Below are positions 1 to 64,000 of a stretch of DNA of 64,000 nt, piece after piece. The DNA lies in contig CAZESS010000009.1 of assembly GCA_964514975.1 (NCBI GenBank), positions 944-64,943 on the forward strand. The letters are read 5' to 3'. The notes beneath the pieces were generated by a model, which worked only from the letters and a program-made list of their open reading frames with translations, had not been told where the DNA came from and did no database searches. Source of the DNA: an uncultured Thermoplasmatales archaeon. GTDB lineage: Archaea > Thermoplasmatota > E2 > UBA202 > DSCA01. The position numbers were made by a program, and so were the translations under genes. The stretch's first letter is position 1, and every line of letters starts with the position of its first letter.

Positions 1-1
1 G

Positions 2-1444
2 CTGCTGTATCCCTTCTCTACCGCTCATAGCAGCATCTCCGGAACCAGCCCGGTCAGTGGTGCAACCTATGACGGCGCTCCGGCTGATTTCTATTTCTTC
101 GATACCTCTTCGCTCCGTCTGGGCCTGTTCATGGGAAACCCCTCTGGAGACGGCCTGATGGACGAGACCGATATTGGAACCATCAACGACATAATATGGT
201 ATAACCCGCAAGGTGGTCTTACGCCCTGGGGCTATGCTGCGGATGTCGTTGCCAACCCTGCGGAGGATCCATACGTGGAGGACGAGGTCTTCGGCAACTA
301 TCCCGGGGCCGGCGTCCTCTGGGTGACCCCCGAGATGTCCTACACGAAAAACCCGCCTGAATCAGATTTCGGCAACGACACCACCCCCGGCTTCGGCTGG
401 GAGGTCCGCCGCTACGTGCTCCATCAGACCGACATCGCGCAGCCCTCAGTCAGATGGCGCCAGGATTCCATTGCGGACAACACCACCGTGAACACCAGCG
501 AAAACATCACGTTCAAATGGGAGGTCAACGGCTGCATGGTCGTTGATAACACCTCCATCCGGTGGGGCACCGACCCCGACCCCGTCAACAACTCGGATTT
601 CTCGGCCGCGCCGCATACCGAGCATGCAGGCGACTATGTCGGCGGCAGCGGATGGGACAACGCCAGCGACGGCGTGAAAGCGGGGACGGTGTACACGGAG
701 AACATCACCATCGACACGCCGGGAACGTATTACTTCGTGGCGAAGGCCAAGGTAGACCAGATATATAACCAAACCCTGGCTCCATATGAATACGGTGACA
801 CCCCCTATCTCCGGCTGATCAAGGAACGGGTCAATGCATCCTACTACGAGGTCATCAACGGCACTGACGGCCTCGAGGAAATAAACGGCCAGTTCTGGTG
901 GCACAGCCCCGTCGTCAAGGTCGTGGTGGGGTCGTCGACGGTATCCAACGAGTACAATTTATCTGCGGGCTGGAATCTTGTCACGGTGCCCGTCGCCAAT
1001 GATTTCAATGCGAGCTCGCTCGGGCAGAGCATGCCGAACTGTGAGATCGTGGCCTACTGGAACGCCTCGGCGGGGATGTTTGAGTCCTATGTCGTGGGTG
1101 TGACACCTGGCTCTGGTTTTCCGATACGGGACGGCGTTGGCTACTTTGTGTATGCGAACGCATCATTATCGTTTTCGGTGACGGGCGCTCCATTGTCGAG
1201 CGTCGCCGTTGACCTGTACCAGGGATGGAACACGATCGGCTGGTTTGATGCTGATGCGACGAATGCATCTTCGCTGGCCTCGTCGGTGCCAAATTGTAGC
1301 ATCGCCGCCTACTGGGATGCGTCGAGCGGCACGTTTGAGTCCTACACGGTCGGTGTGACGCCGCCGCCGGGCTTTGCTGTCAGCAGGGGCATGGGTGTGT
1401 TCGTCTATGTCACCTCGCCGGGCACGTGGACCGGGCAGGGATAG
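2..1444 (+). CDS. Secreted, glycosylation-rich surface protein, 5' partial (reading frame open to the window edge); C-terminal tandem ~75-aa GWN-type domains
   Basis: The frame stays open upstream of the first ATG (131) to position 2. It has more than 15 N-x-S/T sequons. The C-terminus carries two copies of a domain (GWNLVTVP...NCEIVAYWNASAGMFESYVVGVTP...GVGYFVY / GWNTIGWF...NCSIAAYWDASSGTFESYTVGVTPP...GMGVFVYV). The same pair occurs at the end of the next ORF. Confidence 0.6.
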   Translation: MLYPFSTAHSSISGTSPVSGATYDGAPADFYFFDTSSLRLGLFMGNPSGDGLMDETDIGTINDIIWYNPQGGLTPWGYAADVVANPAEDPYVEDEVFGNYPGAGVLWVTPEMSYTKNPPESDFGNDTTPGFGWEVRRYVLHQTDIAQPSVRWRQDSIADNTTVNTSENITFKWEVNGCMVVDNTSIRWGTDPDPVNNSDFSAAPHTEHAGDYVGGSGWDNASDGVKAGTVYTENITIDTPGTYYFVAKAKVDQIYNQTLAPYEYGDTPYLRLIKERVNASYYEVINGTDGLEEINGQFWWHSPVVKVVVGSSTVSNEYNLSAGWNLVTVPVANDFNASSLGQSMPNCEIVAYWNASAGMFESYVVGVTPGSGFPIRDGVGYFVYANASLSFSVTGAPLSSVAVDLYQGWNTIGWFDADATNASSLASSVPNCSIAAYWDASSGTFESYTVGVTPPPGFAVSRGMGVFVYVTSPGTWTGQG

Positions 1445-1575
1445 CCCGGGCGTGGCCGCGTCATCGAGTGCAGTAAGGTTGACCCTAGCCGTTCCTGGCA
1501 CGTGAGCGTAGGTGCTGTGAGGCATGCTAGCAATATATACATAAGCTATAAATAGGTAATTTTGCTCTGTGAATC

Positions 1576-4500
1576 ATGAGGTCATCTACTTTTTTAAAGG
1601 TGGCGGCGGTATGTGTGACTGGCCTGCTGATGGTTGCTGCCGTACCCGTGACGGTATACGGCGAAGCCGAGGAGAACAACCCACATAGAACACTGCTTCC
1701 ATCATCCAGTGAACTACGGACGCTGACATACGTGATGTCGTTCAAGGAGCCGGCGCTGTCGACGCGATCCATCGAAGGGCAGATGTTCTCTGCCATCAGG
1801 ATGGATGGCTGCATGAACGTCGGTGAGACTGGCGCTCCGGCGCTGCCGGTTTACACCACGAATATCCTGTTGCCGCAGGGGGCCACGTTTGACGGGGTGC
1901 ATGTTGCGGGGACGCGGAGCATGGTGAACACGCGTGACATCAACCTGGCAGCCACGCCGATCATGCCGCAGCAGCCCATGGTGCCCATTGGAAGCGGTGA
2001 CGCTGAGTTCACGATAAACCAGGAGGCGTATGATGCTGATGAGCCGGTGCGTGACAGCCGGTATCGGGTGGTTGGCGTCGAGCATAGCCGTGGCTACACG
2101 ATATTGACGTTGAACGTGTTTCCGGTTGAGTATGTGCCGGCGGGCGGGATGTTGCATTATCATCCCCGGATGGTTATCGACGTGTCGGTGGAGCAGACCG
2201 GCGAAACCAATCGGTTTTATCGGAACAATCCGGATGACAGGGCATGGGTGGAAAACCTGGTGCTCAACCCCGGTATGACGGATACCTACACGATGCGTTC
2301 GTCCCGCAGCTATCCGGGCGGTATCTGCGACCCGGCTGACAGCTACGACTACGTCATCATCACCACCACGCATAATGGCCTGGATGGCTGGGCGACGGAC
2401 AGCACGACGCCCTACAACTGGACGAGCCTGATGGACAAGCATCAAACAGAAAACGGGCTCGCATGTACCCTGGGGACAATGCAGGATATCAATGCCGAGC
2501 CGGCATACTGGAACACGACGGCTCTGTTTAACGACACCGCGGCGCACATCAGGGAGTTCTGCCGCGACGCCTACCAGGACTGGGGCATCCAGTACGTGCT
2601 CGTCGGCGGCGATGACGAATGGATACCCCGCCGGGAGCTCCACTACGGTACGGGATGGACCGAGGAAGACATCGACTCCGACCTGTACTGGAGCAACCTC
2701 GACAAGACATTCAACGCGGACCAGGACAACGAATGGGGCGAATACGAGGGAGACCTCGGCTTCGACCTATTCTCCGAGCTTTTCATCGGATCGCTTTCAT
2801 GCGACGAGCCACAGGATGTCTCCAACTGGATGAAAAAGAGCTTCTATTATGCGGATGCGGTGGATAAGGATTATCTCGACAATGCGGCATTCTACGGCGG
2901 CAACACCGGCTGGGCATGCCAGGGCGACGACTTCATCGACTACAGCGCCATCCAGGGCACCGACGACTGGCTCGGCCCAAGCCCCCACGCCGACGGCCCC
3001 TATCCATCCTGGCTGGGCTTCCAGTACGGGTTCGAAACATGGAACACACACAACCCGGTGCAGCAGTTCAATCTCTCCGTGAAATGGACGGCTGAGCCGC
3101 CGAATCCCGGCTGGCAGGGCGGCAGCGAAACCGCGGCTATCAATGGTCTCAAAAATGATATCAGCAACGACCAGGTGACATTGATATCCGGTATCGCCCA
3201 TGCCGACTCCGGCATGTCGCTGGACGTGTATGACAGCAGCTGGGAATCTGATTATCACAACACCAAGCCGTTTTTCATCCATGACTATGGCTGCCACTGT
3301 GGCGACATGGACGCCGCCGACGACGGCGTATTGCATTCGATGCTGTTTCATTCTGACACGGAGCTTGCCTTCGCCTGCGTCTACAACACGGGCTACGGCT
3401 GGGGGAACTCCGACGGCACAAACTCGAGCAGCGCCCTGCAACAAAAAAGCTTCTGGGATTACATGTTCGACACCACGAACCATTCGGGCTCCACGATAAA
3501 CTGGCAGCTCGGCAAGGCCCACGCCTGGTCCAAGGACTACATGGCCCCGACCATCAACTGGACGACATCCGGTTCCCCCCAGGGATGGCGCGGTGTCATC
3601 CAGTGCTGCCTGCTATTTGGTGACCCGGCGCAGCGTATCAAGCCCCCGTTGCAGCCCGACCACGAAATCATCGTCAACAATCTCGACATCCCCGCAACCG
3701 TTCCGCACGGCCAAACACAGTATGTCGAAGCAAACGTGGTCAACGCCGGGAAGAACAACGAGAGCAACCTGCAGGTCAACTTCACCGTCAACGGTACCAT
3801 TGTCAACAGCACCACCATTAGCTCGCTGCCGAAGCTGACGTCGCAGCAGGTGAGCTTTGCCTGGAACCCCGACAACGGGACATACGTGGTGGGCATCGAG
3901 GTCGACGTGGTGCCCGGCGAGAATTTCACCTTCAACAACCAGATGAACAAAACAGTTGACGTGATACCGGTTCCCGACATATGGACGTCGCCGCCCGCCC
4001 TCGACTTCTATGTTGACACCGGGGACACCGACACGGCTGTCCTCACCATAGGAAACGAGGCACACGCCGAGGCAGATCTCACCTTCAACGCATCAATCTC
4101 CGGCGTCAGCGGCTGGCTGTCCGTTGCTCCGATGAGCGGCACCGTGCCGGTCGGCACCTCTATGCCCCTCGATGTCACCGTCGACGCCACCGGCATGGCC
4201 GAGGGCACATACCTGGACACCATCATCATCACCTGTAACGACCTCGACGAACCCGCGCTCGCCATCCCGGTCACGCTGTACGTCACCTACCCCAACGACG
4301 TCGGCGTCACACACATTAATAACCCGGGCAACCCGGACTGGGCCGGCAGCACCATCGTCAATGCGACGGTGTTCAACTTCGGCAGCCAGGACCAGGCAGC
4401 CGTCCCGGTCACCTGCACCATTTACGAGGGCATCCTGGAATACACCGAGGACTTCGAGCTCGACGACGGCGGATACACCCACAGCCAGGGTTCCGGCCCC

Positions 4501-5685
4501 GGAAGTATCGACGACTGGGAATGGGGCACGCCGACATCGGGGCCATACAGCGCACATTCCGGCGTCAACGTATGGGCGACACACATCGCGGGAGACCACA
4601 GCAACAGCGCAGACAGCGTGCTGAACTCGGTCAGCGTCGACCTGAGCCTGTACCCCCTGCCCGAGCTCCGGTTCTGGCACTGGGCGGATGTCACCCAGTA
4701 TGACTGTGGCAACGTGAAGATTTCGACGGATGGCGGCAGCACATGGAATATTCTCTACCCTCAGGGAGGATACACGGGCACGGCGACGAGCGGCAACCAG
4801 GGCATCCCCGGTGAGCCGGCTTTCACAACAAACACTGCAGGGTGGGAAGAGGTCATCTTCGATTTAGATGCCTACGCCAGCGATACCGTCATTATCCGGT
4901 GGCATTTCGGGTCGACCTCCGGCACCACGCACCCCGGATGGTATCTAGACGATGTAACGATACGATCAGGACTGGCTCCGCTGGACACGGGTGACATTAT
5001 CTACAGCGCCACCGAAACGATATCCGTGGATTCATACACGGCATCCTACGCCCTGTTTACACCTCCATGGGATGCAGCCGTTGGAAACTACACGATACAG
5101 GTCGGTACACAGCTCCCCGGTGACCAGGACAACGGCAACAACCAAACCGCGACCACCGTACAAATAATGGAGCCGCCCATCACCACGGTCGACTTCCAAC
5201 TGTCCGAGGGCTGGAATCTCATATCCATTCCCATAGAAAACAACTACACCGCCGGCACGCTGGGTGAAAACATTTCAGGCTGCAGCATTGTCAGCCGATG
5301 GAACGCAGGTACATTCGAATCCTTTGTGGTCGGCATATCCTCACCATCGGCGGATTTCCCCGTACAAAACGGGGTGGGATACTTCGCCTATGTAGACAAT
5401 GCCACTGAGTTTAACGTAACAGGGCAACCGATACCCAGCGTATCCGTCCCGCTCTACCAGGGCTGGAACATCATCGGATGGTACAAGGGCGCATCTACCA
5501 TGGCGAGCAGCCTCGGCGGCAGCATAGCCAATTGTAGCATCGTCAGCAAATGGAACGCCGCCACCAGTACTTTTGCCTCCTACCTCGTGGGCGTGTCACC
5601 GCCAGCCATGGACTTCCTCATCATCCAGGGAGACGGTGTGTTCCTCTACGTCGACGAAAACGGCACCTGGCGCGGAGAAGGATAA
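1576..5685 (+). CDS. Large secreted peptidase C25 (gingipain)-like protein with CARDB-like adhesion domains and the C-terminal tandem GWN-type domains (1369 aa)
   Basis: It has a Sec signal peptide (MRSSTFLKVAAVCVTGLLMVAAVPVTVYG). The segment YDYVIITT...AAHIREFCRDAYQDWGIQYVLVGGDDEWIP resembles the C25 propeptide/catalytic region. CARDB-like blocks are present (VEANVVNAGKNNESNLQVNFTVNG...). The tandem C-terminal domain is shared with ORF 2..1444. N-glycosylation sequons are abundant. Confidence 0.6.
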   Translation: MRSSTFLKVAAVCVTGLLMVAAVPVTVYGEAEENNPHRTLLPSSSELRTLTYVMSFKEPALSTRSIEGQMFSAIRMDGCMNVGETGAPALPVYTTNILLPQGATFDGVHVAGTRSMVNTRDINLAATPIMPQQPMVPIGSGDAEFTINQEAYDADEPVRDSRYRVVGVEHSRGYTILTLNVFPVEYVPAGGMLHYHPRMVIDVSVEQTGETNRFYRNNPDDRAWVENLVLNPGMTDTYTMRSSRSYPGGICDPADSYDYVIITTTHNGLDGWATDSTTPYNWTSLMDKHQTENGLACTLGTMQDINAEPAYWNTTALFNDTAAHIREFCRDAYQDWGIQYVLVGGDDEWIPRRELHYGTGWTEEDIDSDLYWSNLDKTFNADQDNEWGEYEGDLGFDLFSELFIGSLSCDEPQDVSNWMKKSFYYADAVDKDYLDNAAFYGGNTGWACQGDDFIDYSAIQGTDDWLGPSPHADGPYPSWLGFQYGFETWNTHNPVQQFNLSVKWTAEPPNPGWQGGSETAAINGLKNDISNDQVTLISGIAHADSGMSLDVYDSSWESDYHNTKPFFIHDYGCHCGDMDAADDGVLHSMLFHSDTELAFACVYNTGYGWGNSDGTNSSSALQQKSFWDYMFDTTNHSGSTINWQLGKAHAWSKDYMAPTINWTTSGSPQGWRGVIQCCLLFGDPAQRIKPPLQPDHEIIVNNLDIPATVPHGQTQYVEANVVNAGKNNESNLQVNFTVNGTIVNSTTISSLPKLTSQQVSFAWNPDNGTYVVGIEVDVVPGENFTFNNQMNKTVDVIPVPDIWTSPPALDFYVDTGDTDTAVLTIGNEAHAEADLTFNASISGVSGWLSVAPMSGTVPVGTSMPLDVTVDATGMAEGTYLDTIIITCNDLDEPALAIPVTLYVTYPNDVGVTHINNPGNPDWAGSTIVNATVFNFGSQDQAAVPVTCTIYEGILEYTEDFELDDGGYTHSQGSGPGSIDDWEWGTPTSGPYSAHSGVNVWATHIAGDHSNSADSVLNSVSVDLSLYPLPELRFWHWADVTQYDCGNVKISTDGGSTWNILYPQGGYTGTATSGNQGIPGEPAFTTNTAGWEEVIFDLDAYASDTVIIRWHFGSTSGTTHPGWYLDDVTIRSGLAPLDTGDIIYSATETISVDSYTASYALFTPPWDAAVGNYTIQVGTQLPGDQDNGNNQTATTVQIMEPPITTVDFQLSEGWNLISIPIENNYTAGTLGENISGCSIVSRWNAGTFESFVVGISSPSADFPVQNGVGYFAYVDNATEFNVTGQPIPSVSVPLYQGWNIIGWYKGASTMASSLGGSIANCSIVSKWNAATSTFASYLVGVSPPAMDFLIIQGDGVFLYVDENGTWRGEG

Positions 5686-5845
5686 GCACCCCTCTTTCCC
5701 CTTTTTTATTCTATTCAGTTCGTCATTACGATTGATACCTGTTCCCGTTATTTTGTAAACTATCATGGTTTCGGTGAGATTGTGGCCCCGCGACTGGAAT
5801 GGAGATATCGGAATAATTAGTGATATACTATTTTGCAAATGCGAA

Positions 5846-5859
5846 ATATATAAATATAG
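5846..5859 (+). promoter_or_regulatory. Candidate archaeal TATA box (atatataaatata) flanked by an imperfect inverted repeat, upstream of the pilin-like operon
   Basis: It is an AT-rich element about 30 nt upstream of ATG 5888. TTGCAAATGC (5833-5842) and GCATTTGTAA (5866-5875) form a 9/10 inverted repeat around it. Confidence 0.4.
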
Positions 5860-5887
5860 AAAATAGCATTTGTAATGCGGGTGAAAC

Positions 5888-6346
5888 ATGCATTGCTTTT
5901 TGGAAGATCAGCGAGGCATTGAAGGCCTGCCCATGAAGCTGATCATCATCGTGGTGATTGCCGGGGCCGTGCTGGCGGCGGTGCTGATGATGATACCCGA
6001 GGGAACCGGTACATTAAACGCCGAATGCATTTCTGTCGATGGCAACAGCGGACATCTCAAGACGGTATCTGCCGCATCGGGAGAGATATCGGTCGGCAGC
6101 TTTGACGTCACCGTACAAGTAACCGACGGCGACGGCGACCCGGTCGCCGATGCAGATGTTACGCTCATCGGAGCGAACGGAGCGGGAGCCGGCAAAACCG
6201 GGGGAGACGGAGAGGTAACGGTTACGGTACAAAATGCCAGACTGGACACCAACGAAGAAAAGGACTATGTGAGCGTCGAGGTGACCGCATCAGGGCACCA
6301 CAGCTACGAAGAAGAGCAGTTTGTCGTGATTGCCAGAACCGGATAA
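5888..6346 (+). CDS. Type IV pilin-like protein with class III signal peptide (DQRG|IEGLPMKLIIIVVIAGAVLAAVLMMI) and a beta-rich Gly/Asp/Thr-rich domain
   Basis: It has the D-x-R-G motif followed by a hydrophobic helix. The globular part is rich in D/G/T/V (GDGDPVADADVTLIGANGAGAGKTGGDGEVTVTV). It is the first gene of a co-directional operon. Confidence 0.55.
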   Translation: MHCFLEDQRGIEGLPMKLIIIVVIAGAVLAAVLMMIPEGTGTLNAECISVDGNSGHLKTVSAASGEISVGSFDVTVQVTDGDGDPVADADVTLIGANGAGAGKTGGDGEVTVTVQNARLDTNEEKDYVSVEVTASGHHSYEEEQFVVIARTG

Positions 6347-6349
6347 CCC

Positions 6350-6769
6350 ATGCCCACCTTTTTATCCGATGCCCGGGGCGTGCTCGGTCTGCCGCTGCGA
6401 ATGGTCGTCGCGTTGATAATAGGCGGCGCGGCGCTCGGCACGGTCACCTATTACACGGCGATGCACTGCTGGACGCCTGGACACCTCAAAGTGGCCTATG
6501 AACCAGACGTGGTGGAAGAAGGACCCACGTCGATTACGGTCACAGTCAACGATGCCGACGGCACCCCGGTGCAGGATGCCTCCGTGGCCGTAACGGGGCT
6601 TGGGGCAGGCGGGGGCAACACGACGAACGCCGAGGGCACAGCAGTGATCAGGGTCACATCTCAACTTCCGGACGGTCGACGCGAAGGATATCTTGATATC
6701 ATGGTAACGGCGACCGGCTGCTACAAACAATACAGCCAGGATGACGCGATAAAAGTTGTGAAAGGATAA
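6350..6769 (+). CDS. Type IV pilin-like protein, paralog of the previous gene (DARG|VLGLPLRMVVALIIGGAALGTV)
   Basis: It has the same N-terminal architecture and the same D/G/T-rich domain (TVNDADGTPVQDASVAVTGLGAGGGNTTNAEGTAVIRV). A 3-nt gap separates it from the upstream gene. Confidence 0.55.
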   Translation: MPTFLSDARGVLGLPLRMVVALIIGGAALGTVTYYTAMHCWTPGHLKVAYEPDVVEEGPTSITVTVNDADGTPVQDASVAVTGLGAGGGNTTNAEGTAVIRVTSQLPDGRREGYLDIMVTATGCYKQYSQDDAIKVVKG

Positions 6770-6770
6770 C

Positions 6771-7415
6771 ATGGACATCGGTTTCGGGAAAAAGGAAAAT
6801 CGGGCGGACGACAGGCAAGACATGGACATCGGCGATATGCGCGGGTCGCTGCGTAAACTGGAGCAAACGATCGAAAGCCTGAGCACACGCCTCGACGCCG
6901 TCGAGCGGCGGCTATCAGACATGGATTTCGAAGGACCGGTTGTGATGGACACCGAAAACAGGCCATCGCCACACCCCAGCATCCGGCAGCTATCCAAAAA
7001 AATAAACAGTGAGATAACGCAGCTGCAGCAGGAACTACAGGAGATAAAACGGGCACAGGCAGATACACACCAACCAGGCAAGGCAGGCCAGCAGTCGAGC
7101 GCATCGCCGACCGTGATCCCCGCAGGAAAAAACAACCGGGGAGGCAGCGATGCGCACAGAAAAAAAGTGGCGGAGCTTGAACGAAAAATGGAAGTGCTGG
7201 AAGGACAAAAGGCAACCGTTCAGGTCGGGCGGATAGAGATACCTCTCGAAATCTCTGGTATCGTCGGCGGGATGCTGGCGTTTCTCATTGCAGCGCTGCT
7301 ATTTCAGGGACATAGAGGCCTGGTTGCATCTCCTGCATTTGTCGCATCTCTCGGCGTTTTACTGGTTATCGCAGCCGCATGTAAAACCTATCTTGTCAAC
7401 GTGGCACAACGATGA
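6771..7415 (+). CDS. Coiled-coil protein with two C-terminal transmembrane helices (tail-anchored), operon member
   Basis: The central part is heptad-like and charged (LRKLEQTIESLSTRLDAVERRLSDM...QLQQELQEIKRAQ). The C-terminus is hydrophobic (IVGGMLAFLIAALLF...LGVLLVIAAA). A 1-nt gap separates it from the upstream gene. Confidence 0.5.
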   Translation: MDIGFGKKENRADDRQDMDIGDMRGSLRKLEQTIESLSTRLDAVERRLSDMDFEGPVVMDTENRPSPHPSIRQLSKKINSEITQLQQELQEIKRAQADTHQPGKAGQQSSASPTVIPAGKNNRGGSDAHRKKVAELERKMEVLEGQKATVQVGRIEIPLEISGIVGGMLAFLIAALLFQGHRGLVASPAFVASLGVLLVIAAACKTYLVNVAQR

Positions 7416-7858
7416 CGAACGATATATGGCCGGATGAGACAGGCGCGTTTGAGCTCCCGGTGCAGTACACGGTCGCCATCGTGGCTGCCGCCGTTGCCGT
7501 CGCGCTCGTCAGCATTGCCGGCTATCACCTATGGCAGGACATGCAGACGAGGCATGCGGTACGAGAAGTGGAACGCATCGTAGATATGGCAACCATGATG
7601 TATGCCAACGCAGATGTGGGCACCGCTCGAACCATTAGTGTTGACTTTCCCGAGGGAATGAAAAAAGCGGGCTTTGGCTCCTTCGACCCGCGAAGCGCGA
7701 ACCGCTACTACGTGGTGATGAATTGGGGTGAAAACAACACTTTTTATGCCCGAAATACAAACTTCAGCAGCGGAACCGTCCTCCACGACGGCGTCGACAG
7801 GGTCAGGCTGAAGCTGATAGATGAAGGGGGAAAACATGTTTGTGTCGAGGCTGCTTGA
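7412..7858 (+). CDS. Type IV pilin-like protein (DETG|AFELPVQYTVAIVAAAVAVALVSIAG)
   Basis: It has the class III-like motif plus an N-terminal hydrophobic helix. It overlaps the upstream gene by 4 nt. Confidence 0.5.
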   Translation: MTNDIWPDETGAFELPVQYTVAIVAAAVAVALVSIAGYHLWQDMQTRHAVREVERIVDMATMMYANADVGTARTISVDFPEGMKKAGFGSFDPRSANRYYVVMNWGENNTFYARNTNFSSGTVLHDGVDRVRLKLIDEGGKHVCVEAA

Positions 7859-8432
7859 CGACGAGCGAGGGGCAATCGCCTGGCTCCTCAGCCAGCTCGG
7901 GTTGCTGCTGGCGGCAGGCGTTCTCCTCGGGGCAATCGCCGGTCTGACCTTTTATAGCGATTGGGAAAAACGGGCGGAGGCAAAAAACATCGCATCCGGC
8001 TTTGCCACCGCCATTGAATCCGTTGCCCTGAAAGAGTTTCCAGAAAAAACGACCTACAGGTTTCCGCGCAAGGAGTACCACTACACTGTCGCCCTTTCAA
8101 CCTGCTATGTTGCCGTTAGCAGACCGGGAGGACTTGTCAACGACGACATCATTGCACGGGCGGCGCTGCTCATCCGTCCATGGCCACGTCCGCCAATGGC
8201 AAATGGCACCGGAGCATCCGGAGTGTACACCTTTCTCGGAGGGGGATTCAGGCGCGAAACAAGCATTCCGCGACATGCCTTGAACAGCGTGTTCAACCAT
8301 ACGCGGACGGCGCTTGCATCCCATCCGTATGCCATCGACGTGGACAGGCCCGTGTACATCGAAAAAATATTTATATACACCGGAGAGGGCGCCCATACAA
8401 TCAGGGAGGAATATGTCATCGTTTATCAATGA
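7821..8432 (+). CDS. Type IV pilin-like protein (DERG|AIAWLLSQLGLLLAAGVLLGAIAG)
   Basis: It has the same D-x-R-G and hydrophobic-helix N-terminus. It overlaps the upstream gene; the start could instead be M6 at 7836. Confidence 0.45.
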   Translation: MKGENMFVSRLLDDERGAIAWLLSQLGLLLAAGVLLGAIAGLTFYSDWEKRAEAKNIASGFATAIESVALKEFPEKTTYRFPRKEYHYTVALSTCYVAVSRPGGLVNDDIIARAALLIRPWPRPPMANGTGASGVYTFLGGGFRRETSIPRHALNSVFNHTRTALASHPYAIDVDRPVYIEKIFIYTGEGAHTIREEYVIVYQ

Positions 8433-8901
8433 TAGCCGGGGGATTTCGGAGGAATTCACCTCGCTGCCGGCCCTGGTGGTCGTAATGATAGGGTTTGCGC
8501 TGTTTTTCGCGCTCATCGCCGGCGTGTATCACTCCCATACCGAAAAAATGGAACGCATTGACAGCTACAGGACGGCGAATTTCGTCCTTAAAAGGATAGC
8601 CATGGAAAACGGTTCTCTGGCCCGGGATGGCGTGATGCGGGAGAGCGGCGTGGTCGACAACGACACGTTTCACCGGCTCACGGTGGACAGCCAGCGTATA
8701 CGTGAGGTGGTACAGGAAAGCGATGTCGTCGCCGTGGAGTTTGGGCTGCGGCTGCGTCATGAAAAATCGTGCCATCCGATGAAAACACCCAATATACCCT
8801 CGGACATGGATCGGGTTGCTGCCAGCATGGAGGTACCGGTGTATCTCAATGCGGCCGAGACCGTTCCCGGAGAGCTCACCGTTATCGTGTGGGAGGCATA
8901 A
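8413..8901 (+). CDS. Type IV pilin-like protein (DSRG|ISEEFTSLPALVVVMIGFALFFALIAG)
   Basis: It has the class III-like N-terminus. The start was chosen at an internal ATG of ORF 8314..8901, which overlaps the upstream gene by 20 nt. Confidence 0.45.
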   Translation: MSSFINDSRGISEEFTSLPALVVVMIGFALFFALIAGVYHSHTEKMERIDSYRTANFVLKRIAMENGSLARDGVMRESGVVDNDTFHRLTVDSQRIREVVQESDVVAVEFGLRLRHEKSCHPMKTPNIPSDMDRVAASMEVPVYLNAAETVPGELTVIVWEA

Positions 8902-8904
8902 TCC

Positions 8905-10143
8905 ATGATGCGGCAGTTGAGAACGTTTTTGTCAGACCGGTGCGGCATCTCAGCCGTACAGGACGCCGTTCTGTTCTGTGTAATGGTATCCATTGCCGGT
9001 GCCATCCTGATGCCGGCGTTTACCGGCACCATCCCGCGGGACACCCATGTGGAAAAGGAACGGGAGGAAAAAGCAGATGAGGTTTTACACCAGTTGATGG
9101 TATGCCGGGTTGATAAAACCGTTCATTTGAACGCGAAACCCGTGCTGGACGCACTGGAGGACAACACGGACATGGACATAACCCAGGGATTTCTTGGACC
9201 GGTCGTCAACGGACTGCTGCGGAGGGAGCAACGCCATCTCACCTACGCCGACCTGTGCACGGAGAGCGTGGCCTGCCAGTTCAAAGTCCTCGGGAAACGC
9301 ATCAACATTTTAACGTATAATTGTACGAACGCAGTAAAAAGAGAGATACAAGCGTTTTTATCGAATCAGCTCGGTGACGAATATCTCTACAATTTCACGG
9401 TCCAATGGCACCCCATCCCGGGATTCGATTTCGGCGGAGATTTTTCTGTCGGTCATTCCCGTCCCCCGGATGCCGACGTGTACGCCGCTACCACATACGC
9501 GGTGATGCCACCGTCGCTTTTTACCAGAGACATCGGTTTCTCCATCAGCAACATCCGCCGTTACATAGCATCGAACATTGAACACGTGGTTAACAGGTAC
9601 CGGAACGGAACCATGTCAAAGGAGCAATTGACCGGGCATCTCGAAACGGTTTCGCTCGAGGTATTTAACAAAACGATGTGGGAGGGATTCGATATCGACC
9701 ACGACGGCGATTTCGACGGGCCAATGGAGACGAAAAGCCTCGTCGACATCGTGCTTGACTACGTGTTTGGAGAGATAGGCAGTGCTCTCCAGCTCGTGTT
9801 TGACGAATCCATGCGCATGGTCACCGACATGATTGCGAACGGAATAGACAGGAACTTTGCCGTCCTTTCATCCGAGGCGCTCAAAAACAGCATTGCTGGC
9901 ATTTCCCCAACAGTCGACGCCGGAGACACCGTCGACGGCATGCGGGATACCATAACAGCACATGTGAAGGAAACGCTCAGACAGTATATCAACCAAACAT
10001 TTCAACACCGCATACAGGCAATGGTGGAGGACATCATACATGCTGGGGAAACCGCAGATATCATCACCGAGATATTGAACTGCCTTTTCCGGCACGTTGA
10101 CTTTCGCAGAGCCCGGCTGTCACTTTCAATATGGAGAGCATAA
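8905..10143 (+). CDS. Pilin-like N-terminus (DRCG|ISAVQDAVLFCVMVSIAGAIL) fused to a 380-aa domain of unknown fold
   Basis: The N-terminal motif is conserved with its neighbours. The rest has no recognisable family and is rich in D/E. Confidence 0.45.
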   Translation: MMRQLRTFLSDRCGISAVQDAVLFCVMVSIAGAILMPAFTGTIPRDTHVEKEREEKADEVLHQLMVCRVDKTVHLNAKPVLDALEDNTDMDITQGFLGPVVNGLLRREQRHLTYADLCTESVACQFKVLGKRINILTYNCTNAVKREIQAFLSNQLGDEYLYNFTVQWHPIPGFDFGGDFSVGHSRPPDADVYAATTYAVMPPSLFTRDIGFSISNIRRYIASNIEHVVNRYRNGTMSKEQLTGHLETVSLEVFNKTMWEGFDIDHDGDFDGPMETKSLVDIVLDYVFGEIGSALQLVFDESMRMVTDMIANGIDRNFAVLSSEALKNSIAGISPTVDAGDTVDGMRDTITAHVKETLRQYINQTFQHRIQAMVEDIIHAGETADIITEILNCLFRHVDFRRARLSLSIWRA

Positions 10144-10147
10144 AAAA

Positions 10148-13132
10148 ATGAAGTTCATCAATGACGAACGCGGACGCGTCCCCTTCGCGGTTCTCGGCAT
10201 ATTTTTGATCGTCGGCAGCGCGGTCACTTCGGGTATCATCACAAACCTTGAAAGAGAACGCACAAAAAATATCGCAGATACGTTGAAGTCATCCTCAATA
10301 AAAAACATGCTGAAAAACGCGGAGGCCGATATTTCACGAATGCTCTCCTATAGCTGTCTGCAGGCGTTCAAAAAAATAGGTCGGCATCCCGTGACATATT
10401 CCAATGTTTCGACGGCGGCAGCCGCCATGTATGCTGATTTCGATGGAGATGGCGAGCACCATGACGATGTGGGCGACACGGTAAAAGGCGAACGGGAGGT
10501 TATGGCGTTTAACAAAAACTGGGCCCGGAACATGGCCAGGGTGTATTTCAACACCTATCTCAACAGAACCTTTGAAGGATTCCTGTACCGGGACAATGGC
10601 TACTCCGTCGCTGTCTATGACCCCGATGGGGATGGGGCTGTCGACGACTGGAGAAATATAACATTTCGGCGCGTGGGCATGGAGTTGGAGCGCTCGGTTG
10701 CAGTTGACCTGTTGATTTCGGAGGACACCCGTGAATATTCCGTCTACTGGGTGGCATCAATACCTGACCTGTCTTTGAAGATCCGGAACCTGTCATCGGG
10801 AAAATACTGGCGTACAACGGCCAATATCAGCTGTCTGGTTCCCTCCCGCCTGCCGCTGCTTATGGAGCTGACCTACACATACCGGGACAGCATCAACGGG
10901 CTTCTCTCGCCGCTGATGGGACTCGTATCGGTCATCGGCGAGGGGTACACGGAGGCCCGGTCGCTCCTTCAGTATGCGGGCAAATACGACCTGGTCAAAA
11001 ATGTCGTGGATAACAGGTGGCTCCAGTATCTGACGAATGCCGGCCTGGTGGGCATACAATACCTCGTTTTTAACAGCGTCGACCCCATGATGGTGGCGCA
11101 GCTTGCGACACAGGTGAACGACCTCGTCGCCCGGGGTACCCGGTATGGCACATCCGCCACGTCGGATGTCCTCACCGGCATGGCTTCCCTGCCCATTGTC
11201 GCCAGTGAAGATGTGTTCAAAACGTTCGGCAGCGAAAACGACAGCGAAGCCAGGCGGACGCTCCGCAATACGACGGGGAGCCAGCACATATCACGGGCCA
11301 ATGTTTCCCTGTGGAACATGTCCAGAGCCATCCTCAACCAGACCCGGACCACCTACTATTATTACAACGACAGCACCGGTCTAAAACCCCAGAACATATG
11401 GCGGGGGTATATGTTCACGGACCAGGGATACCGGTACCGGCTTTCCTCCCCCGATGGAGACCTGGACACCGATACCGATGCACCCCTGCCGGGCTTCCGC
11501 AGGCAGTATACAGACCGCATAAACCGGTCGGTGCTGCAGGAGATACACAAAAAGGTCCGTGACACCTACAGCGCCAGTTTTTCCACCGAGCTGTCAAAAA
11601 ACGTGCTCAACGTATCATACACGGGATGCAGCCCGTCTGACCCCGACTGGAGGCATGTCGGAAGCACGGGTTCCTGGGACCTAGTCCAGAGCAGCTTCAG
11701 AAACAGCACGACGGGACGGCGCCTTCACGACGGCGAACTCCCATCCGGTTTTCCCGCCACGCCCTATCGGGAAACATGGATGCTCCGATGGAAAAGAAAC
11801 GAGACATGGGAGCACTACGAGGTGGTCAACCACACCGAGGCAGGAAATCCGGTATACGGATGGAAGGAGTATCGGGATGTCGTCCATTCCGTTGACGAAC
11901 GAGCCACGTTTGCTCTCCACGCCGATGCATACCCCCGTGATGTCAAACAGGTGATGCATGCCACGTCGGTGTTCGGCGCGCCGCCACACCAACGGCATAC
12001 CGATGACAACCTGGCGTTTCTCCTGCAGACATATGTCAACGACGGGTTCACCGATGCACGAGACCGGTATACCGATACCGCACAGAACCACGGAAAAGGA
12101 TACAACGGAACAGTTGACTCCGCACACTGGAACAACAACACTGCCGACGGCGACACCACGGGCTATGACAGGATACGATGGCTCATCGGCCGACCCGACA
12201 GCATGGGAGCAGCGGCCAGAGCGCTCTACAATATCACAAACATGATACGAGCAGACCGGGCGGCATACAGCACCATCTCCGGCCGGTATTATTCCCCGGA
12301 TGACCCGACGGTGAACCTCTCCCTCGTCGAGCGGGAACGACATGCATTGCTGCAGGAGTTCCAACGGCGCAAAAACAGCTACGTCAACCAGCAGCATTAC
12401 ATGGAGGGCGGAAAATATACGAGCGCAGCAGCCAAGGCGGTCGTCGAGATGCGGAGATGGTTCGTTGAACAGATAGCGGAACGGCTCAATACGTCCCACA
12501 CGCAATATGCCGAGGACGCGATCAACGAGAGAGTCAGCAGCCGGGATACCGGACATTTCAACGGCTACCAGACCTATCAAAACACCATCGATATGTATAA
12601 AGATGCGGTCGACCAGATGACACATGTCCAGTTCGGCAGCCAGATGCGGCTGGAGGGCAACTGGACGGAAAATGTGACCCTGACCGTCGGCACAACCCCG
12701 GACTATTTTGATTTCAACGACCCGCCGACCGGGGAAGAAAACTGGGAGTTCAACGTGAAAAACATCTGTCTTTTCGGCCCGACCGGGTTGCCGTTGCTTC
12801 CAACACCGGTCACTCCATGGGTTGTCACGATAAACAGCTGGTACATCCATGTCGACGGCCACTGGGATACGTTCATGGTGCTCGACAGCAGCGACGAAAC
12901 ACATCCAGACCCCTTGCTGGGGCACAGCGGGCAGACATGCATGCGGACAGGCCCCGAGCGTGTGAGAGACAGCGTCTGCCACCAGGATAATCCATGCCTT
13001 GGGTTTTGCACCCCGCTGACATTTGGGTTCGACACAATGAGCCTGGGTATTGTTCCGTCAGGGAAATTGCCGATTGGCGACCTGGATACTCCTGTCGAGT
13101 CAGACAGCGTCGGAAATGGAGGCAAACGATGA
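10148..13132 (+). CDS. Giant (994 aa) pilin-like protein (DERG|RVPFAVLGIFLIVGSAVTSGII) with more than 20 N-glycosylation sequons and a Cys-rich C-terminus
   Basis: The start is at MKFINDERG, immediately after the upstream stop. There are many N-x-S/T sequons. The C-terminal 60 aa hold 6 Cys (GQTCMRTG...CHQDNPCLGFC). No known domain is recognised. Confidence 0.5.
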   Translation: MKFINDERGRVPFAVLGIFLIVGSAVTSGIITNLERERTKNIADTLKSSSIKNMLKNAEADISRMLSYSCLQAFKKIGRHPVTYSNVSTAAAAMYADFDGDGEHHDDVGDTVKGEREVMAFNKNWARNMARVYFNTYLNRTFEGFLYRDNGYSVAVYDPDGDGAVDDWRNITFRRVGMELERSVAVDLLISEDTREYSVYWVASIPDLSLKIRNLSSGKYWRTTANISCLVPSRLPLLMELTYTYRDSINGLLSPLMGLVSVIGEGYTEARSLLQYAGKYDLVKNVVDNRWLQYLTNAGLVGIQYLVFNSVDPMMVAQLATQVNDLVARGTRYGTSATSDVLTGMASLPIVASEDVFKTFGSENDSEARRTLRNTTGSQHISRANVSLWNMSRAILNQTRTTYYYYNDSTGLKPQNIWRGYMFTDQGYRYRLSSPDGDLDTDTDAPLPGFRRQYTDRINRSVLQEIHKKVRDTYSASFSTELSKNVLNVSYTGCSPSDPDWRHVGSTGSWDLVQSSFRNSTTGRRLHDGELPSGFPATPYRETWMLRWKRNETWEHYEVVNHTEAGNPVYGWKEYRDVVHSVDERATFALHADAYPRDVKQVMHATSVFGAPPHQRHTDDNLAFLLQTYVNDGFTDARDRYTDTAQNHGKGYNGTVDSAHWNNNTADGDTTGYDRIRWLIGRPDSMGAAARALYNITNMIRADRAAYSTISGRYYSPDDPTVNLSLVERERHALLQEFQRRKNSYVNQQHYMEGGKYTSAAAKAVVEMRRWFVEQIAERLNTSHTQYAEDAINERVSSRDTGHFNGYQTYQNTIDMYKDAVDQMTHVQFGSQMRLEGNWTENVTLTVGTTPDYFDFNDPPTGEENWEFNVKNICLFGPTGLPLLPTPVTPWVVTINSWYIHVDGHWDTFMVLDSSDETHPDPLLGHSGQTCMRTGPERVRDSVCHQDNPCLGFCTPLTFGFDTMSLGIVPSGKLPIGDLDTPVESDSVGNGGKR

Positions 13133-13767
13133 AAAGCAAAGCACTCTGCCTCGGAATCGTATGCGCGTTGCTGGTGCTTGCAGTGATACCCCTGGCACAT
13201 GCCGGGGAGTGCAAATATGGAACAGTAGAGGCATGGGCCAGAACGCTCAACGAGGATGGTGGATGGGGCGAATGGAAAAATGCAACCGTCCATGAACGCC
13301 TTCAAACACATGAACCGTTCCAGGTAAAAGTCAGGGCTGCCACGAAGGTCGACTGCACAAGCGTAGACCTGTATCTAATCCGGGCGGGTACGACGGAGGC
13401 CTACGAGGTCGTGGATGGCCCCTCAGATATTTCTGGTGTCATCCCCCGGGGAGTTTTTCATGAAACATGCAATGCTTCATGGTCAAAAACGTACACCTGG
13501 ACTGTCAGGCCGACGGGTAACTGGACGAGGGGTACCGCTGTCCTGAACGTGAGAGGAGGATTTTATAGAGGTGGATACAAGAATGTTGATTTCACCGTCA
13601 TCGCGGCATACATCCAGGCGAAGGAATGGCAGGACGGCGGCGGAGATACGGCAGATAGCGGACATAACGGCGGCAGCATCCCGGGATGTGCGACAGTTGC
13701 AACAGTGGCCTCGATACTGGTCGCTCTGGCTGTATATCAGACACGGCATACAAAATGGCAGGAATAA
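13129..13767 (+). CDS. Surface protein with Sec signal peptide and a C-terminal PGF-CTERM-like anchor (SIPGCATVATVASILVALAVYQTRHTKWQE)
   Basis: The signal peptide is MKSKALCLGIVCALLVLAVIPLAHA. The C-terminus has a P-G-x motif, a hydrophobic helix and a basic tail. The start overlaps the upstream stop as ATGA. Confidence 0.5.
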   Translation: MKSKALCLGIVCALLVLAVIPLAHAGECKYGTVEAWARTLNEDGGWGEWKNATVHERLQTHEPFQVKVRAATKVDCTSVDLYLIRAGTTEAYEVVDGPSDISGVIPRGVFHETCNASWSKTYTWTVRPTGNWTRGTAVLNVRGGFYRGGYKNVDFTVIAAYIQAKEWQDGGGDTADSGHNGGSIPGCATVATVASILVALAVYQTRHTKWQE

Positions 13768-14336
13768 TAGCCGGAAAAAGGGGAGCCGCATGGATTCCCG
13801 TGCGCCTCGTCATCAGCATCGTTGTAGCAGCCGCGATTATTGCCGTCGTGTTCCTGGGGCTGCAGCAGGCAAACAAAACCTCGGCACAAAGCAAGATAGA
13901 GCAAGAATGCGACAGGCTAACCGCAACTCTTTCAACAATGGTTGCGAGCGGCGATGCCCGGAACGTAGACCTTCCACATGACCCGCGGGGAGACATGAGA
14001 ACCGTTGAACTGTCGCTGCCCGACGACACGTCATATCTCGGGCTTGGCGTGAACCCTGATGTGAATGGTGACGGCCATCTTGAGGATGGATTGACCGGCA
14101 ACGGCTCCTGCATTTTTTACCGGATGGACGGCATGAGCGAGCGGGCTATATGGGATGTCGGCGACATCAAATTCAGGAAGGGACGAAAAATCGATGGTAG
14201 ATGGGTGCTTGCACAGCCACAGCAGGGATACGTTATCAGGGGCGGCGGAAAACAGGTAATTACCTTTGAACTGGTCCAGGAATCCTCCGGCAATCGGTAT
14301 GTCCTCGTTCTGGCGCATGATGCTGTAGCCATGTAA
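13755..14336 (+). CDS. Type IV pilin-like protein (GKRG|AAWIPVRLVISIVVAAAIIAVVFLGL), last gene of the operon
   Basis: It has the class III-like N-terminus. It overlaps the upstream gene by 13 nt. A convergent tRNA gene follows it. Confidence 0.5.
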   Translation: MAGIIAGKRGAAWIPVRLVISIVVAAAIIAVVFLGLQQANKTSAQSKIEQECDRLTATLSTMVASGDARNVDLPHDPRGDMRTVELSLPDDTSYLGLGVNPDVNGDGHLEDGLTGNGSCIFYRMDGMSERAIWDVGDIKFRKGRKIDGRWVLAQPQQGYVIRGGGKQVITFELVQESSGNRYVLVLAHDAVAM

Positions 14337-14371
14337 AAAGGGTCAGTTCGCATCCGGGGAGAGCGCGTTAA

Positions 14372-14444
14372 AGCCGCCCCCGGGAATTGAACCCGGGACC
14401 TATTCCTTACCAAGGAATCGCTATACCACTAAGCCAGGGCGGCT
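14372..14444 (-). tRNA. tRNA-Thr (anticodon GGU)
   Basis: The cloverleaf is GCCGCCC|TGGCTTAGTGGTATAGCG|ATTCCTTGGTAAGGAAT...GGTTCAATTCC...GGGCGGC. The anticodon loop is TTGGTAA. No CCA is encoded. A TATA-like element (tatttaataatt) lies about 25 nt upstream. Confidence 0.8.
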
Positions 14445-14566
14445 GCAAAGGGGAATATGGAGTGCTGTATTTAATAATTGTCGTAATTCCCGTCCATGAT
14501 GTTCTACCAAATGGATTGTGGCAAAAAATAAAAAACAGAAAAAAGGGAAAAGGAGATGAGGGTCGT

Positions 14567-16156
14567 TTACTCGACGCCCAATACAAAGGGCCCGAGGACG
14601 AATCCACTCGTTGTTTTTTCCGCGTCGCCTGCAGTGACCGCTATGTCGACGGAACCGATACCCAGCACGAGGCCGGTGTCAATGTCGGTGGAGCTACCTG
14701 CGGGAAGGCTGTCGATGGTGCCAGTCGCCTCGCCGCCGAGGAAGACGGTGCCGCTGAGCGTGATGCTCCAGTCGACGTTCTCGGCATCTGCCGTTCCAGT
14801 GTTGGCAATGGTCGCGCTCACGCCGAAGCCGCCGGAGACGGTGTCGACACCCACGACGGGGACGGGGAACTGTCCGAAGTAGATGTCGCTGTTGCCGTTC
14901 CGGGTGTCGGACCAGATGGCGCCCACGGATGTGGCATCCGCGGTTGCATATTCGGAGAGGACGGTGCCGTCCTGGCCGTTCATCTGCGAGGGTGCGGACC
15001 ATGTGGCTCCGTTGTCCTCGCTTGCGGTGTAGTAGAGGTTTCCGTTTCGGACGAAGGTGCAGACGAAGGAGTCACCGGATGAGGAAACCGTTGGATACCT
15101 GTCGCTCTCGCCGGAGGTGGTCACGTAGCTCGTCTGCCAGTTGCCGCCACCGGATGACCGCAGGCAGATGATGTCCTCGTTGCCGTTTTCGTTGCTCTGC
15201 GCGACAATGACGACCTGGCCGTCCTTAGCAGCGATGCTCGGGTTCTTCATGTCGAACTCAGTGGGGATGACCGCTGCGCTGCTTGACCCCTCTAAGGGGT
15301 TGGTGAAGCTGCGGGCCCAGTACAGGGTGTTCCAGACGTCGTTTGTCTCGTTGTATATGTCCCAGGTTCCCCAGATCATGTCCTCCTGTTTGTCCATGGT
15401 GACCGCGCTGGTGTTGGCGCCGTCCATGCTGAGCCAGCTGATGTAGCCGGAGCCCTCCTCGTCCGGGCTGGCGAAAAACATGTGGGGGCCGTTGGTGATA
15501 TCGTAGTCCTCGTAGTCGGTGGATGCGACACCGGTTATCGCGCCGTATTCCCACTGTTCCTGGCTGTTGTGGCAGGCGATGTCGAGGGCGTGGATGTTCG
15601 ACCAGCCGTATGATGACCAGTCCCAGTACACGAGCGACCATGTCTCGGTGTTGGTGATGTCGAGCACCTCGAGCAGGTACTGGTAGCCGCCCTGTGTCAG
15701 CCCGCTGAACGTGCCGTAGAAGGTGTTGCCGCCCCAGTGGGCGATGTCGGGGTAGTCCTCGACGCCCTGAATATCGAAGTAGCCGGCGGATTCATAGGTC
15801 TGGCCGCCGTCCATTGAAAGGGCCATTGCGATGTTGCGCTCCATCATGGTTGGCGCGAGGGTGTAGCCGACGAAATAGGTCGACCCGGATGTGGCCATGG
15901 TTGGATGCAGTTCGTTGTCCTGCGTGGCTATGACCTCGGTGTCGAGCGGATATGCCATTGGCCGCCATGCGTTTTCGACGACGGTCGGCGACGCTTCAAG
16001 GGTGTGGGCTGCTTCGTCGACGGGGACTGCCTCTATCGAGGAGGTGCCAATCGGTGTGATGGTATGTGTTGTTTCTTGTGGCGCGACGAGTAAGTTCGCT
16101 GTTCCTATTCCTGCTGCGAACAGGAAAACAATTCCTAGTGCTATTGCTTTTTTCAT
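14567..16156 (-). CDS. Secreted BNR/Asp-box repeat protein (sialidase/glycosidase-like beta-propeller)
   Basis: It has a signal peptide (MKKAIALGIVFLFAAGIGTA). Asp-box motifs S-x-D-x-G-x-T-W/Y are present (SMDGGQTY, SEDNGATWS, SDTRNGNSDIY). Confidence 0.55.
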   Translation of the reverse strand: MKKAIALGIVFLFAAGIGTANLLVAPQETTHTITPIGTSSIEAVPVDEAAHTLEASPTVVENAWRPMAYPLDTEVIATQDNELHPTMATSGSTYFVGYTLAPTMMERNIAMALSMDGGQTYESAGYFDIQGVEDYPDIAHWGGNTFYGTFSGLTQGGYQYLLEVLDITNTETWSLVYWDWSSYGWSNIHALDIACHNSQEQWEYGAITGVASTDYEDYDITNGPHMFFASPDEEGSGYISWLSMDGANTSAVTMDKQEDMIWGTWDIYNETNDVWNTLYWARSFTNPLEGSSSAAVIPTEFDMKNPSIAAKDGQVVIVAQSNENGNEDIICLRSSGGGNWQTSYVTTSGESDRYPTVSSSGDSFVCTFVRNGNLYYTASEDNGATWSAPSQMNGQDGTVLSEYATADATSVGAIWSDTRNGNSDIYFGQFPVPVVGVDTVSGGFGVSATIANTGTADAENVDWSITLSGTVFLGGEATGTIDSLPAGSSTDIDTGLVLGIGSVDIAVTAGDAEKTTSGFVLGPFVLGVE

Positions 16157-16283
16157 GCGTATCTAGCCTCCAAGAGGAGAATACCATACTTGTTTATATA
16201 CTTATCGACACCGGTGCTCCGAGTGCCGCCCGGATGCTGCATGTATCGTTAACCTATAAATACAGGCGGGGATATGTTGACCT

Positions 16284-17948
16284 ATGTCCGCAAAGTGGAG
16301 CCCTCCTGCCCGTAAAAAGGGCATGGGCGTGGCGATATGTGTTGCGCTCCTGCTATTTATCGGAATGGCCATGTATGCACCATCCGTCCGTTCCATGGCC
16401 CCCCGCCCGCTGTACGGCCACGCGTACTATGGCGACGGCACCGGCGAACCAGCGACCGGCGCGAAGGTCACCGCCGTGAACCTCGATACCTCCGAGGTGC
16501 TGCACAACAGGACGACCGTGGAGGAGGAGGGATATTATTCGTTCGACGTGGGCTACCCCGGCCCCGCCTGGGGTGATGGCACCCGGGTAAAGGTGTTCGT
16601 GAACGGAACCGACGACCGTGCGGGATGGACGGGACAGGCAACGGTCACCATTGACCCCGTTCCGCCGCAGCAAATTCCTGACATCCATCTCCAGCCGCCC
16701 CCGCCCGGCCAGCCCGTGGTGTCCGGCCCGACGACGGGACGGGAAAACACGTCCTACACGTTCACGGCGGTGGCGACAGACCCGGGCGGCTCTGAGATAT
16801 CCTATGGATGGGACTGGGATGACGACGGCGGCGTTGACGAATGGACCAGGCTCCGCCCCTCGGGTGATTCCTGCAGCGTCACGTACAGCTGGGGGAACGG
16901 TGGCAGCTACCGGATACGGGCGATCGCTCGCAACGAACACGGGGTGAACAGCACCTGGTCGGCACCGCACACCATCACCATCGGAGCGGACACCCAGCCC
17001 CCGAACACCTACATCACCGACGGTCCCGACGGCCTTATCCATGAAGGCACCGCCACATTTGGATGGAGCGGCGACGACGATGTCACCCCCACATCGGCGT
17101 TGCAGTACACCTACGTGCTCGAGGGGCATGACGCCGGCTGGAGCACCTGGACGGATGCCACCACCGTTACCTACACCGACCTGTCAAACGGGTCATATAC
17201 CTTCCGGGTCAGGGCGCGGGATGCGGCACACAACGTCGACGACGTTCCCGCCAGCCGCTCGTTCACCGTCTCACGGGATTATACCGCTCCTGCTGTCACC
17301 ATCACGCAGGGCCCCGACGGCGTCATCCATAAACGGGGCGCCCTGTTCTCTTGGCAGGGAGATGACGATGTCAGCCCGGCCGGCCAGCTCAGATACCGGT
17401 ACATGCTGGAAAACCATAGCGGATGGTCATCCTGGACGGGGCAGACGACCGCTGAGTATTCCGGGCTGCCCAACGGCACCTACACCTTCACGGTCGAAGC
17501 GACCGACACCGCCGGCAACACCGGCTCGGCAGCCCGCATGTTCACCGTCGCAGCCACGTCAAATGACACTACGCCGCCCTCGCTGACCGTGACCGCACCC
17601 ACCAATGGAGCGACCGTCAGCGGTGCCACACTCATCGAATGGCAGGCCGCCGATGCCGGGTCGGCTGTCACGGTCTCCGTCAGCTACAGCCAGGACAACG
17701 GTACCACCTGGCTTTCTCTTGCCGTCAACCTCACCGGCGAGAGCCACACATGGGATACCGGAGCGGTGGACAACGGCCCGTATCAGCTCCGGGTCATGGC
17801 CACCGACGCGGCGGGGAACTTCAACATGTCCGTCATCAACGTAACGGTGGACAACCAGCAGGACGACAATGACACTCCGGCGTTCGGAATAGCTGCCTGC
17901 CTGTCCGCAGCCATTGCAGCGCTGCTCATCAGGAAGAAAAACCATTAA
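16284..17948 (+). CDS. Cell-surface protein with a PKD domain, three Y_Y_Y-type repeats and a PGF-CTERM-like anchor (PAFGIAACLSAAIAALLIRKKNH)
   Basis: The PKD-like block is TSYTFTAVATDPGGSEISYGWDWDDDG. Three ~100-aa repeats match the Y_Y_Y pattern (LQYTYVLEGHDAGWSTW...YTFRVRARD). The C-terminus has a P-x-F motif, a hydrophobic helix and a basic tail. Confidence 0.55.
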   Translation: MSAKWSPPARKKGMGVAICVALLLFIGMAMYAPSVRSMAPRPLYGHAYYGDGTGEPATGAKVTAVNLDTSEVLHNRTTVEEEGYYSFDVGYPGPAWGDGTRVKVFVNGTDDRAGWTGQATVTIDPVPPQQIPDIHLQPPPPGQPVVSGPTTGRENTSYTFTAVATDPGGSEISYGWDWDDDGGVDEWTRLRPSGDSCSVTYSWGNGGSYRIRAIARNEHGVNSTWSAPHTITIGADTQPPNTYITDGPDGLIHEGTATFGWSGDDDVTPTSALQYTYVLEGHDAGWSTWTDATTVTYTDLSNGSYTFRVRARDAAHNVDDVPASRSFTVSRDYTAPAVTITQGPDGVIHKRGALFSWQGDDDVSPAGQLRYRYMLENHSGWSSWTGQTTAEYSGLPNGTYTFTVEATDTAGNTGSAARMFTVAATSNDTTPPSLTVTAPTNGATVSGATLIEWQAADAGSAVTVSVSYSQDNGTTWLSLAVNLTGESHTWDTGAVDNGPYQLRVMATDAAGNFNMSVINVTVDNQQDDNDTPAFGIAACLSAAIAALLIRKKNH

Positions 17949-17979
17949 GTTTTTATTATATCCCTTATTGGGGGACTCC

Positions 17980-19179
17980 ATGATAGCTCCGTCAGTGCGC
18001 TCTGAGGGTGTCAACTATGCCATCCGCGAGGTGGTGCTGCCCGCCCGGAAGCTCAAGCGGCAGGGCATCGACATCATGGAGCTCAACATCGGTGACCCGA
18101 TTGCCTATGACTTTGACACGCCGCAGCACATCATGGACGCCCTGTACCGGGGAGCCCGGGAGGGATACAACGGATATGCTCCCTCGGAGGGCTACCCCGA
18201 GCTGCGGGAAAAGATAGCGGAGCGGGAACGCCGCCGCAACAACGTTGACTACGACATCGAGGACATCTGCGTGACCACGGGTGTGACCGAGGCACTCCAG
18301 ATTTTTTTGTCGGCCACGCTGAACGAGGGCGACGAGCTGCTGGTGCCCGGCCCGACGTATCCGCCCTACAACCTGATGACCAGGTTCAACGGCGCGGAGC
18401 CCGTTGCCTATCGGACCATCGAGGAGGAACACTGGCAGCCCGATGTCGACGACGTGGAGCGCAAGATAACCGACCGGACGAAGGCCATGGTCATTATCAA
18501 CCCCAACAATCCGACGGGTGCACTGTACCCCCGGGACACGGTCAGGGAGATGGTGGACATCGCCGTTGACCATGGCATCCCGGTTATCTCCGACGAGATA
18601 TATGACGACATCACGTTCGACCGCGACCATCATTCGACGGCCTCGCTGGCGAGCGATGCACCCATCATCACGTTCAACGGCTTCTCCAAGGTGTACCTGG
18701 TGCCCGGGTGGCGGATGGGCTATGCGATGTTCAACAACCCCGGCGGGCAGCTCGACCGGGTGCAGGATGCCTTTTACCGCATCGCCCGCGCTCGCCTGTG
18801 CGCCAACTCGGTCTGCCAGCGGGGCATGATCGCCGCACTGGACGGCTCGCAGGACCACATTCCCGAGATGGTCGCCACGCTGCGCGAGCGCAGCCGGTTT
18901 GCGCACAAGCGATTGAACGAGATACCGGGGATTTCGTCTGCGCGGCCCGACGGCGCGTTTTACATTTTCCCCAAAATCGAGGCCATCGACGGCTGGCGGG
19001 ATGACAAGGAGTTCGTCCTCGACGTGCTCAACACCGCCCATGTTTTACTCGTTCATGGCTCCGGGTTTTCTCCCGAGTATGGCGCCGGCCATTTCCGGGC
19101 GGTGACGCTGCCGCCGATGGAGACCCTGGAGGAAGCCTTTAATAGGCTGGACTCTTTCATGAGGGAGAGGATAGCATGA
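17980..19179 (+). CDS. Class I/II pyridoxal-phosphate aminotransferase (alanine/aspartate aminotransferase family)
   Basis: It shows the fold I aminotransferase pattern, including SFSKVYLVPGWRMGY with the PLP-binding Lys. The start was chosen at MIAPS. Confidence 0.7.
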   Translation: MIAPSVRSEGVNYAIREVVLPARKLKRQGIDIMELNIGDPIAYDFDTPQHIMDALYRGAREGYNGYAPSEGYPELREKIAERERRRNNVDYDIEDICVTTGVTEALQIFLSATLNEGDELLVPGPTYPPYNLMTRFNGAEPVAYRTIEEEHWQPDVDDVERKITDRTKAMVIINPNNPTGALYPRDTVREMVDIAVDHGIPVISDEIYDDITFDRDHHSTASLASDAPIITFNGFSKVYLVPGWRMGYAMFNNPGGQLDRVQDAFYRIARARLCANSVCQRGMIAALDGSQDHIPEMVATLRERSRFAHKRLNEIPGISSARPDGAFYIFPKIEAIDGWRDDKEFVLDVLNTAHVLLVHGSGFSPEYGAGHFRAVTLPPMETLEEAFNRLDSFMRERIA

Positions 19180-20240
19180 AAATCGAGCGGTCTGTCCTGA
19201 TGGCCATCGTCGTCCTGGTGGCGATTGCGGCTGCGGCGAGCGGCTATTACGGCTACGAGGTATGGAAGGAGCAGCAGCCCACCACCGTTGGCGAGGGTGA
19301 CTTCGTGGAACTCTACTATATCGGCTACTATGAAAACGAGACGGTGTTCGCGTCGTCGTTCACCGGCGACGTGTCGGCGAATTCCTCCTTCGACAATCCC
19401 GACGAGCTCACCTCGCTCAAGGCATACATGGGCAGGCAGCGCCCCTCGGCGGACAAGTACCCGGCGAACTGGAGCACCGGCGACCTGGGGTCCATCCGGG
19501 GCGCCCGCGTATACGACCTTGAAGGCCTGTATGACGGCCTGCTGGACATGGAGGAAGGCGACGTCGCCGTGCTCGGCCCGCTGTCCCCAGGGCAGGCATA
19601 TGGCCGCCCGGTCGAGGAGGCGGTGGACAACCAGACGCTCATCCGGTCTAACTTTACCGGTATCCCGCATCAGCAGATAATCATTCAAAATCTCACCGAT
19701 TACAATGCCACGCTGGAATGGATGCCCGAGATGGGGGCAACCTTCACCATGCCCATGTACTGGGGGCAGAGCCCCGTTGAGCATCCCTACTGGATATGGA
19801 CGAACGCGAGCACCGTCATGTCGTACAATGAGACGCATGCGGCGGTGAAGACCACGCCGAACGTGCTGCACAACCTGACCATCCCGCCGTTCTGGGAAAA
19901 CGTCACCGAGGTCGTCAACCTCACAAATACAAGTGTTACCCTGGCGTTTGAGCCGGAGGTCGGCGACTCGTTCAGCTACTACGGGCAGACACTGGTCGTG
20001 GAAAACGTCACCGAGACCACCATCAACGTTTCCTACACCTCTGGCAACCAGACACAGTACACCGAGATCAACAAAACGTTGCCCTGGATGGAGTTCAACC
20101 TGACCACCCATCTCCCGCGGGTGTTCCCGAACATCCCACAGGACTACATCAAAAGCGACCTGCTGCGCGCCGGCTACTCGTTCAGCGAGATGGCCGGCAA
20201 AACCGTCTATTTCAAGATAAAAATCCTGCAGGTGCTGTAG
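19176..20240 (+). CDS. Membrane-anchored extracellular FKBP-type PPIase-like protein with a heavily N-glycosylation-sequon-rich C-terminal domain
   Basis: It has an N-terminal TM/signal (MKIERSVLMAIVVLVAIAAAAS). FKBP-like blocks GDFVELYYIGYYENETVFASSF and LYDGLLDMEEGDVAVLGPLSPGQAYGRP flank an insert, as in archaeal long-type FKBPs. The C-terminal domain has at least 12 N-x-S/T sequons. The ATG overlaps the upstream stop (ATGA). Confidence 0.4.
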   Translation: MKIERSVLMAIVVLVAIAAAASGYYGYEVWKEQQPTTVGEGDFVELYYIGYYENETVFASSFTGDVSANSSFDNPDELTSLKAYMGRQRPSADKYPANWSTGDLGSIRGARVYDLEGLYDGLLDMEEGDVAVLGPLSPGQAYGRPVEEAVDNQTLIRSNFTGIPHQQIIIQNLTDYNATLEWMPEMGATFTMPMYWGQSPVEHPYWIWTNASTVMSYNETHAAVKTTPNVLHNLTIPPFWENVTEVVNLTNTSVTLAFEPEVGDSFSYYGQTLVVENVTETTINVSYTSGNQTQYTEINKTLPWMEFNLTTHLPRVFPNIPQDYIKSDLLRAGYSFSEMAGKTVYFKIKILQVL

Positions 20241-20243
20241 CGG

Positions 20244-21632
20244 TCAGGCAAGCTGGTTTTGCACCTCGCGGTCGAGGAGCGCCAGGAAGGATTCCTCCTC
20301 GCCTCGGGGAATGGTTGCTCCTGCCGCGACGGGATGACCGCCGCCGATGCCGCCGAGCTGCCGTGCTGCATGCTGCATCGCCGAAGCCAGGTCGATGCCA
20401 CGGTCGGTCATGGACGATACGACGCGCGCGGATGCCTTCACCTCGCTGCCGTTTTTCATGGCGAAGCCCACCAGCGGTCCGCTGTTTTTTATGCTGCTGG
20501 AATGCAGGAGCATCCCGGCGATGATACCGACGACCGTGTCCCGAATGGCGGAGCCGCCGTTGAAATAATGCAGCCCGCCGTATTCTCGGAGCCCCTCCCG
20601 TTTCACATACCGGATGCCGTGGGCGATGCAGCGTCGATGCTGCTGCAGCAGGTCATAGGCCGCCCGGAGCCCCTCGTCGCGGTCGCCGAGACAGACCTGG
20701 AGCCCCACGTCGGCGTGACCATAGCGGGCGGTGGCGTTCAGCAGGGTGGCATACTCACGGGCGTCCCGGAGCTGTGTTCCCTCTGTTTCACGGGACAGCT
20801 CGTAGACCTCACCCACCAGGCGTCCGGCCCGATGGTGGCCGAATCCCCTGGAAATGAGCAGCGCCACGAGCGATGAAATAATATGCCGTTTTTCCGCCGG
20901 CTCGAGCTCCATCCATTTTTTCCACCGTCGCCCCTCCTTTACCGGGATGTCGAGGTTTTGCAGAAACGCCCGGCATGCGCCGGCTCTGCCCGTCAGGCCG
21001 GGAAGCATCGGGTCGTCCGCGTACTGCAGCAGCTTGTAGAGCGGTCTGGTCTGCCGGCCGAAGGCCCGGAGGTCGCTGTACCGTGACACCACACCCGCAT
21101 TCTCTCCCATGTCAGCGATGGCGCTGTTCCACCCGGTGTGCCGGCATGCGGCTGCATCCTGCATGTCACCGGCGGCGCCTATCATGGCGAGGTCGGCCAT
21201 GTCACTGTTTCGTTCGTCCATGGCCAGGGCGACCAGAAAGGTGAGGCCTGCCCCGGAGACCATCCGCTCGCCGCTCACCCCGTAGCGATAGGGATTGAAA
21301 TGCCGCCATGAGGTATCGTGGCCGGCAGGCGTATGATGGTCGGTGATGACATAGTCCAGCCCGTCGAGAGAGGACAGCATGCCGCTGCCCAGGTCGGTGA
21401 ACCAGATAAGCCGTTCGCTGTCCCGCAGTTCCTCGATAGCCATCTCGTCGAGCTGCTTGACATACCTTATGTTGCCATCGACGCCGGCGCGCTCCAGGCA
21501 GCGCATGGCGATGGCCCCGGCTGCGATGCCGTCGGCGTCGATATGGGTGACGACCTCAACGCTGCCGGCATCGACGATACCGTCAGCTATTTTTTTTGCC
21601 TGCTTCAGTGCACTGTCCAGCATCCCATCCAC
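20244..21632 (-). CDS. DHH-family phosphoesterase, archaeal RecJ-like nuclease (DHH + DHHA1)
   Basis: It has the DHH motif (YVITDHHTPAG), an N-terminal THIDADGIAAGA motif, and a C-terminal DHHA1 GGGHPVAAGATIP. Confidence 0.65.
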   Translation of the reverse strand: MDGMLDSALKQAKKIADGIVDAGSVEVVTHIDADGIAAGAIAMRCLERAGVDGNIRYVKQLDEMAIEELRDSERLIWFTDLGSGMLSSLDGLDYVITDHHTPAGHDTSWRHFNPYRYGVSGERMVSGAGLTFLVALAMDERNSDMADLAMIGAAGDMQDAAACRHTGWNSAIADMGENAGVVSRYSDLRAFGRQTRPLYKLLQYADDPMLPGLTGRAGACRAFLQNLDIPVKEGRRWKKWMELEPAEKRHIISSLVALLISRGFGHHRAGRLVGEVYELSRETEGTQLRDAREYATLLNATARYGHADVGLQVCLGDRDEGLRAAYDLLQQHRRCIAHGIRYVKREGLREYGGLHYFNGGSAIRDTVVGIIAGMLLHSSSIKNSGPLVGFAMKNGSEVKASARVVSSMTDRGIDLASAMQHAARQLGGIGGGHPVAAGATIPRGEEESFLALLDREVQNQLA

Positions 21633-21687
21633 GCATGATATCCGGCAGCGTTATATGAACTCTTTGGAAAATGTCGCCTCAACCTAA

Positions 21688-21699
21688 TTTTTATATATT
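21688..21699 (+). promoter_or_regulatory. TATA box (tttttatatatt) of tRNA-Asn
   Basis: It is AT-rich and lies about 30 nt upstream of the tRNA 5' end, the typical archaeal promoter spacing. Confidence 0.45.
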
Positions 21700-21725
21700 G
21701 ATTTCCCATGCCATACATCAGACCT

Positions 21726-21799
21726 GCCGGCGTAGCTCAGTATGGTGGAGCACTCGGCTGTTAACCGAGCGGTCACCGGTTCAAATCCGGTCGCCGGCG
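21726..21799 (+). tRNA. tRNA-Asn (anticodon GUU)
   Basis: The sequence is GCCGGCGTAGCTCAGTATGGTGGAGCACTCGGCTGTTAACCGAG...GGTTCAAATCCGGTCGCCGGCG. The anticodon loop is CTGTTAA. No CCA is encoded. Confidence 0.8.
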
Positions 21800-21955
21800 T
21801 CATCCAGCACGCCAGGAGAGCACAAAGCGGATATCTCCGGAAGATATATCTATCGAGGAACACTTCCATATTCCTGGTCATTGCTGCCCCGCGCTATTTT
21901 GTATTCAGTAAACATCGCTGCCGACCCGTGCGCTACAGTCATGGCCGCCCTTTGC

Positions 21956-22288
21956 TTACAGGTTGTCGTAGAGCCTGGTGAACTTCGCGTTGCAGTTCGG
22001 GCACCGGATGGTATCCGGGGGCACCATTTTCCCGCAGCCGTGACATCGCTTCATGTTCCCGAAATCATCGCCCTGGTCGCTGTCCATCAGCCGCCGCGGC
22101 AGCAGGCCGGCGACGAGCACGACGGCGCCGGCGGCCAGGAGCACCACCAGCGCGCCGTCGGGCAGATACCGGGATAGCACATCGGCAAATGGCACGCCGG
22201 ACGCCAGGCCCAGCATCCCCATGGCCATCATGCCCGCTCCGGCTGCTACATATCCGGCTCGCATCATCCCCATAATCCGATGGCTCAC
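21956..22288 (-). CDS. Small membrane protein with a C-terminal zinc ribbon (CHGCGK...CPNCNAKF)
   Basis: It has two hydrophobic helices and then a C-x2-C-x11-C-x2-C zinc ribbon. Confidence 0.4.
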   Translation of the reverse strand: MSHRIMGMMRAGYVAAGAGMMAMGMLGLASGVPFADVLSRYLPDGALVVLLAAGAVVLVAGLLPRRLMDSDQGDDFGNMKRCHGCGKMVPPDTIRCPNCNAKFTRLYDNL

Positions 22289-22322
22289 TTAAAGACTTCG
22301 AAAAAATGCGGCACCGGTGGCG

Positions 22323-23204
22323 CTAGCCGAAAAACCCGTCTATCCGGGCTGCCTGCTCCGCCGCCTCATGGTAGCCGAGCCGGACGTTCCGCCGGATGGC
22401 GTCGGCGCTGAAATCCGTCACCCGGCGTGCATGGGAGCCCGTGGTGAAAAACACGTCGCCGTGCTCCTCGTCCAGCAGCGTCATCATATCCGCTTTTTTG
22501 CCGTCGAGCAGGGTATGGTAGAGCCCGAGCATATATTCCAGAGGGCTGTCGATGTCATGCTGGACGTGCTCATGCGGCGCAAACGGGGACAGCGCCATGA
22601 TCTGCACCCCCTGGCGGCCGGTGTCCAGCGCTGCCCTGATGGGAAACCCCTCGGTGACGCCGCCGTCCACGTAGCAGTGCCGTTCTCCATGCGTGGTATA
22701 CCAGAGCGGCGTGAACACGAACGGTATCGCCACCGACGCGGCGACCGCCGCATCCAGACTCATGTCGACGTCCCGGGGCACATATTTCCGCTCCGTCTCG
22801 TTGACATCGGTCACCACGCACTGGAACATCGTATCGGTGAAGCTGTCCCAGGATATGTCATGCCGGTCAAGGATGCCGGCGACCCGCTGCCGCACCAGCT
22901 CGATGTCCACCTCGCCCCAGGAGCGCACCACGTTCCATCCCTTCCTGAGCGGGGCGGGACGAAACAGCTGCCACGGCTTTGCGTCGAGCAGCTCCCGCTC
23001 GATCGTCGCTGAATCCAGCCCGGCCGCCATGAACACGCCCAGCAGCGCGCCGCCGCTCGTCCCGGTGACCAGGTCGGGTATGTAGCCCGTTTCGTCATGG
23101 ATGTATTTCCAGGCGCCGATGTAGGAGGTGGCATGGGCGCCGCCGCCCGAGAGCGCCAGCACTTTCCTGCGGGTCGCAGCCATGAGACGACATGCCGCAT
23201 CCAT
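22323..23204 (-). CDS. Patatin-like phospholipase
   Basis: It has a G-G-G-x-H/R oxyanion motif (LSGGGAHAT), a G-x-S-x-G nucleophile (GTSGG) and a catalytic DGG (YVDGGVTEGFP). Confidence 0.7.
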   Translation of the reverse strand: MDAACRLMAATRRKVLALSGGGAHATSYIGAWKYIHDETGYIPDLVTGTSGGALLGVFMAAGLDSATIERELLDAKPWQLFRPAPLRKGWNVVRSWGEVDIELVRQRVAGILDRHDISWDSFTDTMFQCVVTDVNETERKYVPRDVDMSLDAAVAASVAIPFVFTPLWYTTHGERHCYVDGGVTEGFPIRAALDTGRQGVQIMALSPFAPHEHVQHDIDSPLEYMLGLYHTLLDGKKADMMTLLDEEHGDVFFTTGSHARRVTDFSADAIRRNVRLGYHEAAEQAARIDGFFG

Positions 23205-23257
23205 GTTTTATAGATTTGTGTGCCCTGTAACCATCAACCATTAATGCAGGCTGCGCA

Positions 23258-23869
23258 TTGTCTGTCATGGATACACGTGAGGCCATCAGGACACGGCGGA
23301 GCATCCGCCGGTACACCGACGAGCCCGTGTCACGGGAGCAGCTTGAGGAAATCATCCAGGCGGCCCGCTTCGCCCCGTCGGCTGAAAACCGGCAGCCGTG
23401 GCGGTTCATCGTGGTCACCGACCAGGAGGTCATCGCCCGGCTGTCCCACACGATAAAAGGAGAGGTCAGGCGGCTGCTCCGGTATCGATTTATCGCGCAG
23501 CTGTGGATGAAAGAGCTTCGAGACCGGGAGACCCTGAAGCTGCTGTACGGCGTGTCACATGCCGAGCAGGACATCATCTTTTTCGATGCACCGGCGGTGG
23601 TCTTCATCGTGACCCGGGATGTGCGGTTCAACGACGAGTCCTGCGCCTGCGCCGCCCAGAACATGATGCTCGCCGCCCATGACATGGGCCTGGGCTCCTG
23701 CTGGATAGGCTTCGCATCGGTCCTCGGCCTGCGCGGGCAGGCGCTGGAGGACATCGGGGTGCCCGACGGGTATCACATTGCTGCCACGCTCACCCTTGGC
23801 CATCCAAAGGGCAGCCCACAGCCGCCGATGCGAAATCCGATGGCAGATGTCATCAACTGGATTGAGTAA
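23258..23869 (+). CDS. Nitroreductase family protein (FMN-dependent)
   Basis: The N-terminus (RRSIRRYTDEPVSREQLEEIIQAARFAPSAENRQPWRFIVV) is typical of the NfsB/NfnB family. Confidence 0.7.
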   Translation: MSVMDTREAIRTRRSIRRYTDEPVSREQLEEIIQAARFAPSAENRQPWRFIVVTDQEVIARLSHTIKGEVRRLLRYRFIAQLWMKELRDRETLKLLYGVSHAEQDIIFFDAPAVVFIVTRDVRFNDESCACAAQNMMLAAHDMGLGSCWIGFASVLGLRGQALEDIGVPDGYHIAATLTLGHPKGSPQPPMRNPMADVINWIE

Positions 23870-23906
23870 GCCGACAGACGGAATCAAAAACTAGTTATAT
23901 CTATAT

Positions 23907-24494
23907 TTGATACCCGCTGGCATGAAGGACGCACTCGCAAACCCGGCACCCCTGGGCCTGATGGGCTTCGGCATGACGACGGTGCTGCTCAACATCCACA
24001 ATGCGGCGCCCGAGACATATGCGCTGAGCTCGATGGTCATGGCGATGGGCATCTTTTACGGCGGGCTCGCCCAGATATTTGCGGGCATGCTCGAATACCG
24101 GAAGGGCAACACCTTCGGCGTCACCGCGTTTGGCTCCTACGGCCTGTTCTGGCTGTCGCTTGTCGCGCTGCTTGTATTACCGGATGTCATCGACGGCGTC
24201 GCGTCGACGAGTGCCTCATTTATGGGCTGGTATTTTTTCATGTGGGGCCTGTTCACCATGCTGATGTTCATCGCGACGTTGAAGCTCAACACCGGATTGC
24301 AGTTCGTGTTCGCCACCCTGTTCATCCTGTTCTATCTGCTCGCATTGCGGGACTGGGGATACGTCAGCGGGAGCTGGATCGGCATCGAGGGCATCATCTG
24401 CGGGCTGAGCGCCATCTATGTCGCGATGGCAGAGGTCATCAACGAGGCCTTCGGGACAACGATTTTGCCGCTGGGGAGACCGCTCGTCGACTGA
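23907..24494 (+). CDS. satP: Succinate-acetate/proton symporter, GPR1/FUN34/YaaH (AceTr) family
   Basis: It has the [22 protein letters not shown] signature and aligns along its full length with E. coli SatP/YaaH ([24 protein letters not shown]...). Confidence 0.85.
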
Positions 24495-24648
24495 GAGACA
24501 TTAATTTCTCTTGCCCGGTTTGTCCGGGATATGGCTACCTGGAGATGCCGGTGGGTAAATGCAGTACAGAGGGGAATGTCTGTAAAAATCGTGGACGCCA
24601 GCGGGAGGATGGCTATATCGGGGAGGAACGGGATAGGCGTATCCTGCG

Positions 24649-24960
24649 TTACTGGTAACGGCTGATTTTGTCCCGGAGCACATCTTTTTCCAGCGCGCCG
24701 ACGAGCATGTCCTCCACCTCGCCGCCCTTGAAGACGAGCAGGGTGGGGATGCTCATGATGCTGTACCGCCGCGCCAGGTCTTGGTTTTCGTCGACGTTGA
24801 CCTTGGCGAAGGCGACGCCGTCCATCTCGTCGTCGAGCTCCTCGATTATCGGGCCGATGATTTTGCAGGGTCCGCACCAGGACGCCCAGAAATCGATGAT
24901 GGCCAGGTCGTTGTCGTTCACGAAATCCTGAAACGTTGCCGCTGTGAGTTCCTCGGGCAT
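24649..24960 (-). CDS. trxA: Thioredoxin
   Basis: It has the WCGPCK active site and a ~103-aa thioredoxin fold. The start was chosen at MPEEL (an internal ATG of the longer ORF). Confidence 0.75.
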   Translation of the reverse strand: MPEELTAATFQDFVNDNDLAIIDFWASWCGPCKIIGPIIEELDDEMDGVAFAKVNVDENQDLARRYSIMSIPTLLVFKGGEVEDMLVGALEKDVLRDKISRYQ

Positions 24961-25045
24961 AAGTTCACCGTGCCCATACCACGCCGCGATATAAAAAGTT
25001 TTCACCGTCCACAATGCTTTATAGCCGGGGCTGCATACACTGGCC

Positions 25046-25915
25046 ATGAAAATCAAGCCCCGGTGCGTTCCCTGCCTCCTCCATCGGGTCATCTACGAGG
25101 CAGACCTGATCGGCGCGAGCGAGGAACAGCAGCAGGAGGTCATCCAGCAAACGGCGCGGCGTCTCCTCGACGAATACGGACCGGAGCGAGGCTCCGCCGC
25201 CGTTGCCACAGAGGTTCACCGCCTTGCGTATGAGCTGCTGGACAGCGACGACCCCTACCGGGAGCTCAAGCAGCGGAGCAACGAGATGGCCATGCGGCTG
25301 CTGCCCACAGCCGAAACATATATCCGGGAGAGCGACGACCCCCTCAAAGCCGCCATTGTATGCTCCATCGTCGGTAACTCCATCGACTTCGGCATCGCGG
25401 GCAGCGCCACGTCACCCGAAGAGCTCGAGCAGAGGTTCGCCAGCGATGTCGAACGGGGACTCCAGCATGACGACCTGGACCGGCTGCGCCAGCATCTGCA
25501 CGGCCCCGTTTTGTATTTCACCGACAACTGTGGCGAAATCGTGTTCGACCGGCTGGTCTGCCGGGAGATCAAGCGCCACCATGACATCTCGCTCATCCTG
25601 GTCGTCAAGGGTGCTCCCATCCTCACCGACGCAACCATGGATGATGCCCGGATGCTGCAGTTCGACGAGGTGGTCGATAACGTTGCGACCACGGGCGGCT
25701 TCGCCATCGGCGTGGACATGGATACACTGCCTGCCAGGGTGCGGCAGGCACTGGATGACGCGTCGCTCGTCATCGCCAAGGGCATGGCCAACTATGAGGC
25801 GTTTTCCGAGACAGCCATACGGCCGATTGCCTATCTGCTCAAGGTGAAATGTAAAAGCATCGCCGAGGCGATGGATATGCCGCTCGACGGGCACGTGGTC
25901 AAGATGTACGGGTAG
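25046..25915 (+). CDS. DUF89 / ARMT1-like damage-control phosphatase family protein
   Basis: It has an N-terminal CVPCLLHR metal-site motif and the D-N-x-G-E motif (FTDNCGEIVFD) characteristic of DUF89. Confidence 0.6.
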   Translation: MKIKPRCVPCLLHRVIYEADLIGASEEQQQEVIQQTARRLLDEYGPERGSAAVATEVHRLAYELLDSDDPYRELKQRSNEMAMRLLPTAETYIRESDDPLKAAIVCSIVGNSIDFGIAGSATSPEELEQRFASDVERGLQHDDLDRLRQHLHGPVLYFTDNCGEIVFDRLVCREIKRHHDISLILVVKGAPILTDATMDDARMLQFDEVVDNVATTGGFAIGVDMDTLPARVRQALDDASLVIAKGMANYEAFSETAIRPIAYLLKVKCKSIAEAMDMPLDGHVVKMYG

Positions 25916-25925
25916 CTCTCCAGGG

Positions 25926-28200
<2,275 letters not shown>

Positions 28201-28262
28201 ATCCGGAGGACGAAACGGCTATGCACTGTTAAAGTTTACGTTGTGTTACATCACGGTGATAC

Positions 28263-28281
28263 AAAAAAAAACAAAAAACAT
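28263..28281 (-). terminator. Oligo-T tract on the minus strand (gttttttgtttttttttg) in the 146-nt gap between the zinc-ribbon gene and the downstream SudB-like gene
   Basis: Archaeal terminators are oligo-T runs. This one lies about 70 nt downstream of the 28347 stop, and a TATA-like TTTAA element follows at 28228-28242. Confidence 0.35.
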
Positions 28282-28346
28282 GATGGAGCAGGCCGCTCCA
28301 CCGGAAAACGGGGAAAAGCGTTTTTGGGAAACAGAGCAGCCCGTGA

Positions 28347-28529
28347 CTATCGGCGCTTCCGTTTCGAAAAACAGTCCCGGCAGTAGACGGGCCGTCCCTG
28401 TGTGGGTTTAAATGGCACTTCCGTTTCCTTGCCGCAGTCCGCACAGGTTGCCTTGTGCATCTCCCGCGGGCCCCGGTTACGGGAGCCACCATGTCTTCCT
28501 TCTCTGTTCATGGTTGTGTTGGGCTCCAT
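28347..28529 (-). CDS. Small basic zinc-ribbon protein (CxxC-x17-CxxC)
   Basis: The motif is CADCGKETEVPFKPTQGRPVYCRDCFSKRK. It is a small zinc-ribbon protein of a type that is widespread in archaea and bacteria. Confidence 0.5.
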   Translation of the reverse strand: MEPNTTMNREGRHGGSRNRGPREMHKATCADCGKETEVPFKPTQGRPVYCRDCFSKRKRR

Positions 28530-28596
28530 GCATGCGTCTCCACGCGCATGGAGAAGCCGATATGCCGTGGCTGCTATTTATAGTTTTACCGCTTTG

Positions 28597-30060
28597 TTAT
28601 CCGCTGGCGGGCCAGTCGCCGGATGCCAGCCATTCGTTTATCGACGCTGCTGCGGTGCGTCCGTCGCCCATCGCCAGGATGACGGTTGCGCCGCCCCGTA
28701 CGATGTCGCCGCCGGCGAACACCCCTGGCCTGGTTGTCCGGAGCTTGTCGTCCACCTGGATGTAGCCCCGGCTGGTTGTTTCCAGCCCCGGCGTGGTCTC
28801 CGTAAGCAATGGATTGGCTCCGGTGCCGATGGCAACGACGACGACGTCCACGTCGAGCGTGAACTCGCTGTCCTCGATGGGTATGGGACGTGGCCGTCCG
28901 CTCTTGTCGGGTTCCCCGAGCTCCATCTGGATGCATTCCACCTGGCTGACCCATCCGTCCTCGTCGCCGATGTATCGGACGGGGTTGTTCAACAGCCGGA
29001 AGTCGACGCCTTCCTCCTCCGCATGCTTGATTTCCTCGTCACGGGCGGGCATCTGATCCCGGCTCCGCCGGTATATCAGGTAGGCGTTTGAGGCGCCGAG
29101 GCGCAGGGCGCTCCGCACGGCGTCCATGGCCACGTTGCCGCCGCCGACCACGGCGACATTGCGCCCACGGACGATGGGCGTATCCGTTTCGGGGAACCGG
29201 TAGGCCTGCATCAGGTTGTTCCGGGTGAGATATTCGTTGGCGCTGTACACCCCGTTGAGGTTTTCACCGTCGATGCGCATGAACCACGGCAGCCCGGCGC
29301 CGATGCCCAGGTAGACCGCATCGTAGCCTTTTTCCTTGAGGAGCTCGTCGACGGTGTAGATGCGGCCGATGGCATGGTTGGTGTGGATGGAAACACCCAT
29401 GTCCTTGAGCCGGTTGATCTCGTAGGAAATGATCTCGTTGGGCAGCCGGAACTCGGGGATGCCGTACACCAGGACGCCGCCCGGCTTGTGGAGCGCCTCA
29501 TATACATGGACCTCGTGTCCTGCCCGTGCCGCATCTGCCGCGGCGCTCAATCCGCCCGGTCCGGAGCCCACGATGGCCACCTTGTACCCGGACGGTTCTG
29601 CAATGGTAAAGCAGCAGGTCCGCTCGCTGTGCCGCTCCCAGTCGGCGACGAACCGCTCCAGGTAGCCGATGCCGACCGCTCCCTGGCCGGCCTTCGCCTG
29701 CGTGCATGGTCCCTCGCATTGTATCCCCTGCGGGCAGACCCGGCCGGTGACCGCCGGCAGCGCGTTGTCCTCCATCACGACCTGGATGGCCTGCATGAAG
29801 TCGCCCTCGGCCACCGCCTCCAGGAACTCGGGCACCTTGACGTGGACGGGGCAGCCGCCGACGCAGGGCGCGGTCGGGCAGCCCAGACATCGCTTTGCTT
29901 CGGCCTTTGCCATCTCGGCCGTGTAGCCCAGGTTGACCTCGTCGAAGTTGAGCACCCTCGCCATCGGTGGCTGCTCGCGCATCTCATGGCGCTGGGTCTG
30001 CATCCGCCGTTTTCGTTCATCCGCCGGGAGCTTTTCACCCTGGTAGCGGTAGTCAGTCAT
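28597..30060 (-). CDS. Glutamate synthase small-subunit-like NAD(P)H oxidoreductase (NfnB/SudA-like), copy 2
   Basis: It is a paralog of 25926..27365 (CLGCPTAPCVGGCPVHV...VAIVGSGPGGLSAAADAARAG). The start was chosen at MTDYRYQ, 2 nt after the upstream stop. Confidence 0.7.
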   Translation of the reverse strand: MTDYRYQGEKLPADERKRRMQTQRHEMREQPPMARVLNFDEVNLGYTAEMAKAEAKRCLGCPTAPCVGGCPVHVKVPEFLEAVAEGDFMQAIQVVMEDNALPAVTGRVCPQGIQCEGPCTQAKAGQGAVGIGYLERFVADWERHSERTCCFTIAEPSGYKVAIVGSGPGGLSAAADAARAGHEVHVYEALHKPGGVLVYGIPEFRLPNEIISYEINRLKDMGVSIHTNHAIGRIYTVDELLKEKGYDAVYLGIGAGLPWFMRIDGENLNGVYSANEYLTRNNLMQAYRFPETDTPIVRGRNVAVVGGGNVAMDAVRSALRLGASNAYLIYRRSRDQMPARDEEIKHAEEEGVDFRLLNNPVRYIGDEDGWVSQVECIQMELGEPDKSGRPRPIPIEDSEFTLDVDVVVVAIGTGANPLLTETTPGLETTSRGYIQVDDKLRTTRPGVFAGGDIVRGGATVILAMGDGRTAAASINEWLASGDWPASG

Positions 30061-30898
30061 CGTGCTCACCCCGCAGGCGGCAGGTGTGCCGATATGCTTC
30101 GCGTTCGTATGGCGCATACTGCGACTTCCGGTGGAAGAGCTCCTCCCAGTCGACCTGGCTGCCGGGGAACTCGGGGCCGTCGACGCAGGCGAACCTGGTT
30201 TCGCCGCCGACCGTCACGCGGCAGACGCCGCACATGCCCGTCGCGTCGACCATCAACGGATTGAGATACACATATGATGGGATGTCATGCTCCCGGGCGG
30301 CGCGCGACGACACCATCATCATAAAGGTGCAGCCCATGAAATAGCACCGGTCGATGGTCTCGCCCTGCTCGACGAGCGAGCGAAGCACATCCTTTACCTT
30401 GCCGCGGGAGCCGACGCTGCCGTCGCTGGTCGCCCGGAAAAACATGTCGCTGCTCTCACGCAATTTGCCCTCGTTGTACAGCAAAAAGTCGCTCCTGGCC
30501 TCTACCGCCGTGATAACCTGGTTGCCCGCCTCCTTCATCGCCGCAAGGATGGGATAGATGGCGCCGACGCCGTAGCAGCCGCCGCCGACGAACACCGTCC
30601 CGTATTTTTTGATGGTTGCCGGGGTGCCCAGCGGCGCCATGAAATCGATGGCATCGCCGGGTGTGCGCTGCGCGAGCTTCATCGTCGACACCCCCGCCTC
30701 GAGGAAAAAGATGCTGACTGTTCCCTCGTCGCGATCCCAGCCGGCCAGGCTCATCGGGATGCGCTCCCCCAGCTCGTCGGGTATCACGACGGCGAACTGC
30801 CCGGGCTGCGCCTTCGCCGCCACATCCGGCGCATCGATGACCAGCTCGTGGACGTTTGGTGCCACGTCACGCAGCGCAACTATCTCATGCATCGTCAT
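30053..30898 (-). CDS. Ferredoxin-NADP+ reductase-like subunit (NfnA/SudB-like), copy 2
   Basis: It is a paralog of 27367..28200 (PGQFAVVIPDELGERIPMSL...CGVCRV). The start was chosen at MTMHEIV. Confidence 0.65.
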   Translation of the reverse strand: MTMHEIVALRDVAPNVHELVIDAPDVAAKAQPGQFAVVIPDELGERIPMSLAGWDRDEGTVSIFFLEAGVSTMKLAQRTPGDAIDFMAPLGTPATIKKYGTVFVGGGCYGVGAIYPILAAMKEAGNQVITAVEARSDFLLYNEGKLRESSDMFFRATSDGSVGSRGKVKDVLRSLVEQGETIDRCYFMGCTFMMMVSSRAAREHDIPSYVYLNPLMVDATGMCGVCRVTVGGETRFACVDGPEFPGSQVDWEELFHRKSQYAPYEREAYRHTCRLRGEHDD

Positions 30899-32957
30899 CC
30901 CTCCATCTTTCGACAAGGCGGGCGAAATCGGGCACCTTCGCCCCGATAGCGTGGCCGCGGTAGCGGAGCGAGCCATCCGGCAGCATCCGTCCATCGCCGC
31001 CCGCGTCGTTTTCTCCCGGATGCCCGCCCCCGCCGGCGATGTGCTCCATGGCCTCCTCGGTCACCGTCGCCACATCGTCGTAGGCAAAGCCGTCACATCC
31101 GAGCGCCACGCCGAGCCCGGCGAGGATGTCCCAGTCAGGCCGCGACTGCCCCGCAGGGGTGGTGCACGGCTGCAGTATCTGCCGCTCGCCGGTGCACGTC
31201 AGCATGCTGCCCTGCTCCTCGGTGAACGACGCGGCGGGCAGCACCACGTCCGCCCGCTCGAGCAGATTAGACGTATACACGTCCTGCAGGATAATGGTCT
31301 CAACGTGCTCGGGGATGTCCGGGAGCGGCTGCGTGAGATAGAGCGCCTTCAGGCCGGTCATGTCCCGCACCGGGTTGTGGCCATGGCCTCCAGGCAGAAA
31401 GCCAAGCATGAGCAGCCCCTGGACGTTGCCGCCGTCCCAGCAGGGGAGCACCGCACCATTGCACATCGATGCAACCCCGGCAAGCGACGCTATCGCCGTC
31501 CCATCATCTGCCATGACGCCGGGACCATACAGGATGGCCACACTCCCGTTCTGCAGGTGCTCCGCCATCGTTGCCACATCGTTGTTGCATGCCTCGCCGG
31601 AAAGCGCTGCCTGCAGGTCTGCAATGAAATCCGGCAATGAGGGCGTTGCAAGGTGACAGTCGGCCCAGCGCACCATATCGCCATCGCCGGCATCCACCAT
31701 GAGCACTCTGCCGCCGTTTTTCTTCGCCTGATAGACGGACACGGCGAGCGCCGCCGTCGTTATACGAAGGTCGACGCCCAGGAGCAGCACCACGTCAGCC
31801 GATGCTATATCAATGGAACCGCCAGAGGTAATGGTCTGAAGCGCCCCGGCGCTCGCCATGTCGGAGGCAACGCCGACGTTGTCGCATTCCAGCGCATGTG
31901 CTACCTTCCGCAGCATGTATCCACCCTCGTTGGTCATCCCGGGTGAGGCAACGAAGCCAATCTCATGTGGCTCGTAGCGCCGCAGCAGCTCGGCCGCCGC
32001 CGCGACGACGTCATCCCATGAGGCCGCCTTCAAAACATCGTCACGGACCATTGGCCTGACGAGCCGTTCATGGTGCTGCATCAGCGACGGTAGCGTGAAG
32101 CGTCCCTTGACGCATATCTGCGTCGTCCCGTGCTCCGGCCCCGCCGCATGAACATTCAGTATCCGGTCACGTGTCACGTCGACCTCGATGGAGCAGCCGA
32201 CGGGGCAGAGCATGCAGGTCGTGACCACTATCTGCTCGGGTGAGCCACCCCATTTCATGCGCCGCTCGGAAAGGGCGCCGGTCGGGCAGATGTCGATGCA
32301 TGCGCCACAGAAAATGCAGCCGCTGTCCAGCAGCGGCGCCCGGAAGGCCGTGCCGATGGTTGTCTCGTGGCCGCGGTTGACAAAGTCAACTGCATGTGCC
32401 CCGCGTATCTCGTCACACACCCTGACACAGCGGCCGCACAGGATGCACAGGTTGTAGTCTCGCTCGATGAACGGGTCGTCACGCCGGACCTCTCGCTCCC
32501 GGTATTCGATGGGCAGCCGGATGTCCTCGATGCCCAGGGAGGCGGCGATGTCGTACAGGTCGCATTCGTCCTTTTTCGGGCAGAATCGGCAGCCGGTCGT
32601 CCGGCCGGCCTTGGACGGCGCCCGATGGTAGTCGAAGCACAGCTCGCGGTCATCGCAGATGATGCATCCACTGGGATGTTCCGACAGGATGAGCTCCAGG
32701 ATGCTCCGGCGCAGCCGGTTCAGCTCCTCGATGTCGGAATGGACGACCATTCCGTCCCGGGCAGGCGTCGAGCAGGCCGGCACGTAGCTGCCCATCCCCT
32801 CGACCTTGACCAGGCACATCCGGCAGCCGCCGAACGCCGGCAGGTCGGGATGGTTGCAGAGCGTCGGAATGAAAATATCTGCTCTCTCGGCGGCATCAAG
32901 GATGGTGTCCCCTGCGCCCGCCTCGATGGACCGCCCGTCGATGGTCACGCTCGCCAT
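30885..32957 (-). CDS. NuoG-like / formate-dehydrogenase-alpha-like subunit (N-terminal [2Fe-2S] + [4Fe-4S] domains + molybdopterin-oxidoreductase-like domain; probably non-catalytic)
   Basis: The N-terminus is MASVTIDGRSIEAGAGDTILDAAERADIFIPTLCNH...CRMC. It has CGRC ferredoxin motifs, a MopB Fe4S4 motif (CMLCPVGCSIEV...ICVKGR) and a NuoG/FdhA C-terminal signature (ADVVLPAASFTEEQGS). No Cys/Sec-His was seen where the FdhF active site would be. The start was trimmed to 2 nt after the NuoF-like stop. Confidence 0.6.
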   Translation of the reverse strand: MASVTIDGRSIEAGAGDTILDAAERADIFIPTLCNHPDLPAFGGCRMCLVKVEGMGSYVPACSTPARDGMVVHSDIEELNRLRRSILELILSEHPSGCIICDDRELCFDYHRAPSKAGRTTGCRFCPKKDECDLYDIAASLGIEDIRLPIEYREREVRRDDPFIERDYNLCILCGRCVRVCDEIRGAHAVDFVNRGHETTIGTAFRAPLLDSGCIFCGACIDICPTGALSERRMKWGGSPEQIVVTTCMLCPVGCSIEVDVTRDRILNVHAAGPEHGTTQICVKGRFTLPSLMQHHERLVRPMVRDDVLKAASWDDVVAAAAELLRRYEPHEIGFVASPGMTNEGGYMLRKVAHALECDNVGVASDMASAGALQTITSGGSIDIASADVVLLLGVDLRITTAALAVSVYQAKKNGGRVLMVDAGDGDMVRWADCHLATPSLPDFIADLQAALSGEACNNDVATMAEHLQNGSVAILYGPGVMADDGTAIASLAGVASMCNGAVLPCWDGGNVQGLLMLGFLPGGHGHNPVRDMTGLKALYLTQPLPDIPEHVETIILQDVYTSNLLERADVVLPAASFTEEQGSMLTCTGERQILQPCTTPAGQSRPDWDILAGLGVALGCDGFAYDDVATVTEEAMEHIAGGGGHPGENDAGGDGRMLPDGSLRYRGHAIGAKVPDFARLVERWRDDDA

Positions 32958-32959
32958 GC

Positions 32960-34822
32960 CTATACACCTCCCCCTGGCGGGTTGGTCTGTTTTTTGACGG
33001 CGCCCGTCGGACAAACCTTGAAGCACATGCCGCACTTGATGCATGCCTCGGGGTCTATCACATGAGGCTGCTTTGCCTCGCCGGTGATGGCATCCGCGGA
33101 ACAGTTGCTGGCGCATTTCCCGCAGCCGATACAGGCATCAGCATCTATCTCGTACCATATCAGCTCCTTGCACACCCGGGCGGGGCACCGCCTGTCTCTG
33201 ATGTGGGCGACGTATTCGTCGCGGAAGTAGCGCAGCGTCGTCAGCACGGGATTTGGCGCCGTCTGCCCGAGGCCGCACAGCGAGCCGTTTTTGACCGTGA
33301 TAGCGAGCTCCTCCAACAGGTTGATGTCGCTCATCTCGCCCAGCCCGGCCTTGATCTTGGCGAGCAGGTCCATCATTTTTTTGGTGCCGATGCGGCATGT
33401 CGGACATTTGCCGCATGACTCATACTGTGTGAAGCTCAGAAAAAAATGCGCGACGTCCACCATGCAGGTGTCGTCATCCATGACCACCATGCCGCCGGAG
33501 CCCATGATGGAGCCCACGCGCGCCAGCGTTTCATAGTCGATGGGCAGGTCGACATAGTTCGCCGGCACGTAGACGTCCTGCACCAATGATTCGTAGTCAA
33601 AGGTCAGGTCGGCCAGATGTGCGGGGATGCAGCCGCCCGACGGCCCGCCGGTCTGCACCGCCTTGAGTTCTTTGCCGTAAGGCACGCCGCCGCCGATGTC
33701 GTAGATGATGCTGCGGAGGGGCGTCCCCATCGGCACCTCGACCAGACCGCTGTTCGCCGTTTTTCCCGTCAGCGCAAACACGGCGGTGCCCGTCGACCGC
33801 TCCGACCCGATGGATGCATACCACTCTGCACCGTTGACGAGGATTGCGGGCACCGTCGCCAGCGTCTTCACGTTGTTGATGGTCGTCGGCTTCCCGTGGA
33901 CGCCATGCTGCGCGGGATACGGCGGGCGGGGACGGGGCATGCCACGCCTGCCTTCGATGGAGGCCATCAGCGCCGTCTCTTCGCCGCAGACGAACGCGCC
34001 GGCGCCCTTCTTGATTTCGATGTCGAAGGTAACATCCGAGCTGAGGATACCGTCGCCCAGGTAGCCGCGCTCCCGGGCCTGGTTTCGGGCGATAGTGAAC
34101 CGGCGGATAGCCAGCGGGTATTCCTCCCGGACGTAGATGTAGCCGTGCCGGGCGCCGATGGCGTAGGCCGCGATGGCCAGTCCCTCGATGACGCTGTGCG
34201 GGTCCGCCTCAAGGATACTCCTGTCCATGAAGGCGCCCGGGTCGCCCTCGTCGGCGTTGCATATCATGTACTTTGGCTCTCCATCGGCGTCGCGGCAGAA
34301 CCGCCATTTTCGGCCTGTGGGAAAGCCAGCGCCGCCCCGCCCGCGCAGCCCGGATGCCTCTATTTCCTCGATGACCTCGTCGGGCGTCATGTCCAGCGCT
34401 TTTTCGAGCCCCCGGTAGCCGTCCGCCTCGAGGTAGTCGTTGATGTCCTCGGGATCTATCTGCCCGCAGTTCCGGAGGATGATGCGGTGCTGGTTGCCGT
34501 AGAAGGGAATGTCGTGGTAATGGGGGATGGGCTCGCTGTCCTCGGTTTCGCGGTAAAACAGCCGCTCGACGGGTTCGCCCTGCGCCAAATGCATGGTGAC
34601 GATGTCCTCAACGTCATCGACGGTGACCTCGCAGTACAGGATGTCCTCGGGCTCGACGACGACGATGGGGCCGCGCTGGCAGAAGCCGTGGCAGCCGGTT
34701 TTTTTGACCGTGACGGCCAGGCCGCGCTCGTCGATGGCTTTTTTGAAGCCCTCGTATATTTGTGGGGCATGTGACGAGCTGCAGCCGGTGCCCGTGCAGA
34801 TCAGGACGGTATGATCAGCCAT
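32960..34822 (-). CDS. NuoF-like NAD(P)H-binding flavoprotein subunit, HydB/HndC type (N-terminal thioredoxin-like [2Fe-2S] + FMN/NADH + [4Fe-4S] + C-terminal 2x[4Fe-4S] ferredoxin)
   Basis: It has the GLRGRGGAGFPTGRKW FMN/NADH site, the CGKCPTCR 4Fe-4S motif, N-terminal CTGTGC...CHGFC, and C-terminal CIGCGKCASNC / CIKCGMCFKVCP. Confidence 0.8.
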   Translation of the reverse strand: MADHTVLICTGTGCSSSHAPQIYEGFKKAIDERGLAVTVKKTGCHGFCQRGPIVVVEPEDILYCEVTVDDVEDIVTMHLAQGEPVERLFYRETEDSEPIPHYHDIPFYGNQHRIILRNCGQIDPEDINDYLEADGYRGLEKALDMTPDEVIEEIEASGLRGRGGAGFPTGRKWRFCRDADGEPKYMICNADEGDPGAFMDRSILEADPHSVIEGLAIAAYAIGARHGYIYVREEYPLAIRRFTIARNQARERGYLGDGILSSDVTFDIEIKKGAGAFVCGEETALMASIEGRRGMPRPRPPYPAQHGVHGKPTTINNVKTLATVPAILVNGAEWYASIGSERSTGTAVFALTGKTANSGLVEVPMGTPLRSIIYDIGGGVPYGKELKAVQTGGPSGGCIPAHLADLTFDYESLVQDVYVPANYVDLPIDYETLARVGSIMGSGGMVVMDDDTCMVDVAHFFLSFTQYESCGKCPTCRIGTKKMMDLLAKIKAGLGEMSDINLLEELAITVKNGSLCGLGQTAPNPVLTTLRYFRDEYVAHIRDRRCPARVCKELIWYEIDADACIGCGKCASNCSADAITGEAKQPHVIDPEACIKCGMCFKVCPTGAVKKQTNPPGGGV

Positions 34823-35285
34823 GGTTTTCCTCCAGGCCGCGAAGCAAATCGAGCAGCTTCGAGGGTGTCATCCTGCCATGGACTTCGCCGTCGATGGTGA
34901 CCACCGGGGAGAGCGCGCAGCAGCCGAGGCAGGCGACCCGGTCCAGTGAAAACCGGCCGTCGCGGGAGGTCTCCCCCGGCGTGATGCCGAGCTCGTTTTT
35001 GACGACGTCGAGCAGCTCTTCGGATGCCTTGACGTGGCAGGCGGTGCCCATGCAGACGGCGATGTGATGCTCGCCGGGCGGATGAAACTTGAACCCCGTG
35101 TAAAAGGTGGCGACGCCGTAGACCTCGTTGGGCGACATGTCGAGATGCCGGGCGATGTCCTTGATGTCATCCTCCGCCAGATATCTTTTTTCCTGCTGGA
35201 GTCGCTGGAGGATGGCGATGACGTGCTCCCGTTTTTTTTCAAAATCTGACAGCACGGACCGGGTGACGCTGCCGCCGTCGGTCAT
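34815..35285 (-). CDS. NuoE-like thioredoxin-fold [2Fe-2S] subunit (HydC/HndA type)
   Basis: It has the NuoE Cys pattern (CMGTACHV...CLGCCALSP). Confidence 0.75.
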   Translation of the reverse strand: MTDGGSVTRSVLSDFEKKREHVIAILQRLQQEKRYLAEDDIKDIARHLDMSPNEVYGVATFYTGFKFHPPGEHHIAVCMGTACHVKASEELLDVVKNELGITPGETSRDGRFSLDRVACLGCCALSPVVTIDGEVHGRMTPSKLLDLLRGLEENHG

Positions 35286-35417
35286 CGAGAACCCTCACCT
35301 GTCGTACCAATAAACGTAGCAGTAAGTGTGGTATGCCCTCTCATGCCATATGTGTAAGCAGAAAGCTTACTTAATGTTTGTGAAATGCCCCCTGCGGAGA
35401 GAGCGCAACAAAAAACC

Positions 35418-35426
35418 TTTATAAAA
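35418..35426 (+). promoter_or_regulatory. TATA box (tttataaaa) upstream of the surface-protein gene 35450
   Basis: It lies about 25-30 nt upstream of the ATG in a 165-nt AT-rich divergent intergenic region. Confidence 0.4.
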
Positions 35427-35449
35427 GGAGGGCCATTTACTTTCCCTAT

Positions 35450-37456
35450 ATGAAACACAGATGGCTCAGCCCTCTCTCCGTTTTCATCGTTGCCGCCGTC
35501 CTACTGCTGCCCAGTTTTATGGCGGTCGAGGGCAGCCAGACGTTTTTCCTCCACGACGAAACGGCGCCCCAAGGCGACGGGCTGCTGATGGACATCCAGC
35601 AGCCAACCAAGATGACGGATTCACAGCGCGACCTCAACGCCGCCTCGGTCAGCTGGTACACCGCCCCGGTTTCATCGAGCACCCAGCTCTTCGGCGACGT
35701 GCAGATCACCACCTTCATCGAGGCATATTTCCTCCGTGCAGACCTGCTGCCGTTGCAGTTCCGCGTCGTCCGGGTGTTCCTGCTGGACGTTGGCCCGTCG
35801 GGCGTCGAAAACGAAATCGATTCAACATCCGCGACCCCCATGTTTTTTGCGTCCAACGACACGGTGAAGCGGAAGACCTTCACCATCAACAACGTCGACT
35901 ACACCATTCCCGTCAACCATTCACTCGGCATCCGCATCGAAAAAAGCCTCGACCTGCTGTCGTTTTTCCCCCTGAGCCTCCTCGACAGGTTTTTCTCCAC
36001 CAACGTCCTGTTCGACTCGACCACCCACAAGTCCTCGGTCACCGTGCCCTTCAACGTCACCGAAACCGGCCTCACGATGCAGGCGTACCCCCAGGAGCAG
36101 ACTGCCAAGCCCGGTCAGAACGCCACTTCCTCCCTCGAAATAGAAAACCAGGGTGACGCGGCGGAAACCGTCAGCATGAGCTACACCGTCACCGCTGGCG
36201 ACCAGACCGGATGGAACGTCGCCATCGAACCCCAGACCGTCGACGTTCCCGCGAAATACTACGCCTACCCCGAGGTCACGGTCACCCCGCCATCCGACGC
36301 CACGCCGGGCACCTATCTCAACCTGTCAATCACGGCCCAGGGCACAACGGCCACCGCGTCCACCTGGGTGAACACCACCGTCGCGGAGCAGGCCTACGGC
36401 GTGTCGGTGCGGGCACCCGGCGGCGCCCGGGGACGACCCGGCACAAACGTCACCTACACGTTCACCATCCAAAACACCGGCGACATCACCGACACCTATC
36501 TTCTGTCAACAACATCGCCGGGCTGGGAGGCAACGCTCACACAGCCGACCATCACGCTGCCGTCGGGCGGCAGCGGCACCGTCGACGTCACCGTCACCAT
36601 CCCCATGGACGCAGCCAACAACAGCCAGCAGACGCTCACCCTGACCGCCACCTCGCAGAACGACTCCACCAAACAGGACAGCGCATCGGTCACCACGACC
36701 GCCGTCATGCAGGGCGGCGACCAGGACAAATCATTCTGGGATGACATGGGTAACACCATCCTGTTCCTGCTTTTCATCGGCGGCGTCGTCGTCCTCCTCG
36801 TCATCGCGATGCTCCTCACCGTCTACGCCCGGCAGGACGTCGAGCTCCGATGCGACGAACAGATGCAGGAGGTCGCCCCCGGTTTCACCGCAACCTACGA
36901 GATAACCGTCGCCAACCCGCTGGAGAAAACAGCCGGTGGTAAACACAGCCTCACCTACACGGCAGCCGTCAGCGGGGACATCCCCGACGACTGGAACGTC
37001 ACCCTCGACAGGGAATCCTTCGCGCTCGACGGCGGCGAGGAAACCACCCTGGCATTGAACGTCCAGACCGCCGCCGACGCATCGCTCGACGAATGGGCCT
37101 CCATCGACCTCACCGTCCGGCCGAAACGACGGCGGAGCAAAAGTGCAACCATGAACCTTGCCACCCTCCTCCGCAGACCCCGTATCACGCTGTCGGTCGA
37201 GGACGTCCGGCACGAGCCCGCCACGTTCAGCGAGGGCGAAAAGGTCACCTCCATCGTCACCGTGGCGAACACCGGCGAAACAGATGCAGACAGCGTCACC
37301 GTCATCCTCAAGGTCAACGGCAAAGAGAAAAACAGGATTGAGGGCATCGAGATACCCCGCGACCGGGAGGTCGAGGTCCGCATACCCTGGGTCGCCGCGT
37401 TCGGAGAAAACAAAATAGACGTCACGGTGCGCTCGTCACGAGACAGCCAGCGCTAA
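35450..37456 (+). CDS. Cell-surface protein with CARDB/DUF11-like repeats and a hydrophobic anchor segment
   Basis: It has a signal peptide (MKHRWLSPLSVFIVAAVLLLPSFMAVEG), CARDB-like blocks (NVTYTFTIQNTGDITDTYLLS; HSLTYTAAVSGDIPDDWNV), an internal TM (ILFLLFIGGVVVLLVIAMLLTVYA) and many N-x-S/T sequons. Confidence 0.5.
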   Translation: MKHRWLSPLSVFIVAAVLLLPSFMAVEGSQTFFLHDETAPQGDGLLMDIQQPTKMTDSQRDLNAASVSWYTAPVSSSTQLFGDVQITTFIEAYFLRADLLPLQFRVVRVFLLDVGPSGVENEIDSTSATPMFFASNDTVKRKTFTINNVDYTIPVNHSLGIRIEKSLDLLSFFPLSLLDRFFSTNVLFDSTTHKSSVTVPFNVTETGLTMQAYPQEQTAKPGQNATSSLEIENQGDAAETVSMSYTVTAGDQTGWNVAIEPQTVDVPAKYYAYPEVTVTPPSDATPGTYLNLSITAQGTTATASTWVNTTVAEQAYGVSVRAPGGARGRPGTNVTYTFTIQNTGDITDTYLLSTTSPGWEATLTQPTITLPSGGSGTVDVTVTIPMDAANNSQQTLTLTATSQNDSTKQDSASVTTTAVMQGGDQDKSFWDDMGNTILFLLFIGGVVVLLVIAMLLTVYARQDVELRCDEQMQEVAPGFTATYEITVANPLEKTAGGKHSLTYTAAVSGDIPDDWNVTLDRESFALDGGEETTLALNVQTAADASLDEWASIDLTVRPKRRRSKSATMNLATLLRRPRITLSVEDVRHEPATFSEGEKVTSIVTVANTGETDADSVTVILKVNGKEKNRIEGIEIPRDREVEVRIPWVAAFGENKIDVTVRSSRDSQR

Positions 37457-37462
37457 CCGTTT

Positions 37463-37606
37463 TCACTCAAGCGTGTATTCAACCACGACGTTGCCGTTAT
37501 CGTCGACCAGCCGGCGCCGGTATCCCTTCCGGTACATGGCGAGCCGGGTGCCAAACGTGCCGATATGACGCCATTCATCTTGGTCACAGGTGCTGCTCTC
37601 TACCAT
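37463..37606 (-). CDS. Candidate unannotated small ORF (47 aa: MVESSTCDQDEWRHIGTFGTRLAMYRKGYRRRLVDDNGNVVVEYTLE)
   Basis: It is an intact ATG..TGA frame with GC-rich third positions like its neighbours. A TATA-like element (plus 37637-37648, ccatatataattat) lies about 35 nt upstream on the coding strand. It is absent from the ORF track only because of the length cutoff. Confidence 0.3.
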   Translation of the reverse strand: MVESSTCDQDEWRHIGTFGTRLAMYRKGYRRRLVDDNGNVVVEYTLE

Positions 37607-37665
37607 GTCAAACCCCGCTCACCGAAATAACAGTCCATATATAATTATTTCAGTGGAAGCACAGG

Positions 37666-38223
37666 TTACAGCTTTTTGAGCCCCTGCCACCATGCATGCG
37701 GCTCGGTGTCCAGCAACGCCTCGAACATGCGATGCCCCGATGTGGTGCAAAGCCGTGGTTCGATGGCGTCCAGCCATTCCTTGGCATCGGTATAGCCAGC
37801 GGCGACATATTCACGGGCGGTAGCGGCCATCTCCAGCAGGTCGGCGTCACGGGCAATAACGCCGGCATCGTCGCCGCCCGTTTCATAGCGGCGCCGGAGC
37901 GCCAGGATGCACTCCCCGCTCTTGTCGAGCCCGCTGCACTGGTCCTCGACCGCTGCTGCCTCGTCCGCGTCAATGTACCGGTTGGCGACCTTGTGCACGT
38001 CGCCGATGCGGCATTCACCCATGTCATGGAAAATTAGCATCGCCGCGACCTCCTCCGGCTGCTCATAGCTCTCCATGCAGGCGAGCAGGTAGCCTATCTG
38101 GGCCGCCCGCAATGAATGCGCGGCGACGCTCTCGGGGGTATCGATGCCGGCGAGCCGCCATCCCTCCCGCCGGACACGGCGGAGCATGCCCAGCTCGTAG
38201 ATGAAATGGCTGACGTTCTCCAT
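37666..38223 (-). CDS. HD-domain metal-dependent phosphohydrolase (YfbR/5'-deoxynucleotidase-like)
   Basis: It has H...HD...D motifs (AAHSLRAAQIGY...FHDMGECRIGD). Confidence 0.65.
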   Translation of the reverse strand: MENVSHFIYELGMLRRVRREGWRLAGIDTPESVAAHSLRAAQIGYLLACMESYEQPEEVAAMLIFHDMGECRIGDVHKVANRYIDADEAAAVEDQCSGLDKSGECILALRRRYETGGDDAGVIARDADLLEMAATAREYVAAGYTDAKEWLDAIEPRLCTTSGHRMFEALLDTEPHAWWQGLKKL

Positions 38224-38375
38224 GTTCCCTGATGTTCAGCCAGATAATAACGTTTCCGTCGAATCATCATCGATGCGGAGATGACCGCGCACCGCATGCC
38301 TATACAGGCAAATCTCCCCAGGCTATCTCCGGACAGAGGTCGTAGATGCGCCACACCTGGCCGCCGGGCATGCGG

Positions 38376-38606
38376 CTAGCTGTGCGCTTCCATGGTGTCC
38401 CAGCATTGCTCGCAGTACAGCTCGCCGCACAGCGGGCACTCGTAGACCATGCCATTGTAGCCGGGGCTGAGCATGTTTTTCCCGCAGCCAGCGCATGACG
38501 CCTGCTCGCTGTATTTTTTCTGGCAGCTGCCGCACACGAGCACCTCGGGTGTCAGCATGCTCCGCACTTTTTCTTTTTTCAATTCGTCTCCGGGCATATT
38601 GCTCAT
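38376..38606 (-). CDS. Small double zinc-ribbon protein
   Basis: It has four CxxC pairs (CGSCQKK...CAGCGK...CPLCGELYCEQC). Confidence 0.4.
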   Translation of the reverse strand: MSNMPGDELKKEKVRSMLTPEVLVCGSCQKKYSEQASCAGCGKNMLSPGYNGMVYECPLCGELYCEQCWDTMEAHS

Positions 38607-38681
38607 CCTCGTAGATAATCCATCAGGCCATATTTAACGTTTGCAAGCCACGGTGAACAATCTTTATATGGCAGCCATGTC

Positions 38682-39347
38682 TTGCTTTCCTATATGAACC
38701 CATGGGCCGTGCGGGTGCTGTTCGTCCTTGCCGTGGCAGCCCTTGCGATGCCGCCGCTTTTCGGCATGGCGGGAGCGACTGCGCAGCCATCGGAAGCCAT
38801 GCCCGGCGACATCTTTTTCTGCGAATGGCGCCACTATGACACCGACCCGGGCTGGGACCATGTGGCGCTGTACATCGGCAACGGCAGCATCGTGGAGGCA
38901 ACCCCGGCCGGTGACGGTGTCGTCCGTATTGTCGAGGTGAGCTATCTTGCCCCCTACACGGAGGCCATCCGGTACGGCCGCGTTGCCACGGCGAACGCGT
39001 CGCAGCGTGAGGCCGCTGTAGCCTTTGCGATGTCGCAGCTGGGTACGCCCTACCAGCATCTCAACGTTTTGCGGCTCATGCTCAACCGGTCCAAGGATCC
39101 CGATGGTGAGGCAACGGCATGGTATTGCACCGAGCTCGTCTGGGCTGCCTACTGGCATCAGGATATCAATCTCGACCTGCGCGGCATGCTCCAGGGCCCG
39201 GTGATGCCGTCGGAGATATGCTGGGATGACGACGTGGAGATGTACGACGGCCACCGGCTCAACCAATGGCATCCCGGGATGTATGCCCGCTGGATGCTCT
39301 ATCAGGTGCTCCATCTCCCCGTTTTTCTGGCGTACATGTTTCCCTGA
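38682..39347 (+). CDS. Secreted permuted papain-like amidase, YiiX/YaeF (peptidase C92 / DUF830) family
   Basis: It has a signal peptide. The PGDIFF...HVALYIGNGSIVEA (His) block precedes the GTPYQ...WYCTELVWAAY (Cys) block, which is the permuted NlpC/P60 order. Confidence 0.55.
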   Translation: MLSYMNPWAVRVLFVLAVAALAMPPLFGMAGATAQPSEAMPGDIFFCEWRHYDTDPGWDHVALYIGNGSIVEATPAGDGVVRIVEVSYLAPYTEAIRYGRVATANASQREAAVAFAMSQLGTPYQHLNVLRLMLNRSKDPDGEATAWYCTELVWAAYWHQDINLDLRGMLQGPVMPSEICWDDDVEMYDGHRLNQWHPGMYARWMLYQVLHLPVFLAYMFP

Positions 39348-39407
39348 TGCCGTGGGAATAACTTTTTATGACCCGGCTGAATACGTGCATACTTGAGGTG
39401 AAAAAAT

Positions 39408-41537
39408 ATGGCTCCCGATGTGACCAGGCTGGCAGAATATGAATACGAGGTGCCCGGGGTGGAGAAGGGCTATACGAATCAGACGTTGTATGTCGACCTT
39501 GGCGGCAACGATATACGGGCGAAGGAGGTCACCGAGGAGATGAAGGAGCTGTTCATCGGCGGCCGGGGCTTCGACCTCTGGCTGCTGTGGCATGCCTTTC
39601 CTCTCGACCGGCGCATCGCGTGGGATGACCCCGGGAACGCGCTGTGCATCTCGAGCGGCCCGCTGGGTGGCACCACCAATTTTCCGGGGAGCGGCAAGAG
39701 CATCGTCGCCTGTATTTCCCCGCTGACGGGCATCCCCATCGACAGCAACGTCGGCGGCTACTTTGGCCCCTATCTCAAGTTTTCGGGCTGGGATGCCCTG
39801 GAGATACAGGGGAGGGCGGACAACGACGTCGTGGTCTACATCGACGGCGACGAGGGGCGGGTGCAGCTCCTGGACATCCCGGGTCTGCCGGATGACAGCC
39901 ATCTGCTGGCCGACCAGCTGACGGAGCTGTTCGCGGACGGCGACCCCAAGTCCGTCTCCGTGGTTTCGGCGGGCAGCGGCGCCGATACCTGCTATTTCGG
40001 CTGCCTGAACTTTTCCTGGTATGATCCCCAGCGGCAGGCAGTCCGTTACAAGCAGGCAGGCCGCGGGGGCACCGGCACCGTGTTCCGTGACAAAAACATC
40101 AAGGCGCTCGTCGTCAAGCACACCGGCGTGTCGCCGACGAGCAACAACCCCGCCGACATGGAACTGCTCAAGGAGATCGGGAAAAAGCATACCAAGGAGA
40201 TCGTGCAGCTCGACCCCAAGCAGAACCGGATGGCCGTGGTGGGGACGACGCATCTCGTGCCCATCATGAACGAGTACGACCTGCTGCCGACGCACAACTA
40301 CCGCTACGGCCGCCATGAGGGTGCCGACCAGGTCGGCGAGGCGAAATACGAGGAGCTGTTCGACCGGGGTTTCGACGGGTGCTGGCGCGGATGCACCGTT
40401 GCCTGCAGCCATCTCATCAAAAACTTCGAGCTTACATCCGGTCCCTACAAGGGCGAGACGGTCTATGTCGACGGCCCCGAATACGAGACGGTGGCGGGTT
40501 GCGGCCCCAACTGCGGCATCGCCGACCCCTACCATATCGCGGAGATGAACTTTTACTGCGACACCTACGGCCTGGACACCATCTCGGTGGCGACCGCCAC
40601 GGCATTCGTCATGGAGCTCTACGAGATGGGCGAAATAGACGACGACGTTACCGGCGGCCTAGAGCTCACCTTCGGCAACCAGGAGGCAGCCCTGGAATTG
40701 CTCCACCAGATGGCCCAGGGCCGGGGCTTCGGCAAACACGTCGGCAGGGGCATCCATCACCTCAAAAATTACCTGGCGGAGAGGGGCGTCGACCCTTCGT
40801 TGATGCAGGACATCGGCATGGAGGCCAAGGGGCTCGAGTACAGCGAATACGTCACCAAGGAGTCGCTGGCGCAGCAGGGCGGCTACGGCCTCGCGTTGAA
40901 GGGGCCGCAGCATGACGAGGCATGGCTCATCTTCCTCGACATGGTCCACGGGTATCTCCCATCGTTCGAGGACAAGGCCGAAGCGCTGCACTGGTTCCCC
41001 ATGTGGCGGACCTGGTTCAGCCTCAACGGGCTGTGCAAGCTCCCCTGGAACGACATCGTCCCCGAGGACAACGAGGAAACCGGGGAGCCAGCCAAGGTCA
41101 TGGAACACGTCCGCAACTACGCAACGTTTTTCAAAGCCGTGACGGGCCGGGACGTCGGGCCGGACGACCTGATCCGGCAGAGCGAGCGGGTCTACAACTT
41201 CCAGCGCGTTTTCAACCTCCGCATGGGCAAGGGCACCCGCGAGCATGACGCTATTCCCTACCGCTCGGTCGGTCCCGTCACCATCGAGGAATACGAGTCG
41301 CGGATGGAGCGCTACGACGGGCAGCTCGAGGAGCTCGGCCATGACATCGACGGCAAGAGCACGGAGGAAAAGGTGGCGTTGCTGCGCGAGCATCGTGAGC
41401 AGCAGTACGAGACGCTCATCGACGCGGTCTACAGGCGGCGGGGCTGGAACAAAAACGGGGTGCCCACCATCGAGCATATCCGGGAGCTGGCCATTGATTT
41501 CCCCGATGTCATCGAGATTGTGAAGCCGTATCAGTAG
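39408..41537 (+). CDS. aor: Tungsten-containing aldehyde:ferredoxin oxidoreductase (AOR family), long 709-aa form
   Basis: It has the AOR N-terminal domain (MKELFIGGRGFDLWLLWH...GSGKS) and is AOR-like throughout. It is about 100 aa longer than canonical AOR/FOR. Confidence 0.75.
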   Translation: MAPDVTRLAEYEYEVPGVEKGYTNQTLYVDLGGNDIRAKEVTEEMKELFIGGRGFDLWLLWHAFPLDRRIAWDDPGNALCISSGPLGGTTNFPGSGKSIVACISPLTGIPIDSNVGGYFGPYLKFSGWDALEIQGRADNDVVVYIDGDEGRVQLLDIPGLPDDSHLLADQLTELFADGDPKSVSVVSAGSGADTCYFGCLNFSWYDPQRQAVRYKQAGRGGTGTVFRDKNIKALVVKHTGVSPTSNNPADMELLKEIGKKHTKEIVQLDPKQNRMAVVGTTHLVPIMNEYDLLPTHNYRYGRHEGADQVGEAKYEELFDRGFDGCWRGCTVACSHLIKNFELTSGPYKGETVYVDGPEYETVAGCGPNCGIADPYHIAEMNFYCDTYGLDTISVATATAFVMELYEMGEIDDDVTGGLELTFGNQEAALELLHQMAQGRGFGKHVGRGIHHLKNYLAERGVDPSLMQDIGMEAKGLEYSEYVTKESLAQQGGYGLALKGPQHDEAWLIFLDMVHGYLPSFEDKAEALHWFPMWRTWFSLNGLCKLPWNDIVPEDNEETGEPAKVMEHVRNYATFFKAVTGRDVGPDDLIRQSERVYNFQRVFNLRMGKGTREHDAIPYRSVGPVTIEEYESRMERYDGQLEELGHDIDGKSTEEKVALLREHREQQYETLIDAVYRRRGWNKNGVPTIEHIRELAIDFPDVIEIVKPYQ

Positions 41538-41570
41538 CGTGGACGGCGCTGCCGGGCTTTTAGGGGGCTT

Positions 41571-43982
41571 TTAGGGGTACCCGCCGATTTTGAGCGAGGG
41601 GTCGCCGAACAGCGCGAGCTCCTGCACCATCTGCACGTCCACGGCGTTGCTCTGCCCGAAGGTCGACAGGTAGCTGGTGATGGTCTGCCCGACGGCCGCG
41701 CCGAGCACGGTGTGCCCCTGCTCCCCGTATTGTCGGAAGAGCTCGGGGAAAATCCAGCAGCCGGTGTCGGGCACGAACGCCTGGTCGAACGAGCCGGGCC
41801 CCAGGGCGGTGCAGCCGATGGTTGCGATGGCGCCGCTGCGGGGCAGGCGTGTGAGCCACCAGCTCCAGCATTCCGGCGTCGGATAAAAGCCCGTCCATAT
41901 CCGGTTCCAGCCAGCTATGGAGTTCAGCAGGGTGACGTTGAACTGGCTGTTGTGGCAGCCCATGACCGCGACGATGGGCAGCCTGTCGGTGTTGTCGATG
42001 GCGTCCATCGGAAAAACGGGTGTGCCGATGTTGATGGGTTGCAACCCGATTTCGGCGGATTGGCTGAACCCGCCGGGCATGCCGGGCATGTTGACGATCA
42101 TGGTGCTCGGGCTGGCATGGCCGAAGAAAAAGGCGAAGCCGCATCCCTCGCCGAGGGTGTCGATGACGTCTGCCTGTGATGTGAAGTTGCCGTTTGACGC
42201 CCAGAGAAAGATTTTGTCGAAGGTGTCGGGCATGTAATGGAAGGCCCCTGCCCGCCCGCCGCCGACCTCCCGGTCGCCAGTGGTCCATTCGCAGTCGCAG
42301 TAGCTCCGGATGTCGGTTTTTTGCTGGCTGAACACCGTTTCGCCGTTTTTGTTTTCAACCCAGGCTTTGATGTCCGTGTGATATCCATAGGGGCGGGGGT
42401 CGTATGACTTGCCCCGGATGTGCATGACCCCGTCGATGTAGGTGACGTTGGCCCACAGTGAGCCCATGTAGGCGCTGGGCGGCGTGAAGTCCACATTGGT
42501 GGTGCCGAGCACGTCGCCGTCGGATGGCGAGGTTATCTCCGCGATGGCCGGGCCCGGGTAGCTGTCGATGCGGAGATGGTCGTCCTCCGAGAAATGCAGC
42601 GATGATTCTTGCTGATGGCTGACGGTGACCGAGACCTCGTCCACGGGTCCCCATTCCCCGGTGATGTTGCTGCGGCTCTGTGCATGGATGATGTACTCGC
42701 CGTCCGGCACCTTGTTGGTATCCCAGCGGATGTCGAGGTCCTCCTGGTCCTGGAGGCCGTCCCCTGCAACGGCGACGATGCGCCTGAACCATTCGGTGCC
42801 ATATGCGGTGTTTTCATAGGTGATGATCTTGTCGACGCATGCCTCGACCTCCCGGCTGTTTCGGCAGGGAAGCCGGCCCACGTAGACATCGGGATAGAGG
42901 TCCAGCGTGTCGTCCGCCACCCCGGGCATGTTTCTGGCGCCGATGACCCCGTCGTCGTTGGAGTCCCAGTCGTCGAACACGCCGCCGGCCCTGTACACGT
43001 CGGCGAAATACAGGTCGCAGAGAAACCCGGGGTCGCCCATCTGCTCGTCGCGCAGGTTCGAGTATCTGACCGGGAGATGCCAGTCCTCGGTGCCATGGTT
43101 CCAGGTGTCCCTGGCCGTGCCATACAGGAGGGACTGCAGCCCGCCGACCAGCAGCACATACTGGATGTCATAGGTTTCGATGGCGTCCCGGATGAAATAT
43201 TTTATCTGCTCGGGCCGGTCGACGCCGTCATATTCACGGTAGATGTCCTCGGCGGGCTTCAGCAGCGTGTCCACGCCACGGCCATTTTTATGGTCAACCA
43301 GCCGCTGGAGCATGCCGGTGAACGCCTCGGGCGCGATGACGACCAGGTCATATGCATCGTTTCCGTGAAACGGTGCCTCGCACTTGCTGTATGAGATGTC
43401 GATGTCGGCGGACTCCGCGACCATGATGACGTTGTCCGCGGGCCGATATCTCATGGGATATATCTCGACGGTGACATGGGTGACCCGGTGCCCCGTAGCG
43501 TTGAGCCCGCACCCGATATGGGAGCTGAACCACCGGGCGGGATATGCGCTGCTGCTCCCGTACACCGCGGGATTTTTGTGAGAGCCCGCATCAACGGCGG
43601 GGGACATATCATAGGGTACGGGAGCGCGAGCCGGTGCGATGTCCCGGGCGAGCATTTGTTCATGGTATCCGGGAACGGTGACGTTGACCGCGACGTCGGT
43701 CACGCCGAACGGGAGCTCGTAGTGATGGACAGTCTGGGGCAGCAATGGGTTGCCGGGCTCGGCGAGATAGGTGGACGTGTTCTCGAGCACGGGTTTGACG
43801 TCTCCATGTCCATCATCTACAAGCGTGTAGCTGAACGTCGATGCCCTGTCTGCATCCGCTGTCGGATGGGAGATAATGGATGCGTCGTTCCGGAGCGACG
43901 GGTCCTGGGTGCTGATGGCCGGGGCGAGGATGCCCGCCAGCAGCACGAGACAGATGAACATACTGGTGATATGGTGCCTCAT
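41571..43982 (-). CDS. Secreted peptidase C25 (gingipain)-like protein, second copy (803 aa)
   Basis: It has a signal (MRHHITSMFICLVLLAGILAPAIS). YDLVVIAPEAFTGMLQRLVDHKNGRGVDTLL...IKYFIRDAIETYDIQYVLLVGG matches the C25 pattern also seen in 1576..5685. The start was trimmed from the 948-aa six-frame ORF. Confidence 0.6.
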   Translation of the reverse strand: MRHHITSMFICLVLLAGILAPAISTQDPSLRNDASIISHPTADADRASTFSYTLVDDGHGDVKPVLENTSTYLAEPGNPLLPQTVHHYELPFGVTDVAVNVTVPGYHEQMLARDIAPARAPVPYDMSPAVDAGSHKNPAVYGSSSAYPARWFSSHIGCGLNATGHRVTHVTVEIYPMRYRPADNVIMVAESADIDISYSKCEAPFHGNDAYDLVVIAPEAFTGMLQRLVDHKNGRGVDTLLKPAEDIYREYDGVDRPEQIKYFIRDAIETYDIQYVLLVGGLQSLLYGTARDTWNHGTEDWHLPVRYSNLRDEQMGDPGFLCDLYFADVYRAGGVFDDWDSNDDGVIGARNMPGVADDTLDLYPDVYVGRLPCRNSREVEACVDKIITYENTAYGTEWFRRIVAVAGDGLQDQEDLDIRWDTNKVPDGEYIIHAQSRSNITGEWGPVDEVSVTVSHQQESSLHFSEDDHLRIDSYPGPAIAEITSPSDGDVLGTTNVDFTPPSAYMGSLWANVTYIDGVMHIRGKSYDPRPYGYHTDIKAWVENKNGETVFSQQKTDIRSYCDCEWTTGDREVGGGRAGAFHYMPDTFDKIFLWASNGNFTSQADVIDTLGEGCGFAFFFGHASPSTMIVNMPGMPGGFSQSAEIGLQPINIGTPVFPMDAIDNTDRLPIVAVMGCHNSQFNVTLLNSIAGWNRIWTGFYPTPECWSWWLTRLPRSGAIATIGCTALGPGSFDQAFVPDTGCWIFPELFRQYGEQGHTVLGAAVGQTITSYLSTFGQSNAVDVQMVQELALFGDPSLKIGGYP

Positions 43983-44064
43983 TGTTTCCTCCGATACATC
44001 TGCATCCCGATGCCGATTTAAAACATTTGCCGTCCCGTCCCGGAGCACCTGCCATCCCTGTATG

Positions 44065-45471
44065 TCAGGATGCCTCGTCCGTCTCTGCCGGGCAGGATGG
44101 AAAGCGTCGCCGCAGCCGCCTGACCGTGAGCCGTCCCCATGGGAAGGTGACTGCCACGGCGGCGATGATGTTGCCCCCGACGATACCAATCCATATGCCC
44201 TCCAGCCCGAGGTCCAGGGTGAGGCCGAGCAGGTAGGCGGTGCAGACCTGCAGCACGACCGTCCGGATGATCGTGGCAACGAGCGCGTTGACGCCGCGGT
44301 TGACGCCGCGGAACATCGCTGAGGTGAGCATGCCGAGCGGCACTGTCGGATAGAACAGGACGGTGTAGCGGAGGAACGTGGTAATATCGCCGGCCAGCCT
44401 CTGTGCATCCTCTGCATAGGTGAACAGCGACGTTATCTGCGGCGCAAAGGCGAAGACGGCGACGGCGACGGCCGCCTCGACCATGATGCCGATTTTTACC
44501 GCATACATGTAGGCGGTGTCGAGCTTGCCGGCATCCCGGGCGCCATAGGCCGCAGCTGTTACGGCGGTCACCCCTGTGGCGATGCCCAGGAGCGGCATCG
44601 TTCCAAGCGAGACGACGCGCCAGCCCGTGGTGAACACCGCGACGCCGTCGGTCCCCCCGGCCCGGATGATGATCATGTTGAGCAAAAAGATGCTGAAGGA
44701 CATCGACAGCATCGCAACCGATGAGGGGATGCCCACGTTCAGGATTTCTTTGGTCAACGAGCGGCTTGGATGGAAGTCACGCCAGGTGATGTCGACATAG
44801 GTGTCTCGGTTGACGAAAATCCAGTAGTATATCAGCGAGGCGGCGGTGGCCATTGACAGCAGGGTCGCCCAGGCGGCGCCCGCCACGCCCAGGTCGAGGA
44901 CGTAGATGAATATGGGGTCGAGCACGATGTTGAGCACCGAGCTCAAAACGAGGGCGTACATCGCCCGTTTCGCATCGCCCTCGCCGCGCAGGATGTTGTT
45001 CCCGATGCTGGCGAAAAAGATGAAAATGGCGCCGCTGAACAGGATACGTGAATATTGCGTTGCCAGCGTACCTGCGTCACCGGTTGCACCCATCGATGCG
45101 AAGACGCCGTCGAGGAAGGGCACGAAGGGCAGGCTGCAGGCCAGCCCGATGCTCAGGCCGAGAATCAAGGTGTGCACGGCGGTGTTGTCAGCCCCGGCCT
45201 TGTCCTTCCTGCCGATGCGCCTGGAAATGGCGGAGCTGCCGCCGACGCCGAGCCCGTTCGACAGGGCGATGAGGAACATGATGAACGGGAAGAAAAGGCC
45301 GACTGCGGCGAGCGCATCGGCGCCCAGGCCGGCCACCCATATTCCGTCGGCGAGGTTGTAGGTGGTCTGCGCCGTCATCGCTATCACCATCGGCCATGAC
45401 AGCTTGAGGATGCCTCGCTTTGGGTCGCCGAGCAGGGTGGCGACGCCCTCGGTGAGCTCGCCGTCAGGCAT
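44065..45471 (-). CDS. MATE family multidrug/oligosaccharidyl-lipid efflux transporter
   Basis: It has 12 TM helices and the duplicated MATE architecture. The N-terminus is WPMVIAMTAQTTYNLADGIWVAGLG. Confidence 0.7.
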   Translation of the reverse strand: MPDGELTEGVATLLGDPKRGILKLSWPMVIAMTAQTTYNLADGIWVAGLGADALAAVGLFFPFIMFLIALSNGLGVGGSSAISRRIGRKDKAGADNTAVHTLILGLSIGLACSLPFVPFLDGVFASMGATGDAGTLATQYSRILFSGAIFIFFASIGNNILRGEGDAKRAMYALVLSSVLNIVLDPIFIYVLDLGVAGAAWATLLSMATAASLIYYWIFVNRDTYVDITWRDFHPSRSLTKEILNVGIPSSVAMLSMSFSIFLLNMIIIRAGGTDGVAVFTTGWRVVSLGTMPLLGIATGVTAVTAAAYGARDAGKLDTAYMYAVKIGIMVEAAVAVAVFAFAPQITSLFTYAEDAQRLAGDITTFLRYTVLFYPTVPLGMLTSAMFRGVNRGVNALVATIIRTVVLQVCTAYLLGLTLDLGLEGIWIGIVGGNIIAAVAVTFPWGRLTVRRLRRRFPSCPAETDEAS

Positions 45472-45919
45472 CCTGTGCCCCCTCGTTTGCCCGCAGCGCC
45501 TGCCGCGTCATCTTGGTGAGCCCGGTGACGAGGATTTTTTGTTGCTTTTGGGTGAGGCCGTCGAGCAGGATGTCATTCCATCGCCCACTGATGTTTTTGA
45601 GCCGTGTGTGGAGGCACCGTGCTTTGCCGGTGGTGTGGATGACGTATGTGCGGTGGTCCTTTGCGTCCTGCTCGCGCCGGATGTAGCCGTCCCGCTCGAG
45701 CTTTTGTATCATTTTGCAGGTGGTTGCCTTGCTGATGTGCATCTGCTTGGTGACGTCCCGCTGGCTCATCTGCCCCTCGTGGCAGAGCCGCATGAGGATG
45801 TGGAATTCGCCCCAGGTGAGGTTGATTGATGCGAGCTGCCGTTCGACGTAGATGCGGCTCTGCCAGTGGAGGATGGAGAACAGCTTGCCGAGCGACGGCG
45901 CCGCGTCGCTGTCATCCAT
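45464..45919 (-). CDS. MarR family transcriptional regulator
   Basis: It has a winged-helix MarR pattern (MSQRDVTKQMHISKATTCKMIQKLERDGYIRREQDAKDHR). It overlaps the downstream MATE gene by 8 nt. Confidence 0.7.
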   Translation of the reverse strand: MDDSDAAPSLGKLFSILHWQSRIYVERQLASINLTWGEFHILMRLCHEGQMSQRDVTKQMHISKATTCKMIQKLERDGYIRREQDAKDHRTYVIHTTGKARCLHTRLKNISGRWNDILLDGLTQKQQKILVTGLTKMTRQALRANEGAQDA

Positions 45920-45975
45920 AGCCCGTCATACGTCCGGGCATAAAAAAGTTTCGCACGAAACCATTTAGGGCGGGG

Positions 45976-46992
45976 CTACTCGAGGTGCTCCCTGACCGTC
46001 TCCAGGTTGCCGGGATGCTCGTCGAAGTATTCCCGGACGGGCTCCAGCAGCTCGTTGAGATACGCAGCAACTGATTGCTTGAGGTCCTGCGGATGCAGTT
46101 CCTTTTCCTTGAACGCTGCCGCCAGCTCGTCGTAGCCCGCAAAATGCATGTCGCCGCCGTATTTCTCCGGTCGCTCGACCGTTAGCTCGCCAAACGAGGG
46201 AAACAGCAGATAGCGACAGAACTCAAGGATAGGGTTGTCCTTCACGATACCCTCGGGGCAATAGGCCTGCCGTATCTTTTCTTCGACGTCGCTGCGGCTG
46301 TCATGGATAAAGATGCAGCTCGACGGCTTGCTCTTCGACATCTTCGCATCCATCCGGGAGCCGGGCTCAAGGCTCGACAGAATCGGCGTGTGCAGCGCCA
46401 CCGGCGACTTCCTGTCCATCTTCTTCGCGATGTCCCGGCACAGCATGTGCGCATGCCGCTGGTCCATGCCCCCATAGGCCAGGTCGAGGTCCAGATAAAA
46501 GATATCGGCGACCTGCATCGCCGGATACAGAAACTTCGAAAAATCCTTCTCCGCCTCGTCCGCCGTCCGCCCCATGATGTCCATGGAACGGCGGATACGG
46601 GCCAGCGACGCGTTTTTGGCGACGCGGAGCACGAGCTCCCAGTATGCATCGTCGTTGACATAGTCGCTGGCATACAGGTAGCGGACGCCGTCGACGCCGA
46701 GCGCCATAAAGCAGTCCTTCATATATTCGCCACACGCCCTGATGGCCTCCATATCGCCATCGAGCTTGTCGTTCACCCAGGCATGCCAGTCCGCCAGCAG
46801 CACCGTAACATCGAAGCCGGCAGCCTGCAGGTCCCGTATCTTGTTCGCGCAGATAATCCAGCCCGTGTGCACCAGCCCCGAGGGCTCAAAGCCGATATAC
46901 GCCTTTTTTTCGTCCTGCCGCAGCACCACCTCGAGCTCCTCCCTGGTGACCACTTCCTCAGCATATCTCGTCACGCGCTCCATGTCGTTCAT
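45976..46992 (-). CDS. tyrS: Tyrosyl-tRNA synthetase (archaeal type)
   Basis: It has class I HIGH-like (GFEPSGLVHTGW) and KMSKS (KMSKSKP) motifs and the archaeal TyrRS length. Confidence 0.8.
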   Translation of the reverse strand: MNDMERVTRYAEEVVTREELEVVLRQDEKKAYIGFEPSGLVHTGWIICANKIRDLQAAGFDVTVLLADWHAWVNDKLDGDMEAIRACGEYMKDCFMALGVDGVRYLYASDYVNDDAYWELVLRVAKNASLARIRRSMDIMGRTADEAEKDFSKFLYPAMQVADIFYLDLDLAYGGMDQRHAHMLCRDIAKKMDRKSPVALHTPILSSLEPGSRMDAKMSKSKPSSCIFIHDSRSDVEEKIRQAYCPEGIVKDNPILEFCRYLLFPSFGELTVERPEKYGGDMHFAGYDELAAAFKEKELHPQDLKQSVAAYLNELLEPVREYFDEHPGNLETVREHLE

Positions 46993-47043
46993 CGGGATGA
47001 AATAAAGCAGCGCTTAAAAAGCTATGGTGGGACAAAACGCAAA

Positions 47044-47053
47044 CATATTATAT
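47044..47053 (+). promoter_or_regulatory. TATA-like element (atattatata) in the divergent tyrS / P-type ATPase intergenic region
   Basis: It lies about 30 nt upstream of ATG 47082. Confidence 0.35.
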
Positions 47054-47081
47054 ACGGGTTTCATGTAATGAGCAGTCTGCC

Positions 47082-49850
47082 ATGGCATCCACGGACTACT
47101 ACCAGATGAGCCCGGAGGCAACGCTCGACGAGCTCGACACCTCACGGCAGGGTCTCTCAAAACAGGAGGCACAGCATCGCCTGCAAAAACACGGGAAAAA
47201 CGAGCTGCAGGCCAAGATACAGACGCCGCTGTGGCTGCTCTTTCTCTCCCAGTTCAAGGAGCTCCTGGTCATCATCCTCATCATCGGCGCCGTTATTGCC
47301 TTCCTGACGGGCAACATTCGGGATGGGACTGTCATCTTCGTTATCGTCATCGTCAACGCCGTCATCGGTTTCATACAGGAATACCGGGCCGGCAAAATCG
47401 TCGATAAGCTCAAGGGACTCATATCCTCGCCCGCCAAGGTCATCCGGGACGGCGAACTGAGCGAGACCGGCCAGGGTCAGCTCGTGCCCGGCGACATCGT
47501 CACGGTCGACGAGGGCGACAAGATACCGGCCGACCTCCGCGTCATCGAGGCATCGAACTTCAAAACCAATGACTTCGCCCTCACCGGCGAATCCGTTGCC
47601 CAGGAAAAAATATGCGAGGCCATCGAGGAGGAGGCGGGTATCGCCGACCGGACCAACATGGCATACGCGGGTACCACCGTCGCATCGGGAAACGCCACTG
47701 CCGTCGTCGTCGCCACGGGCATGGACACCGAGACCGGGAAAATCGCGCAGATGACCCAGGAAACCGGCGAAATACGGACGCCACTGCAGCAGGAGATGCG
47801 CCATCTCGCCCGGCAGCTCACCATGGCCGTCGTCGTTATCGGCATCGCGCTGTTCGGGGTTGGCCTGGTACAGGGCCTGGGGCTCAACGTCAGCCTCATC
47901 TATGCGCTCGGCATCGCCATGGCGCTCGTCCCGCAGGCGCTCCCGGCCCAGTTGACCGTTGCCCTGTCCACGGGTAGCAACCGGCTGGCCAATCGCAACG
48001 CGGTGGTCAAAAACCTGCCGTCCGTCGAGACGCTTGGCTCCACCACCGTCATATGCACCGACAAAACCGGGACGCTCACCAAGAACGAGATGACGGTCCG
48101 CTCGGTCTGGTTCGACGGCACCACCTACGACATCACCGGCACGGGCTACGAGCCGGAGGGCAACATCCTGGACGAGGACGGCCAGCCATTATCGGAGGAG
48201 CAGATAGACGAGATAGAGGTGATGATGGACGCCGCCACCATGGCCTCCAACGCCGAGATACACGAGCCCGACGAGGAACACGACGGCTGGTATCCCATCG
48301 GCGACCCCACCGAGGCTGCCCTCATCACCATGTCCACCAAGCTGGGCACGCGCTCCCCGACGGAGGACGAGGAAAACCCCGAGATCCAGGAGTTTTCGTT
48401 CACATCTGAGCGGAAGCGCATGAGCTCCGTTCGCCGCTTCGGCGACGAGGTGGCGCTGACCGTCAAGGGTTCAACCGACAGCGTGCTCTCCATCAGCTCC
48501 CGTGTCTACCGGGATGGCGAAGCGGTATCCATCACCGACGACGACAGGCAGCGCATACAAGAGATGAACGAGCGGTATTCGGAGCAGGGTCTCCGCGTGC
48601 TGGCCATTGCCCGCCGCGATCTGGAGGCGAAGGACTGCTATGAGGCCGGCGAGGTCGAACAGGACGTCACCTTTTTGGGCCTGACCGCGATGATAGACCC
48701 GCCGAAGGAGGGGGTTACCCAGTCCATCAAGGAAGCGAAACAGGCGGGTCTCCGCGTCGTCATGATAACCGGCGACCATGCCATCACCGCCTGGGCAATC
48801 GGCCGGGAAATCGGACTGTCGGTGGAGGAGGACGAGGACATCATCACCGGCCAGGAGCTCAAAGAGATGAGCGATGACACACTGCATCAGCTCCTCCGAC
48901 GCAAACAGAGCCTCATCTTCTCCCGGGTCGACCCGGAGGACAAGCTCCACATCGTCAAAACCCTGGAAAAGCAGGGTGAAATCGTCGCCGTGACCGGGGA
49001 CGGCGTGAACGACGCACCGGCGCTCCGGCGCGCACACATCGGCGTGTCCATGGGGCAGCGGGGAACCGACGTGGCCAAGGAGGCCTCCCGCCTCGTGTTG
49101 CTCGACGACAGCTTTCCGACGCTCGTCCACGCCATCGAGGAGGGCCGGACCATTTATAACAACCTCAAAAAAACGGTGCATGCGTCGCTGACCACCAACA
49201 TCGCCGAACTTGCGCTCGTCCTGCTCGGGCTGCTCGGCGTCGCGCTGTGGAACTATCCCATCCCCATTCTGGCGGTGCAGATTCTGGCCATCGACCTGCT
49301 CGGCGAGATCATGCCGCTTACCTTTCTCACCTTTGACCCGCCCGGACAGGGTGTGATGATCGAGCCGCCGCGCGACCCCGGGGAGCACATGATAACCAGG
49401 CGGTCAGCCACCGAGTTTACCGTGCTCGGAATGCTCATCGGTCTGCTGGCGTTCGCGAACTTCCTGCTGTTCATGGAACACGAGGGCATCACGCTGGCCG
49501 TCGACGACACCAACATCCTGCCGTATTTGCAGGTGACGGCGCTTGCCTACGCCACCATCGTGTTCTGCCAGTATGTCAACATCCTCGAATGGCGACAGGA
49601 ATATCGCTCGCTGTTCACCCGCCGCCTTTTCACGAACAAAATTTTGCATGCCTCCATCGCCATCTCCATCGGGCTGGTCCTGATGGCCATCTACGCGCCC
49701 GGTCTGAGCGACTTCCTGCGCTTCACCGGCCTCGCCGCTGCAGACTGGGCGCTCGTCGGCCTGGCTGCAATGGTATACCTGGCCGCCTTTGAGATGCTCA
49801 AGGTGCTGCGCCGCCGCTTGGACGGTCAACGCTCCTCTGATAACCCGTAG
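47082..49850 (+). CDS. P-type cation-transporting ATPase (P2 type, Ca2+/Mg2+/Na+-like)
   Basis: It has the DKTGTLT phosphorylation site, TGDGVNDAPAL and 10 TM segments. Confidence 0.85.
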   Translation: MASTDYYQMSPEATLDELDTSRQGLSKQEAQHRLQKHGKNELQAKIQTPLWLLFLSQFKELLVIILIIGAVIAFLTGNIRDGTVIFVIVIVNAVIGFIQEYRAGKIVDKLKGLISSPAKVIRDGELSETGQGQLVPGDIVTVDEGDKIPADLRVIEASNFKTNDFALTGESVAQEKICEAIEEEAGIADRTNMAYAGTTVASGNATAVVVATGMDTETGKIAQMTQETGEIRTPLQQEMRHLARQLTMAVVVIGIALFGVGLVQGLGLNVSLIYALGIAMALVPQALPAQLTVALSTGSNRLANRNAVVKNLPSVETLGSTTVICTDKTGTLTKNEMTVRSVWFDGTTYDITGTGYEPEGNILDEDGQPLSEEQIDEIEVMMDAATMASNAEIHEPDEEHDGWYPIGDPTEAALITMSTKLGTRSPTEDEENPEIQEFSFTSERKRMSSVRRFGDEVALTVKGSTDSVLSISSRVYRDGEAVSITDDDRQRIQEMNERYSEQGLRVLAIARRDLEAKDCYEAGEVEQDVTFLGLTAMIDPPKEGVTQSIKEAKQAGLRVVMITGDHAITAWAIGREIGLSVEEDEDIITGQELKEMSDDTLHQLLRRKQSLIFSRVDPEDKLHIVKTLEKQGEIVAVTGDGVNDAPALRRAHIGVSMGQRGTDVAKEASRLVLLDDSFPTLVHAIEEGRTIYNNLKKTVHASLTTNIAELALVLLGLLGVALWNYPIPILAVQILAIDLLGEIMPLTFLTFDPPGQGVMIEPPRDPGEHMITRRSATEFTVLGMLIGLLAFANFLLFMEHEGITLAVDDTNILPYLQVTALAYATIVFCQYVNILEWRQEYRSLFTRRLFTNKILHASIAISIGLVLMAIYAPGLSDFLRFTGLAAADWALVGLAAMVYLAAFEMLKVLRRRLDGQRSSDNP

Positions 49851-50644
49851 CCCTGGCGGGTGAGCTCGACGAGGCGGGATATAAACCGGACGAGGGGGCC
49901 GCCGTCGATGATGTCATGGTCGATGGAAATCGTTGCATGGAGCATCTCCCGTATCTCGATGGAATCATCGACGACGCCGGGCTTTTTCTCGATGCCGCCG
50001 AGCACCACGAGCATGGCCTGTGTCCCCCCAAGGGGCACGATGCCGCCGGGGAAATCCCCTATCATGCCGATGGCGCTCACCCCCACCGTTCCCATGTGCT
50101 TTTTTTTCATGACGCCCCGCCTGCGGAGCAGCCACATGAAAAACCGTTTGACGAACGCCGGCGACCTCACCGCGATGCGCTCGAACAGGGTGAGATTGCG
50201 GCCGAGCACCTGCGTCCCCTCGTCGATGTCCTCCCGCTGCGCGGCGCGGATTTCCCGGGTGATATCCCAGACGCTTTTTTCGTTTGCCCGCCGGACAATA
50301 TAGACCAGGGTCCTGTATTTTCCATTAACGGTTCGCTCGACCGGGATGGCCACGTCCACGTCCTCGAACGTCACGATTTTCCGGGGGCCCAGGCGGTAGG
50401 CGTTGAGATCCCGGTGCTCGCTGAGCGCCTGCGCCACACATTTGATAATCCATCCGGTGAACGACGGCTTGTTGCCCGTGCGCGCCGCCATATCCCGCAT
50501 GGTTTCCCGTGCCATGGTGACATCGAGCTCGAGGGGGGCATGGATGCTGTGCTTCTTCGCCGCCTCGCCGAGGATAATCGACACGTTCCGCCGGTTTTTG
50601 GAAAACGGTTTGGCTTCGTATCTGCCGACGCGGTCCGCTGACAT
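49826..50644 (-). CDS. Stand-alone 2-oxoacid dehydrogenase E2-type acyltransferase catalytic-domain protein (CAT-like fold)
   Basis: It has the catalytic motif DHDIIDGGP (DHRxxDG type). No lipoyl or E3-binding domain is present. Confidence 0.55.
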   Translation of the reverse strand: MSADRVGRYEAKPFSKNRRNVSIILGEAAKKHSIHAPLELDVTMARETMRDMAARTGNKPSFTGWIIKCVAQALSEHRDLNAYRLGPRKIVTFEDVDVAIPVERTVNGKYRTLVYIVRRANEKSVWDITREIRAAQREDIDEGTQVLGRNLTLFERIAVRSPAFVKRFFMWLLRRRGVMKKKHMGTVGVSAIGMIGDFPGGIVPLGGTQAMLVVLGGIEKKPGVVDDSIEIREMLHATISIDHDIIDGGPLVRFISRLVELTRQGYGLSEER

Positions 50645-50748
50645 GGCAACATACGCAAGTCAGCTAATTTATTTAAAACCTTTTATCTGGAGGTGCGAGG
50701 CCATGCGAGGGATTTCAAAAAACATATAACCACGCTCCGAGTTAACAC

Positions 50749-52235
50749 GTGAAAAGCATGGGCAGGCACTGGCTGGCGGTACCGGTGGTCATAACCCTCC
50801 TGATGGCCGGTTGCGTCAACGGCGGACATACACCGGCCGAGCATCCATCGGACGACATGGTACAGGACCGCTCTTTTCTGATGGGCATCGTTCCCACGCC
50901 CCAAAACTATCCCAATGCATCGATGGAAGACATCGAGAAGGGGTACATCATGGCGGCCTCATGCTGCGAGCTCGTCAACCTCTGGCTGACCGTTCCCTGG
51001 TGGGAAACCGAGGCAAAGCTGGCGTCACCGGGCACCCAGGCGCTGCTCACCCGGTGGATACATGACAACGGCCTGACCCCTATATTCCACCTGAACTTCT
51101 GGAGCCTCCAGCAGGTCCCCGGCCACGGGCTGGTACCCCGGCTGGACATACCACCCGGATTGCCCGACAACACCACGATGGGAGACCAGGCATTCCGGGA
51201 GCGCTGGATACGGCAGGCCGTCAACATCACGGCCACCTATCAGCCGCGCTACCTCAGCCTCGGCAACGAAATCGATTCCTACTACAGCCATGGCCCAACC
51301 GGCCGGACTTCGACAACTACACCTCGCTGGTCGCCGAGACATACACGGCCATCAGGGAGGTATCGCCCGCAACGCGGGTCATGGTCGTGTTCCGCCTGGT
51401 CGACCTCTACGACAAAAACACCTTCTTTCTCATAGACAAGCTGGACAAAAACCGGATAGACCTCATCGGATTCACCACCTATCCATACCTCAACGCCTCC
51501 TATGCCACGCCCGGCGACCTGCCCGGCAGCTATTACACAGACCTGCTCGCCTACACCGGCGACGTCCCCGTGGCGTTCACCGAAATCGGATGGAGCAGCT
51601 CCGCGCTCACCGGTGGCACCATGCAGGAACAGGCGGCATACCTCGACTGGTTTATCAACCATACAGCCGGGATGCCCATCCACATGGTCTGCTGGCTCAA
51701 CCTCCACGACATGGCACCCGCCGGCGAGGAGATCAGGCCCAACCAGTTGGTCGGCCTCCGCCGCAATGACGGCATGGCAAAACCCGTCTGGGAGCGCTGG
51801 ACCGCCATTCACGACATCCCCTACGACAACGATCCGCCCGCTCGGCCGCAACGCCCCCACGGGGAAACGGACGGCACCGCCGGCACCGCCTACCCATACA
51901 CCGCCGACGCCACCGACCCCGACGGAGACCTGCTTCTCTACCGCTTTGACTGGGATGACGGCACCATGAGCAGCTGGCTGGGGCCATATCCTTCTGGTGG
52001 GCGGGCCAGCGCAACCCATACATGGAACAGAACGGGCACCTACGGCATACGGGTCAAAGTCAAAGACATCTACGGAGAAGAAAGCGACTGGTCCGACCCG
52101 CTCGCAGTGTCCATGCCCCTGTCCGTCCATACCGGCATGTTCAGCCACACAGCCGGTATACCCGGCGGCATATTCACCATGCTACTGCGCGTTCTTTACC
52201 GCTGGATACCGGGCAGTGTCATCCCGTCGACCTAG
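50749..52235 (+). pseudogene. Lipoprotein glycoside hydrolase (clan GH-A TIM barrel) + PKD domain, interrupted by a -1/+2 frameshift near 51289
   Basis: It has lipobox LLMAGC, an acid/base LSLGNEID and a nucleophile VAFTEIGW. The reading frame switches between ...IDSYYS(H) in frame 1 and WPNRPDFDNYTSLV... in frame 0. A PKD block follows (YTADATDPDGDLLLYRFDWDDG). Confidence 0.55.
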
Positions 52236-52244
52236 CCGATGTAA

Positions 52245-53018
52245 TTAGCCGATGTAATGGAGGTCGCCGGCTTCTTCGTCCGCGCCGCCGCTCTGCTCGA
52301 GCTGCTTGATGCGCTGCGCTATCTTGCTGATCTCCTCGGCTTTCTCCTCGAGCTTGGCATAGCCGATGTCGACGTCCAAAATGCTGGCCAGGATTTCCAG
52401 GACCGCGCGGGCGCTGCCCGGGTCCACCATGTACCCCGACGTTTCGCCCATCAGGCAGACACCCTCCATGTCCATCATCGTGCCGATGCCCAGCAGCAGG
52501 CCGGATGCGCCGACGATGCCGCCGCCGCCCTTGTCCTTGAACACGATGCCGTATTCCTCGAGCTCCTCGATGAGCTCCGGATGCGTTGCGGCGCCCGTGA
52601 CCGTTGGCTCGTCGACCTCGACGCCGACGCCGTAGCCGCCAAGGGTGTAGATGCGCCGGGTGCCATATTCCTGGACGAGCTGGAGAATGGACTGCACGAG
52701 GACATACTGTCCCCGGGTGGACAGGCCCTGGTAGTCGCCCGTGAGAATAACCAGGTCGACCGGGCCCTTCCAGTAGTAGAGCTCGTTGCGAGCCAGCTTG
52801 ATGGTGCCGTCGTCCCTGACGAACACCTGCGGTGGAAAATCCGTCGAGTAGATATCCGCGAACTTGGTGGCCCCGATTTCGTCGATGAGGTGCTCGGCTG
52901 CCAGCTTGCCCACGTTGCCCACGCCCGGCAACCCCTCGATCAAAACCGGTTCTGTCAGCTCGGGTTTCTCGGAAAAAACAATCGTCGCCTCGTCTATACG
53001 CAAAGTCTTATCTTCCAT
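52245..53018 (-). CDS. PAC2-family proteasome assembly chaperone
   Basis: The N-terminus is PVLIEGLPGVGNVGKLAAEHLIDE, typical of archaeal PAC2/DUF75. Confidence 0.65.
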   Translation of the reverse strand: MEDKTLRIDEATIVFSEKPELTEPVLIEGLPGVGNVGKLAAEHLIDEIGATKFADIYSTDFPPQVFVRDDGTIKLARNELYYWKGPVDLVILTGDYQGLSTRGQYVLVQSILQLVQEYGTRRIYTLGGYGVGVEVDEPTVTGAATHPELIEELEEYGIVFKDKGGGGIVGASGLLLGIGTMMDMEGVCLMGETSGYMVDPGSARAVLEILASILDVDIGYAKLEEKAEEISKIAQRIKQLEQSGGADEEAGDLHYIG

Positions 53019-53024
53019 TTTACA

Positions 53025-53177
53025 TCACGCTCCTGACTCCTTCTTCAACTTCCGGCGATACTCGCCATATGGGTCCTGCGGAGAAAACCGAGCGGGCTCC
53101 GGGGTATGGGTTTGCTGTCCGCACGAGGGGCAGCGCTCCTCCAGGGTGTATTTCTGGCAGCTGCTGCAATAGCGCAT
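53025..53177 (-). CDS. nop10: H/ACA ribonucleoprotein component Nop10
   Basis: The sequence is MRYCSSCQKYTLEERCPSCGQQTHTPEPARFSPQDPYGEYRRKLKK (zinc ribbon + FSPxDxYG). Confidence 0.8.
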   Translation of the reverse strand: MRYCSSCQKYTLEERCPSCGQQTHTPEPARFSPQDPYGEYRRKLKKESGA

Positions 53178-53188
53178 GATATCCTGTC

Positions 53189-53971
53189 TCACTCGATCTC
53201 TCGCTTGAAACATCCGGTTCCATCGTGCTCCTCGATGTACGAAACGCCCTGCTCAGCCATGTCGCGCAGCTCGCTTTCCGCCAGCTTGTAATCGGGGGCG
53301 GTCACGTCCACCCGGTACAGCGGCGCCGACACATATTTGACCTGCACGCTCACGTCGTTGTCGTCTTTCTCGATAGCTTTCAGCGCGTTTTTGATGTGCT
53401 CGATACCGTTCGATGCAGGTAAAAACAGTTCCACGTAGCCGGTAATCGTGACATAGGGAATGACGATGTTTTCCTGTGCCACCTCGACGAAACAGTCAGC
53501 CCAATCGCCCGTGAAGCCGTCGTTTTTCAGCGTATTCTCGTCATAGGCGACCTCCTCGAACGCCTCATACAATGACCCGTATTTTTCCACGAGGTCGTAG
53601 CCGAATTCCTCCAGGCAGGTCTCGAAATCCTCGTCGAGCCGGTCGGCGACGATGCGGAGCAGGTTCTCGGCCTTCGACTCGTTCTTCCACTGCTGTATCT
53701 TGTTCCGGCGCTGATGCTCGTTCACCCGTTTCAACGACAGGTCAACGGAGTCCTTGCTGCGCTCGACGTCCATCACCTTGCAGACGACGCGCTGTCCGGC
53801 CTTGACATGGTTCCGGATGTTTTTAATCCATCCCGGGGCGACCTCCTTGATGTGGATGAACCCCTGCAGGTCCGGATACTCCTCAAGCGTGACGAAGGCA
53901 CCGAACCCCTTGGCCTTGTCGACGGTGCATACCACGAGTTCTCCCTTCTCCGGGAAGTTTTTCGCCGGCAT
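53189..53971 (-). CDS. eif2a: Translation initiation factor aIF2 alpha subunit
   Basis: It has an S1 domain (GELVVCTVDKAKGFGAFVTLEEYPDLQGFIHIKEV) and an alpha-helical/alpha-beta C-terminus. It sits in the conserved position between nop10 and rps27e. Confidence 0.8.
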   Translation of the reverse strand: MPAKNFPEKGELVVCTVDKAKGFGAFVTLEEYPDLQGFIHIKEVAPGWIKNIRNHVKAGQRVVCKVMDVERSKDSVDLSLKRVNEHQRRNKIQQWKNESKAENLLRIVADRLDEDFETCLEEFGYDLVEKYGSLYEAFEEVAYDENTLKNDGFTGDWADCFVEVAQENIVIPYVTITGYVELFLPASNGIEHIKNALKAIEKDDNDVSVQVKYVSAPLYRVDVTAPDYKLAESELRDMAEQGVSYIEEHDGTGCFKREIE

Positions 53972-53974
53972 GGA

Positions 53975-54160
53975 TTACGCTAACTCCTCGACAATCTCTC
54001 CTTTTAGCTGGGCAGCGCCACCGGTTGGTTCCGCCAGCACGCCGCCGCATACCTGGCACAGCACCTCTGTGCTGGCCTTCATGAAAATAACCTGCTCGTT
54101 GTTGCAGTCGCTGCACTTTACCTTCACAAATCGTCCCACTGTATCACCGTTTAATCTCAA
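53975..54160 (-). CDS. rps27e: Ribosomal protein S27e
   Basis: The motif is [16 protein letters not shown]...CQVCGGVL, a C4 zinc finger. Confidence 0.85.
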
Positions 54161-54419
54161 ATCGCTTGGCCCGGACCCCCTTCTTCTGGTGGGCCTTTCC
54201 GCATTCCTTGCAAGTGTAGCGCAGATAGACGCGCTTCGTCGGCTTGTCGCCCTGCGGCTTCGGTCGCGGATACCCCCGATAGCCTGATGTCACGCGGCGG
54301 AAACGGCGCTGACCCTGCTTGAACTCGGAGGCCTGTCGCTTTTTCACCCGCTTGAGATCGTGCTCCGTATGTTGCCCGCAGTAGGGACAGTATGTCTTTA
54401 TGATGGAGGGTCGTTTCAT
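54144..54419 (-). CDS. rpl44e: Ribosomal protein L44e
   Basis: The sequence is [22 protein letters not shown]...[11 protein letters not shown]. The start was chosen at an internal ATG of the longer ORF. Confidence 0.8.
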
Positions 54420-54586
54420 CAGGTGTTGTAATGCCGCCACATATATAAAAATGGTGGTCTCGCCGGCATGGACTATGGGCATCACACCATGGTCATCGGG
54501 ACGCCCGCGACGGGACCGGACCAGCCATATCTGGAGCGCCGTCAACAACATTATAAAACCCCGCCTCCATTCACGCCAGTGAAACC

Positions 54587-55246
54587 ATGAAAAAAATAGC
54601 TGTCGTCCTGGCCGGCTGCGGCGTGCAGGACGGCTCCGAGATACATGAGGCGACCATCACCCTGCTCGCCATCCAGCGCGCCGGCCACACCTATGACTGC
54701 TATGCGCCGGACAAGCTCCAGCACGAGGTCGTCGACCATACGAGCGACACGACGATGCATGAGGACCGCAACGTGCTCACCGAGGCGGCGCGCATCGCCC
54801 GTGGCGACATCCATCCGCTCGACGACTACCGGCCGGAGGACTACGACGCCCTGGTGTTCCCCGGCGGCAACGGCGTTGCCAAAAACCTGTTCACCCTTGC
54901 CATCGACGGCGTCGACTGCACCATCGACCCGCTCGTTCGGCAGGCCATTTTGGACACCTACGCCGAGGAGAAACCCATCGGCGCCATCTGCATCTCCCCC
55001 CTGCTCATCGTCAAAGCCTTCGAGGACATGGACACCACCCCGACGGTCACCCTTGGAGACGTGGACGACATGGCAGCAGCCGTCGAAGCGCTCGGCGGCC
55101 GTCATGTACCACGGGCGGTCGACGACATCTGTGTCGACGAGGCAAACAAAATCGTGACCACGCCCGCCTACGTCATGGCGAAAGACATCGGCGAGGCCGC
55201 TGACGGCATCGAACAGCTGGTCGCCCGGGTCATCGAGATGGCGTAG
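54587..55246 (+). CDS. elbB: ElbB/ES1-like DJ-1/PfpI-superfamily protein
   Basis: The N-terminus [34 protein letters not shown]...[12 protein letters not shown] aligns closely with E. coli ElbB. Confidence 0.75.
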
Positions 55247-55248
55247 GG

Positions 55249-55929
55249 CTACCACACCGAGTTGACGTCGATGTCGAAGTCGCCGCCGCTTTCGTCCTGG
55301 CGTTTCTGGAGATGGCGCAGCAGCAGCTCGATTTTTTCCTCCACCGCCCGGTTTTTCTTGTACATCACCACCTCGCCGCGCAGCCGCTCAAGGATTTTCT
55401 TGGCGACGTCCTGCTTCCGTTTCACCGGCACCAGGCCGGAGGGATAGTCAAACTCCATGAGATGGTCGCAGATGGCCTCCATCTGCTGCAGCAGATGTTC
55501 CACCTCGCCGACGTCGCCGTCCCGGAGCAGGTTGACCGCCCGCCGCCGCAGCTCGCCGACCACGTCTCCCAGGCCGAGGAGATACGACGTATAGGTGACA
55601 TCCAGGTCTTCAGGCGACGGCAGATCTTCCCCGCGATATATCGCCATGAAGAGATGTGCCTCGGCCAGCTCCTGCGACGCATTCTCCATGTACCCGGCCG
55701 TCCGGATATCCGGATGCTCAGCGATGTCCTCCTTCAGGGACGCATTGGCTTCATGGGCCTCCGCTGCCATCTCAGCCGCCTCATCGACGGCGTCGTTGTG
55801 CAGCAGGCTGATACATTTCCGGCTGTACCGGATGATGTCCCGGCACTGCTTCAGCGTCGCTTCGCGCAGCGCGTCTTTTTCGTTCAGCCGCCCCTCGATC
55901 CTGCCGGCGATGTCTCCCAGGTTGTCCAT
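55249..55929 (-). CDS. Translin family protein
   Basis: It has the translin signature SYLLGLGDVVGELRR (D-Y-L-L-G-x-x-D-x-x-G-E-L) in an all-helical ~225-aa protein. Confidence 0.5.
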   Translation of the reverse strand: MDNLGDIAGRIEGRLNEKDALREATLKQCRDIIRYSRKCISLLHNDAVDEAAEMAAEAHEANASLKEDIAEHPDIRTAGYMENASQELAEAHLFMAIYRGEDLPSPEDLDVTYTSYLLGLGDVVGELRRRAVNLLRDGDVGEVEHLLQQMEAICDHLMEFDYPSGLVPVKRKQDVAKKILERLRGEVVMYKKNRAVEEKIELLLRHLQKRQDESGGDFDIDVNSVW

Positions 55930-56003
55930 GCCTACTAATGGCGGGAGGGCATTAAAAGGTTGCCTGTCCCAATGTTTTTTATTCTCTCCCCCGTTATGTT
56001 CTC

Positions 56004-56507
56004 ATGTACCATCTTTTGTATCCTCTCCGGTCGTTCCTGGTCGTCAGCGGCACCGAGACGCCGGATGTGATGACTGCAGACTGGGTCACCGTTATCTCCC
56101 GGAAGCCATTGCTCGTTGGCGTGTCCATTGCCCCCGGCCGGACGACCCACGAGCTCGTCAAAAAAGAAAAAGCATTTGTCATCAGCGTGCCCTCCACCGA
56201 CATGCTCCCTGACGTCTGGACCGCCGGGACGAAAAGCGGCCCCGCCAAGACAGGGCAGATGAACGTGACGTTCGCCCCGTCGCAGCAGATAGCGGTGCCG
56301 GGCATCCAGGAGGCGCTCGCCAACATCGAATGCCGGGTTGTCGACAGCCCCACCTACGGCGACCACACCCTGTTTGTCGCGGAGGTCGTCGCCCATACGG
56401 CCGGCGACGCCTACGATGGCACGACGCCATCGACCCCGGAGCGCTTCCTCGCCCATGTCGGCGGCAATCGCTTCGTTTCCTTCAGCGCGTCGGAGATGCA
56501 GCCGTAG
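56004..56507 (+). CDS. Flavin reductase-like FMN-binding split-barrel protein
   Basis: It has the flavin reductase-like domain pattern (FLVVSGTETPDVMTADWVTVISRKPLLVGVSIAP). Confidence 0.6.
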   Translation: MYHLLYPLRSFLVVSGTETPDVMTADWVTVISRKPLLVGVSIAPGRTTHELVKKEKAFVISVPSTDMLPDVWTAGTKSGPAKTGQMNVTFAPSQQIAVPGIQEALANIECRVVDSPTYGDHTLFVAEVVAHTAGDAYDGTTPSTPERFLAHVGGNRFVSFSASEMQP

Positions 56508-56603
56508 AACTCGCGTTACTGTCGTCGAGGGTCAAATGCCGCCGCTCGCTTAGTGTTTGGAAATTTTAAAAGAAGAGAGAAAAAGAGAGGAAAAAGGGTG
56601 TTT

Positions 56604-57944
56604 TTAGACCCAGCCGCGGGTCCGCGCTGCTTTGGCGACGCGTCCGATGCTGACGATGTAGGCCGCGGTCCGCATGTCGATGTCCTGGTCGTTTTCCAGG
56701 TATTCTTTCTGGATGTTGTAGACGTCCCAGAAGGCCTTGGCCATCTTGTCGTCGAGCTTTTCGTAGGTCTCCTCGTAGCCCCAGTAGTAGCCGTTGATGT
56801 TCTGCACCCATTCAAAGTAGCTGCAGGTGACGCCGCCGGCGTTGGCAAGGAAGTCCGGCAGGACCATGACGCCGTTCTTGTGCAGGATTTTGTCCGCCTC
56901 GGGTGTCGTCGGGCCGTTCGCCAGCTCCAGGATGATTTTGGCCTTGACGTCGCCGGCGTTGTCGCCGGTGAGCACGTTTTCGAGTGCTGCCGGAACCAGG
57001 ATGTCGACGTCCATTGTGAGCAAATCCTCGTTGGATATCTGCTCTGCACCGGGATAGGCGGTTATCTTGCCCTCGCTGGCTTTAATATCCATGGCCTTGT
57101 TGCAGGGGATGCCGTCTTCGACGTAGATGCCGCCGCTTGAATCACTCAATGCCACGATTTTGGCGTTGCGAAACAGCCGCTTGAGCAGCAGATGTGCATA
57201 CTGGCCGGCGTTGCCATACCCCTGGATGGCGATGGTGACGCCTTTATCTGCCGGGGTGGTCTCCTCGAGTTTCTGCAGTTCGCCGTAGGCCATGTGCATC
57301 TTGTCCTCGTTTTCTTTCAGGGTCACGCCGCAGCACTTGGCTGCCTCGCGCAGCACGAACATGCCGCCGCGGGCCGTCGCGTCCATCCGTCCCTTGCTGC
57401 CGCCGACCTCGAGGGGCTTGCCGGTGATGACGCCGGGCGCGTTGTAGCCGACGATGGTGCTGTACTCGTCCATCATCCAGGCCATGATCTGCGGCGTGGT
57501 GTAGACGTCGGGGGCGGGCACGTCCTTCTCGGGGCCGATGAAGCGCCCGAGCGCGCGGATGTAGCCGCGGGCCAGCCGTTCTTTTTCACCCTCGCTCATT
57601 TCTTTGGGGTTGCAGATGACGCCGCCCTTGCCGCCGCCGTAGGGGACGTCGACCACGGCCGTCTTCCAGGTCATCCAGGCCGCCAGCGCTTTGACCGTGT
57701 CGGCCGTCTCGTCGGGGTGCCATCGCAGGCCGCCCTTGGTTGGGCCGAGTGCGTCGTTGTACTGGCAGCGGAAGCCGATGAAGGTCTTGGTGGAGCCGTC
57801 ATCCATCTTGACCGGGATGGTGACGCGCAGGAATCGTTTTGGCTCGCGCAGGTAAGCGTGCATGTCGTCGTCGAGACCCATGGTGTCTGCCGCGGCATCC
57901 AGCTGCTGCTGGGCTATTTTAAATGGATTTAGTTCTTCTTTCAT
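56604..57944 (-). CDS. gdhA: Glutamate dehydrogenase
   Basis: It has the GDH signature KGGLRWHPD...[10 protein letters not shown] and a GxGxxG (QGYGNAG). The start was chosen at MKEELNPF. Confidence 0.85.
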
Positions 57945-58092
57945 GGTAATCCTCGCCGGTAATACAGTCATCGCATTTAAACTTAATAGATACGTGGTAG
58001 CAATTATCATGCAAAAGCATATAAAGCAATGCAAATTTCCCTGTGTCAGTATATGACGGATACAGAAGAGCCTCCGGGTCGTCAAAACGGAT

Positions 58093-59361
58093 GTGATGTC
58101 TATGGGGAGAGGAAGCTATCGCTCATCTGCCGGCGCATCGCCGGGCATCATTTTCCAGTCTCTCCGGTCGCTCCTCGGCGGTAAAGAAGTCCGGGAATCC
58201 CTTTTTTCACTGGTTTTTGCCACCTTCGGCAATTTACTCACCGGCACCATCCTCGGCATTTCGACATCCCAGCTCGAACTGCTGCCGGCGCTCATCGTGC
58301 TCATCCCGCCGGCCATCGGCATGCGGGGAAGCGTGTTCGCCTCGCTGGGTTCCCGTCTGGGCACATACCTGCACACCGGCCAGCTGTCCCCCGATTTTTC
58401 GGGCAGCCGGCTGCTCAGGCAAAACACGGGTGCATCCTTCATCCTCACCATCCTGATGAGCATATACCTGGGTCTGCTGGCCACCATCATCGCCGGCTTC
58501 CTGGGTCTCCAGGTCACGCTGCTCGACATGGTGCTCATCGCGCTGCTGGCCGGCGTGCTCTCCGCAGGGTGCATGCTTCTCTTCACCATTTTCATCGCGT
58601 TTTACAGCTACCGCCGGGGGCTCGACCCCGACAACGTCACCACTCCCTTCATCACGCTGGCCGGCGACGTCGTCACCCTCCCGCTGCTGTTCTTTGCCCT
58701 ATGGGCGGTCCTGCAGATGGATGAAACGGCGAAAATCGTGCTCGCGGCGGCGTTCGCCTTCCTTGCCGTGGCTGCCATCATCATCCCGTTTACCCGTCTC
58801 TCGAAACCGTACTGCCGGCGCATCCTGCTGGAAAGCGTTCCCATCCTGCTGGCCGCCGGCCTCCTCGGCACCATCTCGGGTTCGGTGCTCGGTGGCTCCT
58901 ATGAGGGGCTCATCGGCGTCGGCGGCGTCCTCATCATGATACCGGCGTTTCTCGAAGACGGCGGCGCCATCGGGGGTATCCTGGCGGCCAAGTTCTCGTC
59001 GGCCTTCCATCTCGGCTCGCTGGAATACACCCGGTTTCCTCCGGCCCGGGCCCGAAAACTGTTCGCCATCATGCACATCATCGGCCTGCCAGTGTTCGCC
59101 CTGCTCGGCGTCATGGCGTTTTTCATCAGCGGCGCCATCGGAACCACCTCGCCGTCCCTCCTCCTCATGGTGGGAGCGGCCATCCTTGCCGGTGAAATCC
59201 TCATCCTCGCCGTCAACTTCATCGCCTACTACGCCTCGATGGCCGCCTTCCGCCTGGGGTTCGACCCCGACAATGTCACCATCCCGATAATCACCGCTCT
59301 CATGGACAGCCTTGGCACCGGCACCCTCATCGGGGTGCTCCTCTTGCTCGGAACGCTGTAG
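58093..59361 (+). CDS. Membrane protein with tandem MgtE-type (SLC41-like) divalent-cation transporter domains, no CBS/N-terminal regulatory domain
   Basis: It has two repeats of the MgtE integral-membrane pattern ([22 protein letters not shown]... / [24 protein letters not shown]...) and about 10 TM helices. Confidence 0.5.
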
Positions 59362-60081
59362 CTATTCTTTTCCCAGCATGGAGCCCAAAAACGATTTCTT
59401 TTCGCCGCCATTCTGCTTCCGTTCAGGCTGCCGCACCTGGCGGGGCGCGGGGCGGGGTGACTGCCTAACCGTGGGCTGGTAATCCTGTATCTTGTCGAGC
59501 GCCTGCTCGATGCCGTCGACGCGGCTGACGGAATAATAGGAGGTCTGTACCTCTCCCTCCTCCCTGGAGGTGACCTTCAGAACGTATCCGCCGTCGGTCT
59601 CGTAGACGATGTCCCGGTCGATGACCGCGCCGGTGATGTCCTCCGGGCGTTCCCCCTGAAGGGTTTCCCTACCCGTGGGCTCCTCCACCGGTTCCTTCTC
59701 ATGCTCCAGCATGCCCTCGTCGATGTGTAGCTCTATCTCGTCGAGGCTCTCCGGGGCTGTTTTCTCCCAGTTTTTCTCGACGACCCGTTCCTCTGAATCG
59801 CCGAATGCGTCGGCCTCAGCCGCCTTTTTTTCCTCGTGGGAGAGATAAAACTGCGGCAGCGTGTACTCCTTTTTCTCGATGTCGGGCTGCACTGTCTCGC
59901 CCGCCTCGGACATCAGGACGCCCGAATAGGTGGTCTCAGCTGCCTCCACCTCGACGTTTCGCTCCTCGATCTCTCTGCCGATGTCCCAGAGCTCGTCGTC
60001 CTCCACCGTCTCCTCCTCGATTTCAACGTCGACCTCCTCGTCGGGTTCGATGAACCGCCTGATTATACGGGGTACATGCAT
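59362..60081 (-). CDS. Highly acidic hypothetical protein
   Basis: It is very D/E-rich (EVDVEIEEETVEDDELWDIGREIEERN) with no recognisable family. It is contiguous with the MgtE-like gene end. Confidence 0.35.
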   Translation of the reverse strand: MHVPRIIRRFIEPDEEVDVEIEEETVEDDELWDIGREIEERNVEVEAAETTYSGVLMSEAGETVQPDIEKKEYTLPQFYLSHEEKKAAEADAFGDSEERVVEKNWEKTAPESLDEIELHIDEGMLEHEKEPVEEPTGRETLQGERPEDITGAVIDRDIVYETDGGYVLKVTSREEGEVQTSYYSVSRVDGIEQALDKIQDYQPTVRQSPRPAPRQVRQPERKQNGGEKKSFLGSMLGKE

Positions 60082-60141
60082 CTCAGCACCAATATAGAGA
60101 AGGCGTCCCGCCTTATAATGTTTTTCGATGGCCGCCCCCGC

Positions 60142-60708
60142 TCATTTCCCGTCCAGCCGCCGGAGGACGCCGACCATATCGGCATGGACATCCCCGACCG
60201 GGCGGTCGGTGTCCACGACATGCCACCCCCTGACAAGGCGAAGCGCTTTTTCCCTGGTCTCCTGGAGCCCCTCGAGCGTCTCGAACATCTCCTGCTCCGG
60301 CCTGGTGCTCACCCGCGCCAGCGACACCTCGGGCGGTACGTCAAGGAAAAACATGTAGCGGGAGGTCGGCAGAAACGTGGCAAACAGCTTGTAGAGCACC
60401 CTCGCAAGGGGCAGCGGCAGATAGGCGACGCCCAGCAGATACCGCACCATGATAAGGGTGTCCGCCCGGCCATAAAACCGCCGGATGGAGCGGATGACGT
60501 CCCGGCCGTAGTAATAGGAGGCCTTCAGGTGATTTCGCTTTCCCCGTCCCAGCAGCGCCCGCTTTGCACGTCGTCCATAGCGGTTGTCGTCTGTGGGATG
60601 GGAGCGCACCAGCACAGCATCGCCCTGTTCCCCGTAATACTGCCGGATGAGCTCGGCATGGGTGTCCTTCCCGGCGCCGTCCAGCCCGTCGATGACGATG
60701 AACCGCAT
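60142..60708 (-). CDS. tmk: Thymidylate kinase family P-loop kinase
   Basis: The sequence is MRFIVIDGLDGAGKDTHAELI (G-L/I-D-G-A-G-K P-loop) over ~188 aa. The upstream 300 aa of the six-frame ORF is a Pro/Arg-rich shadow frame of the neighbouring gene. Confidence 0.55.
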   Translation of the reverse strand: MRFIVIDGLDGAGKDTHAELIRQYYGEQGDAVLVRSHPTDDNRYGRRAKRALLGRGKRNHLKASYYYGRDVIRSIRRFYGRADTLIMVRYLLGVAYLPLPLARVLYKLFATFLPTSRYMFFLDVPPEVSLARVSTRPEQEMFETLEGLQETREKALRLVRGWHVVDTDRPVGDVHADMVGVLRRLDGK

Positions 60709-60710
60709 GG

Positions 60711-61379
60711 TTACACCGCCAGGTAGTACAGCAGCGCCGCCGACAGCGACGTCGTCAGGTTGTCCAGTCCACGGGGCGTTAAAGCCTCCGCCAGCGCCGC
60801 CGCCGCTCCGACCAGGGGGAGCACCCACAGCGGTGGCAGCGCAACGTTTTGTACATGATGATAGAAGGCGAGCGCGACGCCGGCCATGATGATGGTTGTG
60901 ACGAGCATGGTGAACGAGCCGACCAGGCTTTTCCGGTCGCCGCTGATGTTGAAGGTGCGCTGCCCGTATTTGATGCCGATGAGCGATGCCATGCCGTCGC
61001 CGTAGGACATGGCGACGATGCCGATGGCTATCACCACGGGCTGCTCGAAAAACACCCATGCGAGGACGGTCCAGGAGATGGCATAGTAGACCAGACCGAG
61101 CCCGTGACCCGCCGCGGAGGTGCCCGACACGACGTGCAGCGGCGAATACGGGCTGAACAGGAAGGTGAGCAGGATGAAGGGCGCCGCCGCCACCAGCGAC
61201 ATCACCCATGCATGCTCGAACAGGGGCAGGAGAAAGAAGACGTTGCCGACCATGATGTGCAAGAACTTCCGGCTGACCAGCGGGTAGGCGTGGAGCACTT
61301 TTTCGGAGATAAAAAGGAGCACGGCAACGTAGCAATAGACGGCCAGCACGCCGACGACGTCCCCGGATAGCATGCACAC
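60711..61379 (-). CDS. CTP-dependent polyprenol kinase family membrane protein (dolichol/phytol kinase-like)
   Basis: It has 6 TM helices and the motif YGDGMASLIGIKYGQRTF...DRKSLVGS (GDGxAxxIGxxxG...K-S-x-x-G-S). Its stop is 2 nt before the tmk-like start. Confidence 0.55.
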   Translation of the reverse strand: MCMLSGDVVGVLAVYCYVAVLLFISEKVLHAYPLVSRKFLHIMVGNVFFLLPLFEHAWVMSLVAAAPFILLTFLFSPYSPLHVVSGTSAAGHGLGLVYYAISWTVLAWVFFEQPVVIAIGIVAMSYGDGMASLIGIKYGQRTFNISGDRKSLVGSFTMLVTTIIMAGVALAFYHHVQNVALPPLWVLPLVGAAAALAEALTPRGLDNLTTSLSAALLYYLAV

Positions 61380-61411
61380 AGTATAGCCGTTTGGTATATA
61401 ACGGATGCCAT

Positions 61412-62365
61412 TTACGGCGGGTATCCATGCAGCCGGCGGTATCGCTCTGTCCGGCGGTAGATGTAGCCGTCCAGCGTCTCGATGCGTGGCGCGGTGTCGG
61501 TGTCGCGCGGCTGGATATATCGCTCCGCGTCGAAGGAAGCATCGATGTCGAAATGGGCGAGAACGCGGCCGATGGTCTCCGACGGCTGACGGCAGAGCTC
61601 CTCGTAGGTGACGGACACGTAGTCCTCCCCGGCGAGCCGGCCGACATGCTCGACATAGTACCGGCTGTCCCGCGCCATCCGGTTGATGAGATACAGCAGC
61701 CCGACGGGAAGATAGCGGGAAAACGCCAGGCGGAACAGCCCCCGGGTCAGGGGATTGTCATAGGCCTCCCCGTATGTGCCGAACAGCAGCGCCAGGTAAT
61801 GGTTTTTCTGTCTGAAAATCTGCCGCATGCCACGTATCTGGGAGTTGAGCACGTCCACGGGATGCCGATGGATGAAGATAAACCGGGCGCCGGGGAACAG
61901 CTGCTTGATGCGCACGAAGTTCCCGAAGTCAAGCGGGTTTTTCAGTAAAACGGGGAGGTCGTTGTCCGCCAGGTAGGTGATTTTTTTGCAGAGCAGCCGC
62001 AGCCGGTCGCTGTTTTTTTCGCTGATTGTCCAGGGAAACCCGCGCTCGGGGAACATGAAGCTGTATTCCACGGGCTGATGCGGCCCCACCGTGAGCCGGT
62101 CGGCCTGCCGGGTGTCCAGGTCATATCTGTCAAAGTAGCCTGCTATCCGCTGTACCGCCGCCGTCTTCCCGCCGTTGAGATGCTGGTCGAGCAGCCGGTC
62201 ATGATACAGGACATGGTACAGCGATACCATGTTGAACCGGCCGGTTTTGTCCAGTATCCGGTAGAGAATCGTGGTGCCGGAGCGGGGAAACCCCAGGATG
62301 AACACGGGCCGGCAGGAGACGTCGGCCAGCCGCTGATGGTACCGTTCGTCGGGGGTCGCCGTCAC
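61412..62365 (-). CDS. Sulfotransferase family protein
   Basis: It has the PAPS 5'-phosphosulfate-binding motif (ILGFPRSGTTILYRIL) and sulfotransferase length. Confidence 0.6.
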   Translation of the reverse strand: MTATPDERYHQRLADVSCRPVFILGFPRSGTTILYRILDKTGRFNMVSLYHVLYHDRLLDQHLNGGKTAAVQRIAGYFDRYDLDTRQADRLTVGPHQPVEYSFMFPERGFPWTISEKNSDRLRLLCKKITYLADNDLPVLLKNPLDFGNFVRIKQLFPGARFIFIHRHPVDVLNSQIRGMRQIFRQKNHYLALLFGTYGEAYDNPLTRGLFRLAFSRYLPVGLLYLINRMARDSRYYVEHVGRLAGEDYVSVTYEELCRQPSETIGRVLAHFDIDASFDAERYIQPRDTDTAPRIETLDGYIYRRTERYRRLHGYPP

Positions 62366-62418
62366 GCTGGAACACCTGGCAGGTCTAACCTGTCAGACAT
62401 ATAATAATATGCCGCCCG

Positions 62419-62931
62419 TCACATGAACCGCTCGAATCGTTCCTTGCCGGCCTTGCATACCGGGCAGACGCCGGGTGGCTCCCCGCGGGCGCAGAGATAG
62501 CCGCAGACCTTGCACCGCCACACCGGCTGCGAGAGCTCGCCAATGCTGCCAACGATTCCTGTCTGCTCGCCCTTTTCTCGCTCCGCTTTGGGAGGCCGCC
62601 GCTCGGGTATCGACTGGACCTCCCGCTCGCCGTCGACCACCGGCCGTGAGACATACAGCCCGCAGTAGCAGTTGCCATATTCGTTGAGGTCTGCATCGCG
62701 ATAATCGCAGGGGCAGATGATGTCCAGGTCCGCCTCCCGGTCGTCGGCAGCGAGCCGGCAGGGGCAGGCGCCGTAGCCATATCGTTTCTCGTTGACCAGG
62801 ATGCCACGGATGAGCTGCCTCGTCATCTCCATGTCGGGGTTGAGATAGTAGCCGGCTGCCTCGGCCTCCCGGTCGAGTTTTTCGTAGCGCTCCTCGACTT
62901 CCTCGTCGGTGACCTCGACATCAGTCGGCAT
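62419..62931 (-). CDS. Ferredoxin:thioredoxin reductase catalytic-subunit-like protein fused to a C-terminal rubredoxin domain (FDR-like)
   Basis: It has the FTR catalytic Cys pattern (CPCR...[22 protein letters not shown]) and a C-terminal rubredoxin (CKVCGYLC...CPVCKAG). Confidence 0.6.
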
Positions 62932-63211
62932 GGTCGAGCGCCTCCTTTATGTCGTCCTCGCGGTAGCCCTGGAGGACCGTTCCGTTGATGACGATGGTCG
63001 GGAACCCGCCGGAGGGATTGTGCTGCTTCATCTGCTCGACCGCGCTGTCCTGCTCTTTGTCGCTCAATGTATCGACGTCGACGTAGCGGTATGCCACGCC
63101 GAGCTTATCGAGCAGGCGCTTGGTTCGCATGCAGAAGATGCAGGTGCTCAGCGCATACAGTTTCACGTCGCCCCTGTCCTCGCCGTCCACTTTGTTCATC
63201 CATTCACACAT
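62921..63211 (-). CDS. Glutaredoxin-like thiol-disulfide oxidoreductase (start uncertain)
   Basis: It has the CIFC active site ([20 protein letters not shown]) and a [10 protein letters not shown] thioredoxin-fold signature. It overlaps the FTR-like gene start by 11 nt. Confidence 0.55.
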
Positions 63212-63299
63212 CGGCTCACCTTCACGATTGATAAGACAGGGCGGTATTTTATCTTTGCGCATACACACCTCATTTATACCTCTGGCATGTTTACGGGCT

Positions 63300-63962
63300 A
63301 TGCCATGCACACCCGTGCTCCATGTGCAGGGCGGCGATGACATCCCCCTCGGCAAGATTATCTGTCTCGCCCGGACCTATGCACGGCATGCCATGGAGAT
63401 GGGCAGCCAGCCGGCCAGCGACATGGTCATGTTTCTCAAGCCCGCGAGCGCCGTTATCCACGACGGCGGCACCATCCAGATTCCTCACGCCGCGGATGAG
63501 GTCCATCACGAGGTCGAGATGGCCGTGGTCATCGGACGCCAGGGTGGCCATGTCGCTGCCGGTGATGCAGCCCGGCATGTACATGGCTATGCTGTCGCCG
63601 TCGACGTCACCGCCCGTGACCTGCAGCATGAGGCGAAACAGCAGGGGCTGCCATGGACAGCGGCGAAGGGCTACGACACGTTTTGCCCCATAAGCAGTGT
63701 TGTCCCTGTATCCCGGATAGCACATCCAGATGCGCTTGAGCTCTCGCTGTCGGTCAACGGCACGCTGCGGCAGTCATCCACGACTGCCAATCTGCTGTAT
63801 CCCGTGGAGGACATCGTCGCAACCGTCTCAGAGATCATGACGCTCTGCCCGGGCGACATCATTCTGACGGGTACGCCTGAGGGCGTCGGACCGTTGCACC
63901 CTGGCGATGTCGTCGAAGCGCGTCTCGATGGCTGCTGTCATCTCAGGGTCAACGTCGAATAA
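63300..63962 (+). CDS. Fumarylacetoacetate hydrolase (FAH) family hydratase/isomerase
   Basis: It has metal-binding E-x-E...D (HHEVEMAVVIG...AVDVTARD) and C-terminal PGDIILTGTPEGVG. Confidence 0.7.
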   Translation: MPCTPVLHVQGGDDIPLGKIICLARTYARHAMEMGSQPASDMVMFLKPASAVIHDGGTIQIPHAADEVHHEVEMAVVIGRQGGHVAAGDAARHVHGYAVAVDVTARDLQHEAKQQGLPWTAAKGYDTFCPISSVVPVSRIAHPDALELSLSVNGTLRQSSTTANLLYPVEDIVATVSEIMTLCPGDIILTGTPEGVGPLHPGDVVEARLDGCCHLRVNVE

Positions 63963-64000
63963 AAAAGGGAAAAAGAGGGGCGGCTACCGGTAGCCGCCGA

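Follow-up and report, generated by a model that had tools for sequence, protein, structure and literature searches.

Two adjoining secreted peptidase genes of an uncultured sediment Thermoplasmata archaeon share a two-part C-terminal domain of about 165 residues

Two adjoining secreted peptidase genes from an uncultured sediment Thermoplasmata archaeon were found to share a two-part C-terminal domain of ~165 residues. The tandem represents a domain family not described before, though functionally of a familiar sort. It is a self-contained, swappable, non-catalytic accessory, attached C-terminally to Sec-secreted enzymes and to proteins resembling adhesins.

Two different secreted proteins end in the same tandem module

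The genes and module copies lie as follows in the 64-kb window, by which we mean the whole stretch of DNA analysed.

2..1444, + strand: ORF A, truncated at its 5′ end by the window edge; encodes the C-terminal portion of a secreted protein of the M14-type carboxypeptidase family, then the tandem module
947..1201, + strand: module copy A-D1, first-position subtype, GWNLVTVP; HMM score 139.9 bits, i-E 1e-42
1202..1441, + strand: module copy A-D2, second-position subtype, GWNTIGW; HMM score 131.2 bits; ends TWTGQG-stop
1576..5685, + strand: ORF B, 1369 aa; signal peptide, gingipain-type propeptide and divergent C25-like region, followed by CARDB, BACON/Ig-like and MAM-like domains and then the tandem module
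1576..1662, + strand: putative Sec-type signal peptide of ORF B, MRSSTFLKVAAVCVTGLLMVAAVPVTVYG, recognised by eye from the sequence
5185..5439, + strand: module copy B-D1, GWNLISIP; HMM score 135.9 bits; residues 1-85 of the AF2 model, pLDDT ~98
5440..5682, + strand: module copy B-D2, GWNIIGW; HMM score 134.4 bits; ends TWRGEG-stop; residues 86-166 of the AF2 model

Residues 1-315 of ORF A are 49-59% identical to proteins with the Peptidase_M14 domain (PF00246), and searches of Pfam and of PDB sequences with its visible part gave no match. As the M14-type relatives are ~520 aa long, full-length ORF A should measure ~700 aa and is not the giant protein described in the initial annotation. Both proteins had been called secreted, which holds for ORF B with its signal peptide; in ORF A, the 5′ end of which lies outside the window, no signal peptide is visible. 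ORF B matched Propeptide_C25 (aa 33-212), CARDB (699-788), BACON_2 (813-884) and InhA-like_MAM (1009-1129) in Pfam and the Lys-gingipain pro-domain 5mun in the PDB (E 5.9e-7), and its orthologues in Thermoplasmata MAGs are 48-56% identical.

Comparison of the whole tandems (50% identity over 166 aa, E 1.6e-50) confirmed that one and the same module, in two successive copies, terminates each ORF. Copies in the same position are 47% (A-D1/B-D1) and 55% (A-D2/B-D2) identical, and copies inside one protein 47% (A) and 43% (B). Beyond the module, ORF A and ORF B are indeed different, the next HSP having an E of 0.5, and a six-frame search of the window with an HMM of the four copies found no further ones. 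The measured size of a copy is 80-85 aa, not ~75 aa, and the boundaries were revised, since the interval 1216-1441 proposed before is shifted by one base against the reading frame and the length of 953-1215 cannot be divided by three. Third-base identity between the A and B modules was 0.23 vs. 0.29 expected; synonymous sites are thus saturated, and the similarity must be old and maintained rather than due to recent duplication. All four copies fit a pattern of D1 (GWN-[LM]-[IV]-[ST]-[IV]-P) followed by D2 (GWN-x-I-G), and both D1 and D2 end in G-x-G-[YF]-[FW]-[VI], the pattern of an unnamed superfamily.

The module has no database counterpart and a confidently predicted compact fold

The domain, which the initial annotation did not recognise, matched nothing in Pfam, NCBIfam or PDB sequences, and nothing in Pfam even at E<=10. 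PKD, CARDB and Big domains were readily found by Pfam elsewhere in module-bearing proteins. AF2 monomer prediction of the B tandem gave a pLDDT of 97.7 and a pTM of 0.90, with D1 and D2 modelled as one compact unit of ~165 residues in which each half consists of a beta-hairpin, a helix, a beta-hairpin, a 3-10 turn and a beta-hairpin. A Foldseek search of the PDB with this model returned no match, and its resemblance to cupin/jelly-roll structures is weak (TM 0.45 to germin). The description of the module as cysteine-containing and beta-rich is borne out by the model and by a single conserved Cys in each copy, which is lost in distant members.

The module belongs to a large family with a fixed tandem architecture

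Profile search matched the module to 3331 representative protein clusters at E<=1e-3; the architecture counts below refer to the best-scoring 155 proteins. Exactly two copies are present in 147 of the 155 best relatives and four copies in six. In 140 of them the module ends at most 5 residues from the C-terminus, and 89 of these C-terminal members have the exact W-x-G-x-G-stop ending. Position-specific HMMs separated D1 and D2 as distinct subtypes in all 145 tandems (145/145), each domain scoring ~37 bits higher with the HMM of its own position. The initial annotation had considered that the module might prove to be a common Ig-like or PKD family without positional bias; the HMM search, the predicted structure, the lack of a Pfam match, the extreme C-terminal position in 90% of the best 155 relatives and the signal peptides of almost all that are full-length speak for a special module instead.

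The module occurs mainly in sediment Thermoplasmata, a lineage noted for extracellular peptidases of gingipain, legumain and M28 type, and the closest relatives are all from Thermoplasmata MAGs. Distant homologues were found in many bacterial phyla; profile-profile comparison with these gave 98.8% probability (E 1e-16), and the distinction between D1 and D2 is present there also. A few members (L007, P0008, P0132) have the module in an internal position, and in P0010, P0016 and P0135 it is N-terminal. P0010 is composed of a signal peptide, four modules at the distal N-terminal end, a stalk and a C-terminal TM helix, and P0011 is a signal peptide with four modules and nothing else.

The module is swappable and clusters by genome

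Module proteins carry C25, M14, M28, S8, C13 and C14 peptidase domains as well as PKD, FG-GAP, NosD/beta-helix and LamG domains. An N-terminal hydrophobic signal is present in 80 of the 109 relatives that start with Met, and the remainder look like truncated gene calls; a C-terminal hydrophobic stretch as another membrane anchor was seen in only 1/155 relatives. Several module-bearing ORFs can occur in one MAG (at least 10 in B78_G9, at least 4 in HyVt-387), and the genes often adjoin; the ten or more of one MAG are spread over different contigs. What follows orthologous M14 cores may be the tandem module, PKD, Big_7 or no domain at all, which marks the module as a swappable accessory. In L006 the tandem follows Propeptide_C25, Peptidase_C25 and the C25 Ig-like domain.

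Between ORF B orthologues the cargo is 48-56% identical but the module only 38-44%, and modules on unrelated cargo of one MAG are 57-74% identical. First-position domains had a mean identity of 67% within vs. 44% between genomes, a difference matched by none of 5000 label permutations. If every copy in a cell had to match a single cell-specific partner, such clustering would be expected. Part of the clustering could also be due to recent duplication within genomes or to gene conversion instead of co-evolution with a partner: synonymous sites of the L006 a/b pair are still similar (0.64 vs. 0.28 expected), and those of L008 a/b likewise.

The module differs from known sorting, anchoring and docking domains

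Like the module, the T9SS CTD of Bacteroidota (Por_Secre_tail, PF18962/TIGR04183; e.g., of gingipains) is a beta-rich tag of ~80 aa at the extreme C-terminus, common to dozens of unrelated secreted proteins per genome, including C25 (gingipain-family) peptidases. The two do not match in sequence or fold: neither the four window copies nor 14 and 13 family members gave a match to PF18962/TIGR04183 at E<=10. The module is an obligate pair of distinct subtypes, whereas the T9SS CTD is a single domain, and its host is an archaeon with Sec signals and, unlike T9SS hosts, presumably without an outer membrane; archaea are not known to have a T9SS. In T9SS-bearing bacteria the module precedes a genuine Por_Secre_tail and is therefore a different element. 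The tandem of Ignavibacterium L022 is followed by ~110 aa and then by a true Por_Secre_tail (E 1.1e-11), and the KSB1 locus L048 has the same layout, its sorting tail being recognised by the NYPNPFNP motif, not by HMM. Module and tail were found together in Ignavibacteria, KSB1 and Melioribacteraceae.

SLH (PF00395), CWB2, Listeria GW modules (PF13457) and LysM are close to the role proposed below, being mostly terminal non-catalytic repeats that retain diverse enzymes on the producer, and GW modules share with our module the size of ~80 aa, the tandem arrangement and a conserved Gly-Trp. However, these repeats are bacterial and the module host archaeal, none of them was matched in Pfam even at E<=10, and among solved structures none of SH3-like, SLH or LysM type matched the predicted fold, which has a helix and three hairpins. 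The SLH domain, with its usually three, mainly helical repeats of ~55 aa, was rejected for lack of a PF00395 match and because the module is beta-rich, with two 80-aa units of one short helix each; a Listeria-type GW (SH3_8) assignment was rejected since there was no PF13457 match at E<=10 and no SH3-like or InlB structure among the Foldseek matches.

Dockerins and cohesins of cellulosomes offer the parallel of numerous enzymes that share a docking module at the C-terminus, with sequence clusters specific to lineages, and P0010 is a possible scaffold-type multi-module protein on the module side. No match to PF00404/PF00963 or in Foldseek was obtained, the module being neither a Ca-binding helical dockerin nor a 9-strand cohesin jelly roll, and P0048 bears the module and a dockerin-like tail on one protein. 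The T9SS CTD, SLH and cohesin/dockerin, named as analogues in the initial annotation, are analogues in function only, as every comparison placed the module outside these families. Gingipain haemagglutinin/adhesin (cleaved-adhesin) domains, further C-terminal binding modules of gingipains and CBMs are likewise non-catalytic, those of gingipains following C25 catalytic and Ig-like domains; no homology to them was detected in Pfam or the PDB, and the module is positionally fixed and found also on many non-C25 proteins.

The PGF-CTERM/archaeosortase A signal of Euryarchaeota is, like the module, an archaeal C-terminal feature of many surface proteins. It comprises a short motif, a TM helix and a basic tail, whereas module proteins end in W-x-G-x-G without a hydrophobic segment. 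The assignment was rejected on the TWRGEG/TWTGQG ends, the 1/155 frequency of a C-terminal hydrophobic stretch and the absence of an NCBIfam match. A PGF-CTERM-like tail is carried by a different protein of the window (16284-17948).

Surface docking is the tentatively preferred role

We tentatively favour the view that the tandem is a non-covalent docking or retention module, by which secreted enzymes would be held at the surface of the cell that produces them. After Sec export, the unit would bind a component of the cell's own surface, such as the S-layer, a surface glycan or a receptor protein; the exoenzymes would then be kept on or near the cell and their products be available there for uptake. 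We infer that the unit binds at all, that its partner belongs to the producing cell itself and that the binding is non-covalent. A bolder extension, which we regard as rather doubtful, is that the tandem represents the docking half of an undescribed archaeal/prokaryotic surface-display system, in which a cell-specific, co-evolving receptor, possibly of the P0010 type, would gather peptidases and adhesins into a cell-bound, cellulosome-like 'proteolysome'. If true, this would explain how Thermoplasmata of sediments retain the products released from detrital protein. Thermoprofundales (MBG-D), sedimentary Thermoplasmata, are thought to drive the breakdown of detrital protein in marine sediments with extracellular peptidases of C25, C13, M28 and related families, the same as found here as module cargo; in the parts of this work available to us, a shared C-terminal domain is not mentioned and the way in which cells with an archaeal envelope retain exoenzymes nearby is not addressed (PMC6461988, PMC9585477).

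The main rival to docking, a less probable but serious one, is targeting to a substrate or particle. Here the tandem would act like a lectin or CBM and place released enzymes and adhesins on an external target such as detrital polymer, EPS, mineral-associated organic matter or the glycans of other cells. The module joins separate anchors or export signals (the T9SS tail, the dockerin-like tail of P0048, the TM helix of P0010), next to which a second self-anchor seems redundant, and as members of the superfamily occur in archaea and in many bacterial phyla whose envelopes are unrelated, a general ligand would explain its spread more easily than surface docking. The modules at the distal tip of P0010 give a typical adhesin layout, P0011 consists of modules alone apart from its signal peptide, and the small beta-rich fold has several conserved aromatics (W, F/Y) besides its faint cupin/jelly-roll likeness. 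Yet the cargo, non-enzymes included, is far wider than with known CBMs, which are positionally flexible, while the module is strongly C-terminal with a conserved chain end; no similarity to CBM or lectin families was found in Pfam or PDB, and for a common environmental ligand neither genome clustering nor divergence faster than that of orthologous cargo is expected. That the tandem is a structural or stabilising domain without binding, which like PKD and Big_7 would help folding, cap the chain against proteases or act as a spacer, is unlikely: these domains or nothing fill the same slot in the M14 family, and the highly confident model shows a very compact fold, but a spacer needs neither an invariant D1+D2 pair in last place with a W-x-G-x-G end nor likeness across unrelated proteins of one genome. 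Should the module merely target substrates or act as a spacer, it would be a useful new domain family and little more.

Assembly in the manner of cohesin and dockerin, the enzyme-borne tandem docking on a scaffold protein, either a distinct receptor or a membrane-anchored module protein of the P0010 type, through module-module or module-receptor contacts, appears as improbable as a purely structural role. N-terminal modules in P0010, P0016 and P0135, the TM anchor of P0010, the four-copy proteins (6/155) and the frequent adjoining of module genes would suit it, as would clustering by genome, a feature of species-specific cohesin-dockerin pairs. Against it, neither the window nor the fetched loci of module-rich MAGs contain a scaffold-type gene, such architecture is rare among the matches, and the AF2 models, made as monomers, give no indication of self-association. 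We consider it very unlikely that the tandem is a C-terminal sorting or processing signal of T9SS-CTD or sortase type, cleaved off or covalently attached by dedicated machinery, perhaps by a C25/PorU-like peptidase such as 41571-43950 on the - strand. Its extreme C-terminal position, conserved last five residues, presence on many secreted proteins and genome-wise clustering would agree with this, and that second secreted C25/PorU-like peptidase of the window lacks the module; however, its PorU-like matches fall far below cut-offs and reflect general C25 homology only. For proteins that already carry Sec signals a further export step would be superfluous in single-membrane archaea, the module is found in N-terminal or internal positions too (P0010, P0016, L007) and upstream of real T9SS tails, and two domains of 165 aa together are much larger than known sorting signals. 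From the original proposal of a sorting or attachment domain, attachment by docking is thus retained as the best-supported reading and sorting is disfavoured.

As a single, confidently folded and genome-specific element common to many of these enzymes, the module defines a 'tagged' exoproteome from sequence alone and gives an identity to at least 3300 protein clusters hitherto without a Pfam or PDB counterpart; for finding the partner, the 165-aa tandem would make a small recombinant probe.

The adjoining pilin-like operon is probably unrelated to the module

Three putative transcription signals lie around ORF B and the type-IV-pilin-like operon next to it (5888-14336).

1546..1555, + strand: TATA-box-like element ctataaatag, ~25 nt ahead of the start codon of ORF B, as read from the sequence
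5694..5714, + strand: T-rich run ctttccccttttttattctat just past the ORF B stop, resembling an archaeal terminator
5844..5859, + strand: TATA-like AT-rich box, ~30-40 nt ahead of the ATG (5888) with which the first pilin-like gene starts

The first element may serve as the archaeal promoter of ORF B and the T-rich run may end its transcription. ORF A, ORF B and the operon each have a TATA-like box of their own, and the box at 5844..5859 points to the operon as a separate transcription unit. It had been suggested that the module tethers cargo to a surface structure built by this operon, and docking on its filament is in our estimation the least probable of the roles considered. The operon adjoins ORF B in the window, and in L018 the ORF B orthologue is preceded, at a distance of 5 kb, by two homologues of the operon's pilin-like genes; three opposite-strand ORFs separate them from it, and tblastn found operon proteins in none of the other 63 loci. 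Apart from the putative separate transcription, the idea is opposed by the scattering of at least 10 module genes over the contigs of one MAG and by homologues in bacteria without such an archaeal operon type. Co-occurrence of module and operon, followed at the level of loci, gave the link no support, and neither did synteny: what is conserved next to ORF B orthologues is a further gene with the module and not the operon, and in L005 housekeeping genes for dCMP deaminase, M24 and SHMT come after the orthologous pair.

A tandem module ends both secreted proteins

The initial annotation described a C-terminal pair of domains shared by two adjacent giant secreted proteins, here called A and B. 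Both were found to end in two consecutive copies of the same module (D1, first position; D2, second position) and to be dissimilar beyond it, as had been claimed, while the coordinates proposed for the second A copy (1216-1441) were one base out of frame. The ORFs and the in-frame modules are as follows.

ORFs A and B and their modules
window edge to 1444, + strand: ORF A, secreted carboxypeptidase-type protein followed by the tandem module
947-1201, + strand: module A-D1
1202-1441, + strand: module A-D2
1576..5685, + strand: ORF B, 1369 aa
5185-5439, + strand: module B-D1
5440-5682, + strand: module B-D2

An HMM of the four copies revealed no further copies in the six frames of the 64-kb window. 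Copies at the same position were 47% (D1) and 55% (D2) identical between A and B, D1 and D2 inside one protein were 43-47% identical, and the two tandems shared 50% of residues across 166 aa (E 1.6e-50). At identical four-fold-degenerate residues the third codon positions of the A and B modules matched at a frequency of 0.23, compared with 0.29 expected from composition. As these matches do not exceed the expectation, the resemblance is old and has been maintained by protein-level selection. Recent gene conversion as its source was rejected, given the saturated synonymous sites.

In protein B, a Sec-type signal peptide precedes a gingipain-type propeptide (Pfam Propeptide_C25, E 2.4e-9; PDB 5mun, Lys-gingipain, E 5.9e-7); a divergent catalytic region comes next, and then CARDB, BACON/Ig-like and MAM-like domains. 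An exact look-up of B among public assemblies returned no record; its orthologues in Thermoplasmata MAGs are 48-56% identical. The visible part of A matched no Pfam or PDB entry and is 49-59% identical to proteins carrying Peptidase_M14. Full-length relatives of A (~520 aa, with a signal peptide) stop where the module of A starts; other relatives extend into PKD or Big_7 domains and one, the profile match P0176, into the tandem module. These relatives and their varied ends indicate that A, at roughly 700 aa, is not a giant but a secreted protein of the carboxypeptidase type, and that the module is a swappable accessory outside the enzyme proper.

Family size, architecture and cargo

Searches of Pfam, NCBIfam and PDB sequences with the window copies and 14 family members matched nothing, even at E<=10. 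A profile built from 14 single copies and searched against 1.84 billion representatives retrieved 3331 proteins at E<=1e-3, of which 1182 also passed E<=1e-10. A word-indexed homologue search gave only 6 matches when queried with the tandem and 9 when queried with the profile, so that the exhaustive profile search was needed to see the family. Source annotations of ten relatives name the cargo only.

Architecture was counted in the best 155 of the 3331 proteins. Exactly two copies were present in 147, four in 6 and three in 2, and the last copy lay within 5 residues of the C-terminus in 140. Among these C-terminal cases the chain ended exactly in W-x-G-x-G-stop in 89, and in W-x-G plus at most three residues in 125. 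In every one of the 145 clean tandems D1 and D2 belonged to different subtypes (motifs GWN-L-I-T/S-I/V-P and GWN-x-I-G-W, respectively), each recognised by the HMM of its own position with an advantage of ~37 bits over the other. An N-terminal hydrophobic signal was found in 80 of 109 Met-start proteins, the remainder looking like internal starts on short contigs; only one protein of the 155 had a C-terminal TM helix. The cargo comprised M28, S8, C14, C13, C25 and M14 peptidases, PKD arrays, FG-GAP propellers, NosD/beta-helix and laminin-G domains.

The closest relative of the B module (P0001, L065 10001-10528; 60% identity) was called as a 175-aa gene consisting of the tandem alone, without a signal peptide and with an 11-residue extension beyond W-H-G-E-G. 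Possibly the gene is a remnant, or its start was called wrongly.

Predicted structure

AlphaFold2 modelled the B tandem from a 56-sequence alignment with a pLDDT of 97.7 and a pTM of 0.90, and the high pTM points to one rigid two-lobed unit. Each half is predicted to form a hairpin, helix, hairpin, 3-10 turn and hairpin; a single copy was modelled with a pLDDT of 94.7. Neither model matched a PDB structure in Foldseek at E<=1e-3, the best TM-scores being 0.28 for the tandem and 0.45 for the single copy (germin, a cupin). BFVD contributed one borderline match (E 2.5e-3, TMq 0.60), named 'putative hemin binding protein' and belonging to an uncultured marine phage; a tblastn search of 50,697 phage records with the module was negative. 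A ubiquitin-like beta-grasp, considered from the beta-beta-alpha-beta-beta-3/10-beta order and the Gly-rich end, was rejected, as no ubiquitin-like structure appeared among the Foldseek matches.

Distribution, and similarity by genome

Close-relative loci were surveyed with a closer four-sequence alignment, taking one genome per species. All came from uncultured Thermoplasmata/Thermoplasmatales of sediments and vents, except for a short contig binned as Planctomycetaceae (L012). At least 10 module-bearing ORFs lie across 9 contigs of MAG B78_G9 and at least 4 in HyVt-387. Module genes recurrently sit as adjacent pairs: an FG-GAP/PKD protein with a B orthologue (locus L005), a canonical Propeptide_C25/Peptidase_C25/C25 Ig-like protein with a B orthologue (L006), and a C13-like protein with a PKD protein (L008).

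Weaker matches were found in Dehalococcoidales, Anaerolineae, Poribacteria, Ignavibacteria, Melioribacteraceae, Zixibacteria, KSB1 and Lentisphaerae, and among archaea in Pacearchaeota and the methanogen Methanogenium cariaci. They keep the D1-then-D2 order, C-terminal in most, and profile-profile comparison confirmed their homology (98.8% probability, E 1e-16); this wider set had no Pfam or PDB match either. M. cariaci JCM 10550 is the only cultured carrier among the loci found. Its beta-propeller/PEGA-repeat surface protein (L063 4516-6710) bears a distant tandem at the C-terminus, and in the draft genome a frameshift near 5088-5097 apparently interrupts the gene.

Module similarity followed the genome and not the cargo. 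Among the three B orthologues identity was 48-56% over the cargo and only 38-44% over the module, whereas modules borne by unrelated cargo inside one MAG were 57-74% identical. For 17 first-position domains the mean identity was 67% within and 44% between genomes, a gap reached by none of 5000 label permutations. In the three MAGs with two or more copies, the nearest neighbour of every module was in the same MAG; both window copies had theirs in locus L001. Such clustering is the pattern expected if every copy in a cell has to suit a single cell-specific partner. Synonymous similarity between modules is retained in some MAGs (L006, L008), though not in the window, and there recent intragenomic duplication or conversion probably contributes to the within-MAG similarity.

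Possible functions of the module

Our leading, if tentative, reading is that the module is a non-covalent docking or retention unit: the tandem would attach to some surface component of the cell that produces it and hold Sec-secreted enzymes and adhesins there. That it binds at all, we infer. Lectin- or CBM-like targeting of the module to external material comes next and appears unlikely. In function only, the module resembles the T9SS C-terminal domain, the surface-binding repeats SLH, CWB2, GW and LysM, and dockerins, but it differs from these systems in its obligate hetero-pair of subtypes, its Foldseek-unrecognised fold and its archaeal host, and its membership in them failed in every test run. 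Cohesin/dockerin-like assembly onto a scaffold is improbable in our estimate, and we give no greater weight to a purely structural cap or spacer.

A cleaved or attached sorting signal seems very improbable. The module occurs beside T9SS tails, a dockerin-like tail (P0048) and a TM anchor (P0010), all of them independent anchors or export signals, and is therefore not a strictly C-terminal sorting signal; its behaviour is that of a binding unit. Where a phylum has type IX secretion, a further domain and then a genuine Por_Secre_tail come after the tandem.

Our literature search turned up neither the motif strings of the module nor, for Thermoplasmatota surface proteins, any C-terminal domain held in common. 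Thermoprofundales exoenzyme papers report the same peptidase families as the module cargo, and the passages of them found by term search mention no shared C-terminal domain (PMC6461988, PMC9585477). The family is undescribed yet widespread, and its likely role is of a familiar kind; no unusual mechanism was demonstrated. As a gap in annotation it is solid, and its link to exoenzyme retention by sediment archaea can be tested.

Unusual architectures

In Ignavibacteria (L022 7211-11089), KSB1 (L048 8822-11080) and Melioribacteraceae (L036 8513-11476) the tandem is succeeded by an unannotated, conserved domain (motif ELPP-x-PP-x-G-x-FD-x-RF), possibly another undescribed family. Beyond it, L022 (Pfam Por_Secre_tail match) and L048 (NYPNPFNP motif) have a type IX sorting tail. 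In P0048 (546 aa), two dockerin-like repeats read by eye, DVNMDGQVNVLD... and DVNCDGMINILD..., occupy residues 466-546 after the tandem. A minority of proteins (P0010, P0016, P0135, P0011) carry four modules straight after the signal peptide. In P0010 (823 aa) these N-terminal-tip modules lead into a stalk, and the C-terminus is formed by a TM helix and a basic tail; P0011 has nothing but the signal peptide and four modules; proteins of this type are possible scaffolds or adhesins.

The pilin-like operon and other genes of the window

Other features of the window
5844-5859, + strand: TATA-like box of the pilin-like operon
5888-14336, + strand: archaeal type-IV-pilin-like operon of ten genes
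16284-17948, + strand: surface protein with Y_Y_Y, PKD and Big domains, C-terminus ...DTPAFGIAACLSAAIAALLIRKKNH
25926-34822, - strand: redox gene cluster with two GltD-like genes (Fer4_20 + Pyr_redox_2), a molybdopterin/2Fe-2S/4Fe-4S subunit and a Nuo51-like FMN subunit
41571-43950, - strand: second secreted C25/PorU-like peptidase, without the tandem module

The operon next to B had been proposed as the structure to which the module tethers its cargo. This link did not hold up, since B and the operon have separate TATA-like boxes, B ends with a T-run, and housekeeping genes lie downstream of the orthologous module-gene pair in L005; pilin-like homologues near a B orthologue occur only in L018 (two genes, 5 kb upstream). 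Of all the readings, a pilus tether is the least probable, and we regard it as highly doubtful. Nearly every operon product starts with D/E-x-R-G and a hydrophobic helix. The Pfam matches were Big_1/DUF7382 (two small Ig-like pilin candidates), DUF7311 (twice), DUF7285, DUF7284 and DUF7286 (1011 aa), and no assembly ATPase or platform gene adjoins the operon.

The tail of the 16284-17948 protein combines a PGF-CTERM-like motif, which NCBIfam did not confirm, with a TM helix and a basic tail; it suggests a putative archaeosortase-type anchor in the same genome as the module. The chain of the 41571-43950 peptidase stops directly after the catalytic domain (…LFGDPSLKIGGYP). Its true start is likely MRHHITSMFICLVLLAGILAPAIS, as the ORF as listed begins within an Arg/Ser/Cys-rich, non-coding-looking stretch. 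A functional link of the module to this gene was rejected, the PorU matches being well below cut-offs and reflecting mere C25 homology. The redox cluster looks like a formate dehydrogenase or an NAD(P)-coupled oxidoreductase complex.

Follow-up and report, generated by a model that had tools for sequence, protein, structure and literature searches.

A split operon of pilin-like proteins in a Thermoplasmatales archaeon resembles the gene set of subclade 4F archaeal type IV pili

The ATPases of archaeal subclade 4F pilus systems form clade 4F of the secretion-ATPase tree and often carry an N-terminal Cys-rich domain (Makarova et al. 2016, PMC4858521). In the Haloarcula hispanica subclade_4F locus given in Table S4 of that study, the aspartate-rich coiled-coil protein arCOG07564 and arCOG10216 are followed by the ATPase arCOG01818 and the TadC protein arCOG01814, and then by arCOG04673, arCOG05166, arCOG06291 and arCOG02945 (PMC4858521). 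In the same work arCOG10216 is listed for subclade 4F as the 'predicted major pilin', arCOG06291, the haloarchaeal DUF7284 counterpart, is flagged as FlaFind-positive, and Table S5 places arCOG02945 beside a surface protein that has a sorting motif at its C-terminus, away from ATPase operons. Subclade 4F was revisited in a preprint by Sivabalasarma and Albers (2026, 10.64898/2026.04.22.720090), according to which it is mainly halobacterial, is co-localised with CetZ2, a CBS protein or an SMC homolog, and has an adhesin-like arCOG02945. A minimal archaeal TFF/T4P system has been described as an ATPase, a platform, a class III peptidase and a filament protein. Pilins encoded apart from the ATPase and platform are known from Hfx. 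volcanii (PilA1-6 and PilB3C3) and from Hbt. salinarum pil-1 (PMC4858521; PMC4292770; PMC6491452), and a modular evolution in which pilin sets lie away from the ATPase/TadC module has been described (PMC4858521).

We analysed a 64,000-nt window of an uncultured Thermoplasmatales archaeon (GCA_964514975.1, contig CAZESS010000009.1, positions 944-64,943, forward strand), referred to below as the window. An operon of ten co-directional, tightly packed ORFs, g1 to g10, spans positions 5888-14336 on the + strand (Table 1). The ten co-directional genes of the first-pass annotation are thus present, and the ATGA start/stop overlaps that it described are seen at 7412 and 13129. Its statement that junctions measure 0-4 nt throughout does not hold, three of the overlaps being 38, 20 and 13 nt long. 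Read directly from the sequence, a candidate TATA-like AT-rich element, aaatatataaatatag, is located at 5845-5860, and a Shine-Dalgarno-like GGTGA precedes the ATG of g1 by 5 nt.

Table 1. Operon region in window coordinates. N-terminal motifs are written up to the Gly, then the residues that follow it.
Feature	Coordinates	Strand	Remarks
Candidate archaeal promoter region	5845..5883	+	putative; read directly from sequence
g1, small pilin-like protein, 152 aa	5888..6346	+	N-terminus DQRG then IEGLPMKLIIIVV, followed by an Ig-like beta-sandwich
g2, small pilin-like protein, 139 aa	6350..6769	+	DARG then VLGLPLRMVV; Ig-like domain, Pfam DUF7382
g3, coiled-coil protein, 214 aa	6771..7415	+	two C-terminal TM helices; DUF7310/arCOG07564 counterpart by position, weak in sequence
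g4, DUF7311-type pilin-like protein, 148 aa	7412..7858	+	DETG then AFELPVQY; paralog of g10
g5, pilin-like membrane protein, 203 aa	7821..8432	+	DERG then AIAWLLSQLGLLL; sits at the DUF7283 position
g6, DUF7285-type pilin-like protein, 162 aa	8413..8901	+	DSRG then ISEEFTSLPALVVV
g7, DUF7284-type acidic pilin-like protein, 412 aa	8905..10143	+	N-terminus DRCG then ISAVQDAVLF
g8, DUF7286 giant pilin-like surface protein, 994 aa	10148..13132	+	DERG then RVPFAVLGIF; corresponds to arCOG02945, the system's signature gene
g9, MAST-domain surface protein with Sec signal, 212 aa	13129..13767	+	PGF-CTERM-like C-terminal sorting signal
g10, DUF7311-type pilin-like protein, 193 aa	13755..14336 (alternative start 13686)	+	GKRG then AAWIPVRLVISIVV

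A check of related Thermoplasmatota, which the first-pass annotation had proposed, showed that the order of all ten genes is kept at 27-92% identity. When compared with the 92%-identical locus (L012), the ten genes have dN/dS values of 0.12 to 0.44, the lowest being that of g1. All ten genes are under purifying selection and, because their order is conserved in relatives and their dN/dS lies in this range, they are real genes. About 20 related Thermoplasmatota loci, with GC contents of 0.30-0.60, have the same split layout. On the basis of these loci and of the dN/dS values, the operon is functional and conserved. Its halves are also found alone, the front half in L041 and the back half in three reduced loci with g6-g9 (L002, L021 and L024). 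The two giant secreted proteins that had been pointed out upstream are there, and in relatives they are not conserved neighbours of the operon.

A tRNA-Thr gene adjoins the operon. Together with an integrase beside one related operon (L005), it raised the possibility of a mobile island. This was rejected, as relatives keep the tRNA gene as a neighbour, and in L005 the integrase belongs to a separate insertion of about 7.7 kb between g10 and the tRNA. A tblastn search of PLSDB plasmids with g8 and haloarchaeal DUF7286 gave no match.

The globular parts of the products had been thought to match no family. This does not stand, as four products score above Pfam gathering scores: g2 for DUF7382 (PF24107, 29.2 bits against 27.4), g7 for DUF7284 (41.6 bits against 27), g8 for DUF7286 (98.3 bits against 27) and g10 for DUF7311 (49.4 bits against 27). 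Profile-profile comparison with hhalign confirms g7 (96.7%, E 4.1e-10), g8 (E 3.9e-10) and g10 (95.4%, E 1.9e-8), and adds DUF7285 for g6 (92.5% in a deep comparison, E 4.9e-7), which is below threshold in Pfam itself (22.0 bits against 27). The g4 protein also remains below the DUF7311 threshold (21.7 bits); it aligns with haloarchaeal DUF7311 at E 1.3e-4 and with g10 at E 6.7e-13, and the alignment is collinear. A weak DUF7310 match is added for g3, with 17.0 bits against a gathering score of 40 and an hhalign E of 2.8e-4 that is limited to a 28-residue LxxRLxAVERxL motif. Finally, g5 has no Pfam match and its hhalign comparison with DUF7283 is non-significant (E 0.13-0.2), and the gene is conserved in 14 loci. 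The hhalign matches of g3, g4, g6, g7, g8 and g10 are diagonal-specific. A profile search with the alignment of Thermoplasmatota g8 proteins added one distant member (P0021), which forms a bridge to the haloarchaeal loci. By profile comparison, g3, g4, g6, g7, g8 and g10 can be taken as homologous to DUF7310, DUF7311, DUF7285, DUF7284, DUF7286 and DUF7311, respectively, weakly so in the case of g3 and g4.

In haloarchaea these families occur in the order DUF7310, DUF7311, T2SSE ATPase (PF00437), a polytopic TadC-like protein of about 570 aa, DUF7283, DUF7285, DUF7284 and DUF7286. This order, followed by DUF5791, was observed in Haloplanus (L010), in Halobacterium (L011) and in about 12 metagenomic loci. 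The L010 and L011 loci have a CetZ neighbour and their ATPases have Cys-containing N-termini. The CetZ neighbour and the adhesin-like protein agree with what the 2026 preprint describes for 4F. The haloarchaeal locus equals the 4F locus of Table S4 by gene order and sizes, the downstream HTH and epimerase genes included; the equivalence of arCOGs and DUFs rests on this order and size and not on the sequences. In the window operon, g3, g4, g6, g7, g8 and g10 are collinear with the haloarchaeal locus, and the ATPase/TadC pair is missing between the DUF7311 and DUF7283 positions. By collinearity, g10 is the counterpart of arCOG10216. Three of the four 4F-specific pilin families are represented, namely DUF7311 (g4 and g10), DUF7285 (g6) and DUF7284 (g7), whereas arCOG04673/DUF7283 is not recognised.

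The two systems share a coiled-coil first component, predicted pilins with N-terminal hydrophobic helices, and a pilin-like surface protein of about 1000 aa as the last structural gene. They differ in several respects. The window operon has neither ATPase nor TadC, in it or nearby, no CetZ, CBS or SMC gene beside it, and no DUF5791 or HTH gene; its DUF7283 counterpart is unrecognisable; it adds g1, g2, g9 and a second DUF7311 paralog, g10; and its host belongs to the Thermoplasmatota. The g3 protein, described from the outset as a coiled-coil, tail-anchored protein, is indeed a coiled coil with two C-terminal TM helices, at residues 155 and 182, that are conserved in 12 orthologs; it is membrane-anchored, whereas haloarchaeal DUF7310 proteins have no TM helix and are soluble. 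Membership of the 4F clade is defined by the ATPase tree, and the window operon, having no ATPase, is likened to it by its other genes.

Class III signal peptides consist of a charged leader, a [KR][GA] cleavage site and a hydrophobic helix. At the N-terminus of eight products (g1, g2, g4, g5, g6, g7, g8 and g10) a [KR]G-type motif precedes a hydrophobic helix, which is about 19-20 residues long. The first-pass annotation was correct in giving eight products a shared N-terminal motif of this type, although the literal D-x-R-G is present in five only. The motif reads TG in g4 and RCG in g7, and orthologs of both have [KR]G. Across orthologs at 27-60% identity, [KR]G and the helix are conserved. 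A crude rule for the motif matches 3 of the 32 other ORFs of the window, all Sec-like (Fisher p = 5e-5). The gap between the Gly and the helix is 0-9 residues, 3-9 in most products. An approximate, FlaFind-like regular expression matches none of the products. Pfam searches of the products gave no match to TadE, Class_IIIsignal or N_methyl at E <= 1, and haloarchaeal DUF7311 and DUF7283 proteins lack a [KR]G leader, the hydrophobic segment coming first. Because the helix in most products starts 3-9 residues past the Gly and the approximate FlaFind-like pattern is unmatched, processing of the products by a prepilin peptidase is not secure. The type IV pilin-like nature of the products, and with it an operon of type IV filament type, is supported.

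The small proteins g1 and g2 are paralogs (hhalign E 1e-28). The AF2 model of g1 has a pLDDT of 92 and consists of a helix at residues 14-34 and eight strands; its fold matches generic Ig-like domains and no specific pilin. Its N-terminal motif is invariant in nine orthologs, and about 90 full-length relatives were found in a search among representatives. Weak Pfam matches of g2 are to Big_1 and Invasin_D3. In two loci (L042 and L043), a g1-like pilin gene lies divergently beside a complete ATPase/TadC locus. The suggestion that g1 and g2 provide the main subunits agrees with the helix and Ig-like sandwich of the g1 model, and both are plausible candidate filament subunits.

The giant g8 has the properties ascribed to it at first reading, with more than 20 N-glycosylation sequons and a Cys-rich C-terminus. 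It carries 23 N-X-S/T sequons, whereas shuffled sequences have 9.2 +/- 2.7, and the last 120 residues or so hold 5 of the 8 Cys residues. Since the sequons are enriched, g8 is probably extracellular. Its model starts with an N-terminal helix of 67 residues, and its C-terminal domain is beta-rich and conserved. A search for a solved structural relative of g8, which might have marked it as an adhesin, found none. The acidic character noted for the 412-aa g7 is confirmed by 56 D+E against 39 K+R residues. The g9 protein has both the Sec signal and the C-terminal anchor expected of it. It scores just below the cutoff of the TIGR04209 sarcinarray/MAST model (44.4 bits against 45), and PF27849 MAST is matched in its homologs. 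The C-terminus has PGC in the window copy and PGF, a TM segment and a basic tail in most of 15 orthologs. The pair g8-g9 and the reduced g6-g9 loci resemble the arrangement of Makarova Table S5, where an arCOG02945 giant of the DUF7286 type precedes a small secreted protein (arCOG05173) whose C-terminus bears a sorting signal, outside the ATPase operon; g9 and arCOG05173 were compared by the table description only.

Several different small proteins with prepilin-like N-termini are also co-encoded among Tad/Flp pseudopilins (TadE/TadF) and T2SS minor pseudopilins. These are presumed filament primers or tips, in which a few polar residues, and after them Pro or hydrophobic residues, come behind a Gly cleavage site. 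The likeness is one of analogy only, as their globular domains are unrelated to those of the window operon. One homolog (P0025) is auto-annotated by JGI as pseudopilin PulG.

Searches of the 64-kb window for a T2SSE ATPase, using an HMM of haloarchaeal ATPases, tblastn and a Walker-A scan, gave no match. A TadC HMM built from L007, L010 and L011 detected no TadC/FlaJ platform in the window or in the Thermoplasmatota loci, and a crude motif scan and Pfam searches of membrane ORFs revealed no A24 prepilin peptidase in the window. Pfam searches of 16 other window ORFs likewise gave no ATPase, platform or peptidase, and none of the three was detected within +/-10 kb of the approximately 20 related loci. 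The claim that they are absent within 25 kb therefore extends to the whole window, and the notion that the assembly machinery is not nearby is supported. Prepilin peptidases are usually encoded elsewhere in archaea. A complete ATPase locus (L032) from the same metagenome as L012 was considered as the missing machinery of the operon and rejected, with a GC of 0.68 against 0.60 and a tetranucleotide correlation of 0.46, compared with 0.97 for L012. The separation of pilins from ATPase and platform, and a presumed role in adhesion, are shared with the Haloferax and Halobacterium pilins. The latter are encoded by single genes of the PilA family (arCOG02416) at scattered sites, whereas the window encodes different families in a ten-gene operon; moreover, filaments and adhesion phenotypes have been shown experimentally for Haloferax and Halobacterium, whereas for the window operon they are predicted.

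Taken together, we consider it probable that the operon supplies the pilins and accessory proteins of a 4F-type archaeal TFF/T4P system, in a split layout specific to Thermoplasmatota. The searches for ATPase, platform and peptidase covered the 64-kb window and +/-10 kb around some 20 related loci; machinery acting in trans is assumed, and most likely the operon encodes a set of pilins and adhesin assembled by machinery encoded elsewhere. The absence of the ATPase/TadC pair in cis from loci of such varied GC, exactly where haloarchaea have the pair, could also mean that these pilin-like proteins shed the need for PilB/PilC and form, together with g9, an adhesion or envelope complex at the membrane without an extended filament, its components staying anchored by uncleaved N-terminal helices or being assembled by another route. 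The start of the hydrophobic helix at a distance from the Gly, the membrane anchors gained by g3, the recruitment of a Sec/archaeosortase-type g9 and the separate occurrence of the front and back halves all fit such a complex. Against this, [KR]G is strictly conserved before the helix in eight families and would have no evident role in a plain signal anchor, the haloarchaeal homologs are embedded around an ATPase/TadC pair, and archaeal pilin genes are commonly far from their machinery. We thus hold an ATPase-independent complex to be unlikely. It is quite unlikely that the ten proteins would build a motor-independent, autonomous surface structure around the DUF7286 giant glycoprotein, be it an anchored adhesion complex or a filament formed by means of g3 and g9.

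The operon might instead be an accessory cluster that supplies minor subunits to a characterised filament such as the archaellum, Aap, Ups or a PilA-type adhesion pilus. We regard this as very unlikely: g10 weakly matches Pilin_N (E 0.008) as well as Arch_flagellin (E 0.1, 13.3 bits against 29.5), and the structural matches of the g1 model include, at rank 16, an Hbt. salinarum archaellin (E 0.014), but the products have no match above threshold to FlaF/FlaG, archaellin, FlaC/D/E (g3 scores 15 bits for FlaC_arch against 27.8), FlaH, Aap or Ups, no fla genes are present in the window, and the haloarchaeal homologs have their own dedicated ATPase and TadC. The refuting case named in the first-pass annotation, a known accessory cluster, applies in spirit, the known system being 4F and not the archaellum, Aap or Ups. 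The original proposal of a previously undescribed surface-filament system made of proteins of no known family is hardly credible now that, for six of the ten genes, family and order alike correspond to the subclade 4F locus published in 2016. Pfam families exist for most products, and arCOG02945 with a sorting-motif surface protein is already in Table S5. What speaks for novelty is that a search for these DUF numbers in the literature library used found no paper, that 4F systems have never been studied experimentally, that nothing within the haloarchaeal locus corresponds to g1, g5 or g9, and that g8 is structurally without a solved relative.

In a 4F-type system with split layout, the eight products with [KR]G and helix would be inserted in the membrane and cut after the Gly by a class III peptidase encoded elsewhere. 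An ATPase and platform of the PilB/PilC type, likewise encoded elsewhere, may build a thin filament from g1/g2 and/or g4/g10, polymerising them by way of their N-terminal helices. The g5, g6 and g7 proteins and the giant, presumably heavily N-glycosylated g8 could be low-abundance minor pilins that form a priming or tip complex, with g8 displayed as an adhesin. The g3 protein, with a cytoplasmic coiled coil and two TM helices, would work at the base in the membrane, and g9 would be lipid-anchored at the surface by an archaeosortase. The role of the filament is likely adhesion to surfaces, cells or substrates.

The operon opens no new category of system; it is of the already catalogued 4F kind, and the split layout is the variant. 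The subclade 4F pilus is a type of archaeal type IV filament known from comparative genomics only, with DUFs as its proteins. Here its gene set reaches beyond the Halobacteria into the Thermoplasmatota, among them MAGs of marine, hydrothermal and sediment origin whose GC contents range from 0.30 to 0.60. The analysis also points to candidates for its parts, with the Ig-fold pilins g1/g2 and the DUF7311 proteins as filament subunits and the DUF7286 giant as tip or adhesin. The 4F set separates into neat modules: what flanks ATPase/TadC on either side is kept as one motorless operon, and each half also occurs alone. This locus thus offers a natural example of the modular evolution with 'pilins in trans' proposed by Makarova et al. 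(PMC4858521).

Ten co-directional open reading frames, g1 to g10, lie on the forward strand at positions 5888-14336 of the window and are real genes. Neighbouring genes are separated by 1-4 nt or overlap by 4, 38, 20, 4 and 13 nt; at 7412 and 13129 the overlap is ATGA. The 0-4 nt spacing initially ascribed to them is thus only partly accurate, holding for the gaps and the 4-nt overlaps and failing at the larger overlaps. Comparison with related genomes, suggested in the first-pass annotation, found the ten genes in the same order at 27-92% protein identity. Relative to the 92%-identical homologous locus L012, dN/dS is 0.12-0.44 for every gene. The named genomes with g8 relatives are Thermoplasmatota, Thermoplasmata or Thermoplasmatales MAGs, and the TyrRS encoded in the window falls into one 90%-identity cluster with a protein labelled "Thermoplasmatota archaeon".

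The products had been described as matching no family, but g2 (DUF7382), g7 (DUF7284, 41.6 bits), g8 (DUF7286, 98.3 bits) and g10 (DUF7311, 49.4 bits) exceed their Pfam gathering scores, and g4, g6 and g3 match DUF7311, DUF7285 and DUF7310 below threshold. Family alignments were built from the homologous loci retrieved, and the Thermoplasmatota profiles were compared with the haloarchaeal ones using hhalign. Matches were confined to the expected gene pairs (Table); the pairing of g5 with DUF7283 was unsupported (E 0.13-0.2). The g3/DUF7310 alignment spans only a 28-residue LxxRLxAVERxL motif, and the haloarchaeal DUF7310 proteins are soluble whereas g3 is a coiled coil followed by two C-terminal transmembrane helices. 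Two pairs are paralogous, g1/g2 (E 1e-28) and g4/g10 (E 6.7e-13). The g9 product begins with a Sec signal peptide and has an anchor at its C-terminus. It scores 44.4 bits against the NCBIfam sarcinarray/MAST model (cutoff 45), and Pfam MAST is found in its homologs. At the C-terminus of most g9 orthologs a Gly/Ser-rich linker is followed by PGF (PGC in the window g9), a transmembrane helix and a basic tail, which we take to be the PGF-CTERM sorting signal of archaeosortase A substrates.

Features of the window, with domains or, for operon genes, the haloarchaeal profile matched (hhalign probability and E-value)
Feature	Position	Strand	Domains or profile	hhalign
437-aa ORF	131-1444	+		
1369-aa protein	1576-5685	+	C25-peptidase propeptide, CARDB, BACON-like, MAM-like	
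g1	5888-6346	+		
g2	6350-6769	+		
g3	6771-7415	+	DUF7310	41%, 2.8e-4
g4	7412-7858	+	DUF7311	54%, 1.3e-4
g5	7821-8432	+		
g6	8413-8901	+	DUF7285	92.5%, 4.9e-7
g7	8905-10143	+	DUF7284	96.7%, 4.1e-10
g8 (994 aa)	10148-13132	+	DUF7286	96.7%, 3.9e-10
g9	13129-13767	+		
g10	13755-14336	+	DUF7311	95.4%, 1.9e-8
tRNA-Thr(GGT)	14371-14444	-		
Secreted multi-Ig surface protein	14567-16156	-	BNR/CARDB	
Secreted multi-Ig surface protein	16284-17948	+	Y_Y_Y/PKD/Big_13	
Secreted multi-Ig surface protein	35450-37456	+	Ig_VWA7/NPCBM_assoc/CARDB	
Glutamate dehydrogenase and MgtE pair	56604-59361			

A profile search recovered one distant DUF7286 protein, P0021, whose contig (L007) has a gene for a polytopic membrane protein and the terminal part of another gene ahead of DUF7283, DUF7285, DUF7284 and DUF7286. 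Used as a query, P0021 matched at least 398 haloarchaeal clusters. In the complete genomes of Haloplanus rubicundus (L010) and Halobacterium noricense (L011), the locus begins beside cetZ (opposite strand) and reads DUF7310, DUF7311, T2SSE ATPase (PF00437, ~645 aa), a ~570-aa polytopic protein, DUF7283, DUF7285, DUF7284, DUF7286, DUF5791 and an epimerase, an order also seen in 12 further metagenomic loci. By gene order and size throughout, this is the locus of type IV pilus subclade 4F, the arCOG-to-DUF mapping being drawn from collinearity. In Haloarcula hispanica that locus comprises arCOG07564, arCOG10216 ("predicted major pilin"), ATPase arCOG01818 and TadC arCOG01814, and onward arCOG04673, arCOG05166, arCOG06291 (FlaFind-positive), arCOG02945 (surface protein of ~1000 aa), an HTH protein and a WcaG epimerase (Makarova et al. 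2016, Table S4; PMC4858521). The coiled-coil protein is described as unique to the halobacterial 4F system (main text; PMC4858521), and in a 2026 preprint 4F is mainly a halobacterial system that is encoded near CetZ2 and includes the adhesin-like arCOG02945 (10.64898/2026.04.22.720090). In these sources 4F systems are known from comparative genomics.

On profile matches, the window operon reads (g1, g2), DUF7310-like, DUF7311, g5, DUF7285, DUF7284, DUF7286, (MAST, DUF7311), with additions in parentheses. The haloarchaeal 4F locus has the ATPase and TadC between DUF7311 and DUF7283, whereas both are missing at that point in the Thermoplasmatota operon. Profile and gene-order comparison shows g3, g4, g6-g8 and g10 to be homologous (g3 and g4 weakly) and collinear to the gene set around the haloarchaeal pilus-type ATPase and platform. 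The locus first annotated as a candidate undescribed filament system is, judged by its sequences, a 4F-type pilin and accessory set with Pfam DUFs and arCOGs already in place.

Five haloarchaeal proteins of ~1150 aa (P0026-P0029, P0087) are DUF7286-DUF5791 fusions (PF23957 + PF19104). DUF5791 matches in position arCOG04674, whose annotation is HTH transcriptional regulator; a presumed surface protein joined to a presumed cytoplasmic regulator is an odd combination and casts doubt on one annotation or the other. The complete-type locus L042 (1-2404 and 8867-9925) encodes a 1352-aa protein that joins DUF7286 to a metallo-beta-lactamase domain, and has a HerA-like ATPase gene between the g1-like pilin and DUF7310 genes.

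Searches with HMMs of haloarchaeal proteins, tblastn and a motif scan found no ATPase or TadC-like match in the 64-kb window or the Thermoplasmatota loci, and Pfam assigned 16 further window ORFs to surface and housekeeping proteins only, with no assembly machinery. These searches confirm the reported absence of machinery near the operon. The split layout recurs in about 20 loci, whose GC ranges from 0.30 to 0.60 and whose flanking genes vary, and neither the ATPase nor the TadC gene was found within 10 kb on either side of them. Genes g6-g9 stand alone in L002 (8296-13602), L021 and L024, L041 (2362-5280) holds only g1-g3-g2(-)-g4-g5, and L009 is without g9. The two solitary modules correspond to the gene sets left and right of the haloarchaeal motor. 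In L042 and L043 a g1-like gene (weak DUF7382) adjoins, divergently, a complete ATPase/TadC locus, which links the family of g1 and g2 with that system. A complete locus from L012's metagenome (L032) was rejected as that of another organism (tetranucleotide correlation 0.46 vs 0.97 for L012).

Eight of the ten products (g1, g2, g4-g8 and g10) start with a short, charged leader that closes with [KR]G; g4 has TG and g7 RCG in its place, and [KR]G is found in the orthologs of both. The Gly is followed, after 0-9 residues, by a ~19-20-residue hydrophobic helix. When a crude rule was applied to g1-g10 and 32 further window ORFs, only three of the latter showed the pattern (Fisher p = 5e-5), each with an ordinary Sec-like signal. 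This is in line with the eight similar N-termini first noted. The sole invariant residue of the g1/g2 family (alignment A5, 53 sequences) is the Pro of G-x-x-[GE]-L-P, directly ahead of the helix; the cleavage-site-like residues before this motif vary (KRG, NGQ or ERA). This signature departs from the canonical class III context. The g1 model (53 sequences; pLDDT 92) comprises a helix, residues 14-34, and an eight-stranded β-sandwich. The Foldseek comparison proposed earlier, run on this model, returned generic Ig-like domains only, at E 3e-3 or weaker; a Halobacterium archaellin ranked 16th. The predicted architecture fits an archaeal pilin and points to no specific family. The g8 model (71 sequences; pLDDT 76.9) has a 67-residue N-terminal helix followed by α/β domains. 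The protein has 23 N-X-S/T sequons where its shuffled versions have 9.2 +/- 2.7, in agreement with the more than 20 first reported.

The operon surroundings are rich in cell-surface genes. The two giant secreted proteins said to precede the locus are present in the window and are not conserved operon neighbours in relatives; both end in two ~90-aa modules (…GWN.I…W.A….FESY.VG…G.GYF.Y) without a Pfam match. GC is 0.54-0.58 over their genes and the operon (1-14000) vs 0.59-0.64 elsewhere (16000-64000), a difference that may stem from secreted proteins rich in Asn, Ser and Thr or from a foreign source. The tRNA-Thr(GGT) gene directly follows g10, likewise in L012 (12027-12100), L014 (13333-13405) and L015 (7255-7327). 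In L005 the two are separated by a ~7.7-kb block (14238-22011) that encodes a phage-type integrase and some ten small ORFs and looks like an integrated element targeting this tRNA gene. The glutamate dehydrogenase/MgtE pair, ~42 kb downstream of the operon here, lies immediately upstream in L005 (2926-5679) and L006, a sign that related genomes have been rearranged around the operon.

The eight [KR]G products would be prepilin-peptidase substrates, although the hydrophobic helix begins 3-9 residues past the Gly in most of them, which counts against prepilin-type processing. The filament shaft may be built from g1/g2 and/or the DUF7311 proteins, arCOG10216 being the predicted major pilin (Makarova et al.; PMC4858521), and g5-g8 may form a minor-pilin or tip complex displaying glycosylated g8. 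Genes for the ATPase, platform and peptidase would lie elsewhere in the genome. Such separation of a pilin set from its motor has precedents: Hfx. volcanii PilA1-6 with PilB3C3, Hbt. salinarum pil-1 and the modular evolution of pilin sets (PMC4858521, PMC4292770, PMC6491452). A partial precedent for the separation seen here is the listing of arCOG02945 away from ATPase operons, beside a surface protein bearing a C-terminal sorting motif (Makarova et al. 2016, Table S5; PMC4858521). The lack of a nearby motor could also mean that g1-g10 assemble at the surface independently of one, which we consider improbable. Relative to published descriptions, the 4F-type set described here is new in its host lineage, the Thermoplasmatota, in an operon that is otherwise collinear yet consistently lacks the ATPase/TadC pair, in the addition of the g1/g2 pilins, a MAST/PGF-CTERM protein and a second DUF7311, and in a coiled-coil protein with a membrane anchor.
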